This document shows, piece by piece, positions 1-32,000 of a DNA stretch of 32,000 nt (within the stretch, counting starts at the first letter, position 1; the number at the start of each line of letters is the position of its first letter). The translations under genes were made by a program, and so were the position numbers. Location: positions 1,020,001-1,052,000 of the forward strand of contig NC_008698.1 of the NCBI RefSeq assembly GCF_000015225.1, written 5' to 3'. The notes beneath the pieces were generated by a model. The model saw nothing but the letters and a program-made list of their open reading frames with translations, made no database searches and was not told where the DNA came from. The DNA is from Thermofilum pendens Hrk 5. GTDB lineage: Archaea; Thermoproteota; Thermoprotei; Thermofilales; Thermofilaceae.

Positions 1-273
1 GGCGCCATGAAGATGTACGTCAAGAAGGGCGAGAAGAAGGGCAGGCCGGGAGTGAACTACCAGCGGTGTATCTTCTGCGGCTTCTGCGTGGACATTTGCC
101 CCCAGGACGCCCTGGAGATGACGAAGGTCCACGATGTCGCTTTCTCCAGCTTGGAGGAGCTAGTCTTCCCGCCGGAAAAGCTGGCAGTCGAGGTGCAGTC
201 CCCCGCGCTTCTGAGGGGCGCCGTCAAGGTGAAGCCTGTTTTCGACGAGGAGAGGGGGTTGAGGCATGAGTAG
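1..273 (+). CDS. nuoI: NADH-quinone oxidoreductase subunit I (ferredoxin-type), 3' fragment; 5' end lies upstream of the window
   Basis: Frame open from nt 1. Contains the 4Fe-4S motif CIFCGFCVDICP. Lies directly upstream of nuoJ/K and overlaps nuoJ by 8 nt. Confidence 0.75.
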   Translation, partial: GAMKMYVKKGEKKGRPGVNYQRCIFCGFCVDICPQDALEMTKVHDVAFSSLEELVFPPEKLAVEVQSPALLRGAVKVKPVFDEERGLRHE

Positions 274-751
274 CCTGTTGCTCGTATACGTGTTGATCTC
301 GTGCGCCGTCGCGGTGGCGTCCTCCCTGCTCGCGGTGAAGGTGAAGGAGGACTTCTACGCCGCAGTACTGCTCGGCTTCGTTGGCCTCTCGGTAGCCTCG
401 CTGATAGCACTGCTCGGCTTTACCTACGTCGCCGTGTTCCACGCGCTAGTCTACGTCGGCGCCACGGTGCTCTTCGTGATAATGGGGGTGATATTCATAG
501 GCAGGGGGCTGGGCTACGAGAGGAGGATGCTCGCCGCCGGGGTGCTCACATCGGTGTTTGCAGGCTCCCTCTTCTACTACGCGCTCCAGAGCTCCGCGGC
601 CAGCGGGAGCCCCGCCCCCAGAGTCGGCGTCGACCTGCAACAGCTCTCCCAGGCAGTCCTGCAGAACCAGGTCGCCCTCGTCTTTCTGGTGTTCGCCCTC
701 GCCCTCCTCCTCGTCGCGGGTTTACCCGTTGCTAGGGGTGATGCTAGATGA
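266..751 (+). CDS. nuoJ: NADH-quinone oxidoreductase subunit J
   Basis: 161-aa polytopic membrane protein with a NuoJ-like core (FHALVYVGATVLFVIMGV). Position between nuoI and nuoK. ATGA overlap with the next gene. Confidence 0.75.
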   Translation: MSSLLLVYVLISCAVAVASSLLAVKVKEDFYAAVLLGFVGLSVASLIALLGFTYVAVFHALVYVGATVLFVIMGVIFIGRGLGYERRMLAAGVLTSVFAGSLFYYALQSSAASGSPAPRVGVDLQQLSQAVLQNQVALVFLVFALALLLVAGLPVARGDAR

Positions 752-1053
752 TTGAAGCCCTGTACGCCTACCTAGCGGCGTCCGCCGCCCTCTTCGGCAT
801 CGGAGCACTAGGGGCGGTTGTAAGCAGGAGCGTGGTGAAGGTGATGATATCCCTCGAGATAATGTTCAACGGGGTACTGCTAGCGTTGCTAACTCTAGCC
901 AGCATGGGCAACCCGCTCGTAGGCTATACTCTCTCCCTCTTCGCGATAGCTTTGAGCTCGGTCGAGGTGGGCTTACTCGTTTCTGTTTTCATCCTCCTCT
1001 ACAGGAGGACTAGAAGTTTGGACGTTTATGAGATTCCCGGTTTAGGTGAGTAG
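748..1053 (+). CDS. nuoK: NADH-quinone oxidoreductase subunit K
   Basis: 101 aa, 3 predicted TM segments, NuoK-like SLEIMFNGVLLALL motif. The start ATG overlaps the nuoJ stop (ATGA at 748-751). Confidence 0.8.
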   Translation: MIEALYAYLAASAALFGIGALGAVVSRSVVKVMISLEIMFNGVLLALLTLASMGNPLVGYTLSLFAIALSSVEVGLLVSVFILLYRRTRSLDVYEIPGLGE

Positions 1054-1054
1054 T

Positions 1055-2557
1055 ATGGGTGTACCGTACCTCTGGTTGGCGTTGCTGGTACCCTTAGCGG
1101 CGTCACTGGCCTCGCTGGCGTTAAAGAGCAGGAAAGCTCTAGCCGCGCTGAACTCCTCTGCCCTAGCGTTCTCGGCCGCCGTCCTCCTCCTACTCTACCT
1201 CACCAACGGCTCGAACAGGTGGTTCGACCCCCTCTCGTTCAAGCTGGGAAGCCTGGGGACTTTCTCGCTGGTTATGGACCCCATGGTATTCCTGGTAGCG
1301 TTCAGCGTGGCGGTTACAACCTCTGTCATCGCGCTCTACAGCTCCCCCTACATGGAGCATAGATTCGAGGAGCTTGAACGCGAAGGGGTCTCGGCGCCCG
1401 GGTGGGGGGCCTACTACTTCCTCTACACGCTCTTTGCCCTCTCGATGATGGGCACCGTCATGTCCACGAACATAATTGAGTTCTACGTGTTCCTCGAGCT
1501 AACGCTCATCCCCAGCTTCCTGCTGATAGCCTTCTACGGCTACGGCGAGAGGCTGAAGATAGCCATAATGTACCTCATCTGGACCCACGTGGGCGCCCTC
1601 CTCTTCCTCATAGGTGCGCTGACCGTGGGCTCCAAGGTGGGCTTCGACTTCGTAGATCCCGAGAAGGGCTTCCTCCTGGGGCTGGGCGAAGGCGTGGGCG
1701 TGCTCGCCTTCTGGCTTATGGTGGTAGGGCTCTCGGTGAAGCTAGCGGCGGCGGGCCTGCACATGTGGCTCCCCTACGCCCACGCTGAGGCCCCCACGCC
1801 CATCTCGGCGCTCCTAAGCCCGAACCTCATCGGGCTGGGAGGAGCGATGATGTTCCGCGTCGTCTACGTGCTTTTCCCGAAAACCTTCGCCGCCGCCTCG
1901 CCGGTACTGATGGCGTGGGCCCTCGTAACGATGATCTACGGCGGGCTTATGGCGCTGAGCCAGTCCGATTTCAAGAGGCTCCTCGCGTACAGTAGCATCA
2001 GCCAGATGGGCTACCTCCTGCTGGGGCTCGCCTCGGTCGACGTGTACGGCGTCGCCGGGACGTTCCTGCACTACATGGTGCACGCCTTCGGCAAGGCTAT
2101 ACTCTTCGCCGTGGCGGGCATACTGATAGCCACGTACCACGGCCTGCGGGACATAACGAGGATGGGAGGCCTCGCCTCGAAGATGCCCTACACGGCCTCG
2201 CTGGCGCTCATCGGCTTCATGCACATCACGGGTATACCTCCAACCCTGGGCATCTGGAGCGAGTACCTGATACTAAGAGGAGCCGTCGCGCACGCCCTAG
2301 CCCTTGGAGCCCCCTCGTACGTGCTCCTGGCGGCGGCCCTTCTCGTGGGTATAGGGCTCTCGACAGCCTACTCCTTCCTGACGATGAGGAGGGTGTTCTA
2401 CGGGCCCCTAAAGGTACCTGAGGCGCGTGAGGCCGGTAAAGCCCTCTGGGCGCCGCTCCTAGCCTTCGCAGTGCTGGGCGTGCTGTTCTTCGTGTGCGCC
2501 TCCCTGCTCATAGACCCGCTGGTCTCGTCGCTCGGAGGGCTCGGGCTGGGTGGTTGA
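1055..2557 (+). CDS. nuoM: NADH-quinone oxidoreductase subunit M (antiporter-like)
   Basis: Motif WLPYAHAEAPTPISALLS plus an Mrp/NuoM-type polytopic profile. ATG 1055 is preferred over the ORF-track GTG 1046 because AGGTGA (1044-1049) lies 5 nt upstream and 1055 follows the nuoK stop. Confidence 0.85.
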   Translation: MGVPYLWLALLVPLAASLASLALKSRKALAALNSSALAFSAAVLLLLYLTNGSNRWFDPLSFKLGSLGTFSLVMDPMVFLVAFSVAVTTSVIALYSSPYMEHRFEELEREGVSAPGWGAYYFLYTLFALSMMGTVMSTNIIEFYVFLELTLIPSFLLIAFYGYGERLKIAIMYLIWTHVGALLFLIGALTVGSKVGFDFVDPEKGFLLGLGEGVGVLAFWLMVVGLSVKLAAAGLHMWLPYAHAEAPTPISALLSPNLIGLGGAMMFRVVYVLFPKTFAAASPVLMAWALVTMIYGGLMALSQSDFKRLLAYSSISQMGYLLLGLASVDVYGVAGTFLHYMVHAFGKAILFAVAGILIATYHGLRDITRMGGLASKMPYTASLALIGFMHITGIPPTLGIWSEYLILRGAVAHALALGAPSYVLLAAALLVGIGLSTAYSFLTMRRVFYGPLKVPEAREAGKALWAPLLAFAVLGVLFFVCASLLIDPLVSSLGGLGLGG

Positions 2558-2559
2558 AA

Positions 2560-4635
2560 GTGAGAGAAGCCTTACTGCTCGCCTGGCTCTCACCCTATGT
2601 TGGGACCCTGGCGGTCCTGCTCGCCAACAGGTACTCGTGGAGGGTTAAGTCCGCGATATCCATACTCTCCATACTGGTCTCGGCCTTAACGTCCACGTAT
2701 GCCGCCGCGGAGTTCCTGTCCTCGAAGGAGCCCATACACCTGCAGTACACGTGGGTCGGCTCCCTAGGCGTGACCGTGGGGGTCTTCTTCGACGGGCTCT
2801 CGACGCTCATGGCCCTCGTCGTGTCCTGGCTCTGCTTCCTGATCGCCGTTTACAGCTACGAGTACATGAGAGGGGAGGTCGGCGAGACGCGGTACTGGCT
2901 GTTCTTCACGTTCTTCGTGGGGAGCATGATGCTACTCGTGCTCTCCGACAACCTGGTATCCCTCTTCGTAGGATGGGAGGGCACCGGCCTCGCGAGCTAC
3001 GCGCTCATAGGGCACTGGTTCACAGACGAGGAGGAGCGCATGGTGGGCGACTACGGTAGGAGGGCCCTGGGCGTACCGATGTGGTCCGAGCCAAGCCACT
3101 CCGGGCTGAGGGCCATAGTCTTCACGAGGCTCGGAGACGTCGGAATGGTTGTAGGCATAGCCACGCTACACACGTTGCTAGGCACGACGCTGATACCGGC
3201 GGTGGCGCAGGCCTCGTGGGCCTCCGAGCTCTTCGCCAGGGGCGTGCTACCGGCGTTCCTGTGGCTCCTGTTCCTGGGGGCCCTCGCGAAGAGCGCGCAG
3301 TTCCCGTTCCACGAGTGGCTCGTGACGGCGATGACGGGCCCGACCTCTGTGAGCGCGTTGATACACGCAGCCACGATGGTAAAGGCGGGGGTCTACTTCG
3401 CCCTGAGGTTTGCGCCCATACTCGTAGCCGCCTATCTAGCCCTGGAGCCCGTAGGGGGCTCCGCGGTGGTGCAGGGGTTCCTCGGAGGCCTAGCCTTGCT
3501 GGGCGCGTTCACCGCGTTCATGATGGCCACGATGGCCGTTGTAAGCAGGGAGCTTAAACTCGTACTAGCCTTCTCGACTGCCAGCCAGCTCGGCTACATG
3601 TTCCTGGGCGTGGCGGCGGGTACGCTGGCCGCGGGCGCGGTCGGCGGGCTCTACGCGGGCTTCTCGCATCTCATGAGCCACGCTGTCTTCAAGGCTTCCC
3701 TGTTCCTGGCGGCAGGCGCCGTGATACACGCCGTTCACTCGAGGTTCATCGACGACATGGGCGGGCTCTCGAAGGACATGCCGCTGACAGCCGCCGCCTT
3801 CCTGCTCGCCGCCCTCAGCCTAGCCGGAGTCCCTCCGTTCGCGGGGTTCTGGACAAAGGACGAGGTGATACACGCGTCTATAGAGGCGGGGCTCGCCCTG
3901 CCGGCAACGCTGGCCGTAGTCACCGCCGCCCTCACGGCGGCCTATACCGCGAGGGTTTTCTCGAGGGTTTTCCTCGGCAAAGCCCACCACGAGGGACACG
4001 AGCCGGGGGTGTTCATGGTGGCTCCCTACCTGTTGCTCGGGCTCGCGAGCCTCGGCCTCGGGCTGGCTTGGCCCTACGCTTCGAGGGGCATCGAGGAGGC
4101 GTTATCCCACAGCGTTGGCGGCGAGCTGAGCCTTCACACCGCGGAGGCCAAAGGAGCCGGCTGGGTGCTTGAAGCCACGGTAACGCTGGTACTGGTTGTC
4201 TTCGCGGCAACTCTGTACCTCTACGCCGCGAGGGGAGTAACCCCCTACCAGGACGTAAAGGGCACTGTGCTCGAAAAGGTGCACGCATTCCTGTACGACC
4301 GCTGGTACCTGAACGCGGTTTACTACAGGGTCGTCGTGGGAGGCTTCCGGCGTGCGTCGTCCTCCGCGAGCAAGTACGTGGACGGCCTGCTCGTGGACGG
4401 CTTCTACCACAAAGCCCTGCCTAGGCTCTTCCAGGGCCTGGTGTTCATCAGCTCCAGGTACGTCGAGTCGAACTGGGACAAGGCTCTGCACGTCCACCTC
4501 GTCGACGCGTTCAGAGGCCTGTGGGCGTCTTTCAGGAGGATGCAGACAGGCAAGGCTCCAACGTACCTCGTGTACCTCTGGGTAGGGCTCGCCGCCCTCA
4601 TACTCGCTCTCGCGATTGCGGGGTGGTTGCCGTGA
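2560..4635 (+). CDS. nuoL: NADH-quinone oxidoreductase subunit L (antiporter-like, long C-terminal extension)
   Basis: Motif FPFHEWLVTAMTGPTSVSALIHAATMVKAGVY is typical of NuoL. GTG 2560 lies 2 nt after the nuoM stop. The ORF-track start at 2494 would overlap nuoM by 64 nt. Confidence 0.85.
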   Translation: MREALLLAWLSPYVGTLAVLLANRYSWRVKSAISILSILVSALTSTYAAAEFLSSKEPIHLQYTWVGSLGVTVGVFFDGLSTLMALVVSWLCFLIAVYSYEYMRGEVGETRYWLFFTFFVGSMMLLVLSDNLVSLFVGWEGTGLASYALIGHWFTDEEERMVGDYGRRALGVPMWSEPSHSGLRAIVFTRLGDVGMVVGIATLHTLLGTTLIPAVAQASWASELFARGVLPAFLWLLFLGALAKSAQFPFHEWLVTAMTGPTSVSALIHAATMVKAGVYFALRFAPILVAAYLALEPVGGSAVVQGFLGGLALLGAFTAFMMATMAVVSRELKLVLAFSTASQLGYMFLGVAAGTLAAGAVGGLYAGFSHLMSHAVFKASLFLAAGAVIHAVHSRFIDDMGGLSKDMPLTAAAFLLAALSLAGVPPFAGFWTKDEVIHASIEAGLALPATLAVVTAALTAAYTARVFSRVFLGKAHHEGHEPGVFMVAPYLLLGLASLGLGLAWPYASRGIEEALSHSVGGELSLHTAEAKGAGWVLEATVTLVLVVFAATLYLYAARGVTPYQDVKGTVLEKVHAFLYDRWYLNAVYYRVVVGGFRRASSSASKYVDGLLVDGFYHKALPRLFQGLVFISSRYVESNWDKALHVHLVDAFRGLWASFRRMQTGKAPTYLVYLWVGLAALILALAIAGWLP

Positions 4636-6002
4636 ACCCTGCGCAGACGGTAACAGCGGCGACGGGGTTGCTGGCCGCCGTAGCCGCTCTCTCGCCGTAC
4701 TTCAAGGGGAAGACTAGGCAGTTGCTCGCCTTAACTCTGCTCGACGTCGCGCTCGCCGCTCTCGCAGAGCTCCACGTGATCTTCTCGGGCGGCCTAAGTC
4801 AGGGGGAGCTCCTAGCGGATAGGTACGCCGCGTTGCTGGCGCTGGTATTCCTCCTCGACCTCTCGATAGTCCTTCTGGGATCGTCGTCCACGGTAGCCCA
4901 GTACGAGGAAGGCAACGCGCTGATCGGAGCGGTAGCGCTGGCGGCCGCCGGGCTCCTCGGGATTAGCGTCTCGGGCACGGTGCCGCTCCTCCTCGTATCG
5001 TGGGTCCTCGTGTCAGCCGCTAGCTACGCGTCCATAGCCCTGCCCAGGGACAAGTACTCCGCCTCCGGCGCCTCCAAGTACGGCCTGATGAGCCTCGCCT
5101 CGTCCATGCTGCTCCTAACGGCCCTCGGCCTCGCATCGTTCAACAGCCCGTCCCTAAGCCTACCGAGCGTGGTTCCCGCCGGGCGCGAGGTGGCGGCCCT
5201 CGCCCTAGCGTTCACCGTGGCATCGGTTGGCTTCAAGGCGGGCGCCTTCCCCTTCCACGCGTGGCTGCCGGACACGTACGGGGTATCCGACCCCTACCCC
5301 GTCTCGATCGTGGCTCCCCTATCCAAGGGCGCCGTGCTACTAGCGTTCTATAAGGTCTCTGCCATCCTGGCCCCCGAGGCGCGCCAAGAGTGGCTTTGGA
5401 TCGTGGGGCTGATAGCGCTACTCACGATGACTTACGGCAACATAACGGCGCTCCTCCAGAGGGGGTTCCAGGGGCTACTCGCCTACAGCAGCATCGCGCA
5501 CGCAGGCTACCTCCTCGTCGGAGTAGCCGCGCTATCCTCGCAGCAAGCCGCGCCGACAGCTCTCTACGGCCTCGTGTTACAGCTAGCCGCGTACTCCTTC
5601 GCCAAGACGGGGCTATTCCTACTGGCACGGCTGGCGAGAGCCCGGGAAGGCCCCCCAGTCGCGCTCGACGACCTCAGAGGCTTATCCACCGTCGATAAGC
5701 CCCTAGCGGCGTCCGCGACGATACTAGTCCTAAGCCTCATGGGGATGCCGCCGCTCGCCGGCTTCTGGGGCAAGCTGTTCATCTTTCTCGCGGCCGTAGG
5801 CCCGGCGCCCTGGCTCACCGCGGTTGCGCTGATAAACACGGGTATAGCCGCCGCCTACTACGCGAGGATAATAAAGGCGGTGTACTTCGAGCCGGGGAAG
5901 CCCCACCTCTACGCGGACAGGGGCCTGAAAGTCGTCATCGTGGTCACCGCGGCCGCGAGCCTCCTCGCGGGTCTTGTCCCTCTAGTGCTCCCCCCAGCCT
6001 GA
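4632..6002 (+). CDS. nuoN: NADH-quinone oxidoreductase subunit N (antiporter-like)
   Basis: Motif FPFHAWLPDTYGVSDPYPVSIVAPLSKGAVL. GTG 4632 forms a GTGA overlap with the nuoL stop. The Arg-rich N-terminal extension from 4521 looks non-coding in that frame. Confidence 0.85.
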   Translation: MNPAQTVTAATGLLAAVAALSPYFKGKTRQLLALTLLDVALAALAELHVIFSGGLSQGELLADRYAALLALVFLLDLSIVLLGSSSTVAQYEEGNALIGAVALAAAGLLGISVSGTVPLLLVSWVLVSAASYASIALPRDKYSASGASKYGLMSLASSMLLLTALGLASFNSPSLSLPSVVPAGREVAALALAFTVASVGFKAGAFPFHAWLPDTYGVSDPYPVSIVAPLSKGAVLLAFYKVSAILAPEARQEWLWIVGLIALLTMTYGNITALLQRGFQGLLAYSSIAHAGYLLVGVAALSSQQAAPTALYGLVLQLAAYSFAKTGLFLLARLARAREGPPVALDDLRGLSTVDKPLAASATILVLSLMGMPPLAGFWGKLFIFLAAVGPAPWLTAVALINTGIAAAYYARIIKAVYFEPGKPHLYADRGLKVVIVVTAAASLLAGLVPLVLPPA

Positions 6003-6017
6003 ACCCCTAAACCTGTA

Positions 6018-6023
6018 TTTTTT
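6018..6023 (+). terminator. Oligo-T tract downstream of nuoN (archaeal-type terminator candidate)
   Basis: T6 run 16 nt after the nuoN stop, with a second T5 run at 6052-6056. Confidence 0.4.
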
Positions 6024-6076
6024 ACGACTTCCCTTCGGATAACCCTGAAAATTTTTCCTCCATCTTCGAGTAAGCG

Positions 6077-6084
6077 TTAAAAAG
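6077..6084 (+). promoter_or_regulatory. TATA-like box for the glutamine synthetase gene
   Basis: TTAAAAAG centred about 25 nt upstream of ATG 6105, implying a leaderless or short-leader mRNA. Confidence 0.4.
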
Positions 6085-6104
6085 GCGTAGAGGAGCTTCC
6101 CTCT

Positions 6105-7382
6105 ATGCAGGGAGAAGACTTCGAAAGGGCTTTCAAGCAGCTCCGCGACAAGGGCGTAAAGTTCTTCGAGGTTGTATTCCAGGATCTCGGAGGAGTTCTA
6201 CGGGGCAGGGTTCTAAAGCCGGAGAAGCCCGACGACGTTGCGCGCGGCTTCAGGATAGACGCGTTCAGCACGGGTTTCAGCGGCGTCGAGGACTCCGACG
6301 CAACGTTGCTACCGGACCTCTCCACGCTGAGAGTATACGAGTCCTCGATAGGTAGGACAGGCTTCCTCATAGGGGACCTCTACCGCGGGGGCAAGCCCAT
6401 GGAGACGTACCCGAGGAACCTGCTGAAGAAGTGGGAGGCGGAGTCCAGGTACAAGGTCCTGCTGGGGGCGGAGCTCGAGTTCTACCTGGCGAGGGACTAC
6501 AAGCCAGTGGACAACGGCGGCTACATGTACGTCTCCCCCTACTCGACCGTGTACCCCGTGATCGCAGAGATAGTCACGAAAGCGGAGGAAGCGGGGCTAG
6601 CGCTGAAAGCCGCGCACCACGAGGTAGGCCCCGGGCAGTACGAGGTGTTACCGACGCCCATGAGCCCCCTAGCCCTCTCCGACGCCATAGTCTTCCTGAA
6701 GAAGCTCATATGGGAGGCTGCGAGCGCGAGAGGCCTCCAGGCCACCTTTATGCCTAAGCCCTTCAACGGTTTGCCGGGCAACGGGCTCCACGTGCACATC
6801 TCGGTGCACGACGGCGACAGGAACGTCCTCTTCGAGGACGGCGAGCTGACCGAGGAGGGCCGCTCCGTGATCGGAGGGCTACTGGCTTACACCGTCCCGC
6901 TTATACTGTTCACGAACCCCACTATTAACTCCTACAAGAGGCTCGTACCCGGCTTCGAAGCCCCGATCTACCTAACCTGGGGGAGGGGGAACAGGTCCAC
7001 GATGATCCGGGTCCCGATGGGGCTTAGAGGCGCCTCGGGCGTCGTGGAGTACAGGCTACCGGACTCCTCCGGGAACGTGTACCTGAAGGCCCTCGCGGTC
7101 CTATACTCGGCGGAGAGGGGGCTGAGGGAGAGGGTAGACCCCGGGCCGGAGTGCAGGGTTAACGCCTTCCTCGCAGACGGGTACCCGCGCATACCGGGGA
7201 CTCTCGGAGAAGCACTCGAGAAATCCCTGGAGTCTATCGGCAAGGCCCCGGAGCTAAGGGACCTGCTATCCAAGGTGGCCGAGCTCGAGAAAGGGGAGTG
7301 GCGCCGCTACTTGGAGGAGGCGGGCTCCCCAGAGGCCTCCGAAGTCACGGAGTGGGAGGTGAAGAGGTACTTCCTGGGCTGA
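6105..7382 (+). CDS. glnA: Glutamine synthetase (GlnA family, 425 aa)
   Basis: GS motifs seen by eye: GAELEFYL, HHEVGPGQYEV, ATFMPKPFNGLPGNGLHVHISV, NSYKRLVPGFEAP, GNRSTMIRVP, VEYRLPDSSGNVYL. Confidence 0.85.
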   Translation: MQGEDFERAFKQLRDKGVKFFEVVFQDLGGVLRGRVLKPEKPDDVARGFRIDAFSTGFSGVEDSDATLLPDLSTLRVYESSIGRTGFLIGDLYRGGKPMETYPRNLLKKWEAESRYKVLLGAELEFYLARDYKPVDNGGYMYVSPYSTVYPVIAEIVTKAEEAGLALKAAHHEVGPGQYEVLPTPMSPLALSDAIVFLKKLIWEAASARGLQATFMPKPFNGLPGNGLHVHISVHDGDRNVLFEDGELTEEGRSVIGGLLAYTVPLILFTNPTINSYKRLVPGFEAPIYLTWGRGNRSTMIRVPMGLRGASGVVEYRLPDSSGNVYLKALAVLYSAERGLRERVDPGPECRVNAFLADGYPRIPGTLGEALEKSLESIGKAPELRDLLSKVAELEKGEWRRYLEEAGSPEASEVTEWEVKRYFLG

Positions 7383-7424
7383 TACGCCCGGCTGGCGCGT
7401 GCGAGGTTTTCTTCGCCCAGCGCG

Positions 7425-8168
7425 CTACAGGGGCTTGAGGGACTCGAAGTACTTTTCTAGGTAGCGTTTGTTCGCCTCGTCGCCTCCCGGCACGTTCGCG
7501 CTCATCCAGACCTCGGGCTTCACCCCCGCCGAGAGGAGTTTCTGCACAGTCCTGGCTACGAGTAGCTGGAGTATGAAGGAGCACACGATCGTAGACACGG
7601 GCGCCACTTTTTGCTCGCACCCCTCTATCTTGAGGATCGCGTCGCCCTCGGGGACCTTGTTGTCTATAACGACGTCGGCTACCTCGTAGAGCCTCTTCCC
7701 GAGGGGGTTGCTCGGAGGCACCTTCCTGCTGTACTCCACGGAGGTTATAGCTATGACCTTGACTCCCCTGTTCCTCGCCTCTACCGCCATCTCGACGGGA
7801 ACAGCGTTCTTCCCGGAGTTGCTCACAATTATCAGCGAGGAGTTCGGCTTTATAGGCGTGGAGTCGAGGAGCGCCTTCGCGTAGCCGGGCAACCTCTCCA
7901 TGTACGTGCTCTTAAGCGCGCCGTTAAAGCCGGAGACGCTTAGGTCGAGGAGGGGGTAGACGCGTACAAGCCCTCCAGCCCTGTAGAACACCTCCATGGC
8001 CATCAGCATGGAGTGCCCGGTCCCGAACACGTAGATGAAGCCGCCGCTCTTCAAGGTATGGGCGAGGACCTCGGAAGCCTTTTCGAGGTTGAGCTTTTCC
8101 TCCCGGAGAATCCTGTCGAATATGCCTACAACGCCCCTGTAAAACTCGGTGTAGACGTCCTGCACCAT
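7425..8168 (-). CDS. SIS-domain protein of the UPF0309 family (putative sugar-phosphate isomerase/binding protein)
   Basis: 247 aa. Matches my recollection of UPF0309 proteins: GTGHS...[34 protein letters not shown] at the C-terminus. Divergent from the HPr gene. Confidence 0.7.
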
Positions 8169-8195
8169 TCGGTACCAAGCCTACATAGTACGGGT

Positions 8196-8207
8196 AAAGA
8201 TATAAAC
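8196..8207. promoter_or_regulatory. Single central AT-rich TATA-like element in the 67-nt divergent SIS/HPr intergenic region
   Basis: AAAGATATAAAC. Its centre (~8203) is essentially the midpoint between ATG 8168 (minus strand) and ATG 8236 (plus strand). Confidence 0.4.
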
Positions 8208-8235
8208 GTTCGCATTGTACCGCGTCCGAGGGCTT

Positions 8236-8508
8236 ATGAAGACCCTGAAGGTGAAGGTTTCCAATAGGAGCGGTCTGCACGCGAGGCCCGCGGCGGTCTT
8301 CGTTCAGACAGCCAGGAAGTTCAAGTCTAGGATAACTGTGAGGAAGCTGGACAAGGCGGCGGACTCCAAGAACATCCTACAGCTGCTCGCGCTGGGAGTG
8401 GACATGGGCGACGAGATAGAAATTGTGGCGGAGGGCCCCGACGAGGAGGAGGCCATAGCCGAGCTGGGAAAACTGCTCACAGAGGTTCTACCGTCCATAG
8501 ACAAGTAA
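8236..8508 (+). CDS. ptsH: PTS phosphocarrier protein HPr
   Basis: 90 aa from ATG 8236. Active-site context SGLHARPAAVFVQTA with His at position 15. Alignable along its whole length to bacterial HPr. Confidence 0.9.
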   Translation: MKTLKVKVSNRSGLHARPAAVFVQTARKFKSRITVRKLDKAADSKNILQLLALGVDMGDEIEIVAEGPDEEEAIAELGKLLTEVLPSIDK

Positions 8509-8511
8509 GAG

Positions 8512-10251
8512 TTACTCGAAGACCCTAATGCCCCTTCTCTCCAGGTAGCTCCTAGCCCAAGCTCTAACCTCCCTGGACGTGCTCGCGGACTCTACGACCT
8601 CCCTAACCTCCCTCGAAGCCTCCTCGAGGTCTATCCTCCTCACTACGTACTTCACCCTCCCGACGAAGACGGGGGCTACGCTCAGCCCCTGCACCCCGAG
8701 CCCCAGTAGGGCTGGGACGGCGAGGGTTCTGCTAGCCATCTCCCCGCAGACCTCGACCTCCGCCCTCCCGCCCAGCTTGTCCACAGCGTAGGCTATCAGC
8801 CTGAGAACTGCGGGGTTAAGCTCGTCGTACACCTTGCCGACGTGCGCGCTCCCCCTGTCCGCCGCCAGGACGTACTGCGTCAAGTCGTTGGTTCCGAAGC
8901 TGACGAAGCTCAAACCCCCCTTCTCGACTAGCTCGCGGCTGAGAAGCGCGGCGGAGGGGACTTCTACCATCACGCCCAGCCTCGGGACCCTCGCTTCGAA
9001 GCCCTCGCTCCTCAGCTCCTCCTCGGCCCTCCTGACCTCCTCCGAGAGCTCCTCGACCTCCTCGACCGTCGAGACCATGGGGAACATGAGCCTCAAGTCG
9101 CCGTGGACAGCCGCCCTCAGCGCCGCCCTGAGCAGCGGCCTGAGCAGTTTATCCCTGTACTCGAGCAGTAGGCGCGTACCGCGGAGCCCCAGCTGGGGGT
9201 TCGCCTCCTTCGGGAGCTCCAGGAAGTTCACAGGCTTGTCGCCCCCTATATCGGGAGCCCTGACCGTGAGGGGCCTGCCGCCGAGCACCTCCAGACTCTT
9301 CTTGAACAGCCCGTAGAGCTCCTCCTCGCCCGGCGCCTCCTGACGCACCATGTACGCGAACTCTATCCTGAAGAGCCCTATACCGCCGCACCCGTAGCCC
9401 GGAGCGGCTCTGACCTCCTCGAGCCCCCCGGCGTTGCACAACACGTCGACGCGGCGGCCGTCCAGCGTTACGGGCTCGAGCCCCTCCTCCTTCGAGAACA
9501 GCGCTAGCATTCTGTTGTACTCCTCGGCCAACGCCCCGTAGCGTTCCTCCTCCTCGGCCGTCGGGTTGACGAGGAGAACGCCGTTCACGCAGTCCAGCAC
9601 CGCCTCGTCGCCGTCCCTGACGAGGCCAAGGTCGAGCTCTCCGGAGATCATGTAAGGCACTCCCTTGAGCCTCGCCAGTATGGATACGTGGGCCGTCAAC
9701 CCTCCTTTACGGGTCACGAGGCCCGCCAACCCCTCCTCGGCAGCTTCCAGGAACTGTATCGGGTCGAGCTCCTCCGCCACAGCGATCCTCCCGGAGTAGC
9801 CCCCGCCGGCCGTCTTCCCACCGGTCAAAACCGAGACGAGCCTGGACGCGAGGTCCCGGAGGTCCTGCACTCTGAGCGCGAAGAGCTCGCTACCGCTCTT
9901 CAGCATCTCGGCGTACTTCTCGTAGACGCTCTTCACCGCGTACTCGGCGGAGAGGGAAGAGGACTTCACGAGCTCCCCCGCCTCGGCTACGAGGGATTCC
10001 AGCATCAACAGCTGTGCGTCCACGATCTCGCGCTCCGCGGCCGGCAATACCCTCTTAAGCTCTTCCAGCCTCTCCCTAACGAGCGAGCCAGCCCGCGACA
10101 GCCTCTCGAGCTCCCCCTCGACATCGCCGACGCGCCTCTCCTCGACTAGCCCGAGCACGTCGACAGCGCGCACGACGAGTAGACGTCCTCTGGCAACCCC
10201 CTGAGAAACCACCTGGCCTCTAAACTTCAGGCTTTGAGGCACGCTAAACAA
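8512..10251 (-). CDS. ptsI: PTS Enzyme I (phosphoenolpyruvate-protein phosphotransferase)
   Basis: 579 aa. Phospho-His motif GGLTAHVSILARLKGVPY; PEP-binding motifs SFGTNDLTQY and VCGEMAS. The start is TTG 10251 or in-frame GTG 10242. Confidence 0.92.
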   Translation of the reverse strand: MFSVPQSLKFRGQVVSQGVARGRLLVVRAVDVLGLVEERRVGDVEGELERLSRAGSLVRERLEELKRVLPAAEREIVDAQLLMLESLVAEAGELVKSSSLSAEYAVKSVYEKYAEMLKSGSELFALRVQDLRDLASRLVSVLTGGKTAGGGYSGRIAVAEELDPIQFLEAAEEGLAGLVTRKGGLTAHVSILARLKGVPYMISGELDLGLVRDGDEAVLDCVNGVLLVNPTAEEEERYGALAEEYNRMLALFSKEEGLEPVTLDGRRVDVLCNAGGLEEVRAAPGYGCGGIGLFRIEFAYMVRQEAPGEEELYGLFKKSLEVLGGRPLTVRAPDIGGDKPVNFLELPKEANPQLGLRGTRLLLEYRDKLLRPLLRAALRAAVHGDLRLMFPMVSTVEEVEELSEEVRRAEEELRSEGFEARVPRLGVMVEVPSAALLSRELVEKGGLSFVSFGTNDLTQYVLAADRGSAHVGKVYDELNPAVLRLIAYAVDKLGGRAEVEVCGEMASRTLAVPALLGLGVQGLSVAPVFVGRVKYVVRRIDLEEASREVREVVESASTSREVRAWARSYLERRGIRVFE

Positions 10252-10263
10252 CTTCAGGACCCC

Positions 10264-10292
10264 TTATTTAAGCCTGTGCACACCTTTAAGTA
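10264..10292. promoter_or_regulatory. Divergent ptsI/nagA promoter core: two TATA-like TTTAAG elements flanking the palindrome TGTGCACA
   Basis: Arrangement TTTAAG-CC-TGTGCACA-CC-TTTAAG at 10267-10290. The right element lies 25-32 nt upstream of nagA GTG 10317. The left element read on the minus strand (CTTAAATAAGG) lies 13-24 nt upstream of the ptsI start. Confidence 0.4.
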
Positions 10293-10316
10293 GGAGTTCT
10301 CCGCAACATACCCCGG

Positions 10317-11483
10317 GTGGGGCTGTTGAGAGTACTCGTGAAGAACGCCCACGTTCTCACCCCTCTGGGCGACCTCGGGGTCGTCAACGTGATGGTGAAG
10401 GACGGCGTCGTCGAAGGCTTCGACGTCGAGGCTGTCCCCGATAGGGTCGTAGACGCGGAGCGCTACTACGTCGCGCCGGGCTTCATAGACACGCACATAC
10501 ACGGCTACGGAGGCGTAGACGTAACCGAAGCCAGCGCGGAGGAGATACTCGAAATGTCCGGCGGGCTCGCGGAGCACGGGGTCACGGGTTTCCTCGCATC
10601 GACGGTGGCGGCGCCCCACGAGAGACTCCTCCAGGCGTGTAGCAACGTCGCCGCGGCGAGCTCGCGGTGGAGCCCCTCAAAGGGGGCGAGGATCCTCGGA
10701 GTCCACCTTGAAGGTCCATACCTCAACCCGAAGATGAAGGGGGCTATGAACGAGCAGTACTTCCGCAAGCCTAGCCTAAGGGAGCTCGACGAGTACGTCT
10801 CGGCGTCGAGGGGCCTCGTGAGGCAGGTCACAGTAGCCCCCGAAGTCGAGGGTGCCTTGGAGTTCATAGAGGAGGCGAGCAGGAGGGGCATCACGGTGAG
10901 CGTAGGGCACACGGACGCCACGTACGAGCAGGCGCTCAGGGCGGTCGAGGCGGGAGCCCGGAAGGCGAACCACATCTTCAACCAGATGAGGGGCTTCCAC
11001 CACAGGGAGCCTGGCACCGCCATGGCGTTACTCCTAGATACGGACGTCTTCGTGGAGATGATAGTGGACTTCGTGCACCTACACCCGGCGACCGTGAGGC
11101 TTGTTTACCGCCTGGCGGGCCCCCTGAGGACAGTGCTCATAACTGACGCAGTGCGCGCGGCGGGGCTCCCCGACGGCGAGTACACCCTCGGGGGCTTGCG
11201 GATAGTGGTGAAGGAGGGGGTTTCCAGGCTGGCAGACTCGGGGGCTCTCGCCGGCTCGACGCTCACGATGGACAGGGCGGTCAGGAACATGACGAAGGTG
11301 GGTGCGAACACTCTCGAAGCCCTGACGATGGCGAGCTACACCCCGGCGAAAAGCGTAGGGGCTCTTGGAAGGGAGAGGGTCGGCCTGCTCAGACCCGGGT
11401 ACGCGGCGGACATGGTAGTCCTAGACGAGAGGCTAGAGGTTAAGAAAACGATTATAGCCGGAGAAGTCGTGTACGAGGCTTGA
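10317..11483 (+). CDS. nagA: N-acetylglucosamine-6-phosphate deacetylase (NagA/AgaA family amidohydrolase)
   Basis: 388 aa. Metal-binding motif GFIDTHIHGYGGVD, plus HLEGPY, VGHTDA and NHIFNQM, all typical of NagA. Confidence 0.88.
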   Translation: MGLLRVLVKNAHVLTPLGDLGVVNVMVKDGVVEGFDVEAVPDRVVDAERYYVAPGFIDTHIHGYGGVDVTEASAEEILEMSGGLAEHGVTGFLASTVAAPHERLLQACSNVAAASSRWSPSKGARILGVHLEGPYLNPKMKGAMNEQYFRKPSLRELDEYVSASRGLVRQVTVAPEVEGALEFIEEASRRGITVSVGHTDATYEQALRAVEAGARKANHIFNQMRGFHHREPGTAMALLLDTDVFVEMIVDFVHLHPATVRLVYRLAGPLRTVLITDAVRAAGLPDGEYTLGGLRIVVKEGVSRLADSGALAGSTLTMDRAVRNMTKVGANTLEALTMASYTPAKSVGALGRERVGLLRPGYAADMVVLDERLEVKKTIIAGEVVYEA

Positions 11484-11493
11484 GGCGAGGCGG

Positions 11494-13323
11494 ATGGGGG
11501 GCATATTCGGGGCCGTGTCTAGGAGCGGCGGGAACGTCGTCCCGCTCGTCGTGACAGGCCTCGAAAGGCTGAAGTACAGGGGCACCGACAACTCGGGAAT
11601 AGCCGTAGCCCGAGAAGGGCGCCTAGAGGTCTACAAGGACACAGGGCCCATAGACGTGGTAGCGCGCAAGCTAGGCCTCGACAAGCTCCAGGGTAGCGTA
11701 GCCCTCGGGCACACGCGCTACGCCACTCACGGTAGGCCTACAGCCGAGAACGCCCACCCCCACGTCGACTGCGGGAGACGCTTAGCGGTAGTCGGCGACG
11801 GCTCTATCTCGAACTACGAGGAGCTGAAGGACAAGGTGTTACTCAACGGGCACAGGCTAACGTCGAGGAGCGACTTCGAAGTCGTGGCCCACGTCCTGGA
11901 GGAAGCGTTCAGGGAGGGCCGCGCCCCCGAGGCTTTACCGGGAGTGCTCTCCGAGAAGCTGCAGGGCTTCTTCGCCGTAGCCTTCCTGGACGCATCCACG
12001 GGTAGCATCTACGCCGCGACGACGGGGCCGCAACTCTTCCTCGGCGCGTCCCGGGAACTCTTCCTCGTATCTACGAGCAAGTACGCTATGCACGGCTTCG
12101 CGGAGCGCTACAGGGAGGTGAGGAGGGGCGAGGTAGTCCGGGTCTCCAGCGAGGGAGTCGAGGTGTACACGGGCGCGGGGGTCGGGGGGCTCGGGGAACT
12201 ACAACCCTTGCATCTCGACCCCTCCCTTGTGGAGAAGAACGGCTACAAGCACCACATGCTCCGGGAGATATACGAGGTGCCCGAGTCCCTTATGAGGACC
12301 CTGAGCTCCGTGCAGAAGAAGTACCTCCAGCTCGCGGCAAGGCTCGTTACAGGCGCGGACAACGTCTACATAATCGCCAACGGTACGAGCCTGCATGCGG
12401 GGATGGTCGCTTCCTACTACTTCTCGGAGCTCGTAGGGGTAAACCCCGTAGTGGTCAGCGCGGCGGAGTTCCCGCTCTACTACCTCGAAAACATAGGCCC
12501 CGGCAGCCTGGTCCTAGCGATATCCCAGTCCGGCGAGACGGGGGACGTGCTCTCCTCCCTCTACGAGGCGAAGCTCCGCGGGGCGACGATACTGGGCATA
12601 ACGAACTACGTGGGCTCGCGGCTCGCCCGCCTCTCAAACCTCTACCTCCCGATAGCGGCCGGCCCCGAGCTAGCGGTTCCGGCGACGAAGACCTTTACCT
12701 CTACTCTGCTACTGCTGTACCTGGTGGCCCTCAGGGCGTCCAGGCAGGAGGGCAGGATAGACGAGGACACGCTTAACTCGAAGCTAGCCGCGGTAGCCGA
12801 GGCGGCGCGGCAACTCGGGGAGTGGCTACCCAAGGTTGACTCGGAGGCCTCCAAGGCGGCAAACGAGGTATCCGAGTGCAGGGGAGGCTACGTGGTGTCG
12901 AGGGGGCTTACCTACCCGCTCGCGCTCGAAGGGGCCTTGAAGCTGAAAGAAGCCTCCTACTTCCACGCCGAGGGGGTAGAGGCGGGCGAGTTCAAGCACG
13001 GTCCATTCGTACTCGTCGAGAAGGGCTTCGGCGTGGTATTCGTCGTACCTGTCGAGAAAGTCTCCGCCGAGGCTACCTACCCGCTAGTCGGGATGGCTCT
13101 GGAAGCCGGCGCCAAGGTCGTAGCGGTAGGCTTCGCCGGAGACCAGAGCCTGGAAGCCCTCTCGGAGAAAGGCGCCGCCGTCGTAGCCGCGCCGCCCGCG
13201 GAGAGGCACCTCGCGCCGATAGTCCTGGCGGTTCCCCTGCAGCTACTGGCCTACAGGCTGGGCGAGAGGCTTTCAAGACCAATCGATTCCCCGCGCTACC
13301 TGACGAAAGCCGTTACCCAGTGA
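11494..13323 (+). CDS. GlmS-like protein (Ntn glutaminase-like domain + two SIS domains) lacking the catalytic N-terminal Cys; candidate hexosamine-6-phosphate deaminase/isomerase
   Basis: 609 aa and colinear with GlmS. N-terminus is MGGIFG instead of MCGI(V/I)G. Isomerase-domain motifs are retained: SQSGETGD, GEFKHGP and a C-terminal LTKAVTQ. Confidence 0.85.
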   Translation: MGGIFGAVSRSGGNVVPLVVTGLERLKYRGTDNSGIAVAREGRLEVYKDTGPIDVVARKLGLDKLQGSVALGHTRYATHGRPTAENAHPHVDCGRRLAVVGDGSISNYEELKDKVLLNGHRLTSRSDFEVVAHVLEEAFREGRAPEALPGVLSEKLQGFFAVAFLDASTGSIYAATTGPQLFLGASRELFLVSTSKYAMHGFAERYREVRRGEVVRVSSEGVEVYTGAGVGGLGELQPLHLDPSLVEKNGYKHHMLREIYEVPESLMRTLSSVQKKYLQLAARLVTGADNVYIIANGTSLHAGMVASYYFSELVGVNPVVVSAAEFPLYYLENIGPGSLVLAISQSGETGDVLSSLYEAKLRGATILGITNYVGSRLARLSNLYLPIAAGPELAVPATKTFTSTLLLLYLVALRASRQEGRIDEDTLNSKLAAVAEAARQLGEWLPKVDSEASKAANEVSECRGGYVVSRGLTYPLALEGALKLKEASYFHAEGVEAGEFKHGPFVLVEKGFGVVFVVPVEKVSAEATYPLVGMALEAGAKVVAVGFAGDQSLEALSEKGAAVVAAPPAERHLAPIVLAVPLQLLAYRLGERLSRPIDSPRYLTKAVTQ

Positions 13324-13330
13324 CGCCGGA

Positions 13331-14578
13331 ATGGCGGCTATAGGGGTAGCCCTCGGAGCCGTACCCATAACCCCCTCCCCGCCCGCGGGCCACGAGCTCG
13401 CAGGCTACATAGCCAGGCAGGGGCGCTCGCTCGGAGCCCACGACGACGTCGAGGCTAGGTGCATGCTTATAGACTGGCAACCGGCAGTCCTGCTGGTAAA
13501 CCTAGACCTTCTCGGCGTCGACTCGGGGATAGTTGAAACCGTTCACAGGGTGGCGGAAAGGGAGGTCGGGGCGGTGGAGGTCGTTGTAAGCGCTACGCAC
13601 ACCCACTCCGCGCCAGCAACACTCTTCACAAACCCACTGCTGACGTTCGGGGGGAGTTTCCTGCGCCGAGACTACCTGGCATACTTCGAAGAGAGGCTCA
13701 GAATCCTTTTTCAGGACCTCGCGGGGAGGGTTGAGCGGCACGATGTACTCGTAGGGAAGGGATCCGTGAGCGGCGTGGTTACGGACAGGGAGGATCCAGG
13801 CAGAAAGGTGGACGACGAGGCACTGGTAGTCGTGTTTAAAAGGGGGCTCCAGACGGCTGGGTACCTGCTTAACTACGCGGTACACCCCACGGTTCTGGGC
13901 CCCGACAACCTGCTGATCTCGAAGGACCTCGTAGACCCCGTCCTCAGGTACCTGGGCGCGGCGTGGAAAGCGGGGGTAGGCTTGTTCCTGAATGGCGCGG
14001 CTGCAAACGTGTCTACCAGGTTTACGAGAAGGGGGCAAACATTCGAGGAAGCAGAAAGGCTCGGAAAGCTACTCGTGGACCAACTCCTCCTGTTACCTCT
14101 TAGAGGCATGCCCGGGGATGCCGCAGAGGTGGATTTACAAGCCAAAAGGGTCAGTGTGTCCTTTAGGCAACCGTCGCCGGAGGAACTGTCAGCAGCGTTA
14201 CGCGTGGGTGCAGGGTCGGCGCACCCCAGGGTGAGGGAAGCTATCCTCGAAGGCGTGAAAGCGCTGGAGAGGATAACCCCCTACCTATCCTCCGCTGGGC
14301 GCAGCGAGGTCGAGCTACGTGTTCTCAGGATAGGGTCCTTGAGGCTTCTCTTCGCGCCCTTCGAGCTCCACTCCGACTTCTCTCTACGACTGAAGCGGTT
14401 TGCCGGATCCGGTAAGCTGGGGCTCGTAGGCTACTCGGGGGAGTATCTAGGCTACCTCGTCCCAAGGGACTACGCGCTCGGCTATGAGTCTGTCATGCAG
14501 GTTCTCGACGAGGAGAGCTCGGAGAGGGTTTTAAGGGGGTTAGAGGAGGTGTTAGACTTCGATCCACTTCCCGCTTGA
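13331..14578 (+). CDS. Neutral/alkaline ceramidase-like N-terminal-domain hydrolase (putative amidohydrolase), cytoplasmic
   Basis: The pattern G-x-ITP...AGY...G(A)HDD(V)EARC(M)LI...NLDLL...SATHTHSAP resembles the ceramidase-family N-terminal domain. No signal peptide. Third gene of the nagA operon, with a 7-nt spacer. Confidence 0.5.
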   Translation: MAAIGVALGAVPITPSPPAGHELAGYIARQGRSLGAHDDVEARCMLIDWQPAVLLVNLDLLGVDSGIVETVHRVAEREVGAVEVVVSATHTHSAPATLFTNPLLTFGGSFLRRDYLAYFEERLRILFQDLAGRVERHDVLVGKGSVSGVVTDREDPGRKVDDEALVVVFKRGLQTAGYLLNYAVHPTVLGPDNLLISKDLVDPVLRYLGAAWKAGVGLFLNGAAANVSTRFTRRGQTFEEAERLGKLLVDQLLLLPLRGMPGDAAEVDLQAKRVSVSFRQPSPEELSAALRVGAGSAHPRVREAILEGVKALERITPYLSSAGRSEVELRVLRIGSLRLLFAPFELHSDFSLRLKRFAGSGKLGLVGYSGEYLGYLVPRDYALGYESVMQVLDEESSERVLRGLEEVLDFDPLPA

Positions 14579-15664
14579 ACTAGACTCGTAGACGGCGTCG
14601 AGAAGTTTTTGGCTCCGGACACCGTCACTAATTGTCGGGTGGTAGTCTTCCCTCAGCCCCGAGAGGTACTCGAAGAAAGTCTTGTAGAGTATCACGTAGG
14701 AGAACACCCAGCCCTCGAAACTCTTGGGTAGAGGCCAGGCAAGGTCGCCGTAGATCTCCTCGTAGCCCTTAACTATTTTCTCTGTCCTCCCTGTTTCGCG
14801 CCGGTAGAGGTGGAGGACGTGGGGCTCGCTTAGCGAGAACCTCGCACCACCCCTATCCCCGTAAACCTCTACCCTCATTTGCTCCTCGAAGCCCGGCGAT
14901 ACTTTCGAAGCCTCTACTGAGCCCACAGCCCCAGCCTCGTACTCCAGTACTGCGAAGCCAATATCCTCTGTATCAACCCTCCTCTTCAACCCCGTAGCGG
15001 GGTCTACCCTCTCGCCGACAAGCGTGTAAACCTTGCCGAAAACCCTCCTAACCCTCCCCCCAGTCACGTACTCAGACAAGTCGAGTACGTGCACACCTAT
15101 ATCCGCGAAAACCCCTCCACCAGCCACGCTCCTATCCATCCTCCACTCAAACGGTGTATCCTTGTAGGCATGCTTCGCGTGCGCTATAACCCCCCTGAAC
15201 TCCAAGAAGTCGCCAAGCTCTCCCCGCACGACAAGATCCCTCAAAACCTGTATCCCCGGTGTAAACCGGGATACAAGGCAAACAGCGACACTCCTACCAA
15301 CCCTCCTCGAGTATCTCTCAATCTCCTCGGCTTCCCGAGCATTAAAAGCGACAGGCTTCTCGAGCACAACGTTAAACCCCCTCTCGAGTGCCCTCAAAGC
15401 GTAGGGGTAGTGCGTGTTGTTAGGAGAAGCTATACCGACAACGTCCAAATCCTCCCCGAAGAACTCCGACTCACTCGTAGTCCACTTCTCGAAGCCATAC
15501 TGCCTAGCAAGAGCCTCCGCGTGAGCAGGAGTCCTGCTAAACACAACCCTCAACTCAACCTCGGGGAAGCCGCTCCTCCTCACAACCCTCCCAAGACTAG
15601 ACAAGGAGAATGCCTGAGCAGAAGCCGACCACCCAGAGCCTATAAGCCCAACCCTTATCCTCAT
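14552..15664 (-). CDS. Gfo/Idh/MocA-family NAD(P)-dependent oxidoreductase
   Basis: N-terminal Rossmann motif RVGLIGSGW and a conserved EKP motif (VVLEKPVA). ATG 15664 is preferred because GGTG lies 8-11 nt upstream, just after the IIB stop. Confidence 0.8.
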   Translation of the reverse strand: MRIRVGLIGSGWSASAQAFSLSSLGRVVRRSGFPEVELRVVFSRTPAHAEALARQYGFEKWTTSESEFFGEDLDVVGIASPNNTHYPYALRALERGFNVVLEKPVAFNAREAEEIERYSRRVGRSVAVCLVSRFTPGIQVLRDLVVRGELGDFLEFRGVIAHAKHAYKDTPFEWRMDRSVAGGGVFADIGVHVLDLSEYVTGGRVRRVFGKVYTLVGERVDPATGLKRRVDTEDIGFAVLEYEAGAVGSVEASKVSPGFEEQMRVEVYGDRGGARFSLSEPHVLHLYRRETGRTEKIVKGYEEIYGDLAWPLPKSFEGWVFSYVILYKTFFEYLSGLREDYHPTISDGVRSQKLLDAVYESSSSGKWIEV

Positions 15665-15673
15665 TAAGCACAC

Positions 15674-16177
15674 CTAGAATTTCAGTTTTCTAAGCTTCTC
15701 CTCGAGGTCGACGGGTTTCGGCGGGAAGTCTGGGAGCTGCTGGTAGTAGACCTTTATGCCCATGTCGAGGAGTCTTAGTAGCGCTTTGTGCTCCTCCGGT
15801 CCCACGTCGAACGTCTTCTCTACTTTGACGCGCCCAGCCCTGTAGCCCATCTGCCCCGCCAGTATCCAGTCCACCTTTACGCCGGACTTTTCGATGAAGG
15901 CTAGCACGTCGATCGGGTTTTCGAAGAGCATTAAAACCCTGGTGTTATTCCCTACGTTCCTCGCCTTGGCGGCGGCCTCCTCTACCTTTAAAACCTCCAC
16001 GGAGATGCCTGGAGGCGCCAGCATTATTTGCAACTGCTTCAAGGCTGGGTTTCCCGCTATTTTATCGTTGACAACCCATATGGCGTTTGCCTCGAACTTC
16101 TTCGTCCACGCGGCCGTTACCTGCCCGTGGATAAACCTGTCATCTATACGGATAAAGATGTTCTGCTTTTTCTCCAT
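15674..16177 (-). CDS. PTS mannose/fructose/sorbose-family IIB component
   Basis: Signature IRIDDRFIHGQVTAAWTK contains the phospho-His. ATG 16177 is preceded by GGTGGGTGAT. The ORF-track TTG 16192 is the alternative start. Confidence 0.88.
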   Translation of the reverse strand: MEKKQNIFIRIDDRFIHGQVTAAWTKKFEANAIWVVNDKIAGNPALKQLQIMLAPPGISVEVLKVEEAAAKARNVGNNTRVLMLFENPIDVLAFIEKSGVKVDWILAGQMGYRAGRVKVEKTFDVGPEEHKALLRLLDMGIKVYYQQLPDFPPKPVDLEEKLRKLKF

Positions 16178-16218
16178 ATCACCCACCTGCAAGCTTTTTG
16201 GATAACGGTCACCTCTTT

Positions 16219-16659
16219 CTAAAAATCTTTTCCGGAGGGACCCTCTTCCTTTTTACCCGTTAACTCCCGGAGCCCTGGACCTACGAATGCCCTTACACCC
16301 TCCATGCCTGCGCTTTTTGCTCCAAGAACGAGCGACTCCAGGTCTTCGTCCTGGGAGGATAGGAGCTGTATAACCATTGCCATGTTGAAGCCTGTAATCA
16401 CCGCTTTCACCTTGGATTCCTGTAGGAGCATGAGTGCCGCCTTGCTTGGTGTCCCCCCGAAGAGGTCCGCTAAGACTATAGTGTCCCCGTCAACCCTGCT
16501 CGCAAGCTTCTCGTAGTAGTTTTCGAAGCTTTCACCTTCCAGGAGCTCGACGCAGTCGGTGACTTCTTTCACGGAGACCCCTAGGATCATCGCGACTGCC
16601 TCCCGCATGGCACAGCCTAGCCCTCCGTGCGAGGCAAACACTACTCTCAAGGCTCTCAC
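16219..16659 (-). CDS. PTS mannose-family IIA component
   Basis: 146 aa with N-terminal VVFASHGGLG (phospho-His context of EIIA-Man). GTG start in a GTGA overlap with the upstream gene's stop. Confidence 0.85.
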   Translation of the reverse strand: MRALRVVFASHGGLGCAMREAVAMILGVSVKEVTDCVELLEGESFENYYEKLASRVDGDTIVLADLFGGTPSKAALMLLQESKVKAVITGFNMAMVIQLLSSQDEDLESLVLGAKSAGMEGVRAFVGPGLRELTGKKEEGPSGKDF

Positions 16660-17540
16660 CTCAAGTGGGACATCGCGACACGCCTATATGTGTGTCTAAC
16701 ACCCCTCACCGCTACCGATAGTTCGAGTATGTTCTCAGGCACGGCGACGCCCATCCTGTACCCGGAGTCTCCTATGTGGTGTATGTCGCAACCGCATGCC
16801 TTCGAGGCCAACCCTATCTTCCTGATTACGGAGCTACTCGAGCCTTCCTGGGAAGTGCCGATCGCGCACATGAGGAGAGCGTCGTACTTGTAGACCAGCC
16901 GCGCCACGGCGCTTACTCTTTCCGGGAGAGACCCGGGGACGGTGTAAGGGGCAGGCACGACTACGCCGTCGGCGCCCGCCGCTAGCACGTCCTCTATCAG
17001 TTTCAGGTCGTAGATGTCCTCGCCGCGAATCCCCCCGCTGTGCATCTTACCCCCGAACACCAGTGCTCTCTCGCCGACTATGCGCTTCGAAGCTTCGACC
17101 CCCTCCCTGATCCTGGACCACGTTACGCCGAGACCGGGGTTACCAGTCACCACTATGAGTCTAGAACCCTGCTCGATGCTCTTTTCGATGCTTCGCGGCG
17201 ACAGCCTCCTCCCCTCGGGTATAACGCCCGGATCCACGGGTTCAAGGTTATTTCCAACGAATCTCTGCAGGAACTCGGAGAGATCCGAGATGCTCGCGTA
17301 CTCCTCCGGCACCCCCTCTACCCTGGGGTTAAAAACGTCGTACATGTTCAACAGGACCATGTCCGCCCCGAAGGACGCCGCTAGCTCTACGTTGGAGACT
17401 CCATCCACGAGTGGAGGAGACTGGACGACGACTTCCGCGCAGATAGTCCTACCCTCGGAGCTTACGACGGAAGACTTGAAGTCTTTAGCTGAAATCTTTG
17501 CAAGCTCCCTACCACTCAGATCTAATACTCTTTTCGCCAT
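16656..17540 (-). CDS. Uncharacterised protein leading the IIA-IIB-oxidoreductase operon; possibly a phosphate-binding (beta/alpha)-barrel enzyme
   Basis: 295 aa from ATG 17540. The longer ORF to 17681 would run through the divergent promoter and the IIC-IID start. Gly-rich FGGKMHSGGIRGE and IGTSQEG resemble phosphate-binding loops. No family recognised with confidence. Confidence 0.6.
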   Translation of the reverse strand: MAKRVLDLSGRELAKISAKDFKSSVVSSEGRTICAEVVVQSPPLVDGVSNVELAASFGADMVLLNMYDVFNPRVEGVPEEYASISDLSEFLQRFVGNNLEPVDPGVIPEGRRLSPRSIEKSIEQGSRLIVVTGNPGLGVTWSRIREGVEASKRIVGERALVFGGKMHSGGIRGEDIYDLKLIEDVLAAGADGVVVPAPYTVPGSLPERVSAVARLVYKYDALLMCAIGTSQEGSSSSVIRKIGLASKACGCDIHHIGDSGYRMGVAVPENILELSVAVRGVRHTYRRVAMSHLR

Positions 17541-17597
17541 TCCGGGTGAACCTGAAACTAAGCCCACCGAATTAAGTTTTCGTCGTAAAGCACAATC

Positions 17598-17628
17598 TTT
17601 ATAAATAGGTTGGTAAAAGCCTATTTGT
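17598..17628. promoter_or_regulatory. TATA box TTTATAAA plus overlapping inverted repeat ATAAATAGG-N10-CCTATTTGT abutting the IIC-IID start codon
   Basis: TATA at 17598-17605 is 24-31 nt upstream of ATG 17629. Inverted-repeat arms are at 17601-17609 and 17620-17628 (7/7 core, 8/9 extended). Confidence 0.45.
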
Positions 17629-19233
17629 ATGGCGACCATAGGCCCACTCGAGGTAGGGCTTCTAGGACTGCTAGCCTTCATCTTCGGACTGGACTACATC
17701 TGGGTAACACCTCTCGGAATCTGGCGCCCCGTGGTCGCGGGGACCCTCACAGGCATTATTCTAGGAGACCCCTTGACAGGGCTACTCGTAGGCTCGCTAC
17801 TAGAGTTCGTGTTCGCTGGGCTATTCACGATAGGAGGCGGGACCGTTCCGGAGGCTGCTAGCGGGACGATAGCCTCCGTGGTTGTCGCCGTTACTACGGG
17901 GTTAAAGCCTGAGGCGGCGGTACCGCTGGCTATACCCGTAGCAGTGCTTACAATGAACTTGGAGATAGTTGTCAGGTCTTTCGACGCGGTGTTCACGCAC
18001 TGGGCTGACAGGGAGATAGAGAGGGGGAACTACGGGGCAATCCCCCTGATAAACATTCTCGGCGCGGTACCATGGGGGCTCAGCAGGGCAATACCTATCT
18101 GGCTATTCGCGGGAGCCTTAGCCATAAACCCACAGGCCGTTAAAGCGGCGATAGATGCCCTCCAAGTGGTTCAAATCGGACCCTTCACGGTGCGCTTCTG
18201 GGACGCGATGGCAGTCGCGGGCGCCGTACTCCCAGCGCTCGGTGCCGCCATTCTAATGAAACTCATGATCTCGCGTAGGAACGTGATGTTCTTTGTACTC
18301 GGCTTCGCTCTCGCAGCCTACCTGAAGCTAAGCCTCCTGGCGATAGCCCTCGTAGCGGGATCCATAATCTTCGCTATCTACTACTTCACCCACCGCGAGG
18401 CATTGGAGGCTGGAGCCGCGGTAACCACAGCGGCACCACCCACCGGCAAGGCAACGACGAAGGACTTCATAAGGTGGTTCGGGGTCTCATGGTTCATACA
18501 GTCGTCCTGGAACTACGAGAGAATGATGGGGACAGGCTTCGCGCACGGTATGCTTGAAATAGAGAAGAAGCTTAGAAAGGACCCGGAGGAGCTGAAGTCC
18601 TGGATGAGGCTACACAACGAGTTCTACAACACCGAGCCCCACCTCCACAACGCCATTTACGGGATGGTGATATCCCTAGAGGAACAGGGGGCGGATCAGG
18701 ATACGATAAGAGGAGTCAAAACAGCGCTTATGGGTCCATTCGCAGGGCTCGGAGACTCGATAATGTGGTTCACGATCCTCCCGATAGCGTTCCTCTTAGG
18801 AGCCTCGCTGGGAGCCCAGGGCAACATACTCGGCCCGGTAATAGCGCTACTGATATGGATACCAGTCTCCTGGGCCGTTAAGTACTACACGCTCGTCTAC
18901 GGGTACAAGTACGGCTTATCCCTGGCGGAAATACTCAAGGGAGAAGTCCTGAAGATATTTAGGGAGGGTATAGCAGCCTTCGCGATGGCAATGGTCGGAG
19001 GAATCGCGGCGACATACGTCAGGGCGACAACCCCGATAGTACTGGCCCAGTACGCTGGTCACGCCATTAAGCTACAACCAGTACTGGACCAGTTGATGCC
19101 ATCCCTGCTCCCACTGCTCTTCACCCTCTACGCCTACTGGCTAATAAAGGTCAAAGGCTACAGCTACGGTAAAGCCGTCGTCATACTCTTCCTCACGGCA
19201 TTCATACTCGCACTGCTAGGAGTACTCGGTTAA
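17629..19233 (+). CDS. PTS mannose-family IIC-IID fusion permease
   Basis: 534 aa. The N-terminal half is a IIC-like polytopic domain. An Ala/Thr/Pro linker spans 18391-18468. The C-terminal half carries IID motifs (FIQSSWNYERMMGTGFAHGM, LHNEFYNTEPHL). Confidence 0.88.
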   Translation: MATIGPLEVGLLGLLAFIFGLDYIWVTPLGIWRPVVAGTLTGIILGDPLTGLLVGSLLEFVFAGLFTIGGGTVPEAASGTIASVVVAVTTGLKPEAAVPLAIPVAVLTMNLEIVVRSFDAVFTHWADREIERGNYGAIPLINILGAVPWGLSRAIPIWLFAGALAINPQAVKAAIDALQVVQIGPFTVRFWDAMAVAGAVLPALGAAILMKLMISRRNVMFFVLGFALAAYLKLSLLAIALVAGSIIFAIYYFTHREALEAGAAVTTAAPPTGKATTKDFIRWFGVSWFIQSSWNYERMMGTGFAHGMLEIEKKLRKDPEELKSWMRLHNEFYNTEPHLHNAIYGMVISLEEQGADQDTIRGVKTALMGPFAGLGDSIMWFTILPIAFLLGASLGAQGNILGPVIALLIWIPVSWAVKYYTLVYGYKYGLSLAEILKGEVLKIFREGIAAFAMAMVGGIAATYVRATTPIVLAQYAGHAIKLQPVLDQLMPSLLPLLFTLYAYWLIKVKGYSYGKAVVILFLTAFILALLGVLG

Positions 19234-19248
19234 AACAATTTTAATTCC

Positions 19249-19255
19249 TTTTTTT
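19249..19255 (+). terminator. Oligo-T terminator candidate after the IIC-IID gene
   Basis: T7 run 16 nt downstream of the stop at 19233. Confidence 0.45.
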
Positions 19256-19292
19256 GTAAACGTTATTTACGCTAAGGTTGCCACTGAAAGAC

Positions 19293-19979
19293 TCAGCTAT
19301 AGCTCATACGGTTAACTATCTCCTCGATTACTCTTACCACGCAGTCCCCGTACTTCTCTTCGCAAACTATGTCCGCTTTCTCCTTGACTTCTCGCGCGGC
19401 GTTCCCAACGGCCACCTTGACCTTCGACTTTTGGAAGAGCGGTAGGTCCGTGCGGCTATCTCCGATGCTTACTATCATGGCGTCGCTCCACCCAGTCAGC
19501 TTGAGAAGCCTCTCGAGACCCACACCCTTATCGATGCCCCTAGGCATGAACGCATACGTCCGCGAGCCGACCTTCGCGAGGTCGTACCCGAAGGCTCCCA
19601 GCTTCTCCCTAGCAACTCTCTCCGCTACCTGGAGTTCCTCCTCGTCGACGTAGTACAGCACTCTCCCCTCGTTTACAGCCGGTACGCTTTCCCTGAGTAC
19701 TGCCCGGAGCCTATCCCACCCCCACGGCTTGAATATAACCTCCAATGCTTCGGGCAACGCTACGACTGAGCCCACCTCCAGTATGAGCGCGTCTACGAGC
19801 CAGAGCTTACCCACGAACCTCGATATGTCCTCCAGGGGTCGCGCCGTCGCTATAACGAACTTGAAGGGGTACTTTGCTTTGAGCTCTTCGAGCTTCTCCA
19901 AGACGCGGGGCTCCACCTCTCTGTTCTCCTCGGCCAGCGTACCGTCGTAGTCGGACACCACGATCCACTCGCCGCTCAT
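19293..19979 (-). CDS. HAD-superfamily (IIB/Cof-like) phosphatase, probable sugar-phosphate phosphatase
   Basis: Motif I VSDYDGTL and motif IV GDSRTD. Size and cap region fit HAD-IIB. ATG 19979 is adjacent to GTG 19982. Confidence 0.8.
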   Translation of the reverse strand: MSGEWIVVSDYDGTLAEENREVEPRVLEKLEELKAKYPFKFVIATARPLEDISRFVGKLWLVDALILEVGSVVALPEALEVIFKPWGWDRLRAVLRESVPAVNEGRVLYYVDEEELQVAERVAREKLGAFGYDLAKVGSRTYAFMPRGIDKGVGLERLLKLTGWSDAMIVSIGDSRTDLPLFQKSKVKVAVGNAAREVKEKADIVCEEKYGDCVVRVIEEIVNRMSYS

Positions 19980-20002
19980 CACGTATGCTACGCGTGGAAC
20001 AG

Positions 20003-20010
20003 CTATATCT
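20003..20010 (-). promoter_or_regulatory. TATA-like box for the HAD phosphatase gene
   Basis: AGATATAG on the minus strand, about 27 nt upstream of ATG 19979. Confidence 0.35.
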
Positions 20011-20021
20011 GTAGCGCGCGT

Positions 20022-20774
20022 CTACGGCTGGGTGGAGCCTTGGGATGCTAGCTCTAGGATAACCATTGTCTGGATGTCCCGCGTTAACACGGATTTCCAG
20101 GCTTCGCTGAGCGATACCAGGGCCAGGACCCCTACGGGCTCGGCGTCCGCCTCGTCTATGAGGCTTAAGAGAGCCTTCAAGGTTCTACCGGTTCGCAACA
20201 GGTCGTCGACTATCAGAACCCTAGCCCCCCTCTCTAGCAGGCTCGAAGGCACGTACAGGGGGACTACGCTCGGCGGGTCGCGCTGGAACAGGTAGGCAGT
20301 TAGGTACTTCATCGAGGGGCTCTCCCTCTCCCTCCTCGCGACTGCAAGCCTGGCGTCGAGCGCCCACGCGGCGAAGGACGCTAGGGGTATCCCGTTCACG
20401 GCGGCTGTAAGCACCACGTCTACGCCCCTGAAGAACGTGGGGTAGGCGCTCGCAACAGCCGCCGAGAGGACTTCTACGTCGTACGCCAGCTGTGCAACGT
20501 TCACTACGCCGTTCTCGTCCATGGATATCTTCTTCGAGAGGATCTCGCGAAGCAACCCCCTCCTCTTAAGCGCGACGAGGATATGCACAGCCTTTAGGCT
20601 CGGGGGAAGGGAGTGCCCAGCCGCGTACCTGGATAGCTCTGACGGCGATACCTCTACCTTCTCCTCCCTCAAAGCCCTGTAGACCTCCTGTAAGGGTACG
20701 TACGACTTCAGGCTTCTCAGAACCCTCGATGCGAGTATCCTCGGAACCTCCGCCTCGCTCCTAGAGATGGGCAT
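20022..20774 (-). CDS. PurR-like protein: N-terminal winged-helix-like domain + type I phosphoribosyltransferase domain (putative PRPP/nucleotide-responsive regulator)
   Basis: PRTase motif ARVLIVDDLLRTGRTLKAL in the C-terminal half, with a ~90-aa N-terminal domain. ATG 20774 sits 20-29 nt downstream of TTATATATAA. The ORF-track extension to 20897 crosses both promoters. Confidence 0.65.
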   Translation of the reverse strand: MPISRSEAEVPRILASRVLRSLKSYVPLQEVYRALREEKVEVSPSELSRYAAGHSLPPSLKAVHILVALKRRGLLREILSKKISMDENGVVNVAQLAYDVEVLSAAVASAYPTFFRGVDVVLTAAVNGIPLASFAAWALDARLAVARRERESPSMKYLTAYLFQRDPPSVVPLYVPSSLLERGARVLIVDDLLRTGRTLKALLSLIDEADAEPVGVLALVSLSEAWKSVLTRDIQTMVILELASQGSTQP

Positions 20775-20793
20775 GTTTTCACTTATCACAAAG

Positions 20794-20803
20794 TTATATA
20801 TAA
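20794..20803 (-). promoter_or_regulatory. TATA box for the PurR-like gene
   Basis: TTATATATAA, 20-29 nt upstream of ATG 20774. Confidence 0.45.
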
Positions 20804-20829
20804 GCTTTTCTATTAAGCTCAGAGAAAAA

Positions 20830-20839
20830 TTTATAAAAA
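20830..20839 (+). promoter_or_regulatory. TATA box for the ECF transporter operon
   Basis: TTTATAAAAA, 20-29 nt upstream of GTG 20859. Confidence 0.45.
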
Positions 20840-20858
20840 GAGATGCGCAACCGTTCAC

Positions 20859-21647
20859 GTGACGGAGAAAGTAAAAAGGAAAGTAACCTGGATGCACATA
20901 GTGACGTTCGTGTTCGCTACAGCAGTCGCCTACGTGCTCGCAGTGGTCTCAAGCCTGATATTCCCCGTCCTCGGCGCTCCGGGAGTCTCCGCCCTCTACG
21001 TGGCAGCCGCGGTATACGTGCCTCTAGGCGTGTGGATGGGGGCTTGGGGCGCCCTTGCAGGCTACTTTAGCTGCTTCTTCCTGGGGCTATACCCCTCCGG
21101 CTACACAGTGGTGCAGTCGCTCGTATGGTCCTTCGCGGACTTCCTCGAAGCCATAGTGCCAGCCTTCCTTTTCCGGGCCCTGAGGGTAGACCCGGACTTC
21201 ACGGTGAAGAGGGGGTGGGCGGCTAAGCTCTTCCCAGTGCTGATCTCGCTTGGCTCCATCGTGCTGTTGCTGGGGATAGTCGTACAGGTGCTCTGGGGTA
21301 GCCTGGGCGAGCCGTTCACGAGCATCTACGTCTACTCGGTTTACACGGGCCTAGCCCTAGCAGTGCTGGGGCTCCTCGTGGGTCTCGCCGTCGGGAACGC
21401 TAAGACATGGGCTACGTACATAGTCGGGGTAGTCTTAACGTCGTTCATCTCCGGGCTATGGGGAGCCGGGACTCTTACTCTCTTCAACTTCCCACCACCC
21501 CTACCCGCGGCGGCCTTCTGGCCTGTGTTCGTAGGGTGGGTTGTAGGCGACCTCATAGTGCTCTCCGTCCTATCCACGGCGCTGCTAGTAGCGCTCACGC
21601 CGGTCTTCAAGCGTACTGGGCTCTACGTCGAGGGATGGTGGGCGTAA
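20859..21647 (+). CDS. Polytopic membrane protein, candidate substrate-capture (S) component of the downstream ECF transporter
   Basis: 262 aa with ~7 hydrophobic segments. A 3-nt spacer separates it from the ecfT-like gene. Start is ambiguous: GTG 20859 (leaderless) or ATG 20892. No S-component family recognised. Confidence 0.5.
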   Translation: MTEKVKRKVTWMHIVTFVFATAVAYVLAVVSSLIFPVLGAPGVSALYVAAAVYVPLGVWMGAWGALAGYFSCFFLGLYPSGYTVVQSLVWSFADFLEAIVPAFLFRALRVDPDFTVKRGWAAKLFPVLISLGSIVLLLGIVVQVLWGSLGEPFTSIYVYSVYTGLALAVLGLLVGLAVGNAKTWATYIVGVVLTSFISGLWGAGTLTLFNFPPPLPAAAFWPVFVGWVVGDLIVLSVLSTALLVALTPVFKRTGLYVEGWWA

Positions 21648-21650
21648 GGG

Positions 21651-22475
21651 ATGCCGACGATACTCGGAGAGTTGACGGGCTTCGAAGCGGAGAGCAAGCT
21701 GTACATGGGGCTAAGCCCCCTCGTTAAAATAGTGGTTCCTCTTTCTTTCTCCCTCGACGTGCTCCTAGTGAAGGACGTTCCATCGGCTGCGGCGCTGACC
21801 CTGGCTGTCTTTCTAGTTGTTCTGGCGGTAAAGGTTCCCTTGAGGGTCGTGAAGGGCTTCCTAGTCCTCATCGCAAGCCTAAGCGCTTTCATAGTTCTGA
21901 GCTTAACCCTCTTTACGAGCCTCCCGGGCAGGGTTCTCTTCGAGTACACGTTACTCTCAGTGAAGGCCGAGAAGGGGGTCCTCGCCTGGAGAATAGTAGT
22001 CACGGACGAGGCCCTTTCGAGGTCCTTCTTCTTCGTTCTCCGCATACTGGCGATGATACTCACGGCTACACTCTTCGTAGCTACGGTTAGCGACAGGGAC
22101 GTTGTACGAGCCTTGAGGGGGCTCCGCCTCCCGCTGGGCGTCGCGGTCGCGGCTTCCCTCTTCTTCAGGGGGATAAGCATGTTCCTGGACGACTTCAGGG
22201 TGATCAGGGAGGCTATGATGGCGCGCGGCGTGGACTTCGAGAAGACGAGCCTTTACAGGAGGTTTTTCCTCTACGTCAACGCGCTCATCCCGCTGATATC
22301 ACTCATGGTCAGCAGGAGCTACGAAGTCTCGCTGGCCCTCGAGTCGAAGGGATTATCGCCGCTGAGCGGCCCACGCGGCGGCTACGCGTTCGCGCTTACC
22401 CGGGCTGACCGCCTAGTCCTAGGGCTCGCCGCACTGCAGTTCGCATTACTGGCGGCGTGGTGGGTATGCGCGTAG
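21651..22475 (+). CDS. ecfT: ECF transporter transmembrane (T) component, CbiQ/EcfT family
   Basis: 274 aa. The region RALRGLRLPLGVAVAASLFFRGISMFLDDFRVIREAMMARGVD matches the EcfT coupling-helix region (Ala-Arg-Gly type motifs). Confidence 0.8.
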   Translation: MPTILGELTGFEAESKLYMGLSPLVKIVVPLSFSLDVLLVKDVPSAAALTLAVFLVVLAVKVPLRVVKGFLVLIASLSAFIVLSLTLFTSLPGRVLFEYTLLSVKAEKGVLAWRIVVTDEALSRSFFFVLRILAMILTATLFVATVSDRDVVRALRGLRLPLGVAVAASLFFRGISMFLDDFRVIREAMMARGVDFEKTSLYRRFFLYVNALIPLISLMVSRSYEVSLALESKGLSPLSGPRGGYAFALTRADRLVLGLAALQFALLAAWWVCA

Positions 22476-24091
22476 TAGAAATCGAGGGGCTCAAGTGGAG
22501 GTACAGGGGGTCGCCGCACTACGCCTTGAACGGCGTAAACCTCGGCGTCGAGAAGGGCGAGTTCCTCGCGATCACAGGGCTAAGCGGGGCGGGCAAGACG
22601 ACTCTCGTCCTCTCGATCCTCGGCATAATACCCCAGAGGCTCCCCGGCGAGTTCAGCGGCAAGGTGAAGGTCCTCGGCCTCTCCACGCTCTCGACGGACG
22701 TGACCATCATCGCGCAGAGAGTAGGCGTGGTGTTCGAGGACCCGGAGATACAGTTCGTCATGGGCACGGTGGAGGACGAGGTCGCTCTCTCCCTCGAAGC
22801 CATGGGGCTACCGCCGGAGGAAGTCAGGGAGAGGACGCTGTGGGCGCTGGAGCTCGTCGGGCTCGGCGCCGGCTTCCTCCAAAGGAACCCCTCGCAGCTC
22901 TCGGGGGGCGAGAAACAGCGGGTGGCGATAGCGTCCGCGGTCGCGAAGGAGCCGGAGCTACTCATACTCGACGAACCAACCTCGGACCTGGACCCCGCCG
23001 GCAAGGAGGAAGTCGTGTCGGCGATCGAGAGCCTGCGCAGGCAGCTCGACGTCACCATAGTAATGGTTGAACAGGAGCCCGACATCATATACAGGTTCGC
23101 GGACAGAGTGGTCGTGCTGGAGAAGGGCAGGGTCGCGCTCGAAGGCACCCCGCGCGAACTCTACCACAGAATGGAGGAGCTGAGGAGGCTGTCCCTGCGC
23201 CCTCCGGAGCTCTACGAGCTGTGCAGGGCCGCCGGCCTACGGGAACCGTCCCTGGAGGAGCTCGTAAGGCTCGCGGAGAAAGGGTTGCTCGACGGCTCCG
23301 TGTGCGGTGAGCCGCGCGGGCGGCGAGGAGGGCTCGAGGAAGTGGTGAGGGTTCAAGGCGTTACCCACGTCTACCCTGGAGGGATCAGGGCGCTGGACAA
23401 CGTGACGCTCACCCTGTACTCGGGGGAGCTCGTAGCGCTGATGGGCCCCAACGGGAGCGGGAAGACCACGCTGGCAAAGGTGATCGCGGGGCTCGTGCGC
23501 CCGACGAGCGGGAGAGTCCTCGTAAGGGGGCGGGACGTCTCCAGCTACGGCAGGCTGGAGCTCTCGTCGATAGTGGGCTACGTCTACCAGAACCCCCAGC
23601 ACCAGCTCTTCTGCCAGTCTGTCTACGAGGAGGTAGCGTTCGGCCTAAGGTTGCGCGGAGCAGGAGAGGGCGAGGTGAGGAAGGCGGTCGACGAGGCGCT
23701 GAGGCTCTTCAACCTGGAAGGCAAGGCAGAGGAGCACCCGTTCTTCCTGAGCAAGGGAGAGAAGAGGAGGCTCGCGCTTGCGAGTGTATACGCGCTGAAC
23801 CCTTCTGTGCTGATAGTGGACGAGCCCACCACGGGGCAGGACAGAGCGTTCTCGGAGTACCTCTTCTCGACGCTGAGGAGGCTCGCGGAAGAGGGGAAAG
23901 CCGTAGTCGCGATAACGCACAGCGTCGACCTGGCCTCGGCGTACGCCGACAGGGTGGTCGTAATGTGTGGGGGCAGAATCGTAGCTGACGGCGAGCCGGA
24001 CAGCGTGCTGGCAGACCCCGGTGTAGCGGAGAAGGCGAGGATCAAGCGCCCACTGAGGTACGTCCTCTGCAGGCAGAGCCGGCACGGCTAG
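22466..24091 (+). CDS. ECF/ABC transporter ATPase, fused double nucleotide-binding protein (EcfA-EcfA')
   Basis: Two Walker A motifs (GLSGAGKTT, GPNGSGKTT), two signature motifs (LSGGEKQR, LSKGEKRR) and two Walker B motifs (LLILDEPT, VLIVDEPT). ATG 22466 overlaps the ecfT stop by 10 nt. Confidence 0.88.
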   Translation: MRVVEIEGLKWRYRGSPHYALNGVNLGVEKGEFLAITGLSGAGKTTLVLSILGIIPQRLPGEFSGKVKVLGLSTLSTDVTIIAQRVGVVFEDPEIQFVMGTVEDEVALSLEAMGLPPEEVRERTLWALELVGLGAGFLQRNPSQLSGGEKQRVAIASAVAKEPELLILDEPTSDLDPAGKEEVVSAIESLRRQLDVTIVMVEQEPDIIYRFADRVVVLEKGRVALEGTPRELYHRMEELRRLSLRPPELYELCRAAGLREPSLEELVRLAEKGLLDGSVCGEPRGRRGGLEEVVRVQGVTHVYPGGIRALDNVTLTLYSGELVALMGPNGSGKTTLAKVIAGLVRPTSGRVLVRGRDVSSYGRLELSSIVGYVYQNPQHQLFCQSVYEEVAFGLRLRGAGEGEVRKAVDEALRLFNLEGKAEEHPFFLSKGEKRRLALASVYALNPSVLIVDEPTTGQDRAFSEYLFSTLRRLAEEGKAVVAITHSVDLASAYADRVVVMCGGRIVADGEPDSVLADPGVAEKARIKRPLRYVLCRQSRHG

Positions 24092-24627
24092 AGCCTGGCG
24101 AAACTCGCAAGTATTTCTTCGTTGTAGACCTCCGGGTGGAACGCCAGGGCGTAGACTTCCCTATCCTTGACCTTGAAGAACACGTTTTCCCCCTCGCTCA
24201 CGCCGAGCACCTCGACTGCGCTACTCGGCGCCGGTAGCTTTGAGGTAACGAAGTAGGCTTTCAGCTTCCCCGTCTTCGCGAGCCTGTTCTCTCTGACTAC
24301 CTCTACCTCTCTGACCCCGATGACAAGCTTGTCCCTAAGCCCCACTCTGAACACGAGCGAGACTAGCTGGAGACCGGCGCATATGCCGAGCACCGGTCCT
24401 TCGAACTCCTTGACCCAGCTAAACCTATCCACGTACCTCAAGTAGTCGAAGTCCTTCAAAGCAGTCCCGGAGATAACCACCTTGTCGTACCTCTCCACGA
24501 CGCCCGGGCCCACCTCCCTGTAGGATACGACCTCGTAGCTGTCGTACCTCCCGAGGATCCTCGCCAGCGGTTTAACGAACTCGTACTCGCTCAGCCTGTC
24601 CGCGCAAGTGCTCACTATGAGTATCAC
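24088..24627 (-). CDS. Class-I glutamine amidotransferase (stand-alone GATase subunit)
   Basis: 179 aa. Nucleophile elbow LGICAGLQL and His/Glu in AFHPEV. GTG start in a GTGA overlap with the upstream DUF71 gene. Confidence 0.8.
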   Translation of the reverse strand: MILIVSTCADRLSEYEFVKPLARILGRYDSYEVVSYREVGPGVVERYDKVVISGTALKDFDYLRYVDRFSWVKEFEGPVLGICAGLQLVSLVFRVGLRDKLVIGVREVEVVRENRLAKTGKLKAYFVTSKLPAPSSAVEVLGVSEGENVFFKVKDREVYALAFHPEVYNEEILASFARL

Positions 24628-25313
24628 GTCAGACCCCCCTTCTCCTCCAGCCTAGCCCTCTTCACCCTGTAAACCCCCGAGTAGTTCGAGTAAACCTTCT
24701 CCGCTTCCAGCACGACTACCCTCTTCCTGTAGAAGGGGGCGTCGAGAACGGTGGTCTCGAGCTCTCCCCCCTCCCCGGCCATGCTGACACCGTACCTCTC
24801 CTTCAGCTTTCCCAGCTCCTCTACGAGCCCCCAGTCGACCCTCCTCCCGAGGAGGCTCGCGTCGAGGGGGTACGAGAAGACCCCCGAGACTATTACCTCG
24901 AAGCCGTTCTCGAGTAGCTCCCTGTAGACCTCGTACTCGTCCTCCAGCCACAGGGGGTTGAAGCACCAGAGGTCGAGCTCCCTGCAGACTCTCTGCACGC
25001 GGGTAGACTGGTAGGTAGACCTTATCGCCCCCGTCACGACGCCCTCCACGGCGTACCTCTCCACGGCTAATTCGAGCGCTCTCCTCAAGTCCTCCAGCTC
25101 CTCCTTCCTCCCCTCGCTCTCCACCTTCACGAGCGGTAGCCCTATCGCCTCCGCCTGTAGCTCCGTCAAGTGGATGTTGGGGACGTGGAACATGTAGCTC
25201 TCCGGGTTCCTCGACTCAACGGTAACGAGGCACGCCACCTCGTGGTGCCTCATAGCCCTGAACATAGCGAGGTGCGAGTCCTTGCCTCCAGAGAAGAGCA
25301 CGGCGAGCCGCAC
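24624..25313 (-). CDS. DUF71/COG2102 PP-loop ATP pyrophosphatase (MJ0570-like; diphthine-ammonia ligase family)
   Basis: VLFSGGKDS PP-loop, ESYMFHVPN, and GEGGELETTVLDAP, colinear with my recollection of MJ0570-type proteins. GTG 25313 gives 229 aa and has GGTG 10-13 nt upstream. The ORF-track start at 25529 overlaps the upstream gene. Confidence 0.85.
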   Translation of the reverse strand: MRLAVLFSGGKDSHLAMFRAMRHHEVACLVTVESRNPESYMFHVPNIHLTELQAEAIGLPLVKVESEGRKEELEDLRRALELAVERYAVEGVVTGAIRSTYQSTRVQRVCRELDLWCFNPLWLEDEYEVYRELLENGFEVIVSGVFSYPLDASLLGRRVDWGLVEELGKLKERYGVSMAGEGGELETTVLDAPFYRKRVVVLEAEKVYSNYSGVYRVKRARLEEKGGLT

Positions 25314-25333
25314 GGCGCCACACCGTCCAGGAG

Positions 25334-26362
25334 CTACGGGCCGCAGTATTCCTCCGAGGAGGCCCTTTCCAGGCCGTCCACCCTCTTCCTGTAAACCTCT
25401 TCGAGCCAGTCGGGGTACCACCCTCTCTCCGCTAGGATGCTTCTCAGCTCCTCGAGCTTCGCGCGGGACCTCTCTAAGTGGCCCGGTATGCGCCCTCTCT
25501 CCAAGCCCTCGCCGTTGAAGAGCAAGCACTGTCTCTCGCTCCAGTCCCCGGGCTGATCCATTCCGGGGAAGTATTCCCCCACCATGTCCCTCAGCGTCCT
25601 CTCGTCTACAATGCCTCCTAGAACCTTGCCTCCCTTACCGTCGGGACCGTACAGTGGCATGTCGAACCTGTTCGAGGCAAGCGCGGCCACGTCCTGCATT
25701 GCTATGAACTTTGCGTCGAGGCCGACCTTCTCCGCCAGGGATGCCAGCCTCCTCAGCCCCTCCTCCGCGATAAAGCCGTACACGATTATCCTCCTCAGGT
25801 TAATGCCCTTTATCTCGGCGATCTTCAGGGTGAAGTTAACTGTTGCCTCCAGGGTCGCGCCAGTAGCCACGGTATCCGCTACGACGAGCGTATCGCTCCC
25901 CTTCGTAAACGCGCCTACAGAGGAAAAAGTGACGTTTCCCTCGCCGTGTTGCGAGTGGCTGGTAATCTTCACGAAGCCTTCCCGTAGCCTGGCCCCAGCC
26001 TTCGCGAGAGCCTCGTGCAGCATGTAGCCGGGCGACCCGCGCAGGACGTGTAGAAACATGAGCTCCTCGGAGCCCGCGAGCCTCAAGACGAGCTTAGCAG
26101 CCACCTCCGCCAGCGAGAAGGCCTCCGCGGAAAGCCTAGCCCCAACGATCTCCGGCATCGAGGCTATCCTGGCACCCTGAGGCGTGTCCAGGATGTAGAC
26201 ATCAGCCGCCACGTCGAGGTCAACCCTGAAGACTCTCGCCTCCCCGCCCGGAAGAAGGCCCTCCACGGGCTTCGTCAAGTCAAGCCTCGGACCAAACTCC
26301 TCCACGACCTCCCTCGCCGCCTTCTCAGCGTCGAACACGCCACACACCTCCGAGCTAATCAC
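25334..26362 (-). CDS. Type I phosphoribosyltransferase-like protein (UPRT-like core with N- and C-terminal extensions)
   Basis: PRPP-binding-type motif TLVVADTVATGATLEA. UPRT-like blocks are HVLRGSPGYM and IIVYGFIAEEGLRRL. A ~90-aa C-terminal extension is present. Start is uncertain: GTG 26362, 26347 or 26338. Confidence 0.5.
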   Translation of the reverse strand: MISSEVCGVFDAEKAAREVVEEFGPRLDLTKPVEGLLPGGEARVFRVDLDVAADVYILDTPQGARIASMPEIVGARLSAEAFSLAEVAAKLVLRLAGSEELMFLHVLRGSPGYMLHEALAKAGARLREGFVKITSHSQHGEGNVTFSSVGAFTKGSDTLVVADTVATGATLEATVNFTLKIAEIKGINLRRIIVYGFIAEEGLRRLASLAEKVGLDAKFIAMQDVAALASNRFDMPLYGPDGKGGKVLGGIVDERTLRDMVGEYFPGMDQPGDWSERQCLLFNGEGLERGRIPGHLERSRAKLEELRSILAERGWYPDWLEEVYRKRVDGLERASSEEYCGP

Positions 26363-26521
26363 GCGCAGGTATATTAACTGATAGCGGACAAAGAAGCCTT
26401 TAGCTTTGTGCTAGGCGTAGAGGATCCAGGCGAGCTTCCATCGCTGTGGTGTGAGTGGAGGAGTGTTTGCCAGGGTGTGAGAGCGCTACGATGTAGCCTC
26501 TTGGCCCAGGCGTAGTAAAAA

Positions 26522-26530
26522 TTTTTAAAG
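26522..26530 (+). promoter_or_regulatory. TATA-like box for the MFS/GH1 operon
   Basis: TTTTTAAAG, 23-31 nt upstream of ATG 26553. Confidence 0.45.
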
Positions 26531-26552
26531 CGGAGTTGAAAATAAAAGCGAT

Positions 26553-27833
26553 ATGCGAAGCAAATATAAATGGTTCGTGGTTCTGTTCTTCTTCACCTTC
26601 CTGACTATACACCAGGCGGACCGCTTCATAGTCTCGGCTGTTGCGCCGCAAGTAATGGACGAGTTCAAGGTGTCGTACAGCCAGCTAGGTCTAGTATTCT
26701 CTCTTACGGTGCTGGTAGCCGCTTTCCTCTACCCGGTGTGGGGCTACCTCTACGACAGGTACTCGCGGAAGCTCTTAGCCGGTCTAGCGGCGCTGATATG
26801 GGGTTTCACCACCATCTTCAACGCCCTCTCGAGAACCTTCTCCGAGTTCTTCGCTACGAGGCTCGCCACGGGTATCGACGACGCGGCGCCTCCCGGAATT
26901 TATAGCCTCGTGGCAGACTACTTTGACCCCTACAGCCGCGGGAAGGCTCTCGGCTTGCTTAACGCGACGGGGCCTCTCGGGGCGATCATAGGGACTATAC
27001 TCTCGTTGAGCATAGTGGCGGCGGGGCTTAGCTGGAGGAACGCGTTCTTCATAACTGGTCCCATAGGGGTTGCGATCGGCGCGTTAACCTTCTTCCTGGT
27101 AAAGGATGTGCCGAGGGGTGTTTCCGAGCCAGAGCTCAAGGACGTGTTAACGGAGGATATCTACAGGGCGAAGCTATCCGACCTGCCAAAGGTGCTGGAG
27201 AACAAATCCCTCGTACTCCTCTACCTGCAGGGCTTCTGGGGCGTTTTCCCGTGGAACGCGATTACCTTCTGGTTCGTGACGTACATGGAGAAGGAGAGGG
27301 GGCTGTCCCCCGACACCGTGATGGTGGTAATGTCCCTGTCGCTCATCGCCATGGTCGCAGGGAACATAGTCGCAGGGATTATCGGAGACTGGTTGTTCAA
27401 AAAGACGAAGAGGGGTAGGGCGATTCTCGGGGCGGTAGTAGTGTTCTTCTCGGCAGTGCTCATCTACCTCGCGATTAGGGCTGAAAGCACGGAGGAGTTC
27501 ATTCTGTTCACTGTTCTCACAGCGTTCGAGATTCCCATGGCGGCCCCGAACGTAGTCGCTGCCATCACGGATGTCACCGAGCCCGAGCTGAGGTCCAGCG
27601 CTACCGGATACCTAAGGTTCTTCGAGAACCTCGGTAGCGCTACGTCGCCGTTTCTGACAGGCGTACTGGCGGAGTCCATGGGCCTTGGGGAGGCTATACT
27701 GCTGGTAAGCGTGTATACGTGGCTTCTGTGCTTCGTCTTCTTCGCGGTACTAGCAGCGATAATCCCCCGCGACATAGACAGGCTGAGAAACCTCATTAGG
27801 GAGAGGGCGGAGAGACTGAGGGGTGGGCGCTGA
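26553..27833 (+). CDS. Major facilitator superfamily transporter (probable sugar/glycoside permease)
   Basis: 426 aa with ~12 TM segments. MFS motif-A-like GYLYDRYSRKLL. The stop overlaps the GH1 start (TGATG). Confidence 0.85.
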   Translation: MRSKYKWFVVLFFFTFLTIHQADRFIVSAVAPQVMDEFKVSYSQLGLVFSLTVLVAAFLYPVWGYLYDRYSRKLLAGLAALIWGFTTIFNALSRTFSEFFATRLATGIDDAAPPGIYSLVADYFDPYSRGKALGLLNATGPLGAIIGTILSLSIVAAGLSWRNAFFITGPIGVAIGALTFFLVKDVPRGVSEPELKDVLTEDIYRAKLSDLPKVLENKSLVLLYLQGFWGVFPWNAITFWFVTYMEKERGLSPDTVMVVMSLSLIAMVAGNIVAGIIGDWLFKKTKRGRAILGAVVVFFSAVLIYLAIRAESTEEFILFTVLTAFEIPMAAPNVVAAITDVTEPELRSSATGYLRFFENLGSATSPFLTGVLAESMGLGEAILLVSVYTWLLCFVFFAVLAAIIPRDIDRLRNLIRERAERLRGGR

Positions 27834-29386
27834 TGTTCCCGAAGAGTTTCCTCTGGGGAGTATCCCTAGCAGGCTTCCAGTTCGAGATGGGGGACCCCGC
27901 GGGGGAAGCTTTGGACCCTAACACCGACTGGTACGTGTGGGTACACGACGAGTACAACATAAGGGAGGGAATAGTCAGCGGGGATCTGCCGGAGAAAGGG
28001 ATAGACTACTGGCACCTTTTCAGGGAGGACCACTCTCTGGCGAAAAGCCTGGGGCTAAACGCCTACAGGCTTAACGTCGAGTGGAGCAGGGTGTTTCCGG
28101 AGCCGACGTTCAGCGTAGAGGTTGGGGTGGAAGAGGAGGACGGCGTTAAGACCGGTATAGACATCGACGACTCCGACTTAGAGAAGCTGGACAGCATTGC
28201 GAACAAGAAGGCGGTGCAACACTACAGGGAGGTCGTGGAGGACCTCCGCGAGAAGGGCTTCTACGTCATCCTCAACTTGGTCCACTTCACGCTTCCAACC
28301 TGGATCCACGACCCTCTAACCGCGCGCGCCACGAACGCGAAGAAGGGGCCACTGGGCTACGCGGACCCCAGGTTCCCGGTGGAGTTCGCGAAGTTCGCCG
28401 CCTACGTTGCGGCGAGCTTCGGGGATCTCGTAGACGCGTGGTCAACGTTCAACGAGCCGAGCGTGGTGACCGAGTCGGGCTTCCTGAAGAGGAGGGGGAA
28501 GTTCCCGCCCGGCATATTCAACTTCGACGCGTACAAGCGGGCTATGATCAACATCGCACAAGCACACCTACTGGCGTACATCGCTATCAAGAAGTTCGAC
28601 AGGGTGAAAGCTTATTCTGACTCCGCGGAGTCAGCGTCCGTCGGAATTATACACAACATGATACCGTTCCACCCCCTCGACCCCTCCAGGAAGCGCGACC
28701 GGGACGCATCTATGGTAACACACCACCTCCATAACTCCTGGATCCCGAACTCCCTTGTAAACGGGTGGATAGACAGGGACTTCGACCTCAAACAGGAGCC
28801 CAGCGAAGTATTCGAGAAGTACAAGTCGAGGCTTGACTGGATGGGCATCAACTACTACTCGAGGTCCGTCGTCAAGGGTAAGGTCAACCTCCTCAGGCCT
28901 GTAATCCCGTTCCCCGCGTTCCCCGTGCTCGTGAAGGGGTACGGGTTTGAGTGTGCACCGAACTCTCAGAGCCTGGCAGGGAGACCTACCACGGACTTCG
29001 GGTGGGAAGTATACCCCGAGGGCATAGTAGAGGTTGTAAAAATGGCAATGCAGTACAACGTTCCTCTACTCGTAACGGAGAACGGGGTCGCAGACGCGCG
29101 GGACGAGCTGAGGCCGCACTTCCTAGCCCTCCACCTAAAGCTCCTCGAGGACGCGTTGGAAAGCCGCGAGATAAGCCTTAAAGGCTACCTTCACTGGGCT
29201 CTGACGGACAACTACGAGTGGGCGGATGGCTTCAGGATGCGCTTCGGCCTATTCGAGGTAGACCTCTCCAGCAAGAGAAGAGTGAAGCGCCCGAGCGCGG
29301 ATCTCTTTGCGAGGATAGTCTCGGAGGGGACTGTCCCAGACGAGGCGGTCAGGAAGGCGAGGGAAAAGCTTTCCGTCAACCTTTAA
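27833..29386 (+). CDS. Glycoside hydrolase family 1 beta-glycosidase (LacS-like beta-glucosidase/galactosidase)
   Basis: Close N-terminal resemblance to Sulfolobus LacS (FLWGVSLAGFQFEMG, DPNTDWYVWVHD, YRLNVEWSRVFP). Acid/base motif TFNEPS and nucleophile motif VTENGVAD. Confidence 0.92.
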   Translation: MFPKSFLWGVSLAGFQFEMGDPAGEALDPNTDWYVWVHDEYNIREGIVSGDLPEKGIDYWHLFREDHSLAKSLGLNAYRLNVEWSRVFPEPTFSVEVGVEEEDGVKTGIDIDDSDLEKLDSIANKKAVQHYREVVEDLREKGFYVILNLVHFTLPTWIHDPLTARATNAKKGPLGYADPRFPVEFAKFAAYVAASFGDLVDAWSTFNEPSVVTESGFLKRRGKFPPGIFNFDAYKRAMINIAQAHLLAYIAIKKFDRVKAYSDSAESASVGIIHNMIPFHPLDPSRKRDRDASMVTHHLHNSWIPNSLVNGWIDRDFDLKQEPSEVFEKYKSRLDWMGINYYSRSVVKGKVNLLRPVIPFPAFPVLVKGYGFECAPNSQSLAGRPTTDFGWEVYPEGIVEVVKMAMQYNVPLLVTENGVADARDELRPHFLALHLKLLEDALESREISLKGYLHWALTDNYEWADGFRMRFGLFEVDLSSKRRVKRPSADLFARIVSEGTVPDEAVRKAREKLSVNL

Positions 29387-30302
29387 CCAGCCTTACGAAG
29401 TTCCTCCCGGCTTTCTTCTCTATCTTCACGTAGCCCAGTTTCTCCAGCCTCCTTATCCTCCTCCAAAGCGTGGTAGGCGGTAGGCTCACGTAGAGCCCTA
29501 TGTCCGACTGGAAGGCTCCTCCACCAAGCTTCTTCAGAACCCCTATTATCTCCTCGTCCTCCTCTCCCAGCTCCCGCCCCCCGCGCGCCTTCAGGAGGAG
29601 GGCTAGCACGACAGCCGCCCCCGCGGCCCCCAGGACGGCTATGTAGAGAGGCTCTATGGGCATACCAGAAGGCGTGGTCTTAGCCGGGGCTGGTTGCTGG
29701 GGGCTCGGCGTGGGCTGGGGTTGAGATGCAGGTTGCGAGGCGTTTACCCGTGAAGGTTGCGAGGTCTGCGGAGGGGCTTGTTGTGGCGGTTGCTGGGGCA
29801 CGTAGACGTAGGAAAAGCTGACCCTGCCCGGCTGGAAGCTCAGTACGAGCGACTGGTTCTGCACCGTGACGGAAGTGGGAACCGTTGAGAGGGATGACAG
29901 GGCTGTGCCGGCCGGTAGCCGTACCGTGCTCGGGAGGGGGGACACGTAGCTAACAGTCCAAACGCCTTTACTCATGGAGAGTATGCTACTCGTGAAGTAG
30001 CTTATCGAGACGAGAGAGGAGCCCAGGGTGATTATCCTCATGGTACCGGTGGTCTCGTTAACCATGTAGGCTAGAGGTGTACCGTGCTCGTCGACTACGA
30101 CGACGCCGTACTCGGGGAGGGGGGTTCCGACGAGCTGTATGTCTAGCAGGGAGGCGTTACCAACGCTCACGGAGTAGTCTACTTTCGCGACGCCAGTAGG
30201 GAGAATCGTGATCGCCACGGAGTTAACCGGGACGCTACCCGCGGGGAGAATAACGCAGACAGTGATCAACGCGGCGAGCATAACCAACGATCTGCTCCTC
30301 AT
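29376..30302 (-). CDS. Bitopic membrane protein: signal anchor, ~150-aa extracytoplasmic domain, Pro/Gln-rich stalk, TM helix, C-terminal cytoplasmic winged-HTH domain
   Basis: From ATG 30302: MRSRSLVMLAALITVCVILPAG (TM1), PQQPPQQAPPQTSQP... stalk, LYIAVLGAAGAAVVLALLLKA (TM2), acidic EEDEE, then a wHTH-like segment GAFQSDIGLYVSLPPTTLWRRIRRLEKLGYVKIEKKAGRNFV. Confidence 0.65.
   Translation of the reverse strand: MRSRSLVMLAALITVCVILPAGSVPVNSVAITILPTGVAKVDYSVSVGNASLLDIQLVGTPLPEYGVVVVDEHGTPLAYMVNETTGTMRIITLGSSLVSISYFTSSILSMSKGVWTVSYVSPLPSTVRLPAGTALSSLSTVPTSVTVQNQSLVLSFQPGRVSFSYVYVPQQPPQQAPPQTSQPSRVNASQPASQPQPTPSPQQPAPAKTTPSGMPIEPLYIAVLGAAGAAVVLALLLKARGGRELGEEDEEIIGVLKKLGGGAFQSDIGLYVSLPPTTLWRRIRRLEKLGYVKIEKKAGRNFVRLVKG
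29664..29798 (-). repeat. Low-complexity Pro/Gln/Ser-rich linker coding region with short imperfect DNA repeats
   Basis: GGTTGCGAGG occurs twice and GGTTGCTGGGG twice on the plus strand. The region encodes residues PQQPPQQ...PAKTTPSG. Confidence 0.6.
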
Positions 30303-30380
30303 AGGGGTCTTGGTTGTTGAAAGATTTTTCGATATATTAGCTTTGCCGACGCGCAAAGGCGGTAAACGGCTTACCACGCG

Positions 30381-31397
30381 CTAAGAGGTGCCGCACACCC
30401 TCCCGCGCGCGGCGTAGCCGTTGGCCTTCAGCTTTTCGACGCCCCTTCTGAAAGCTTCTCTGAGCTCGCCCGCCCTCTCCTCGGGGAGACCGTCGTACGT
30501 GAACACCCAGCCTCCCCACTCTATCCCTGCAGGGTACTTCAGCTTGTCGGCAGACCTGTGAACCGGGTAGAACTCTACGTGGAGGTGTAGGGAGCCCTCA
30601 TCCCTACAGGGGGACTGGTGGAAGACCATGATGTAGGGCAGGCTGAAGCCGAAGAGAGAGTTGTACGCGGCAACAGTCACGCGTAGAGCGTCCGCCAGGG
30701 AGACCCTCTCGTCGCTACTCAGCGTGTTTAGGCTTCCAACGTGCCTCTTCGGGTACACGTGAAGCTCGTAAGGCCACATCGCGAAGAACGGTAAGAAGAC
30801 CAGGAAATGCTCGTTCTCGTAGACGGTCCTCGCGCCTTCCTCTGCTTCGAGCTCCAGCACGTGGCAGAACAGGCACCCGCCCCTCTTCTCCCTGAACTCC
30901 CGGGCCATCGCCATCTCCCGGCTTACCCTCGGGGGTACGAAGGGGAGAACGTAGACCTGGCTGTGGGGGTGTGTCAGGGAGACGCCTATGACCTCCCCCT
31001 TGTTCCTGAAAGGTAGCACGTACGCCACTCTTTCGTCCCGGCACTCCTCCTCCGTTACCCTGCCGAGAGACTCCAAGTACTTGACGAGGTTCTCAAAGGG
31101 TATCGAGTCGAGGTCTCCCTCGTGCTCCGGCGTCTCTACGACGACCTTCGCGGCTCCGTAAGCCTCCCTAACGACGTACAAGTCCCTGGAACTCCTGGAG
31201 ACGCGGGCATCGCGTCGCAACGCTGGGAATTTGTTGTCGAGCACCAGTACGTCCCAGCCGTACCCCGTCTCCTCGCTCCCAGGGCAGAACGGGCACTTCT
31301 CGACGCGCCTCCACGGACGCCTAGCCCTCGAGCTCGAGACTATGACCCAGCAACCCAGTACGGGGTTCCACCTTAACTCGTTGTAACTGTCCTCCAC
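30381..31397 (-). CDS. galT: Galactose-1-phosphate uridylyltransferase
   Basis: Zn-site CPFCPG and active-site HPHSQV (His-Pro-His). 338 aa with a GTG start. Confidence 0.9.
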   Translation of the reverse strand: MEDSYNELRWNPVLGCWVIVSSSRARRPWRRVEKCPFCPGSEETGYGWDVLVLDNKFPALRRDARVSRSSRDLYVVREAYGAAKVVVETPEHEGDLDSIPFENLVKYLESLGRVTEEECRDERVAYVLPFRNKGEVIGVSLTHPHSQVYVLPFVPPRVSREMAMAREFREKRGGCLFCHVLELEAEEGARTVYENEHFLVFLPFFAMWPYELHVYPKRHVGSLNTLSSDERVSLADALRVTVAAYNSLFGFSLPYIMVFHQSPCRDEGSLHLHVEFYPVHRSADKLKYPAGIEWGGWVFTYDGLPEERAGELREAFRRGVEKLKANGYAARGRVCGTS

Positions 31398-31414
31398 GCG
31401 CTAGACCAGGTCGC

Positions 31415-31421
31415 AAAAAAA
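31415..31421 (-). terminator. Oligo-T (T7 on the minus strand) after the small membrane protein gene
   Basis: A7 on the plus strand, 23 nt downstream (minus sense) of the stop at 31444. It also lies within the galT upstream region. Confidence 0.35.
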
Positions 31422-31443
31422 CAAATAGTTTTACGCGGGGGCT

Positions 31444-31761
31444 TTAGAGGAGCGTCGGCAGGAAGAGGCCGAACAGCGCGTTGATTAGGTATACGAGCAC
31501 GGCGAGAACCGCTGCTCCGAGCCACCCTACCCCCTGGATCTTTCGCAGGGCGTAGAGCCATACGAGTATCGCTAACAGCGTCCCAAACGGTATGTGAAGT
31601 ACTTTGAAGACCCAGAAGATGAGCGCTCCGATGAGCGCTGTTAGGAAGGCGCCAGGGATGGACTCTGCCTTCTGCTTTCCCGGGAAGAGCTTCAGCGCAA
31701 GCCACACGGCGATGCCCGAGACGATCCAGCCTACCAGGAAGTTCACTATGCCGATCTGCAT
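31444..31761 (-). CDS. Small integral membrane protein (105 aa, ~4 TM), function unknown
   Basis: Clean hydrophobic periodicity, an ATG start 25-32 nt from a TATA-like box, and an oligo-T tract after the stop. Confidence 0.6.
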   Translation of the reverse strand: MQIGIVNFLVGWIVSGIAVWLALKLFPGKQKAESIPGAFLTALIGALIFWVFKVLHIPFGTLLAILVWLYALRKIQGVGWLGAAVLAVLVYLINALFGLFLPTLL

Positions 31762-31785
31762 GCAAAAATATCTTCGCAGAAGGAC

Positions 31786-31793
31786 TTTTATAC
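31786..31793. promoter_or_regulatory. Single TATA-like element in the 52-nt divergent region between the membrane protein gene and galK
   Basis: TTTTATAC/GTATAAAA lies 21-28 nt from GTG 31814 (plus strand) and 25-32 nt from ATG 31761 (minus strand). Confidence 0.4.
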
Positions 31794-31813
31794 ATTACGG
31801 GGGATATCCGCTC

Positions 31814-32000
31814 GTGGCGGGAGGGAGGTTCACTGCATCGGCTCCGGGTAGGGTGGATTTCCTGAACACGCACCAGGACTACAAGGGGCTCCCGGTCGTA
31901 CCCGTAGCTATAAACCTGCGTACGTACGTGGATGTTCTGGGAAGGAGCGAGCTGTTCGAGGTTAAAAGCGAGGCTCTGTGCGCGGAGGGCTTAGAGTGCG
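31814..32000 (+). CDS. galK: Galactokinase (GHMP kinase), 5' fragment running off the window
   Basis: Not in the ORF track. My own translation from GTG 31814 is open to nt 32000 and reads VAGGRFTASAPGRVDFLNTHQDYKGLPVVPVAINL, matching the galactokinase signature (PGRVNLIGEHTDY...P.AI). An in-frame ATG at 31760 is a less likely start. Confidence 0.7.
   Translation, partial: MAGGRFTASAPGRVDFLNTHQDYKGLPVVPVAINLRTYVDVLGRSELFEVKSEALCAEGLEC

Follow-up and report, generated by a model that had tools for sequence, protein, structure and literature searches.

We identified in Thermofilum pendens Hrk 5, within a window of 32,000 nucleotides (the whole stretch analysed), an island of twelve ORFs (7425-19982) that we interpret, with slightly better than even confidence, as a working PEP-dependent mannose-family PTS whose cargo would be an N-acyl- or N-acetyl-hexosamine. 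It would be GlcNAc itself or one of its close epimers, a substituted derivative, or a small glycoside of such a sugar. Searches with Pfam and NCBIfam profiles recovered the domains that a first-pass annotation had named in these ORFs. In the translations, the phosphorylation motifs of EI, HPr, IIA-Man and IIB-Man are intact and every motif quoted by that annotation is present, as is DYDGT of the HAD phosphatase; a fused IIC-IID permease completes the PTS (Table 1). That a crenarchaeon encodes a complete PTS of the mannose family is thereby borne out, as is the archaeal character of the genome, the exact-sequence matches being those of T. pendens Hrk 5 (ABL78489-ABL78499). The presence of a PTS in T. 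pendens is not novel, having already been published in the 2008 genome paper, and mannose-type PTS proved less rare in Archaea than the annotation had assumed. We found no biochemical or growth data on the system in the literature.

Table 1. Genes and promoter regions of the island and its flank, with positions in the window.
Feature	Position	Strand	Evidence
SIS_2/UPF0309 sugar-phosphate protein, MurQ/NagS-related	7425..8168	-	PF13580 1.4e-47; NF002805 5e-93
Divergent promoter region SIS_2/HPr	8169..8235	.	A/T-rich TATA-like box AAAGATATAAA, ~30 nt upstream of HPr ATG 8236
HPr phosphocarrier	8215..8508	+	PF00381 1.4e-30; active-site histidine in GLHARPA
HPr start (probable)	ATG 8236	+	
Enzyme I (EI; PEP-protein phosphotransferase)	8512..10251	-	TIGR01417 2e-116, above cut-off
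Divergent promoter region EI/NagA	10252..10316	.	Two TATA-like boxes, CTTATTTAAG and CCTTTAAGTA
NagA, N-acetylhexosamine-6-phosphate deacetylase	10317..11483	+	TIGR00221 1.3e-90
GlmS-like, predicted GlcN-6-P deaminase/isomerase	11494..13323	+	7e-144; above TIGR01135 cut-off
Zn-amidase, neutral-ceramidase catalytic fold	13331..14578	+	PF04734 1.6e-9 (ceramidase N-terminal)
Gfo/Idh/MocA NAD(P)-dependent sugar dehydrogenase	14552..15673	-	Three Pfam domains
PTS IIB, mannose family	15674..16192	-	PF03830 7e-39; IDDRFIHGQ
PTS IIA, mannose family	16219..16659	-	PF03610 3e-14; ASHG
DUF7916, TIM-barrel enzyme	16656..17540	-	PF25509 1.8e-105
Divergent promoter region DUF7916/IICD	17541..17628	.	CTTTATAAATAGG, ~25 nt upstream of ATG 17629
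Fused IIC-IID permease (IICD), mannose family	17629..19233	+	EII-Sor PF03609 1e-55; EIID-AGA PF03613 5e-82
HAD-IIB (Cof/SPP-type) phosphatase	19293..19982	-	PF08282 5e-29; DYDGT
Phosphoribosyltransferase-domain protein	20022..20774	-	PF00156 3e-14; NF006328 6.6e-47 (below cut-off); PurR_Bsub 7e-15

The EI translation contains the GGLTAH (His188) and CGEM (Cys502) motifs, and IIA, IIC and IID score highest against NCBIfam models of the Aga/galactosamine type, all of them below cut-off (for IIA, AgaF is the top match at 1e-15). Of the four transcription units around three divergent promoters proposed in the first-pass annotation, the three divergent intergenic regions stand, but gene orientation implies about seven units: SIS_2, HPr, EI, NagA-GlmS-like-amidase, Gfo-IIB-IIA-DUF7916, IICD and HAD, the last perhaps together with the phosphoribosyltransferase gene upstream of it on the same strand. 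This position is kept in Infirmifilum, and membership of the gene in the island is uncertain. Its product, extended by about 110 aa at the N-terminus and with no HTH domain detected, is possibly a regulator.

Uptake of an N-acetylhexosamine, as initially proposed, remains the best reading. It is supported circumstantially by the NagA score, the GlmS-like protein, the bacterial association of DUF7916 with NagE, NagA and NagB, and a further contig (L115), and is weakened by the occurrence of the core PTS genes elsewhere without NagA or GlmS. NagA reaches 304 bits against the TIGR00221 equivalog cut-off of 226, and its translation shows metal motifs that include HxH and HLEGP. The GlmS-like protein has the full-length architecture of GlmS and, aligned with the E. 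coli enzyme, an intact isomerase site (SQSGET, K485, E488, H504 and K603), whereas Gly replaces the catalytic nucleophile Cys1 (the N-terminus reads MGGIFGAV, from ATG GGG GGC) and Asp replaces Asn98. Both substitutions, with the isomerase site again intact, recur in the Infirmifilum lucidum and metagenome orthologs (three orthologs in total), and the closest 50%-cluster representatives are also C1G; by sequence, the protein belongs to a clade of variants without the glutaminase nucleophile. Since the nucleophile is lost and the isomerase site kept, a role as GlcN-6-P deaminase rather than synthase is plausible, a direction of reaction that we infer from these residues. The SIS-only deaminases GlmD and NagB-II lack the N-terminal domain retained here, and no canonical NagB (PF01182) is present in the archaeal island. 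SIS_2 is 38% identical (6e-47) to Streptomyces coelicolor NagS (SCO4393; PDB 9eol), a GlcNAc-6-P dehydratase of the same UPF0309/SIS_2 family (PMC12680351), and all essential catalytic residues align, with H53, R64, E94, D179 and N228 kept and S91 replaced by Thr. This identity is, however, far below the 58.7% among true NagS orthologs, dmdR1 synteny is absent, and comparably distant UPF0309 homologs (26-36% identical to NagS) showed no activity towards GlcNAc-6-P (PMC12680351). Relatives of SIS_2 in Amphibacillus and Enterococcus lie downstream of a fucosidase and a Man-PTS.

The protein originally left unassigned belongs to DUF7916. Its ORF extends to 17681, and the annotated 294-aa start at 17540 matches the family. 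The AF2 model (pLDDT 94.7) comprises eight beta/alpha units, retrieves only generic barrel matches from the PDB (TM about 0.5), and places the invariant polar residues mainly at the C-terminal ends of strands. In bacteria, DUF7916 is frequently the last gene in PTS operons, with a PTS permease adjoining it in many independent loci; all eight complete Glc-family EIICBs found beside it are NagE-type, above the TIGR01998 GlcNAc-specific cut-off. One such locus has the order EIIA-EIICB-NagA-NagB-DUF7916, and two others read NagA-GntR/UTRA-EIICB-DUF7916, with a NagR-like regulator. Lac/Cel-family PTS genes also precede DUF7916 (cellobiose-type in three loci), a Cof-type HAD lies between Man-IID and DUF7916 in three gut-bacterial loci, and many gut-bacterial loci carry DUF7916 without a PTS neighbour.

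The top named relatives of the Gfo/Idh/MocA protein are levoglucosan dehydrogenase (NF052479 1e-48, below cut-off; PDB 6a3f 4.5e-37), scyllo-inositol/L-glucose dehydrogenase and DgpA; the gene adjoins IIB in every archaeal locus. For the amidase, the AF2 model (pLDDT 95) has significant Foldseek matches in the PDB to neutral ceramidases only (TMq 0.76-0.78, E about 1e-23). H90, T91, H92, R153, H185, E345 and Y375 are invariant, and the fold of the catalytic domain and the invariant His, His, Arg, His, Glu and Tyr are shared with neutral ceramidases (PDB 4wgk, 2zxc and 2zws). Unlike these enzymes of 630-670 aa, it spans about 415 aa, lacks the C-terminal domain, and is encoded beside NagA and the GlmS-like gene; a relative in one bacterial locus adjoins a Gfo gene, an RpiR/SIS regulator and a TonB receptor. 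Its context is thus one of sugar metabolism, and an N-acyl sugar is a more probable substrate than ceramide.

Six genes (fused IICD, DUF7916, IIA, IIB, Gfo/Idh/MocA and HAD-IIB) form a core that was found together, HAD included, in MAGs labelled Thermofilaceae, Desulfurococcales, Njordarchaeia, Promethearchaeati and Nitrososphaerota, and four of the six lie on a short Bathyarchaeia contig. IICD identity is at least 56% in the archaeal clade and at most 35% for bacterial IICD. The amidase is linked to the core in Thermofilaceae and also adjoins IICD in Desulfurococcales. The linkage of NagA and the GlmS-like gene to the PTS, on which the first-pass annotation had let its reading depend, holds within Thermofilaceae only: in the DNA seen from Desulfurococcales, Njordarchaeia, Promethearchaeati, Nitrososphaerota and Bathyarchaeia, neither gene accompanies the core. 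A separate contig, L115, brings together EI, HPr, NagA, SIS_2, amidase, IIA, IICD and IIB, with identities to the island of 51% for NagA, 65% for SIS_2, 35% for the amidase and 42% for IICD; its Man-EII is divergent, and its SIS_2 ortholog adjoins NagA, HPr and the amidase. Another genus has a syntenic island, in Infirmifilum lucidum; for close Infirmifilum relatives the proteins are 45-85% identical, which argues for purifying selection. T. pendens, I. lucidum, a Desulfurococcales contig and L115 all have EI and HPr adjacent; in Njordarchaeia and Nitrososphaerota, neither was seen up to 10 kb from the core.

In the aga (GalNAc/GalN) regulon of E. coli and the gnb operon of Lacticaseibacillus casei, a mannose-family PTS is combined with an AgaA/GnbF deacetylase and an AgaS/GnbE SIS deaminase. 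The island resembles these in its Man-family IIA, IIB, IIC and IID, NagA-type deacetylase and candidate deaminase of the GlmS-isomerase (SIS) type. It differs in its archaeal host, its fused IIC-IID, Aga scores that all fall under the equivalog cut-offs, and the absence of tagatose-6-P kinase and aldolase; in place of the SIS-only AgaS, its candidate deaminase is a GlmS of full length whose glutaminase domain is dead. It also adds DUF7916, Gfo, the ceramidase-fold amidase, UPF0309 and HAD, in agreement with the earlier remark that its enzymes go beyond a nag or aga regulon. With bacterial nag systems (NagE/NagP PTS, NagA, NagB, NagR) it shares NagA and, through bacterial DUF7916, an association with NagE-type EIICB, NagA, NagB and a GntR/UTRA regulator, but its PTS is of the Man rather than the Glc family, and NagB and a GntR regulator are absent from the archaeal island. 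The characterised archaeal PTS of Haloferax volcanii and Haloarcula is likewise PEP-dependent with separate EI and HPr; it is, however, a fructose-family system of IIA, IIB and IIC only, which makes fructose-1-P under GfcR and GlpR regulation, whereas the island encodes a mannose-family PTS with IID and another enzyme set.

GlcN-6-P is the product of both NagA and GlmS-type enzymes, whose genes are adjacent and co-oriented here, and the island might serve salvage rather than catabolism: imported GlcNAc would be phosphorylated and passed through NagA to GlcN-6-P and UDP-GlcNAc for glycoproteins, with the GlmS-like protein synthesising from free ammonia in a biosynthetically reduced organism. 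A glutamine synthetase just upstream (6105-7382) and literature describing T. pendens as rich in transporters and glycosyltransferases are in line with this, and one contig apparently carries both a canonical MCGI GlmS and a C1G protein, which suggests that they can coexist with different roles. We nevertheless consider salvage unlikely. Loss of the glutamine nucleophile takes away the step driving synthesis, and without that step deamination is thermodynamically favoured; the SIS-only relatives NagB-II, AgaS and GlmD are deaminases by NCBIfam name, and the extra dehydrogenase, amidase and phosphatase better match degradation.

In the DNA seen from five other archaeal lineages, the core (in Bathyarchaeia, four of its genes) has neither NagA nor GlmS next to it and could therefore handle a different sugar. 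It might import a neutral sugar or glycoside, such as a beta-galactoside or glucoside, beside a separate amino-sugar unit of NagA, GlmS-like protein, amidase and SIS_2 in Thermofilaceae. Also speaking against an amino-sugar cargo, the closest characterised Gfo relatives oxidise neutral sugars and cyclitols (levoglucosan, inositols, C-glycosides), and DUF7916 also follows Lac/Cel-family PTS genes, including those of cellobiose type. In addition, the region 7-11 kb downstream encodes a GH1 beta-glycosidase, an MFS permease and GalT, and a T. adornatum paper groups the PTS of that organism with GH1 and galactokinase. A neutral cargo seems improbable to us, however, given that NagA, SIS_2 and the amidase are directly joined to IIA-IICD-IIB in L115, that the Desulfurococcales amidase adjoins IICD, that DUF7916 accompanies NagE-type permeases in every complete case as well as NagA and NagB, and that the top models for IIA, IIC and IID are Aga-type. 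A mainly regulatory or vestigial system without sugar transport, to which the failure to find EI or HPr within 10 kb in the Njordarchaeia and Nitrososphaerota loci might point, is very improbable: the T. pendens catalytic motifs are all intact, gene order and sequence are kept across genera, and EI and HPr are adjacent in the four cases given above.

The sequence shows a relay in which phosphate passes from PEP to EI (His188), HPr, the ASHG histidine of IIA and the IDDRFIHGQ histidine of IIB, and the sugar enters through the fused IIC-IID. If the cargo is indeed an N-acylated hexosamine, the product would be HexNAc-6-phosphate. NagA would then remove the acetyl group to give GlcN-6-P, which the GlmS-like protein would convert to fructose-6-P and ammonia. 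More tentatively, DUF7916, Gfo, SIS_2 and the amidase may produce GlcNAc-6-P by trimming or converting non-standard forms, which could include a disaccharide, an epimer, or sugars with a 3-O substituent or a different N-acyl group, and HAD-IIB might free a dephosphorylated product or serve as a safety valve when sugar phosphates accumulate. Taken as a whole, the island, with several enzymes of putative or altered function among its members, appears to be composed of two modules, a core widely shared among Archaea and an amino-sugar module (EI, HPr, NagA, SIS_2, amidase and GlmS-like protein).

Exact-sequence look-up matched the island proteins to entries ABL78489-ABL78499 from Thermofilum pendens Hrk 5, which establishes that the genome is archaeal and rules out a bacterial contig or contamination. 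The twelve genes span 12.5 kb, their domains agree with the list in the first-pass annotation, and all active-site motifs named there were recovered in the translations (see table). By all domain and motif criteria, the transport genes are predicted to comprise the component set of a mannose-family PTS (TC 4.A.6): the IIA-Man and IIB-Man domains both carry histidine phospho-acceptors, IIC and IID are joined in one 534-aa protein (IICD), and EI and HPr retain their active-site histidines and the EI cysteine. The three divergent intergenic regions proposed earlier are present, each with TATA-like boxes, but the gene orientations point to about seven transcription units instead of four. A common operator in the divergent promoters was considered and rejected, as no 7-mer occurs in three or more of the regions; searches with ARAGORN and Rfam identified no tRNA, other RNA genes or riboswitches in the sequence. 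PTS transport is usually regarded as a bacterial trait with few archaeal exceptions. Later genome papers name T. pendens among these few, and a paper on Thermofilum adornatum notes a PTS transporter close to a GH1 gene; the presence of a PTS in T. pendens is already published and not new. Our literature search found no experimental work on its substrate.

Features of the island and its neighbourhood, with window coordinates and the evidence for each assignment
Feature	Coordinates (nt)	Strand	Basis
Glutamine-synthetase-family gene	6105-7382	plus	N-terminal domain below Pfam cut-off
SIS_2/UPF0309 protein	7425-8168	minus	domain match
HPr	8215-8508	plus	domain match; GLHARPA
EI	8512-10251	minus	TIGR01417 above cut-off; GGLTAH, CGEM
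NagA	10317-11483	plus	TIGR00221, 304 bits (cut-off 226)
GlmS-like protein	11494-13323	plus	TIGR01135 cut-off passed
Ceramidase-like protein (amidase)	13331-14578	plus	Pfam match
Gfo/Idh/MocA dehydrogenase	14552-15673	minus	domain match
IIB-Man	15674-16192	minus	PF03830, 7e-39; IDDRFIHGQ
IIA-Man	16219-16659	minus	PF03610, 3e-14; ASHG
DUF7916 protein	16656-17540	minus	PF25509, 1.8e-105
Fused IIC-IID (IICD)	17629-19233	plus	PF03609, 1e-55; PF03613, 5e-82
HAD-IIB phosphatase	19293-19982	minus	domain match
Phosphoribosyltransferase-domain (PRT) protein	20022-20774	minus	PRK08558 and PurR PRT domain
ECF-type transporter set	20859-24091	plus	262-aa protein without family match; EcfT/CbiQ-like T component; fused double EcfA ATPase
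MFS permease	26553-27833
GH1 beta-glycosidase	27833-29386		PDB 7f1n beta-galactosidase, 1e-190
Galactose-1-P uridylyltransferase	30381-31397	minus	6k5z, 9e-87

To place the transporter among its relatives, the IICD protein was used as a query against species-representative genomes. Relatives were identified in Thermofilum and Infirmifilum (86-87% identity), a Desulfurococcales MAG (73%), Promethearchaeati (58%), Njordarchaeota (56-58%), Nitrososphaerota (57%) and Bathyarchaeia (52%), with bacterial matches reaching 30-36% identity at most. Among 5.8 billion proteins, an archaeal-type clade at 56% identity or more was followed by one outlier at 42%, with all others at or below 35%. No close bacterial donor of IICD is visible in either search. 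Mapping of the window proteins onto archaeal loci further revealed that IICD, DUF7916, IIA, IIB, the Gfo/Idh/MocA dehydrogenase and the HAD-IIB phosphatase recur together as a six-gene core. On a short Bathyarchaeia contig four core genes were seen, with IIC and IID as separate ORFs and DUF7916 cut by the contig end. Lineages of the MAG loci are those given in their records; since flanking genes are weakly diagnostic of archaeal origin, MAG taxonomy rests on these labels. A conserved ORF of ~135 aa without Pfam or NCBIfam match, missing from the T. pendens window, was also found to adjoin the Gfo gene in Njordarchaeia and Nitrososphaerota cores (L006:6529-6939, L008:3579-3980, L009:13448-13891 and L023/L024:12683-13084). 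One Infirmifilum MAG carries three extra genes between the amidase and Gfo genes (L004:3544-6662), encoding a DAO-type FAD oxidoreductase, a Pyr_redox_2 protein and DUF1667; the insert is reminiscent of an anaerobic glycerol-3-phosphate dehydrogenase set.

NagA and the GlmS-like gene adjoin the core only in Thermofilaceae, and are absent from the DNA seen beside the core in five other archaeal lineages. The Infirmifilum lucidum island is fully syntenic (PRT-HAD-IICD-DUF7916-IIA-IIB-Gfo-amidase-GlmSlike-NagA-EI-HPr). A Desulfurococcales contig combines the core with the amidase, EI and HPr, without NagA or GlmS, and in the Njordarchaeia and Nitrososphaerota loci neither EI nor HPr was found within 10 kb of the core. 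The linkage of transporter to NagA and the candidate deaminase is kept in I. lucidum, partly in Infirmifilum sp. and in L115, an 8-kb contig bearing the 42% IICD outlier and organized as EI-HPr-NagA-SIS_2-amidase-IIA-IICD-IIB. Identities between L115 and T. pendens are 65% for SIS_2, 51% for NagA, 50% for HPr and 45% for EI, and its independent gene order ties NagA, SIS_2 and the amidase to a Man-type EII and to EI/HPr. In T. pendens, the island looks like an L115-like amino-sugar module joined to the pan-archaeal core. For the cargo, the N-acetylhexosamine proposed previously is, from gene context, the best reading available, although the conserved archaeal core could serve another sugar.

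Within the island, NagA scores above the cut-off of the HexNAc-6-P deacetylase model (NagA/AgaA). Neither a PF01182 NagB nor an AgaS-type SIS-only protein is present, and the candidate hexosamine-6-P deaminase is the GlmS-like protein, whose glutaminase site is dead. Its N-terminus reads MGGIFGAV, encoded by ATG GGG GGC with the GGG codon at 11497-11499, and alignment with E. coli GlmS places Gly at the Cys1 nucleophile and Asp at Asn98, while the isomerase residues SQSGET, K485, E488, H504 and K603 are kept. Both the ortholog of I. lucidum (67% identity) and one metagenome ortholog carry the Cys1 to Gly change (C1G). When 1.84 billion representatives were searched exhaustively with HMMER, Gly occupied this position in all top-ranked full-length matches (P0318, P0320, P0321, P0323, named Caldivirga sp., and P0324), with proteins bearing the canonical MCGI N-terminus first appearing at about rank 8, indicating a clade of glutaminase-dead GlmS paralogs. 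Going by established GlmS chemistry, a protein without the Cys1 nucleophile cannot use glutamine, and the absence of Cys1 rules out a role as the housekeeping synthase. Conversion of GlcN-6-P to Fru-6-P and NH3, as by SIS-only deaminases, would be its most likely activity, and the synthase annotation of the C1G clade is probably wrong. This predicted role supports the deamination step postulated in the first-pass annotation. Co-residence of paralog and synthase is suggested by C1G protein P0321 and canonical MCGI protein P0326, both on 126,051-bp contigs; likewise, P0318 and the ceramidase-fold homolog P0229 both lie on 87,723-bp contigs, suggesting co-residence. Directly upstream of the island, the glutamine-synthetase-family gene could be linked to ammonia from hexosamine deamination, or its position could be coincidence.

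The DUF7916 protein matches PF25509 over the full model (positions 1-296 of 296), and its AlphaFold model (pLDDT 94.7) is an eight-stranded beta/alpha barrel. Foldseek matches in the PDB were generic barrels at TM of about 0.5 (pyruvate kinase, pyruvate carboxylase CT domain, class I and II aldolases, and PEP mutase), and no sequence relative was found in the PDB. Several assignments were weighed. Comparison with NanE (ManNAc-6-P 2-epimerase) gave a weak profile link (hhalign probability 84.8%, E 6.5e-6, 125 columns); an hmmsearch against PDB NanE chains reached E 0.025 and NanE fell outside the top 50 Foldseek matches, and with so weak a signal homology to NanE was not adopted. A clan GH-A glycosidase and a class II aldolase were likewise not adopted: the NxEP motif lies on strand 3 rather than strand 4, and the Foldseek barrel matches are generic. 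In the model, the invariant polar residues gather around the C-terminal ends of the strands, and strands 7 and 8 lead into Gly-rich loops, a pattern that would be expected of a phosphate-binding barrel enzyme.

A word-limited search returned more than 700 DUF7916 homologs at E ≤ 1e-5, gut Bacillota included. DUF7916 is repeatedly the last gene of Bacillota PTS operons, as in Brevibacillus (antiterminator-EIIA-HPr-EI-EIICB-DUF7916) and Symbiobacterium (antiterminator-EIIC-EIIB-EIIA-DUF7916). A survey of 72 metagenome loci identified arrangements with Glc-family transporters (EIIA-EIICB-NagA-NagB-DUF7916 in L037; NagA-GntR/UTRA-EIICB-DUF7916 in L044 and L055), with Man-type transporters (IIB-IIC-IID-HAD(Cof)-DUF7916 in L078, L082 and L110) and with a Lac/Cel-type transporter (IIC-IIB-IIA-DUF7916 in L103). 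All complete Glc-family EIICBs adjoining DUF7916 (8/8) score above the curated cut-off of the GlcNAc-specific TIGR01998, which is also the best match of a ninth, IIC-only neighbour. The link is frequent without being universal, as many of the copies in gut bacteria lack a neighbouring PTS gene. From gene context we conclude that DUF7916 probably acts on a product of the PTS, in most cases one associated with GlcNAc.

Among the accessory enzymes, the amidase (415 aa; pLDDT 95) has no PDB matches other than neutral ceramidases (Foldseek TMq 0.76-0.78, E about 1e-23). Its family-invariant residues (H90, H92, R153, H185, E345 and Y375) would map onto the ceramidase Zn site. Although the catalytic-domain fold and conserved residues of neutral ceramidase are present, the amidase lacks the C-terminal domain of the 630-670-aa targets, TMt is only about 0.5, and the Pfam match is limited to model positions 12-106. 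A bacterial homolog adjoins a Gfo enzyme, an RpiR/SIS regulator and a TonB receptor, and an N-acyl-sugar amidase is the likeliest function. SIS_2 shares 38% identity with Streptomyces NagS (GlcNAc-6-P dehydratase); in the alignment the essential NagS residues H53, R64, E94 and D179, and also N228, are identical, and S91 is Thr. NagS orthology has been delimited by identity of at least about 59%, occurrence in Streptomycetaceae and dmdR1 synteny, and homologs at 26-36% identity were inactive on GlcNAc-6-P (PMC12680351). With its lower identity and different neighbourhood, SIS_2 falls outside this group and is not a true NagS; given the inactivity of distant homologs, it probably acts on another sugar phosphate. 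In Amphibacillus (L013:7713-12437) and Enterococcus (L016:7710-12309), a GH29 alpha-L-fucosidase and a Man-PTS (IIAB, IIC, IID), followed by a SIS_2 (UPF0309) protein, adjoin fucose isomerase and FGGY kinase genes, in what looks like a fucosyl-amino-sugar PTS locus, where the UPF0309 protein is the sole enzyme without an assigned role. For the Gfo protein, the nearest matches are levoglucosan, scyllo-inositol/L-glucose and C-glycoside 3-dehydrogenases, none of them reaching the family cut-off.

Flanking loci were also noted. The PRT gene, directly upstream of HAD and kept there in Infirmifilum, encodes an N-terminal extension of ~110 aa and might be a PurR/GfcR-style regulator; assignment to the GfcR type was retained as a lead only, with GfcR-like PRK02277 matching at just 7e-9 and no HTH domain detected in the protein. 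Divergent from it lies the ECF-type transporter, syntenic in Infirmifilum. Further downstream, 7-11 kb from the PTS island, is a beta-galactoside/Leloir-type cluster (26553-31397), and a similar neighbourhood has been described in T. adornatum.

Compared with the PTS-linked aga, gnb and nag amino-sugar pathways, the island represents a variant within this type, differing in its fused IIC-IID, in the replacement of NagB or AgaS by a glutaminase-dead GlmS, and in the addition of DUF7916, a Gfo dehydrogenase, a ceramidase-fold amidase, UPF0309 and a HAD phosphatase. A broader reading, which we consider possible though rather doubtful in its entirety, is that the core represents a distinct PTS-dependent pathway across Thermoproteota, Asgard archaea and Nitrososphaerota (partly Bathyarchaeia) without a close bacterial donor, that DUF7916 constitutes a new family of PTS-coupled enzymes with N-acetylhexosamine phosphates as substrates, and that the C1G clade is an unrecognised class of GlcN-6-P deaminase with a degenerate glutaminase domain. 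The PTS itself being published, the new leads are the breadth over archaeal phyla, a GlmS clade that is probably mis-annotated, and the association of DUF7916 with the PTS. That one conserved mannose-type module is shared by MAGs of several archaeal phyla, Asgard archaea included, alters the view of how common PEP-driven sugar uptake is among Archaea. Testable functions are also offered for three poorly understood groups: DUF7916, short ceramidase-fold amidases in sugar loci, and GlmS proteins without the catalytic cysteine, at present annotated as synthases. T. pendens relies heavily on imported nutrients, and the island points to amino sugars of neighbouring cells' glycans as a source of its carbon and nitrogen.

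Follow-up and report, generated by a model that had tools for sequence, protein, structure and literature searches.

A Cys-less GlmS paralogue next to nagA in Thermofilum pendens, probably a glutamine-independent glucosamine-6-phosphate deaminase

Glucosamine-6-phosphate (GlcN-6-P) synthase, GlmS (EC 2.6.1.16; E. coli structures 1JXA, 2J6H and 4AMV), joins an Ntn-type glutaminase domain to a double-SIS isomerase domain. Relatives of the isomerase domain that share its SIS fold, namely GlmD of the Thermococcus type, NagB-II (Shewanella SO3506; PDB 3HBA/8EOL) and AgaS, deaminate and isomerise hexosamine 6-phosphates without glutamine. For NagB and GlmD the equilibrium lies towards deamination unless ammonium is high. 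There is also precedent for the retention of a dead glutaminase domain, in carbamoyl-phosphate synthetase I (Cys→Ser) and in the AsnB-like β-lactam synthetase and carbapenam synthetase, which have no Cys1. The protein considered here is encoded in a window of 32,000 nucleotides from the genome of Thermofilum pendens Hrk 5 (contig NC_008698.1, positions 1,020,001 to 1,052,000; all coordinates below are those of the window). It is a GlmS paralogue of 609 amino acids from the ORF at 11494–13323 (+), recognised from its translation, its Pfam domains (GATase_6/7 and SIS), a TIGR01135 match of 480 bits and an AF2 model, in which the Ntn-type N-terminal domain (residues ~1–243) is followed by two SIS subdomains (residues ~253–609).

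The ORF opens with ATG GGG GGC ATA TTC GGG (MGGIFG), and its second codon, GGG at 11497–11499 (+), places Gly2 in the alignment at the site of the catalytic Cys1 nucleophile, which functional GlmS exposes by removal of its initial Met. Asn98 of the oxyanion hole is likewise replaced, by Asp102 (Met counted as 1; codon GAC at 11797–11799 (+), aligned with E. coli Asn98). Both replacements had been read from the DNA in a preliminary description, and both stand. The same description held that a stop at 11481–11483 excludes any in-frame Cys codon upstream, which needs correction. That TGA is the nagA stop, 13 nt from the ATG and out of frame; the in-frame stop is TAG 11455–11457, and the codons that separate it from the ATG, PEKSCTRLEARR, do include one for Cys (TGT 11470–11472), but there is no ATG, GTG or TTG among them from which translation in this frame could begin. 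The start at ATG 11494 is confirmed by the N-terminus that the homologues share: most of the best 120 begin M/V/L-G-G, as do a further 76 of 87 relatives from Sulfolobales and Desulfurococcales, and Gly-Gly occupies the E. coli Cys1-Gly2 positions in all 115 of the best 120 that have a residue there.

How far the glutaminase site has changed is evident from an alignment of 512 full-length sequences, which includes 215 members of the Cys-less clade and 291 canonical GlmS sequences and is discussed in E. coli GlmS numbering. Residues 1 and 98 pair as Cys and Asn in 290 sequences, Gly and Asp in 212, Gly and Glu in two, Gly and Thr in one, and Cys and Asp in none. Position 1 is Gly in 215/215 clade members and Cys in 291/291 canonical sequences; position 98 is Asp in 99% of the former and Asn in 100% of the latter, with Gly99, its partner in the oxyanion hole, kept. 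Only at these two N-domain positions, C1→G and N98→D, is a residue invariant in canonical GlmS fixed otherwise in the clade. W74, T76, H77, H97 and Y28 (98–100% conserved in canonical GlmS) and E102 (91%) all vary in the clade, the W74 position being Tyr in the 609-aa protein and Tyr (83%) or Phe (17%) across the clade. Near-invariant canonical residues of the ammonia channel and C-terminal tail (R599, N600, A602, S604, V605, T606, V607) are variable as well, with Thr at position 602 in the 609-aa protein and V, A or T in the clade. From Lys603 to the end the tail counts five residues in 169 of the 215 clade members, as against six (KSVTVE) in 288 of the 291 canonical sequences; that of the 609-aa protein, KAVTQ, is one residue shorter than canonical. 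With the nucleophile gone, Asp in place of the oxyanion Asn, and relaxed residues at gate and channel, the Ntn domain of the Cys-less GlmS is predicted to be incapable of glutamine hydrolysis.

The isomerase half had been described as intact, a claim that holds on alignment: SQSGETGD, GEFKHGP and LTKAVTQ correspond to E. coli S347–T352, H504 and K603. S303, S347, Q348, S349, T352, K485, E488, H504 and K603 are all present in the 609-aa protein and, together with T402 and K403, are conserved to 98–100% in the 215 clade members. The Schiff-base lysine, E. coli Lys603, is Lys605 here (codon AAA at 13306–13308 (+)) and invariant in both groups. Judged from these correspondences, the double-SIS domain retains every residue that E. 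coli GlmS employs for sugar-phosphate binding, ring opening, Schiff base formation by Lys603 and aldose/ketose isomerisation catalysed by Glu488. The comparison with GlmS sequences that had been put forward as a check on the early reading thus gives loss of nucleophile and oxyanion Asn together with an intact isomerase site.

What had been treated as a single case is in fact one member of a clade of more than 200 homologues across the Thermoprotei (100/100 NJ bootstraps), in which the features first noticed are real and general. The clade represents a large, so far unrecognised family, and a literature search returned neither a description of a Cys-less GlmS nor an assay of any clade member. 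The 609-aa protein groups with Infirmifilum and Thermofilum-like members and carries G1 and D98, A400P and the shortened tail; it is 99% identical to a Logan protein and 66% identical to an Infirmifilum protein, the latter with synteny. The clade stands apart from the canonical GlmS of Thermofilum, at 38% identity. A second, canonical MCG-type GlmS, the presence of which had been suggested as a check within the same genome, was found within the genus: Thermofilum sp. L143 (10001–11815) and L164 carry it, in metagenomes that yielded Cys-less loci as well, and the genes there have a housekeeping neighbourhood. Since Thermofilum has the canonical enzyme also, the Cys-less gene is understood from the sequences as its paralogue, at genus level. 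A scan of genome contigs for universal GlmS motifs returned, among the matches listed, mostly bacterial GlmS, a few archaeal MAGs and no clade member; a homologue search from the nearest canonical sequence (P0125) gave bacterial or unnamed GlmS. The Cys-less gene of S. tokodaii is located at ~2.55 Mb of the 2.69-Mb genome and not at the site expected for ST2186, which we take from proportional locus numbering; ST2186 reportedly has glutamine-dependent activity.

In the window, the Cys-less gene has nagA on one side and a ceramidase-like gene on the other, within a locus that encodes a complete mannose-family PTS. The position directly after nagA (N-acetylglucosamine-6-phosphate deacetylase, 10317–11483 (+); TIGR00221, 304 bits at a cut-off of 226), noted from the beginning, is borne out, with a spacer of 10 nt before the ATG. 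The downstream ORF at 13331–14578 (+), 7 nt from the GlmS paralogue, is neutral-ceramidase-like (amidase-like) by a weak N-terminal match to Pfam Ceramidase_alk, and a PDB sequence search returned no relative of it. It probably belongs to the same operon; Thermofilaceae loci keep the ceramidase-like gene behind the Cys-less one, and it is present in the loci L089 and L109. Enzyme I of the PTS (8512–10251 (−); TIGR01417, 389 bits at a cut-off of 342) is divergent from nagA, and the 65-nt spacer between the two genes contains, by eye, the TATA-like TTATTTAA as well as CTTTAAG. The remaining PTS components are HPr (8215–8508 (+); Pfam PTS-HPr, 1.4e-30), EIIB of the mannose/sorbose family (15674–16192 (−); Pfam PTSIIB_sorb, 7e-39), EIIA of the mannose family (16219–16659 (−); NCBIfam AgaF and EIIA-man, both below cut-off, with Pfam EIIA-man matched by the syntenic gene in L002) and a fused mannose-family EIIC-EIID (17629–19233 (+); Pfam EII-Sor and EIID-AGA). 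Conserved along with them are a GFO/IDH/MocA oxidoreductase (14552–15673 (−); Pfam and synteny), a DUF7916 protein (16656–17681 (−); Pfam, 1.8e-105; syntenic in L002, L099, L103, L106, L110 and L112; no relative in a PDB sequence search) and, closing the conserved stretch of genes, a Cof-type HAD phosphatase (19293–19982 (−); Pfam Hydrolase_3; syntenic in L002, L099, L106, L110 and L112). A SIS_2 protein at 7425–8168 (−) is homologous to Streptomyces NagS, a GlcNAc-6-P dehydratase (PDB 9eol, SCO4393; E=6e-47), and the corresponding gene adjoins nagA in L089 and many metagenome loci. A glutamine-synthetase-like gene is near, at 6105–7382, and a class-I GATase ORF occurs at 24088–24627, in a different context.

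All the computational checks suggested along with the early reading turned out to favour it, and the catabolic role first proposed from this one locus gains substance from the recurrence of such neighbours: of 12 genome contexts, 9 have nagA, PTS or glycan-catabolism genes next to the Cys-less gene, and the related metagenome loci nearly all do. A nagA scoring above the TIGR00221 cut-off is adjacent in the window, in Infirmifilum, Desulfurococcaceae MEX13E, A. brierleyi, S. tokodaii and S. marinus and in 12 metagenome loci, and the nagA–Cys-less GlmS adjacency is kept in L002, L089, L005, L091 and L173. PTS genes adjoin in the window, in L002, L090 and most Thermofilaceae loci, whereas the Sulfolobaceae neighbours are glycosidases, PIG-L deacetylase, MupG-like genes or sugar ABC transporters. 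Neither a classical NagB nor a SIS-only GlmD was seen in the loci examined. As the clade adjoins genes of amino-sugar breakdown, and as it has lost the residues of glutamine use while keeping those of the sugar chemistry, the enzyme most likely runs the GlmS reaction backwards. With a probability of roughly two in three, we interpret it as a glutaminase-inactive paralogue that would convert GlcN-6-P to Fru-6-P and NH3, without glutamine, in amino-sugar catabolism. The mannose-family PTS would import an N-acetylhexosamine and phosphorylate it at C6, NagA would then remove the acetyl group, and the Cys-less enzyme would deaminate and isomerise the resulting GlcN-6-P to Fru-6-P for glycolysis, with biosynthesis left to the canonical MCG GlmS that Thermofilum has besides.

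The N domain had been called degenerate, and the relaxation is measurable. In close pairs, dN/dS is 0.14–0.30 (~0.2) for the N domain and 0.05–0.16 (~0.08) for the isomerase domain, and the N/C identity ratio is 0.72–0.80 in the clade compared to 0.88–1.03 in canonical GlmS. The domain is relaxed and yet kept folded under purifying selection. Structure prediction, suggested earlier for this domain, gives a confident fold (AF2 pLDDT 92.8 overall and ~95 over residues 1–140), and Foldseek with this model has GlmS and GFAT as top matches. The role of the retained domain is presumed to be structural or regulatory. A simple picture of a dead domain leaves the fixed Asp98 and the retained R73 and D123 unexplained, however, and their conservation suggests that the old glutamine pocket may still bind something. 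Arg73 and Asp123 are invariant, and the site that formerly held the amide carbonyl of glutamine is now taken by the strictly fixed carboxylate of Asp98. It is therefore possible, if doubtful, that the domain has been repurposed to bind a ligand, for instance glutamine, NH4+ or a basic amino acid; the protein would then sense nitrogen allosterically as an amino-sugar deaminase or, where canonical GlmS is absent (as it may be in Ignisphaera and Thermosphaera), act as the only GlcN-6-P synthase of the cell, dependent on ammonium.

Operation of the same intact site in the reverse direction leads to an anabolic alternative, in which GlcN-6-P is synthesised from Fru-6-P and free NH3/NH4+, the old pocket with its Asp98 capturing ammonium in parallel to carbamoyl-phosphate synthetase I. 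The near-complete fixation of Asp98 and the purifying selection on the N domain are consistent with such a synthase, as is the glutamine-synthetase-like gene close by, and the three remaining genome contexts (Ignisphaera, Thermosphaera and one Sulfolobales MAG) have housekeeping neighbourhoods free of catabolic genes; in these lineages the enzyme might be anabolic with NH3. We nonetheless regard this alternative as unlikely, because Thermofilum already has a canonical MCG GlmS, because the gene directly follows nagA in a PTS uptake locus here and in many lineages, because the very residues that would pass NH3 (W74, A602, V605 and the tail) are relaxed instead of conserved, and because the equilibrium known for NagB and GlmD favours deamination.

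Deamination without glutamine might also be directed at another substrate, the enzyme being a deaminase/isomerase or deglycase for GalN-6-P (like AgaS), for ManN-6-P, or for an Amadori or Heyns compound (like FrlB and GfrF), in each case a substrate taken up through the mannose-family PTS. Residues close to the sugar site that the clade has fixed differently from canonical GlmS (Y304L, G398A, A400P, S401A, K503R/L) mean that the substrate could be a different hexosamine phosphate, the best NCBIfam match of the EIIA, albeit below cut-off, is AgaF, and TIGR00221 takes in AgaA-type deacetylases as well. Extra enzymes of unclear role in the locus (the oxidoreductase, the ceramidase-like amidase, the DUF7916 protein and the NagS-like SIS_2 protein) fit this idea too. 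It appears quite unlikely all the same, considering that the catalytic residues and those by which GlmS contacts Fru-6-P/GlcN-6-P are all invariant, that no tagatose-6-P kinase or aldolase was seen within the window, and that the FrlB model scores 37 bits at a cut-off of 430, the FrlB, GlmD and NagB-II scores all being far under those for GlmS.

That the protein is still a glutamine amidotransferase, with another nucleophile or with the glutaminase of a partner protein, is very improbable despite the invariance of the glutamine head-group binders R73, D123 and G99 in the clade and despite a score above the NCBIfam GlmS equivalog cut-off. None of the 215 clade members has Cys, Ser or Thr at the N-terminus, second-shell and channel residues are relaxed, and no linked gene encodes a glutaminase, the ORF for a class-I GATase being 11 kb away. 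The invariant Cys93, considered as a substitute nucleophile, was rejected: its HPHVDC motif is common to canonical archaeal GlmS, and it therefore is no replacement. A sequencing error, wrong start codon or decaying pseudogene, for which nothing speaks beyond the unusual N-terminus, is a negligible prospect and is refuted by conservation of that N-terminus throughout the clade (over 200 sequences, from isolates as well as metagenomes), by an intact ORF with dN/dS well below 1 in both domains, and by the lack of an upstream in-frame start.

Our analysis has importance for the annotation of archaeal genomes. The more than 200 clade proteins (from Thermofilaceae, Sulfolobaceae, Desulfurococcaceae, Ignisphaera, Thermoproteus and Caldivirga) are named 'glutamine--fructose-6-phosphate transaminase' in public annotation, and because the curated equivalog cut-off admits them in spite of the missing nucleophile, reconstructions of metabolism in these archaea probably place a catabolic enzyme at a biosynthetic step and overlook a route of amino-sugar degradation. 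If it is a deaminase as we propose, the clade would supply the missing deaminase of GlcNAc and N-glycan catabolism in Crenarchaeota. For the evolution of amidotransferases it constitutes a natural experiment, in which two substitutions are coupled, the ammonia channel is relaxed and a dead Ntn domain has long been retained.

Among known systems, GlmS is like the 609-aa protein in its full length (E=1e-84, ~31% identity), in its two-domain architecture of Ntn and double SIS and in its isomerase-site residues, and the protein passes the GlmS models TIGR01135 (480.5 bits at a cut-off of 418) and NF001484 (481.9 at 381). It differs from GlmS by Gly for Cys1, Asp for Asn98, Tyr at W74 (Tyr/Phe in the clade) and a short, variable C-terminal tail, and in that the Cys-less genes occur in catabolic and not in biosynthetic contexts, with a separate canonical GlmS in the genus. 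Carbamoyl-phosphate synthetase I and the β-lactam and carbapenam synthetases are comparable as descendants of amidotransferases that lost the nucleophile and kept the folded domain under selection, but they belong to other enzyme families with other chemistry. NagB (Pfam Glucosamine_iso) has the same net reaction as predicted here and the same partnership with nagA, but its fold is unrelated and no sequence similarity to the 609-aa protein was detected with Pfam or NCBIfam. GlmD, NagB-II and AgaS have the same predicted function and a linkage to nagA/agaA and uptake genes that the Cys-less locus displays also. Unlike the 609-aa protein, which keeps the whole Ntn domain, they consist of SIS domains only (~330–390 aa); it scores 58.7 against a cut-off of 580 for GlmD (NF041128) and 123.4 against 430 for NagB-II (NF046059), and it branches within full-length GlmS and not with them. 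The best reading is that the Cys-less GlmS would act like GlmD, NagB-II and AgaS while keeping a dead Ntn domain.

The ORF at 11494-13323 (+), the longest in the region, encodes a 609-aa protein with the N-terminus MGGIFGAVSR. The protein passes the cut-offs of both NCBIfam GlmS models (TIGR01135, 480 bits vs a curated cut-off of 418; NF001484, 482 bits vs 381), contains Pfam GATase_6/7 and SIS domains, and aligns over its entire length with E. coli GlmS structures (E=1e-84). In that alignment Gly2 takes the position of Cys1, Asp102 (GAC, 11797-11799) that of Asn98 and Tyr that of Trp74; translation and alignment together bear out the first two replacements, which a preliminary description had proposed. 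Its claim of an intact isomerase half (SQSGETGD, GEFKHGP, LTKAVTQ) likewise holds: SQSGET corresponds to S347-T352, LKLKE to K485/E488, GEFKHGP to the H504 region and LTKAVTQ to the K603 region. The TGA at 11481-11483, formerly taken as the upstream stop, belongs to nagA and is out of frame with this ORF; the upstream stop that does share its frame is TAG 11455-57. Since the 12 in-frame codons from there to the ATG (PEKSCTRLEARR) include no ATG, GTG or TTG, a Cys preceding GIFG is impossible, and this part of the earlier argument stands.

The Cys-less glmS directly follows nagA (10317-11483), as first described, in a tight string nagA, glmS, ceramidase-like ORF (gaps of 10 and 7 nt) that is divergent from ptsI. 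It is surrounded by a complete mannose-family PTS (8215-10251 and 15674-19233), consisting of HPr (8215-8508), EI (ptsI, 8512-10251), IIB (15674-16192), IIA (16219-16659) and a fused IIC-IID (17629-19233). A GFO/MocA oxidoreductase, a HAD phosphatase, an SIS_2 protein and a DUF7916 protein complete the locus. Synteny over the entire block extends to Infirmifilum sp. NZ (L002) and to roughly a dozen metagenome contigs. Archaea rarely carry a PTS; the block occurs here in a Thermofilaceae-like archaeon, and a differently arranged PTS cluster in a Thermoprotei MAG (L090) has the Cys-less gene directly 3' of ptsI. The DUF7916 gene (16656-17681, -; Pfam 1.8e-105), between IIA and IIC-IID, is a conserved PTS-locus member for whose product no solved relative was found. 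The 65-nt ptsI/nagA spacer (10252-10316) contains TTATTTAA and CTTTAAG, plausible archaeal TATA boxes; because CTTTAAG lies ~30 nt before the nagA GTG, a leaderless nagA transcript is suggested. The ceramidase-like ORF (13331-14578, +; 415 aa) matches weakly, and only the N-terminal part of neutral ceramidase, with no PDB relative found. In Thermofilaceae loci its place is invariably after the Cys-less glmS; it also lies near that gene in the Desulfurococcaceae MEX13E (L089) and L109 loci, and it may supply the pathway with a second amidase or deacylase.

The SIS_2 protein (7425-8168, -) is homologous to Streptomyces NagS/SCO4393 (PDB 9eol, E=6e-47), and the HMMER alignment shows all of H53, R64, E94, D179 and N228, essential in NagS, conserved, with Thr at S91. 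NagS is a recently described GlcNAc-6-P dehydratase, reported as limited to Streptomycetaceae (PMC12680351). NagS-like SIS_2 genes are found in archaeal nagA/PTS loci, also in L089 (7879-8619) and in metagenome loci L094, L095, L099, L102, L104, L107, L108 and L110. Adjoining the SIS_2 gene is a glutamine-synthetase-like gene (6105-7382, +), well below the GlnA cut-off (264 vs 429 bits), with a counterpart in L094 around 3997; its product could capture released ammonia or act as a gamma-glutamyl ligase for another amine. The flanks (1-6002 and 26553-31397) have no connection with the finding; their genes encode three Nuo/Mrp-type antiporter-like membrane subunits (1046-6002), an MFS transporter (26553-27833), a GH1 glycosidase (27833-29386) and a galactose-1-P uridylyltransferase (30381-31397).

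With glutaminase nucleophile and oxyanion Asn absent, isomerase machinery intact and the gene co-located with nagA and PTS, a catabolic hexosamine-6-P deaminase is the function we propose. The PTS would deliver N-acetylhexosamine-6-P, from which NagA would yield GlcN-6-P; the Cys-less enzyme would then open the ring by H504, form the Lys603 imine, isomerize through Glu488 and release NH3 and Fru-6-P. An anabolic NH3-dependent synthase, a less likely reading, would employ the same isomerase machinery, and has to be weighed against the placement beside nagA and PTS. Another hexosamine or an Amadori phosphate as the substrate is likewise less likely, given the conserved sugar-phosphate residues.

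Association with nagA extends beyond PTS loci. At the MEX13E locus, which lacks a PTS, nagA and the glmS-like gene form an operon accompanied by SIS_2, ceramidase-like and GFO genes. In Staphylothermus marinus (L173, 233-11016) the Cys-less gene is convergent with nagA, whose product shares 48% identity with NagA of the window; beside them are genes for a ROK kinase, GH42-like, GH130 and Asparaginase_2 (glycosylasparaginase-type) proteins, so that the cluster looks like one for N-glycan salvage. The gene is divergent from nagA (TIGR00221, 272 bits) in A. brierleyi, among GH116, GH31 and GH38 genes and a PIG-L deacetylase, and in S. tokodaii, where it adjoins Dpp-type ABC transporter genes. In S. 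tengchongensis and S. solfataricus it adjoins MupG-like genes and ABC transporters of the sugar or oligopeptide type. Neighbors were uninformative in Ignisphaera, Thermosphaera and one MAG.

Canonical GlmS exists alongside in the genus. A metagenome scan recovered, from the same hot-spring samples as Cys-less loci, 605-aa proteins (L143, L164) that start MCGIVGIAS, carry HNG, RWATHG and AKTVTVE, share 38% identity with the window protein and branch outside the Cys-less clade; their neighbors are housekeeping genes. Because NCBI and UniRef name the clusters of these proteins Thermofilum sp., the genus holds both GlmS forms, and the suggested search for a second, canonical MCGI GlmS succeeded at genus level. 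Dadashipour et al., in 2018, reportedly found glutamine:Fru-6-P amidotransferase activity for S. tokodaii ST2186. From proportional locus numbering only, ST2186 is expected near 2.1 Mb, and the Cys-less gene is at ~2.554 Mb of 2.695 Mb; ST2186 is therefore probably a different, canonical gene.

We scanned every E. coli position for residues that canonical GlmS holds constant and the clade has uniformly exchanged for another; in the N domain only C1→G and N98→D emerged. Glutamine-site residues conserved to 98-100% in canonical GlmS (E102, 91%) have become variable: W74 (Y or F), T76 (S or T), H77 (R or H), H97 (G, M or V), Y28 and E102. R73, D123, G99, N84, P87 and E125 are still invariant. In E. 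coli GlmS, the C-terminal tail forms the ammonia-channel wall. The canonical tail K-S-V-T-V-E has exactly six residues in 288/291 proteins; that of the clade is cut to five or four variable residues, with R599, N600 and A602 lost. The isomerase residues S303, S347, Q348, S349, T352, T402, K403, K485, E488, H504 and K603 show little or no variation (98-100% conserved) among all 215 clade members. Such a pattern is what would result if selection no longer acted on glutamine hydrolysis and on ammonia transfer between the domains but still maintained the sugar-phosphate chemistry.

The N domain, earlier called degenerate, is relaxed yet shows no decay. When pairs with equally diverged isomerase domains are compared, the N-/C-domain identity ratio is 0.72-0.80 in the clade vs 0.88-1.03 in canonical GlmS. 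Close metagenomic orthologues give dN/dS values (Nei-Gojobori) of 0.14-0.30 in the N domain vs 0.05-0.16 in the isomerase domain. An AlphaFold2 model of the whole protein, a structure prediction having been proposed earlier for the N-domain pocket, has pLDDT 92.8 overall and ~95 for residues 1-140, disorder being confined to the last six residues. Foldseek matched it best to full-length GlmS and GFAT, with TM 0.88 for the isomerase domain and only ~0.54 for the whole chain, implying a modeled domain orientation unlike that of the crystal structures. The fixed Asp98 with the retained R73 and D123 hints, at the level of sequence, at ligand binding by the N domain. Residual amidotransferase activity is very unlikely; the absent nucleophile and altered tail speak against it.

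Among the best 120 database homologues, all 115 with residues at E. coli Cys1-Gly2 have Gly-Gly there, and most start M/V/L-G-G; the taxa represented are Thermofilum/Infirmifilum, Ignisphaera, Desulfurococcaceae, Thermosphaera, Acidianus and Sulfolobus. A second, Sulfolobus-seeded search added Saccharolobus solfataricus, S. islandicus, S. shibatae, Sulfurisphaera tokodaii, S. ohwakuensis, S. javensis, Stygiolobus, Staphylothermus, Thermoproteus, Acidilobaceae and Tardisphaera, again mostly M/V/L-G-G. When 1.84 billion cluster representatives were searched exhaustively with HMMER, Cys-less proteins ranked top (355-627 bits for 8/9 representatives), ordinary MCG GlmS starting from ≤361 bits. Positions 1 and 98 covary almost perfectly across 512 full-length aligned sequences (C1+N98 in 290, G1+D98 in 212, G+E in 2, G+T in 1), and 100/100 neighbor-joining bootstraps place the Cys-less sequences in one clade. 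Cys-less GlmS is a family and no accident, which dismisses an artefact behind the single Gly codon.

A second, unrelated GlmS set, from sediment metagenome contigs, starts M-V-G-I-F-G, with Cys1 replaced by Val (L115, L119 at 10001-11824, L123, L128, L130, L134, L135, L144, L146, L147). The two translated in full, L119 and L123, keep HNG, RWATHG and a KSVTVK tail, and L119 branches with a canonical GlmS (P0129); recent loss, recoding or a start-codon issue, or an assembly quirk could account for this set.

The Cys-less clade is coherent, widespread and mis-annotated: its proteins are named GlmS in databases, and the limited literature set searched, in which absence is no proof, nowhere describes it. 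Other enzyme families are already known for the predicted net chemistry: GlmD, NagB-II and AgaS likewise run the GlmS synthase half-reaction in reverse. The window protein is alike in predicted function to these SIS-only deaminases but has an extra domain, and it scores far below the cut-offs of their HMMs. By homology it is a member of the GlmS family, yet it fails three defining features of functional GlmS.

Follow-up and report, generated by a model that had tools for sequence, protein, structure and literature searches.

Which reaction is carried out by the protein whose gene leads a mannose-type phosphotransferase system (PTS) operon in the archaeon Thermofilum pendens Hrk 5? The gene lies in a stretch of 32,000 nucleotides of contig NC_008698.1 (positions 1,020,001 to 1,052,000), hereafter the window, to which all coordinates refer. 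A first-pass annotation had placed the protein in no known family and had proposed a sugar-phosphate barrel enzyme, either a NanE-like epimerase or an aldolase.

Gene organization in the window

Analysis of the window sequence indicated that the minus-strand ORF at 16656-17540 encodes a protein of 294 aa, with an ATG at 17540 and a TGA stop codon at 16658-16656. The reading frame is open upstream to 17681; since all homologues begin at MxKRxLD, position 17540 is taken to be the true start. The gene occurs in 8/8 genomes of its own genus, always beside the IIC-IID gene in the same divergent pairing, and its homologues in Thermofilum and Infirmifilum share 62-76% identity along the full length (100%). 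On these grounds the ORF is a real gene.

The gene was confirmed to head an operon transcribed from the minus strand, in which it is followed by the genes for a mannose-family PTS IIA (16219-16659, PF03610, E 3e-14), a sorbose/mannose-family PTS IIB (15674-16192, PF03830, E 7e-39) and a GFO/IDH/MocA NAD-dependent oxidoreductase (14552-15673, assigned by Pfam), the start of the last abutting the IIB stop. The GTGA overlap reported earlier is real, the GTG at 16659-16657 overlapping the TGA stop codon of the upstream gene. At 16650, 5 nt past GGTGA (16660-16656), a possible Shine-Dalgarno-like motif, there is an in-frame TTG, which may be the start of the IIA gene instead. As read from the sequence, the two genes are tightly linked under either start.

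An intergenic region of 88 bp (17541-17628) separates the operon from the divergent plus-strand gene for a fused mannose-family IIC-IID permease (17629-19233, PF03609 and PF03613); this divergence and the families of the neighbouring genes, both described in the first-pass annotation, were borne out by Pfam and the coordinates. A Cof-type HAD sugar-phosphatase-like gene (19293-19982, minus strand, PF08282) lies beyond the permease. On the other side, the plus strand carries the genes for HPr (8215-8508, PF00381, E 1.4e-30), the GlcNAc-6-P deacetylase NagA (10317-11483, assigned by Pfam and above the cut-off of TIGR00221, E 8.8e-91), a GlmS-like protein with GATase and SIS domains by Pfam (11494-13323) and a ceramidase-like amidohydrolase (13331-14578, PF04734, E 1.6e-9), while PTS Enzyme I is encoded on the minus strand at 8512-10251 (PF02896, PF05524, PF00391).

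Family membership and predicted fold

By profile match, the Thermofilum protein is a member of the catalogued Pfam family DUF7916 (PF25509), and the statement that it belongs to no known family is out of date. The match is full-length (E 1.1e-105, 353 bits vs a cut-off of 27), with residues 6-294 on profile positions 1-296, and a genome search gave the same outcome. Alignment of 53 family sequences (~45% identity) revealed 37 invariant columns, 37/37 of which are kept in the Thermofilum protein, as are the 18 residues shared by every one of 113 DUF7916 sequences.

The AlphaFold2 model is a (beta/alpha)8 barrel with eight strands (pLDDT 95, pTM 0.93), in support of the earlier guess of such a fold. 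All three peptide segments quoted in the first-pass annotation are found in the translation, and one of them, CAIGTSQEG, follows strand 7, the usual site of phosphate-binding loops in such barrels. In the model, GTSQEG comes after strand 7 (222-227) and IGDSG after strand 8 (253-256).

No solved structure stood out as clearly close to the DUF7916 barrel. Foldseek against the PDB gave generic TIM-barrel matches only, with TM ~0.5, and the wide structure search with VIA-align returned a flat list, in which the top 50 neighbours (Z 17.8 to 14.2) mixed many barrel superfamilies; MJ1099 and HPS were among the top neighbours alongside unrelated barrels. The PDB sequence search with the single Thermofilum protein found no match, the NCBIfam search no model and the ESM Atlas search no usable match, and a full-text literature search for 'DUF7916' retrieved no paper.

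Several family leads were rejected. MetH/BHMT homocysteine domains, which bind zinc via cysteines, headed the VIA-align list; DUF7916 has no invariant cysteine. A PLP barrel of the alanine racemase or YggS-like kind was dismissed on inspection of the alignment, in which strand 1 carries no conserved lysine; this idea had arisen from ddl-murF genes neighbouring DUF7916. A relationship to glycoside hydrolase clan A, raised by the NLEP motif and E232, was unsupported, NLEP being on strand 3 and not on strand 4. Pfam glycoside hydrolase matches among the 53 members were not recurrent (one weak GH3 match in 1/53), and none of the 50 best structural neighbours is a glycoside hydrolase.

Genomic context and distribution

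Contexts were compared in 72 genome loci and in a further 40 fetched Lactobacillales loci, using our own ORF calling and clustering. A NagE-type (GlcNAc-type) EIICB gene lies at most 5 genes away in 29/72 loci (~40%) and is directly adjacent in 18; all those tested (9/9) of the EIICBs beside DUF7916 passed the curated GlcNAc-specific model TIGR01998. Any PTS gene was found nearby in 34/72 loci and NagA or NagB in 14/72, the other recurrent neighbours being GntR, a BglG-type antiterminator, MurQ, CutC and HAD. About half of the loci have no PTS gene nearby, and in Enterobacteria the DUF7916 gene is solitary, flanked by purB and phoPQ.

In the Lactobacillales the family is present in 174/401 sampled genomes. 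In 18/40 loci, Lac/Cel-type PTS genes are at most 3 genes away from DUF7916 (a Lac/Cel-type EIIC in about half), and the annotated recurrent neighbour families there include no glycosidase. In all, four families of PTS permeases repeatedly adjoin DUF7916, which has such sugar-uptake genes for neighbours in many bacteria and a few archaea.

The archaeal loci carry Man-type IICD, IIB and GFO genes in 5/5 cases, together with HAD and ceramidase-like genes in some. The GFO gene is conserved beside DUF7916 in the archaeal loci L001, L002, L004 and L011 (cluster 19), while a bacterial GFO gene near DUF7916 was noticed in only one examined locus, L142. In two further archaeal loci (L001 and L002, cluster 60) DUF7916 is likewise linked to the ceramidase-like gene. 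Cof-type HAD genes recur next to DUF7916 both in archaea and in some bacteria: BLAST clustering counted 10 loci (cluster 8) and a stricter profile count 5/72. Exceptions occur among the Thermoprotei, with Man-type IID but not DUF7916 in three genomes and DUF7916 but not IID in one. A quick tree placed the Thermofilum clade as the sister group of NagE-linked proteins from thermophilic Clostridia; the PTS island and the DUF7916 enzyme reached the archaea together, probably from this source.

NagA scored above its curated cut-off in 47/48 DUF7916 genomes, Njordarchaeal and other archaeal MAGs included, versus 8/14 control genomes, none of which (0/14) carries DUF7916. These figures led us to reject DUF7916 as a replacement for NagA. 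The proposed tie to PTS and amino-sugar genes is upheld by the contexts and by NagA co-occurrence, and the link is strong. Neither E. coli K-12 nor B. subtilis has DUF7916, yet both catabolise GlcNAc, which places the family outside the core GlcNAc route.

An exhaustive HMMER search revealed an HPr-DUF7916 fusion in one lineage, present in two or more data sets; the homologue search yielded no fused forms of greater length. Four other apparent fusions (P0175, P0236, P0139 and P0220) are made up of partial domains and seem to be artefacts of assembly or gene calling.

Listeria monocytogenes lmo0737 is a divergent DUF7916 member, 31% identical to the Thermofilum protein; it is also a serogroup PCR marker within the D-allose cassette. 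Deletion of lmo0737 slowed growth on the PTS sugar D-allose (PMC5893763). Nine residues otherwise conserved are missing from lmo0737, and H167, H255 and H283 are not kept, so the phenotype may not transfer to the main DUF7916 group.

Proposed function

It appears somewhat probable that the Thermofilum protein is a catalytically intact DUF7916 TIM barrel, which acts in the cytoplasm on a sugar phosphate of the Man-type PTS and feeds NagA and the GlmS-like putative deaminase. The best reading is that of an enzyme which would turn the PTS product, presumed to be an N-acetylhexosamine-6-phosphate derivative, into GlcNAc-6-P, by substituent cleavage or by epimerisation. The mannose-type PTS would deliver the phosphorylated sugar to the cytoplasm for the DUF7916 enzyme to act on, and the product would pass to NagA and then to the GlmS-like deaminase. 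Alignments and model place dense, invariant polar residues at the predicted catalytic face; acid/base catalysis could be provided by the invariant top-face E52, N65, N134, K165, E232 and D258, and the loops that follow strands 7 and 8 (GTSQEG, GDSG) would bind the sugar phosphate.

The reaction that we tentatively favour, as a possibility still well short of probable, is the removal of a group on GlcNAc-6-P, whether a glycosidic partner or another substituent. DUF7916 would then fill the operon slot that is held elsewhere by phospho-glycosidases (GH1, GH4, MupG) or by the etherase MurQ. A bolder reading, itself doubtful, is that DUF7916 founds a new class of cytoplasmic enzymes cleaving phosphorylated GlcNAc-containing imports, with chitobiose-6'-P, other 6-phospho-N-acetylglucosaminides or, by elimination, 3-O-substituted GlcNAc-6-P as candidate substrates; many PTS operons of the Lac/Cel, NagE and Man types, in Firmicutes and in PTS-bearing archaea, would then have in DUF7916 their missing 'glycosidase'. 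Cleavage is argued against by the compactness of the barrel, which is like that of small metabolic barrels that bind phosphate, by the lack of glycoside hydrolases among the 50 best structural neighbours, and by the NagE-type permeases next door, which score as transporters of the monosaccharide GlcNAc. As a second choice, also doubtful, the enzyme may epimerise or isomerise a hexosamine-6-P, a step for which the sugar is perhaps activated in the archaeal clusters by prior oxidation through the co-conserved GFO oxidoreductase.

One form of epimerisation, which we rate as unlikely, is that DUF7916 is a functional analogue of NanE, i.e. a 2-epimerase of ManNAc-6-P or another N-acetylhexosamine-6-P that makes GlcNAc-6-P for NagA by removing a proton from C2 of the sugar in its open-chain form and adding one again. 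Among the secondary Pfam matches of the family only NanE recurs (17/53 members, best E 4.8e-6), and it is also the best PDB sequence match (4UTU, E 0.03 over 60 residues), the operon type nagA-nagB-gntR-EIICB-DUF7916 needs exactly one extra step ending in GlcNAc-6-P, and NagA, as noted, accompanies the family almost throughout. However, the NanE matches span single beta-alpha-beta units in a shifted register, DUF7916 strands 6-7 aligning with what we take to be NanE strands 4-5, numbered from the NanE sequence; the Thermofilum protein itself has no Pfam match to NanE (PF04131). Comparison of DUF7916 with six true NanE sequences by hhalign gave a probability of 11% over 29 columns, which leaves the suggested kinship unsupported; the top 50 of the flat structural list, all of them generic TIM barrels, do not include NanE, and the N-terminal resemblance to NanE described earlier was recovered by no alignment. 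A true NanE is also encoded in 17/47 DUF7916 genomes, which weakens the idea of DUF7916 as a NanE replacement. The Lac/Cel-type partners, a PTS type not to our knowledge carrying monosaccharide amino sugars, and the GlcNAc-specific scores of the neighbouring EIICBs argue in the same direction. By family membership, the protein is not a NanE epimerase, judged from sequence comparison; NanE-like C2 epimerisation as convergent chemistry is possible but not favoured.

Still less credit is given to two other explanations. That DUF7916 is not a pathway enzyme but a PTS-coupled protein, for example an HPr target or partner phosphorylated on an invariant histidine that controls or relieves the sugar-phosphate load, is improbable in our judgement. 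It would accord with the HPr fusion, with the pairing of the gene with four unrelated PTS permease families and different sugars, with the many stand-alone copies and with the Listeria mutant, which was slowed only and not blocked. However, the fusion is confined to a single lineage, with none among longer proteins, HPr genes are plain neighbours in some operons, so that the fusion may be incidental, the crowding of invariant polar residues on the catalytic face is what an enzyme typically shows, and lmo0737 lacks the three histidines. The earlier alternative of a sugar-phosphate aldolase that would cleave a ketose phosphate or keto-acid phosphate further down the pathway, like LacD, GatY and DgaF in other PTS operons, is very improbable, and no positive evidence for it emerged. 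Class I aldolases (archaeal FBP aldolase 1OJX, ADH synthase 2QJG, KDPG/KDPGal aldolases and LsrF) do occur among the structural neighbours, but in a flat list that spans many barrel superfamilies. DUF7916 also lacks the invariant Schiff-base lysine of class I aldolases (DeoC/FbaB, KDPG): on the top face a single lysine is conserved, K165 after strand 5, and two homologues, P0089 and P0158, have arginine there, while K247, placed from predicted secondary structure, would lie at the barrel bottom on the N-terminal face. Moreover, NagA and the putative deaminase would already reach fructose-6-P, a pathway without need for an aldolase.

The family is not rare, occurring in >570 species overall, and is tied to amino-sugar uptake, the sources being chitin, cell walls and host glycans; knowledge of its reaction would fill a gap in the pathway maps of gut and pathogenic Firmicutes. 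The Thermofilum copy, which is thermostable, single-copy and fully conserved, is convenient for structure determination and substrate screening, all other genes of the island having at least a family assignment.

Comparison with known systems

Bacterial DUF7916 members match the Thermofilum protein in length, predicted fold and invariant residues. The lmo0737 gene lies directly beside a PTS permease gene, as in Thermofilum, whose member differs in its archaeal host, its mannose-type PTS and the co-conserved GFO oxidoreductase.

Like NanE (PF04131; PDB 4UTT/4UTU), a small phosphate-binding (beta/alpha)8 barrel that acts on PTS-derived N-acetylhexosamine-6-P upstream of NagA, and to which DUF7916 shows weak local sequence similarity, the family may serve the same point of the pathway; unlike NanE, it shows no global homology in the hhalign comparison, and the NanE catalytic motifs are unaligned in DUF7916. 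The operons resemble those of MurQ, MupG (GH170) and GH1/GH4, which combine an antiterminator or repressor, EII genes and one cytoplasmic enzyme leading to GlcNAc-6-P or hexose-6-P, and in the annotated Lac/Cel-type loci DUF7916 is the only enzyme-like gene that could be named. DUF7916 has neither sequence nor specific structural similarity to those enzymes, and any hydrolase or lyase activity of the family is putative.

In oxidative glycoside cleavage, GFO-family dehydrogenases are paired with TIM-barrel lyases, the known lyases being xylose-isomerase-like barrels and not DUF7916. As with levoglucosan LgdA/LgdB and the Bacteroides BT2158-type glycoside 3-dehydrogenases, every archaeal DUF7916 gene has a GFO-family dehydrogenase linked to it, for which the best NCBIfam match, levoglucosan dehydrogenase, falls far below the curated cut-off.

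Gene boundaries and neighbourhood

The DUF7916 gene of Thermofilum pendens runs on the minus strand from ATG 17540 to TGA 16658-16656 and encodes 294 residues, to which residue numbers below refer. The frame is open upstream as far as 17681; the start was placed at 17540 since an extension would enter the divergent IIC-IID gene and since, in the alignment, every homologue begins at the N-terminal motif MxKRxLD. The GTGA overlap with the IIA gene reported in the first-pass annotation was confirmed by reading the sequence, GTG 16659-16657 overlapping the DUF7916 stop codon TGA. In the same frame, TTG 16650 lies 5 nt after GGTGA (region 16648-16662), which we read as a Shine-Dalgarno-like motif. 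Judged from sequence, GTG 16659 and TTG 16650 are equally plausible IIA starts; the two genes are coupled with either.

Pfam searches upheld the annotated divergent gene and operon partners: fused IIC-IID (17629-19233, strand opposite to DUF7916), IIA-man (16219-16659), IIB-sorbose (15674-16192) and a GFO/IDH/MocA oxidoreductase (14552-15673) beginning immediately after the IIB stop. Pfam also identified a Cof-type HAD (19293-19982), NagA, a GlmS-like protein and a ceramidase-like amidohydrolase (together 10317-14578), Enzyme I (8512-10251) and HPr (8215-8508). The cytoplasmic ceramidase-like amidohydrolase, a weak PF04734 match, is linked to PTS and DUF7916 genes in three archaeal genomes (window 13331-14578 and the collected loci L001:9227-10525 and L002:4118-5386).

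Family membership and predicted fold

The earlier statement that the protein belongs to no known family is out of date, as it is a full-length member of DUF7916 (Pfam PF25509; 353 bits, E 1.1e-105). DUF7916 is a catalogued family without known function, and the Thermofilum gene is a new archaeal member. For the Thermofilum protein an NCBIfam search returned no model and a PDB sequence search no relative, and a literature search for the DUF7916 name found no paper. Alignment of 53 diverse members (about 45% identity) revealed 37 invariant columns, all 37 kept in the Thermofilum protein; R4, G30, R31, E52, N65, N134, P135, G164, K165, G189, P196, E232, K247, G250, D252, G257, D258 and G280 are universal across the 113 sequences compared.

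AlphaFold2 on this alignment predicted a confident (beta/alpha)8 barrel (pLDDT 95, pTM 0.93), in agreement with the barrel suggested at first pass, with strands at residues 32-38, 61-65, 94-100, 128-131, 160-164, 192-196, 222-227 and 253-256. From predicted secondary structure, most invariant polar residues were placed at the C-terminal ends of the strands, the catalytic face (E36, N65, N98/E100, T132/N134, K165/H167, T200, T229-E232, H255/D258), and E29, R31, D60, K247 and D252 on the opposite face. Foldseek gave generic barrel matches only (TM about 0.5). VIA-align ranked its neighbours in a flat list: Z fell only from 17.8, for the homocysteine-binding domains of MetH and BHMT, to 14.2, and the entries were a mixture that included ribulose-phosphate-binding barrels, aldolases of classes I and II, the PEP mutase/isocitrate lyase group and DHPS, among others. 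Searches with the predicted structure thus single out no known superfamily.

The proposed kinship to NanE did not survive comparison. NanE was the only recurrent secondary Pfam match (17 of 53 members, best E 4.8e-6; the Thermofilum protein is among those without it), and the best PDB match of the DUF7916 profile was Clostridium perfringens NanE 4UTU (E 0.03). The aligned stretch sets DUF7916 strands 6-7 opposite NanE strands 4-5, as judged from the NanE sequence, and a second fragment sets helix 3/strand 4 opposite NanE strands 7-8; these registers conflict and cannot both be homologous. With hhalign, a profile of six true NanE proteins from genomes also carrying DUF7916 gave a probability of 11% over 29 columns, and NanE membership of the Thermofilum protein was rejected on this profile-profile comparison. 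Since true NanE (E below 1e-50) co-occurs in 17 of 47 DUF7916 genomes, DUF7916 is no simple NanE replacement.

Genomic context in bacteria

DUF7916 has been recruited repeatedly beside permeases from four PTS families: Glc/NagE, Lac/Cel, Man and Bgl. A scan of species-representative genomes gave more than 576 loci; in the best 80, ORFs were called, neighbours clustered and recurrent clusters named by Pfam and NCBIfam. A DUF7916 ORF was called in 72 loci, and within five genes of it we found Glc-family EIICB (29 loci, directly adjacent in 18), EIIA-Glc (16), NagA and GntR/UTRA regulators (14 each), NagB (13), BglG-type antiterminators (9), GFO oxidoreductase, CutC and MurQ (6 each) and Cof-type HAD (5). 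All nine EIICBs tested scored above the curated value of the GlcNAc-specific model TIGR01998. Typical operons read nagA-nagB-gntR-EIICB-DUF7916 or antiterminator-EIICB-EIIA-DUF7916. Of the 72 loci, 34 have a PTS gene of some kind in this range and the remaining half has none.

In Citrobacter, Dryocola and Atlantibacter a solitary DUF7916 gene is flanked by purB and phoPQ. The gene adjoins ddl-murF or a phosphoglucosamine-mutase-like gene in several unrelated lineages (L029, L036, L041, L046, L054, L055), an adjacency that may link it to cell-wall amino-sugar metabolism. Ddl (and murF) stands beside it in four unrelated lineages; the ddl ORF of Serratia aquatilis runs 14 nt past the DUF7916 start, and an Erysipelothrix MAG has the phosphoglucosamine-mutase-like gene directly upstream. 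CutC, a second barrel, also recurs next to DUF7916, together with PTS genes of the GlcNAc or ega-like type (L003, L056, L058, L059, L064, L066, L144, L149).

Among 401 sampled Lactobacillales genomes, 174 carry DUF7916, in up to three copies. Its commonest neighbour in 40 loci was a Lac/Cel-type EIIC (cluster present in 20; Lac/Cel PTS genes within three genes in 18), accompanied by EIIB, EIIA, DUF3284 and GntR, ROK, RpiR or PRD regulators. Glycosylasparaginase with an M20 peptidase occurred in three loci and CutC in two. The small DUF3284 genes, another PTS-operon family, stand with Lac/Cel-type EII and DUF7916 in L134, L146 and L151. This operon slot is ordinarily occupied by a phospho-glycosidase; since no glycosidase was found among the annotated recurrent neighbour families, DUF7916 occupies that position.

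The family is nearly confined to genomes with NagA (TIGR00221 above its curated cut-off): 47 of 48 DUF7916 genomes have it, archaeal ones included, the lone exception being a MAG. Of 14 control genomes, 8 carry NagA. DUF7916 was absent from all 14, Escherichia coli K-12 and Bacillus subtilis among them, which indicates an accessory to GlcNAc catabolism and no core step.

Listeria lmo0737

The forward serogrouping primer for lmo0737, published together with the gene name in 22 papers, had a single match in one of the 401 genomes, within the sole DUF7916 gene of that genome (G151; E 2e-97). The reverse primer maps 691 bp further downstream, and both fall inside one ORF, L160:6337-7269. This sequence evidence places lmo0737, used as the PCR marker for serogroup IIa, in DUF7916 as a divergent member. 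The cassette (LacI, then ribulose-phosphate 3-epimerase-RpiB-DUF7916-EIIBCA-GH1) is the lmo0734-0739 D-allose cassette. At 31% identity to its Thermofilum counterpart the protein is very divergent, and E36, N98, E100, T132, H167, Q231, H255, R282 and H283 are missing from it; its substrate probably differs. A mutant deleted for lmo0737 grew more slowly on D-allose, but it did grow (PMC5893763).

Archaeal distribution and origin

All five archaeal loci (the window, a Desulfurococcales MAG, an unclassified archaeon, Candidatus Njordarchaeum and a Nitrososphaerota-labelled MAG) carry DUF7916 with Man-type IIC-IID, IIB and GFO oxidoreductase, some additionally with HAD and the ceramidase-like gene. 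In the window's class (120 genomes), DUF7916 was found in 8 of 8 of the genus, each time divergent from IIC-IID, and in one further genome; three others have Man-type IID without it. A quick maximum-likelihood tree, indicative given its short search and long branches, placed the Thermofilum clade sister (SH-aLRT 93) to NagE-linked Thermoanaerobacterium, Caldanaerobacter and Tepidanaerobacter proteins and a second archaeal clade elsewhere among Bacillota, a pattern that points to two or more transfers from bacteria to archaea. The PTS IIA, IIB, IIC-IID, GFO and DUF7916 genes (14552-19233) have 53-58% G+C, the whole window 60%, and NagA, GlmS-like and EI 64%, which would fit a later arrival of the permease-enzyme module.

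Proposed function

The Thermofilum protein is a conserved, intact DUF7916 predicted barrel enzyme. It probably acts on the phosphorylated product of import and would yield GlcNAc-6-P or a close relative. We tentatively favour a reaction that takes a substituent or aglycone off a GlcNAc-6-P derivative, because DUF7916 is the sole nameable enzyme-like gene in Lac/Cel-type loci and because the antiterminator-EII-enzyme layout mirrors known phospho-glycosidase operons. Epimerisation or isomerisation ranks second, only slightly less likely; a NanE-like reaction could have arisen as convergent chemistry only.

The family is fused once to HPr: among 813 clusters from an exhaustive HMMER search, one joins a complete HPr domain, active-site His motif included, through an Ala/Gly-rich linker to a complete DUF7916 (P0158, metagenomic, 428 aa, found in at least two data sources). 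K165 is Arg in P0158 and in the homologue P0089, arguing against a Schiff-base lysine. We consider an aldolase activity very improbable and an HPr-coupled role outside the pathway unlikely.

The family is widespread, tied to a pathogen marker gene and biochemically unassigned, and its Thermofilum member, being thermostable, would be a convenient one to represent it. In the archaeal version, the co-conserved GFO dehydrogenase may oxidise the substrate first and so ready it for DUF7916, a pairing that resembles, by analogy only, the dehydrogenase-plus-barrel-lyase pathways in which oxidation comes first.

Follow-up and report, generated by a model that had tools for sequence, protein, structure and literature searches.

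A class-I glutamine amidotransferase coupled to archaeal Dph6 suggests a glutamine-dependent diphthamide synthetase in Thermofilum pendens

Introduction

Diphthine-ammonia ligases of the Dph6 type (EC 6.3.1.14), such as yeast YLR143W, PF0828, and PH1257, contain a DUF71 catalytic domain and are described as ammonia-dependent. The yeast enzyme was reportedly assayed with ammonium. It carries C-terminal RidA-like domains and is without a glutaminase (PMC3541065), and the activity of an archaeal Dph6 has never been demonstrated by experiment (PMC8305020). AsnB-DUF71 fusions occur in Methanohalophilus, Methanosalsum, and Nanosalinarum (de Crecy-Lagard et al. 2012). A further system, the archaeal GMP synthetase of M. 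jannaschii and P. horikoshii, combines a separate class-I Cys-His-Glu glutaminase of ~180 aa with an adenylating PP-loop enzyme. In M. jannaschii, the glutaminase subunit alone shows no or only weak activity and is turned on by the substrate-loaded PP-loop subunit, which alone can use NH4+ (10.1101/2022.02.27.481963).

Here, we describe a window of 32,000 nt (the whole stretch of T. pendens Hrk 5 DNA that was analysed), in which a Dph6 gene overlaps the gene of a triad glutamine amidotransferase (GATase). We found no description of a glutamine-hydrolysing partner for DUF71/Dph6 in the searchable literature, in line with the initial annotation of this DNA, which knew of none.

Results

The locus contains three open reading frames on the minus strand, all of them present where the initial annotation had placed them. 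The three encoded proteins match T. pendens proteins at 100% identity across the aligned length. Dph6, a DUF71/COG2102 PP-loop ATP pyrophosphatase and putative diphthine-amidating synthetase subunit of 229 aa, is encoded at 24624..25313 from a GTG start, and its PP-loop motif SGGKDS (residues 8-13; 25275..25292, minus strand) is invariant in alignments A2 and A3. The Dph6-associated class-I (triad) GATase subunit, 179 aa long and also starting with GTG, occupies 24088..24627. The sequence GTGA at 24624-24627 on the minus strand combines the DUF71 stop (TGA) with the GATase start (GTG), an overlap already recognised in the earlier reading, and it points to translational coupling. The nucleophile elbow G-I-C83-A-G of the GATase is encoded at 24373..24387 (minus strand; Cys83 codon 24379-24381) and the F-H164-P-E166 motif, which holds the triad His and Glu, at 24130..24141 (minus strand; His164 codon 24136-24138, Glu166 codon 24130-24132); the Cys/His/Glu triad previously called intact can thus be read directly in the codons. 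The 3' end of the GATase gene overlaps by 4 nt that of a convergent fused ECF ATPase gene (22457..24091), which agrees with the converging ECF transporter reported before. Upstream lies a gene for a UPRT-like hypothetical protein (the PRTase-like gene; 25334..26362, minus strand), considered here as context only, which encodes 342 aa from the first GTG and 334-337 aa in public gene calls. Its stop is separated by 20 nt from the DUF71 start on the same strand, inspection of the sequence of this gap revealed no obvious internal promoter, and the gene is probably co-transcribed with the pair in T. pendens.

The DUF71 protein scores 268.7 bits against TIGR03679 (Dph6_archaeal; cut-off 197.3) and 249.9 bits against PF01902. 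PH1257 (2d13; 201 bits) and PF0828 (3rjz; 187 bits) align with it over the full length, and eight of the nine PF0828 residues named in PMC3541065 are conserved. Judged by these scores, the T. pendens DUF71 is an archaeal Dph6 equivalog, as expected from its earlier placement in the family that amidates diphthine. The B12 role also raised for it does not fit, the protein being of the Dph6 type and not of the B12 type (43-49 bits with NF052346 and NF052347, cut-offs 250). The paralog count proposed earlier gives a single DUF71 copy in T. pendens, and Methanoculleus marisnigri likewise has one (Table S1 of PMC3541065).

The GATase scores 29.7 bits against PF00117 (cut-off 22.8), and it reaches only 34.6 bits against the GuaAA model NF001975, whose cut-off is 198; other members of its family score 37-97 bits, all well under this cut-off. 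Its AF2 model (pLDDT 96.3, pTM 0.92) has GuaAA and TrpG as the nearest folds; the Foldseek TM-score is 0.84 with Ta0944m (2a9v) and 0.77-0.83 with the GuaAA chains of M. jannaschii and P. horikoshii. The sequence alignment with GuaAA covers only the C-terminal half, and the N-terminal half has conserved motifs of its own (a Cys at position 8, LSE-EFV-P, and GTALKDF-Y). The family comprises 249 clusters (50% identity) at E<=1e-30. The nucleophile Cys is kept in 259/265 members, the triad His in 261/263, the triad Glu in 263/263, and the glutamine-binding Gln87 in 238/265 (90%). From sequence and model, the T. pendens GATase looks catalytically competent, with Cys83, His164, and Glu166 as its triad, and the family, a previously uncharacterised one of small putative glutamine amidotransferases, is by these comparisons distinct from GuaAA.

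We found Dph6 upstream of the GATase gene, on the same strand, in 79 of 80 GTDB species genomes encoding a GATase relative, and the identical 4-nt overlap in 65 of these 79 loci. The spacing lies within -13..+14 nt in 73 loci of this GATase-anchored species set, and the one exception, locus L047, lacks a Dph6 gene in the 2 kb upstream. This near-obligatory juxtaposition is far beyond chance, and it answers the question, raised in the initial annotation, of whether the adjacency is conserved in other archaea. The pair has no other conserved neighbour in the GATase-anchored loci (L001-L080), whose labels include DPANN lineages, Bathyarchaeia, Nitrososphaeria, Archaeoglobaceae, Methanosarcinales, and Thermoprotei; the pair also occurs in Methanoculleus and in a Theionarchaea MAG. 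Seen from Dph6, a GATase gene lies directly downstream in 51 of 76 informative metagenome loci and is missing from the other 25; among the 50 linked loci in which the two genes are unfused, 36 have the 4-nt overlap. Two Dph6 genes that we looked up, 65-69% identical to coupled ones, are without a GATase, and no Dph6 sequence signature was found that tells coupled from uncoupled forms. The GATase partner appears to be accessory to Dph6, and partner-free relatives presumably use free ammonia.

Eight natural Dph6-GATase fusion proteins were found. Seven are among the best 150 GATase family representatives, as single polypeptides with PF01902 at the N terminus, PF00117 at the C terminus, and linkers of roughly 15-70 aa; one fusion comes from a Methanothrix MAG, and a further fused ORF (L157) was verified in DNA. 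The AF2 model of fusion P0400, built on an alignment of 7 sequences, has a pTM of 0.87 and only the linker disordered. The two proteins also co-diverge, their pairwise distance matrices being correlated with r = 0.83 (Mantel p = 0.001).

For the PRTase-like gene, the earlier description stands as to position and strand, while the assignment itself is weak: the protein scores 16.3 bits against PF00156, under the cut-off of 26.3, and its best PDB match is a UPRT with E = 0.004. Its 61 homologues are all from Thermofilaceae and Thermoprotei, and relatives are absent from all 160 related loci, L001-L080 included, and from the looked-up loci that carry the pair. By gene order, it is placed outside the conserved Dph6-GATase unit. 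In Infirmifilum lucidum, the order is PRTase-like gene, convergent ECF ATPase, EcfT, a 264-aa protein, PRTase, and HAD, and the pair is absent. The syntenic position of the PRTase-like gene is thus shared and the pair is not, which indicates that the pair was inserted beside this gene in T. pendens. The best named match of the T. pendens DUF71 is from Methanoculleus (62% identity), and the protein groups with Methanomicrobia (PMC3541065). Horizontal transfer probably brought the Dph6-GATase pair into T. pendens as a unit, inserted between the lineage-specific PRTase-like gene and the ECF transporter, where it supplies the sole Dph6 of the genome.

Discussion

We propose, with a probability of about 0.7, that the products of the Dph6 and GATase genes form a heteromeric diphthamide synthetase that hydrolyses glutamine. 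In the proposed reaction, the PP-loop subunit Dph6 would adenylate the diphthine carboxylate on elongation factor 2 (EF-2) at the expense of ATP, the triad amidotransferase would dock on Dph6 and hydrolyse glutamine via Cys83, His164, and Glu166, and the released ammonia would pass to the adenylated intermediate, with diphthamide, AMP, PPi, and glutamate as the products. For this enzyme, we infer that the two proteins form a complex, that ammonia is channelled, that the reaction depends on glutamine, and that EF-2 is the substrate. In T. pendens and many other archaea, translation of Dph6 is coupled to that of a GATase, and the two are sometimes fused, which suggests that the final amide nitrogen of diphthamide is taken there from glutamine and not from free ammonia. 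The initial annotation had compared the pair to the two subunits of one glutamine-dependent amidotransferase, like GuaAA/GuaAB, and with 79/80 coupled loci and the fusions it does look so; among the three alternatives named there, the evidence favours the glutamine-dependent diphthamide synthetase.

The partner could instead be mainly a structural, allosteric, or substrate-docking subunit, a pseudo-glutaminase or nearly so, with Dph6 still using free ammonia. In Methanoculleus sp. 7T, M. bourgensis, and a fermentation-metagenome contig (L082), GICAG is replaced by GISSG and Gln87 by Arg or Leu, and yet the 4-nt coupling is kept; at the nucleophile position, five other family members carry Gly, and E16, F17, P20, and D59, outside the triad, are about as conserved as the triad itself. 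Since the nucleophile is replaced by Ser or Gly in these members, glutamine hydrolysis cannot be the role of the partner in every lineage. A Ser-His-Glu triad could still hydrolyse, however, and the retention of Cys, His, and Glu in 98-100% of 265 members, together with that of Gln87, is expected of an active glutaminase, and T. pendens has the canonical triad, so we consider this explanation unlikely. It is highly improbable that the triad enzyme is an amidase that reverts diphthamide to diphthine, or processes a gamma-glutamyl compound, and so regulates the modification. Class-I GATase folds do include peptidases and amidases, and a gamma-glutamyl peptidase is among the fold matches, but a synthetase coupled or fused to its own reversing enzyme follows no known pattern, the nearest relatives are true amidotransferase subunits, and Gln87 is conserved.

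Other readings give the pair a substrate different from EF-2. T. pendens depends on salvage, and the short same-strand gap to the PRTase-like gene and the adjoining convergent transporter would suit a three-step metabolite salvage module (phosphoribosylation, adenylation, and amidation, as first suggested), possibly fed by the ECF transporter. This reading is very unlikely and largely refuted by the comparative data: neither a PRTase-like relative nor any conserved third gene accompanies the pair in the 80 GATase-anchored loci, Infirmifilum lucidum keeps the PRTase-like/ECF arrangement without the pair, and the only DUF71 of the genome scores as a Dph6 equivalog. That the GATase is a GuaAA paralogue for GMP synthesis or another known amidotransferase, incidentally adjacent to DUF71, or that the two form a non-orthologous XMP-to-GMP pair, is scarcely credible. 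Archaeal GuaAA proteins are indeed its closest solved relatives in sequence and fold, but the adjacency and fusion data refute this reading, and the GATase neither groups with GuaAA, given its score and its half-length alignment, nor neighbours DUF71 in this genome alone. Equally hard to credit is a function in amidating or salvaging B12 or corrinoids, as has been proposed for the second DUF71 subfamily. The T component of the neighbouring transporter is CbiQ-type by Pfam, but it scores 46 bits against a CbiQ equivalog cut-off of 112, the ATPase matches generic ECF models, and the adjacency is not conserved, so the suggested link to the transporter finds no support; the B12 reading is refuted by family membership. 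The XMP-to-GMP and corrinoid alternatives of the initial annotation are accordingly rejected.

The proposed diphthamide synthetase resembles known systems in part. With the described Dph6 enzymes, T. pendens Dph6 shares the DUF71 domain, the PP-loop, the GEGGE-ET motif, and the proposed EF-2 contact residues, but unlike them it is encoded with a dedicated, translationally coupled putative glutaminase subunit. The AsnB-DUF71 fusions offer a precedent, by prediction only, for some Dph6 proteins drawing nitrogen from glutamine. They differ in having an Ntn-type class-II glutaminase, not a triad class-I one, and an extra PP-loop (Asn-synthetase) domain, and only a few genomes have them; the class-I partner occurs far more widely and is a separate solution. 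GatD of the lipid II amidotransferase MurT/GatD is a small class-I glutaminase serving an ATP-dependent ligase with a large substrate. Glutamine-using and ammonia-using forms are patchily distributed in the NAD synthetase family (PMC3376133), as is proposed here for Dph6. Both involve unrelated synthetase families and substrates, and the analogy is one of logic, not of synthetase homology. GMP synthetase, which in other lineages is likewise fused into a single chain, differs in that the PP-loop partner here is PF01902/DUF71 and not the GuaA ATPPase, the proposed acceptor is a protein-borne modified histidine and not XMP, the glutaminase falls well below the GuaAA equivalog models, and the domain order of the fusions is reversed, with the synthetase N-terminal. 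If our reading is correct, the Dph6-GATase pair would apply the logic of the split GMP synthetase to a protein-bound substrate, through another PP-loop family.

Gene organization of the DUF71-GATase pair

Three ORFs lie on the minus strand exactly where the initial annotation had placed them, namely a PRTase-like gene read from the sequence (25334..26362, 342 aa, weak UPRT similarity), a DUF71/Dph6 gene that begins with GTG 20 nt past the upstream stop (24624..25313, 229 aa, SGGKDS at residues 8-13), and a class-I GATase gene, also with a GTG start (24088..24627, 179 aa, PF00117). All three proteins are 100% identical to T. pendens entries over the aligned length. The overlap of the DUF71 TGA stop with the GATase GTG start, described in the same annotation, is present as a GTGA tetranucleotide on the minus strand (24624-24627). 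The GATase triad is intact, as had been stated, with Cys83 in the nucleophile elbow GICAG (codon at 24379-24381, minus strand) and His164 and Glu166 in FHPE (codons at 24130-24138, minus strand). A fused ECF ATPase gene on the plus strand (22457..24091) converges on the GATase gene, and the two stops overlap by 4 nt (24088-24091), leaving no room for an intergenic terminator region.

The DUF71 protein belongs with Dph6

The DUF71 protein scores 268.7 bits on TIGR03679, above the equivalog cut-off of 197.3 and over model positions 1-218 of 218, and 249.9 bits on PF01902. Its alignment with the solved proteins PH1257 and PF0828 covers the full length. De Crecy-Lagard et al. put forward nine residues of PF0828 for EF-2 recognition or catalysis (S44, Y45, E78, Y103, Q104, A149, E183, E186, and E188; PMC3541065), and eight of these are identical in T. 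pendens, A149 being replaced by Ser. The C-terminal GEGGE-ET motif and the PP-loop SGGKDS are both kept. The paralog count that had been proposed as a check comes to one, since YP_920509 is the single DUF71 protein listed for T. pendens Hrk5 (Table S1, PMC3541065), and Dph2 and Dph5 are reported for every archaeal genome analysed there but Korarchaeum (PMC3541065). On sequence grounds, the T. pendens protein is an archaeal Dph6 equivalog; no archaeal member of Dph6 has an experimentally shown activity (PMC8305020).

The partner defines a distinct GATase family

The GATase scores 29.7 bits on PF00117 (cut-off 22.8) but is remote from all named equivalog models. Both the nucleophile elbow and the H-P-E motif are present. 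An alignment of 37 sequences (A1) shows a sharply bounded family of ~170-190 aa with the triad GICAG...FHPE intact and with motifs of its own in the N-terminal half (Cys at position 8, LSE-EFV-P, and GTALKDF-Y). The family comprises 249 clusters (50% identity) at E<=1e-30 among 1.84 billion representatives, and the nearest relative outside T. pendens shares only 50% identity. Residue counts based on hmmalign of 265 members show that the triad is almost fully conserved (Cys 259/265, His 261/263, and Glu 263/263). The AF2 model of the T. pendens protein (pLDDT 96.3, pTM 0.92) has its closest solved folds in archaeal GuaAA subunits and TrpG (Foldseek probability 1.00, 18-22% identity), with TM-scores of 0.84 to 2a9v and 0.77-0.83 to GuaAA and TrpG chains, and the predicted fold is that of an alpha/beta GATase. 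The well-delimited family now defined could be used to correct current annotations of the partner, which include 'glutamine amidotransferase-related protein', GMP synthase or GMP synthase-like GATase, and 'hypothetical protein'.

Three residues, E16, F17, and P20, are near-invariant (257-261 of 265 members) and lie on or beside the predicted first helices of the AF2 model (residues 11-26), which makes them candidate docking residues. Together with D59, they roughly equal the catalytic triad in conservation. Cys8 is invariant in the 76 unfused GTDB pairs, is found in only 223 of 265 members overall, and varies among the natural fusions, three of seven having it. The pattern at residues 8, 16, 17, 20, and 59 (window about 24449-24606) may reflect a docking surface whose constraint eases once the domains are tethered.

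Dph6 and the GATase are coupled across archaea

With each GTDB species represented by one genome, a GATase-anchored scan yielded 80 loci, labelled as DPANN (Nano-, Woese-, Pace-, and Aenigmatarchaeota), Bathyarchaeia, Nitrososphaeria, Archaeoglobaceae, Methanosarcinales-labelled MAGs, and Thermoprotei. The adjacency seen in T. pendens extends to other archaea, since a same-strand Dph6 gene lies upstream of the GATase in 79 of the 80 loci. In 65 of these 79, the Dph6 stop and the GATase start overlap by exactly 4 nt; the distance between them is within -13..+14 nt in 73 and 0.4-3 kb in the remaining six. Searches from the Dph6 side also recover the pair with the 4-nt overlap, in the cultured strain Methanoculleus sp. 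7T, in an assembly of M. bourgensis, and in a MAG of Theionarchaea. Among the 80 closest metagenome relatives of the T. pendens Dph6, the GATase is directly downstream in 51 and absent in 25, with 4 uninformative, and the 4-nt overlap is found in 36 of 50 unfused linked loci. Coupled pairs number roughly 130 in total. Across 76 pairs, the divergences of Dph6 and GATase correlate closely (r = 0.83, Mantel p = 0.001), indicating that the two genes are inherited and transferred together. Two bacteria-labelled MAGs bear the archaeal pair (L011, Candidatus Binatia; L054, Candidatus Acidiferrales), which probably reflects mis-binning of archaeal contigs.

When the ORFs around the pair in the GATase-anchored loci were clustered all against all, no third conserved gene emerged, and the next commonest neighbours (SRP54, LysRS, and RimK-like) reflect lineage-specific synteny. 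No conserved linkage to dph2, dph5, or EF-2 genes appears among these neighbour clusters, and clustering of DUF71 with dph2 and dph5 is generally not observed (PMC3541065). In five loci, a glutamine synthetase gene lies ~1 kb downstream of the pair (in L006 at 6908-8383, with PF00120 and PF03951); this places a glutamine producer beside a putative glutamine consumer, and lineage synteny alone may account for it. An NFACT-family gene (ribosome quality control) is directly upstream of Dph6 in L087, and another is near the orphan GATase of L047, which may indicate a translation-related neighbourhood. L047 (1430-2687) is the sole GATase-family locus without Dph6, and a PIN_9 domain gene is found 7 nt upstream instead.

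Natural fusions and nucleophile variants

Seven of the best 150 GATase-family representatives are single fused polypeptides of 411-470 aa, with PF01902 N-terminal and PF00117 C-terminal, bridged by roughly 15-70 aa of low-complexity linker. Because of these linkers, the fusions are not frameshift artefacts of the 4-nt overlap, and an eighth fusion, from a metagenome (L157), is an uninterrupted ORF at the DNA level. The Dph6 part exceeds the TIGR03679 cut-off in both fusions tested. One fusion, MFZ2471518.1 of a Methanothrix MAG, has 'diphthine--ammonia ligase' as its sole annotation, a label on fused proteins that could likewise be corrected. The AF2 model of one fusion (P0400), built from seven sequences only, has a pLDDT of 86 and a pTM of 0.87, with disorder confined to the linker, a hint that the two domains pack in a defined way. 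The fold search found no solved chain in the PDB that spans both domains.

In the Methanoculleus partners, the nucleophile Cys is replaced by Ser (GISSG, not GICAG) and Gln87 by Arg or Leu. Three independent sequences show this, those of Methanoculleus sp. 7T, M. bourgensis, and a fermentation-metagenome contig (L081, 4678-5241; L090, 3178-3741; and the fermentation contig L082, 4678-5241), all of which retain His, Glu, and the 4-nt coupling. The nucleophile position is Gly in five other family members. In a small minority of members, the GATase subunit thus has either a different nucleophile or a non-catalytic role.

Alternative functions for the pair

The initial annotation had left the DUF71 protein between the Dph6 and B12-associated clades and had listed corrinoid amidation and an XMP-to-GMP type of amidation among the alternatives. 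The protein falls on the Dph6 side, since it is above the TIGR03679 cut-off whereas the models of the DUF71-B12 subgroup (PAB0415/TTX_0299 families) give only 49.2 bits (NF052346) and 43.0 bits (NF052347) against cut-offs of 250. Neighbour clustering found no B12 genes of the btuCDF/cbiB type among the conserved neighbours of the GATase-anchored loci, and the corrinoid alternative is dropped on these two grounds. By sequence, the partner can be aligned to GuaAA over the C-terminal half only, and its scores on the GuaAA models are far below the cut-offs (NF001975, 34.6 vs 198 bits; TIGR00888, 30.0 vs 172 bits). Six other family members reach 37-97 bits on NF001975 (cut-off 198). Neighbour clustering found no GuaAB-like cluster around the GATase loci; 79 of 80 loci have DUF71 as the conserved neighbour, and DUF71 is the fusion partner in all 8 fusions. 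The GuaAA identity is rejected on the model cut-offs and on the nature of the partner, and the GMP alternative is rejected with it.

The upstream gene had suggested a salvage module in which the trio would phosphoribosylate, adenylate, and amidate. A PRPP-loop-like VVADTVATGATL is visible in its product, which scores 16.3 bits on PF00156 (cut-off 26.3) and 17-18 bits on upp models (cut-offs 114-208), and which matches the PDB UPRT 2e55 at E = 0.004. Its family numbers 61 proteins, in Thermofilaceae and other Thermoprotei only, mostly annotated as hypothetical, with a few matching PF14681. No relative of the gene was detected by tblastn in the 80 GATase-anchored loci (L001-L080). In Infirmifilum lucidum (L085), the order is GH1, MFS, DUF2139, and PRTase-like, followed by the convergent ECF ATPase, EcfT, a 264-aa protein, PRTase, and HAD hydrolase; this matches the T. 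pendens window except for the DUF2139 gene, and the PRTase-like gene abuts the ECF ATPase with no Dph6-GATase between them. The trio is rejected as a functional unit on the absence of the PRTase-like gene from the 80 loci, the lack of a third conserved gene there, and the Infirmifilum synteny without the pair.

Insertion of the pair in the T. pendens lineage

Because Infirmifilum has the matching order without the pair, we conclude that the pair was inserted at this site in the T. pendens lineage. The best named match of the T. pendens Dph6 is from Methanoculleus (62% identity), and the protein was placed with Methanomicrobia, not Thermoproteales (PMC3541065), an affinity that agrees with the insertion. 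The pair is a clean case of a translation-related gene displaced horizontally as a two-gene cassette. In T. pendens, transcription probably runs on into the pair from the PRTase-like gene upstream, because the gap is 20 nt with an SD-like GGTG; this read-through is a by-product of where the pair landed and does not reflect a pathway.

The syntenic Thermofilum/Infirmifilum block (window 19293-26362) includes HAD hydrolase, PRTase (PF00156, 52 bits), a 262-aa protein without a Pfam match, EcfT, the fused EcfA1A2 ATPase, and the convergent UPRT-like gene. The 262-aa protein is possibly an ECF S component, and the block may serve these auxotrophic archaea in the salvage of bases, nucleosides, or vitamins. 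The window also contains a fused PTS EIIC-EIID gene of the mannose/sorbose family (17629-19233), a kind of component uncommon in archaea, and a DUF7916 gene (16656-17681).

A putative glutamine-dependent diphthamide synthetase

The final step in making diphthamide is catalogued as ammonia-dependent (EC 6.3.1.14). Our full-text literature search for Dph6, DUF71, or diphthamide with glutamine amidotransferase found only the 2012 proposals that RidA domains and rare fusions to AsnB (class II) are Dph6 ammonia sources (PMC3541065), and the in vivo nitrogen source for diphthamide has so far been guesswork. The best-supported reading of the sequences is that the pair forms a two-subunit glutamine-hydrolysing diphthamide synthetase, an alternative named in the initial annotation and now favoured by the Dph6 identity, the coupling, and the fusions. 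Dph6 would adenylate the diphthine carboxylate on EF-2, and the GATase would hydrolyse glutamine and pass on ammonia for amidation. From gene coupling and fusions, we infer that glutamine hydrolysis is coupled to Dph6, and complex formation, channelling, and glutamine dependence are likewise predicted. As comparative-genomic predictions go, this one is strong and open to direct test. A dedicated glutaminase beside 51 of the 76 informative metagenome Dph6 genes closest to the T. pendens enzyme offers a concrete and testable answer on the nitrogen source. The pair is a compact system for ammonia delivery to a protein substrate, with T. pendens and Methanoculleus as cultured sources and a natural fusion in a Methanothrix MAG.

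We know of no earlier class-I glutamine amidotransferase with a residue on a folded protein as acceptor. The pair combines known domain types in a new and widespread manner with what would be a protein-bound acceptor. We put the probability at roughly 0.6 that it represents a new class-I type acting on a residue of folded EF-2, beyond the nine types counted in the 2022 GMP synthetase preprint (10.1101/2022.02.27.481963). If so, the ammonia path would have to end at a protein-protein interface instead of a small-molecule pocket, and a separate EC entry as diphthine-glutamine ligase would be warranted. The Methanoculleus protein, with Ser for Cys, would then be a natural variant that has a serine nucleophile or has turned into a regulatory pseudo-glutaminase.

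The split archaeal GMP synthetase follows the same logic as the proposed synthetase, with a PP-loop subunit and a GATase subunit. In that enzyme, the GATase subunit shows no or only slight activity until the substrate-loaded PP-loop subunit binds, the PP-loop subunit can use NH4+ without the GATase, and GATase helix alpha1 forms the interface (10.1101/2022.02.27.481963). Some uncoupled Dph6 genes are 65-69% identical to coupled ones (P0238, a Dph6 without partner, is 69% identical to coupled Bathyarchaeia proteins), and a comparison of coupled with uncoupled Dph6 found no signature, only four weakly discriminating columns. Because such close relatives occur without it, the GATase partner seems to be accessory to Dph6, and its patchy presence resembles the patchy use of glutamine and ammonia among NAD synthetases.
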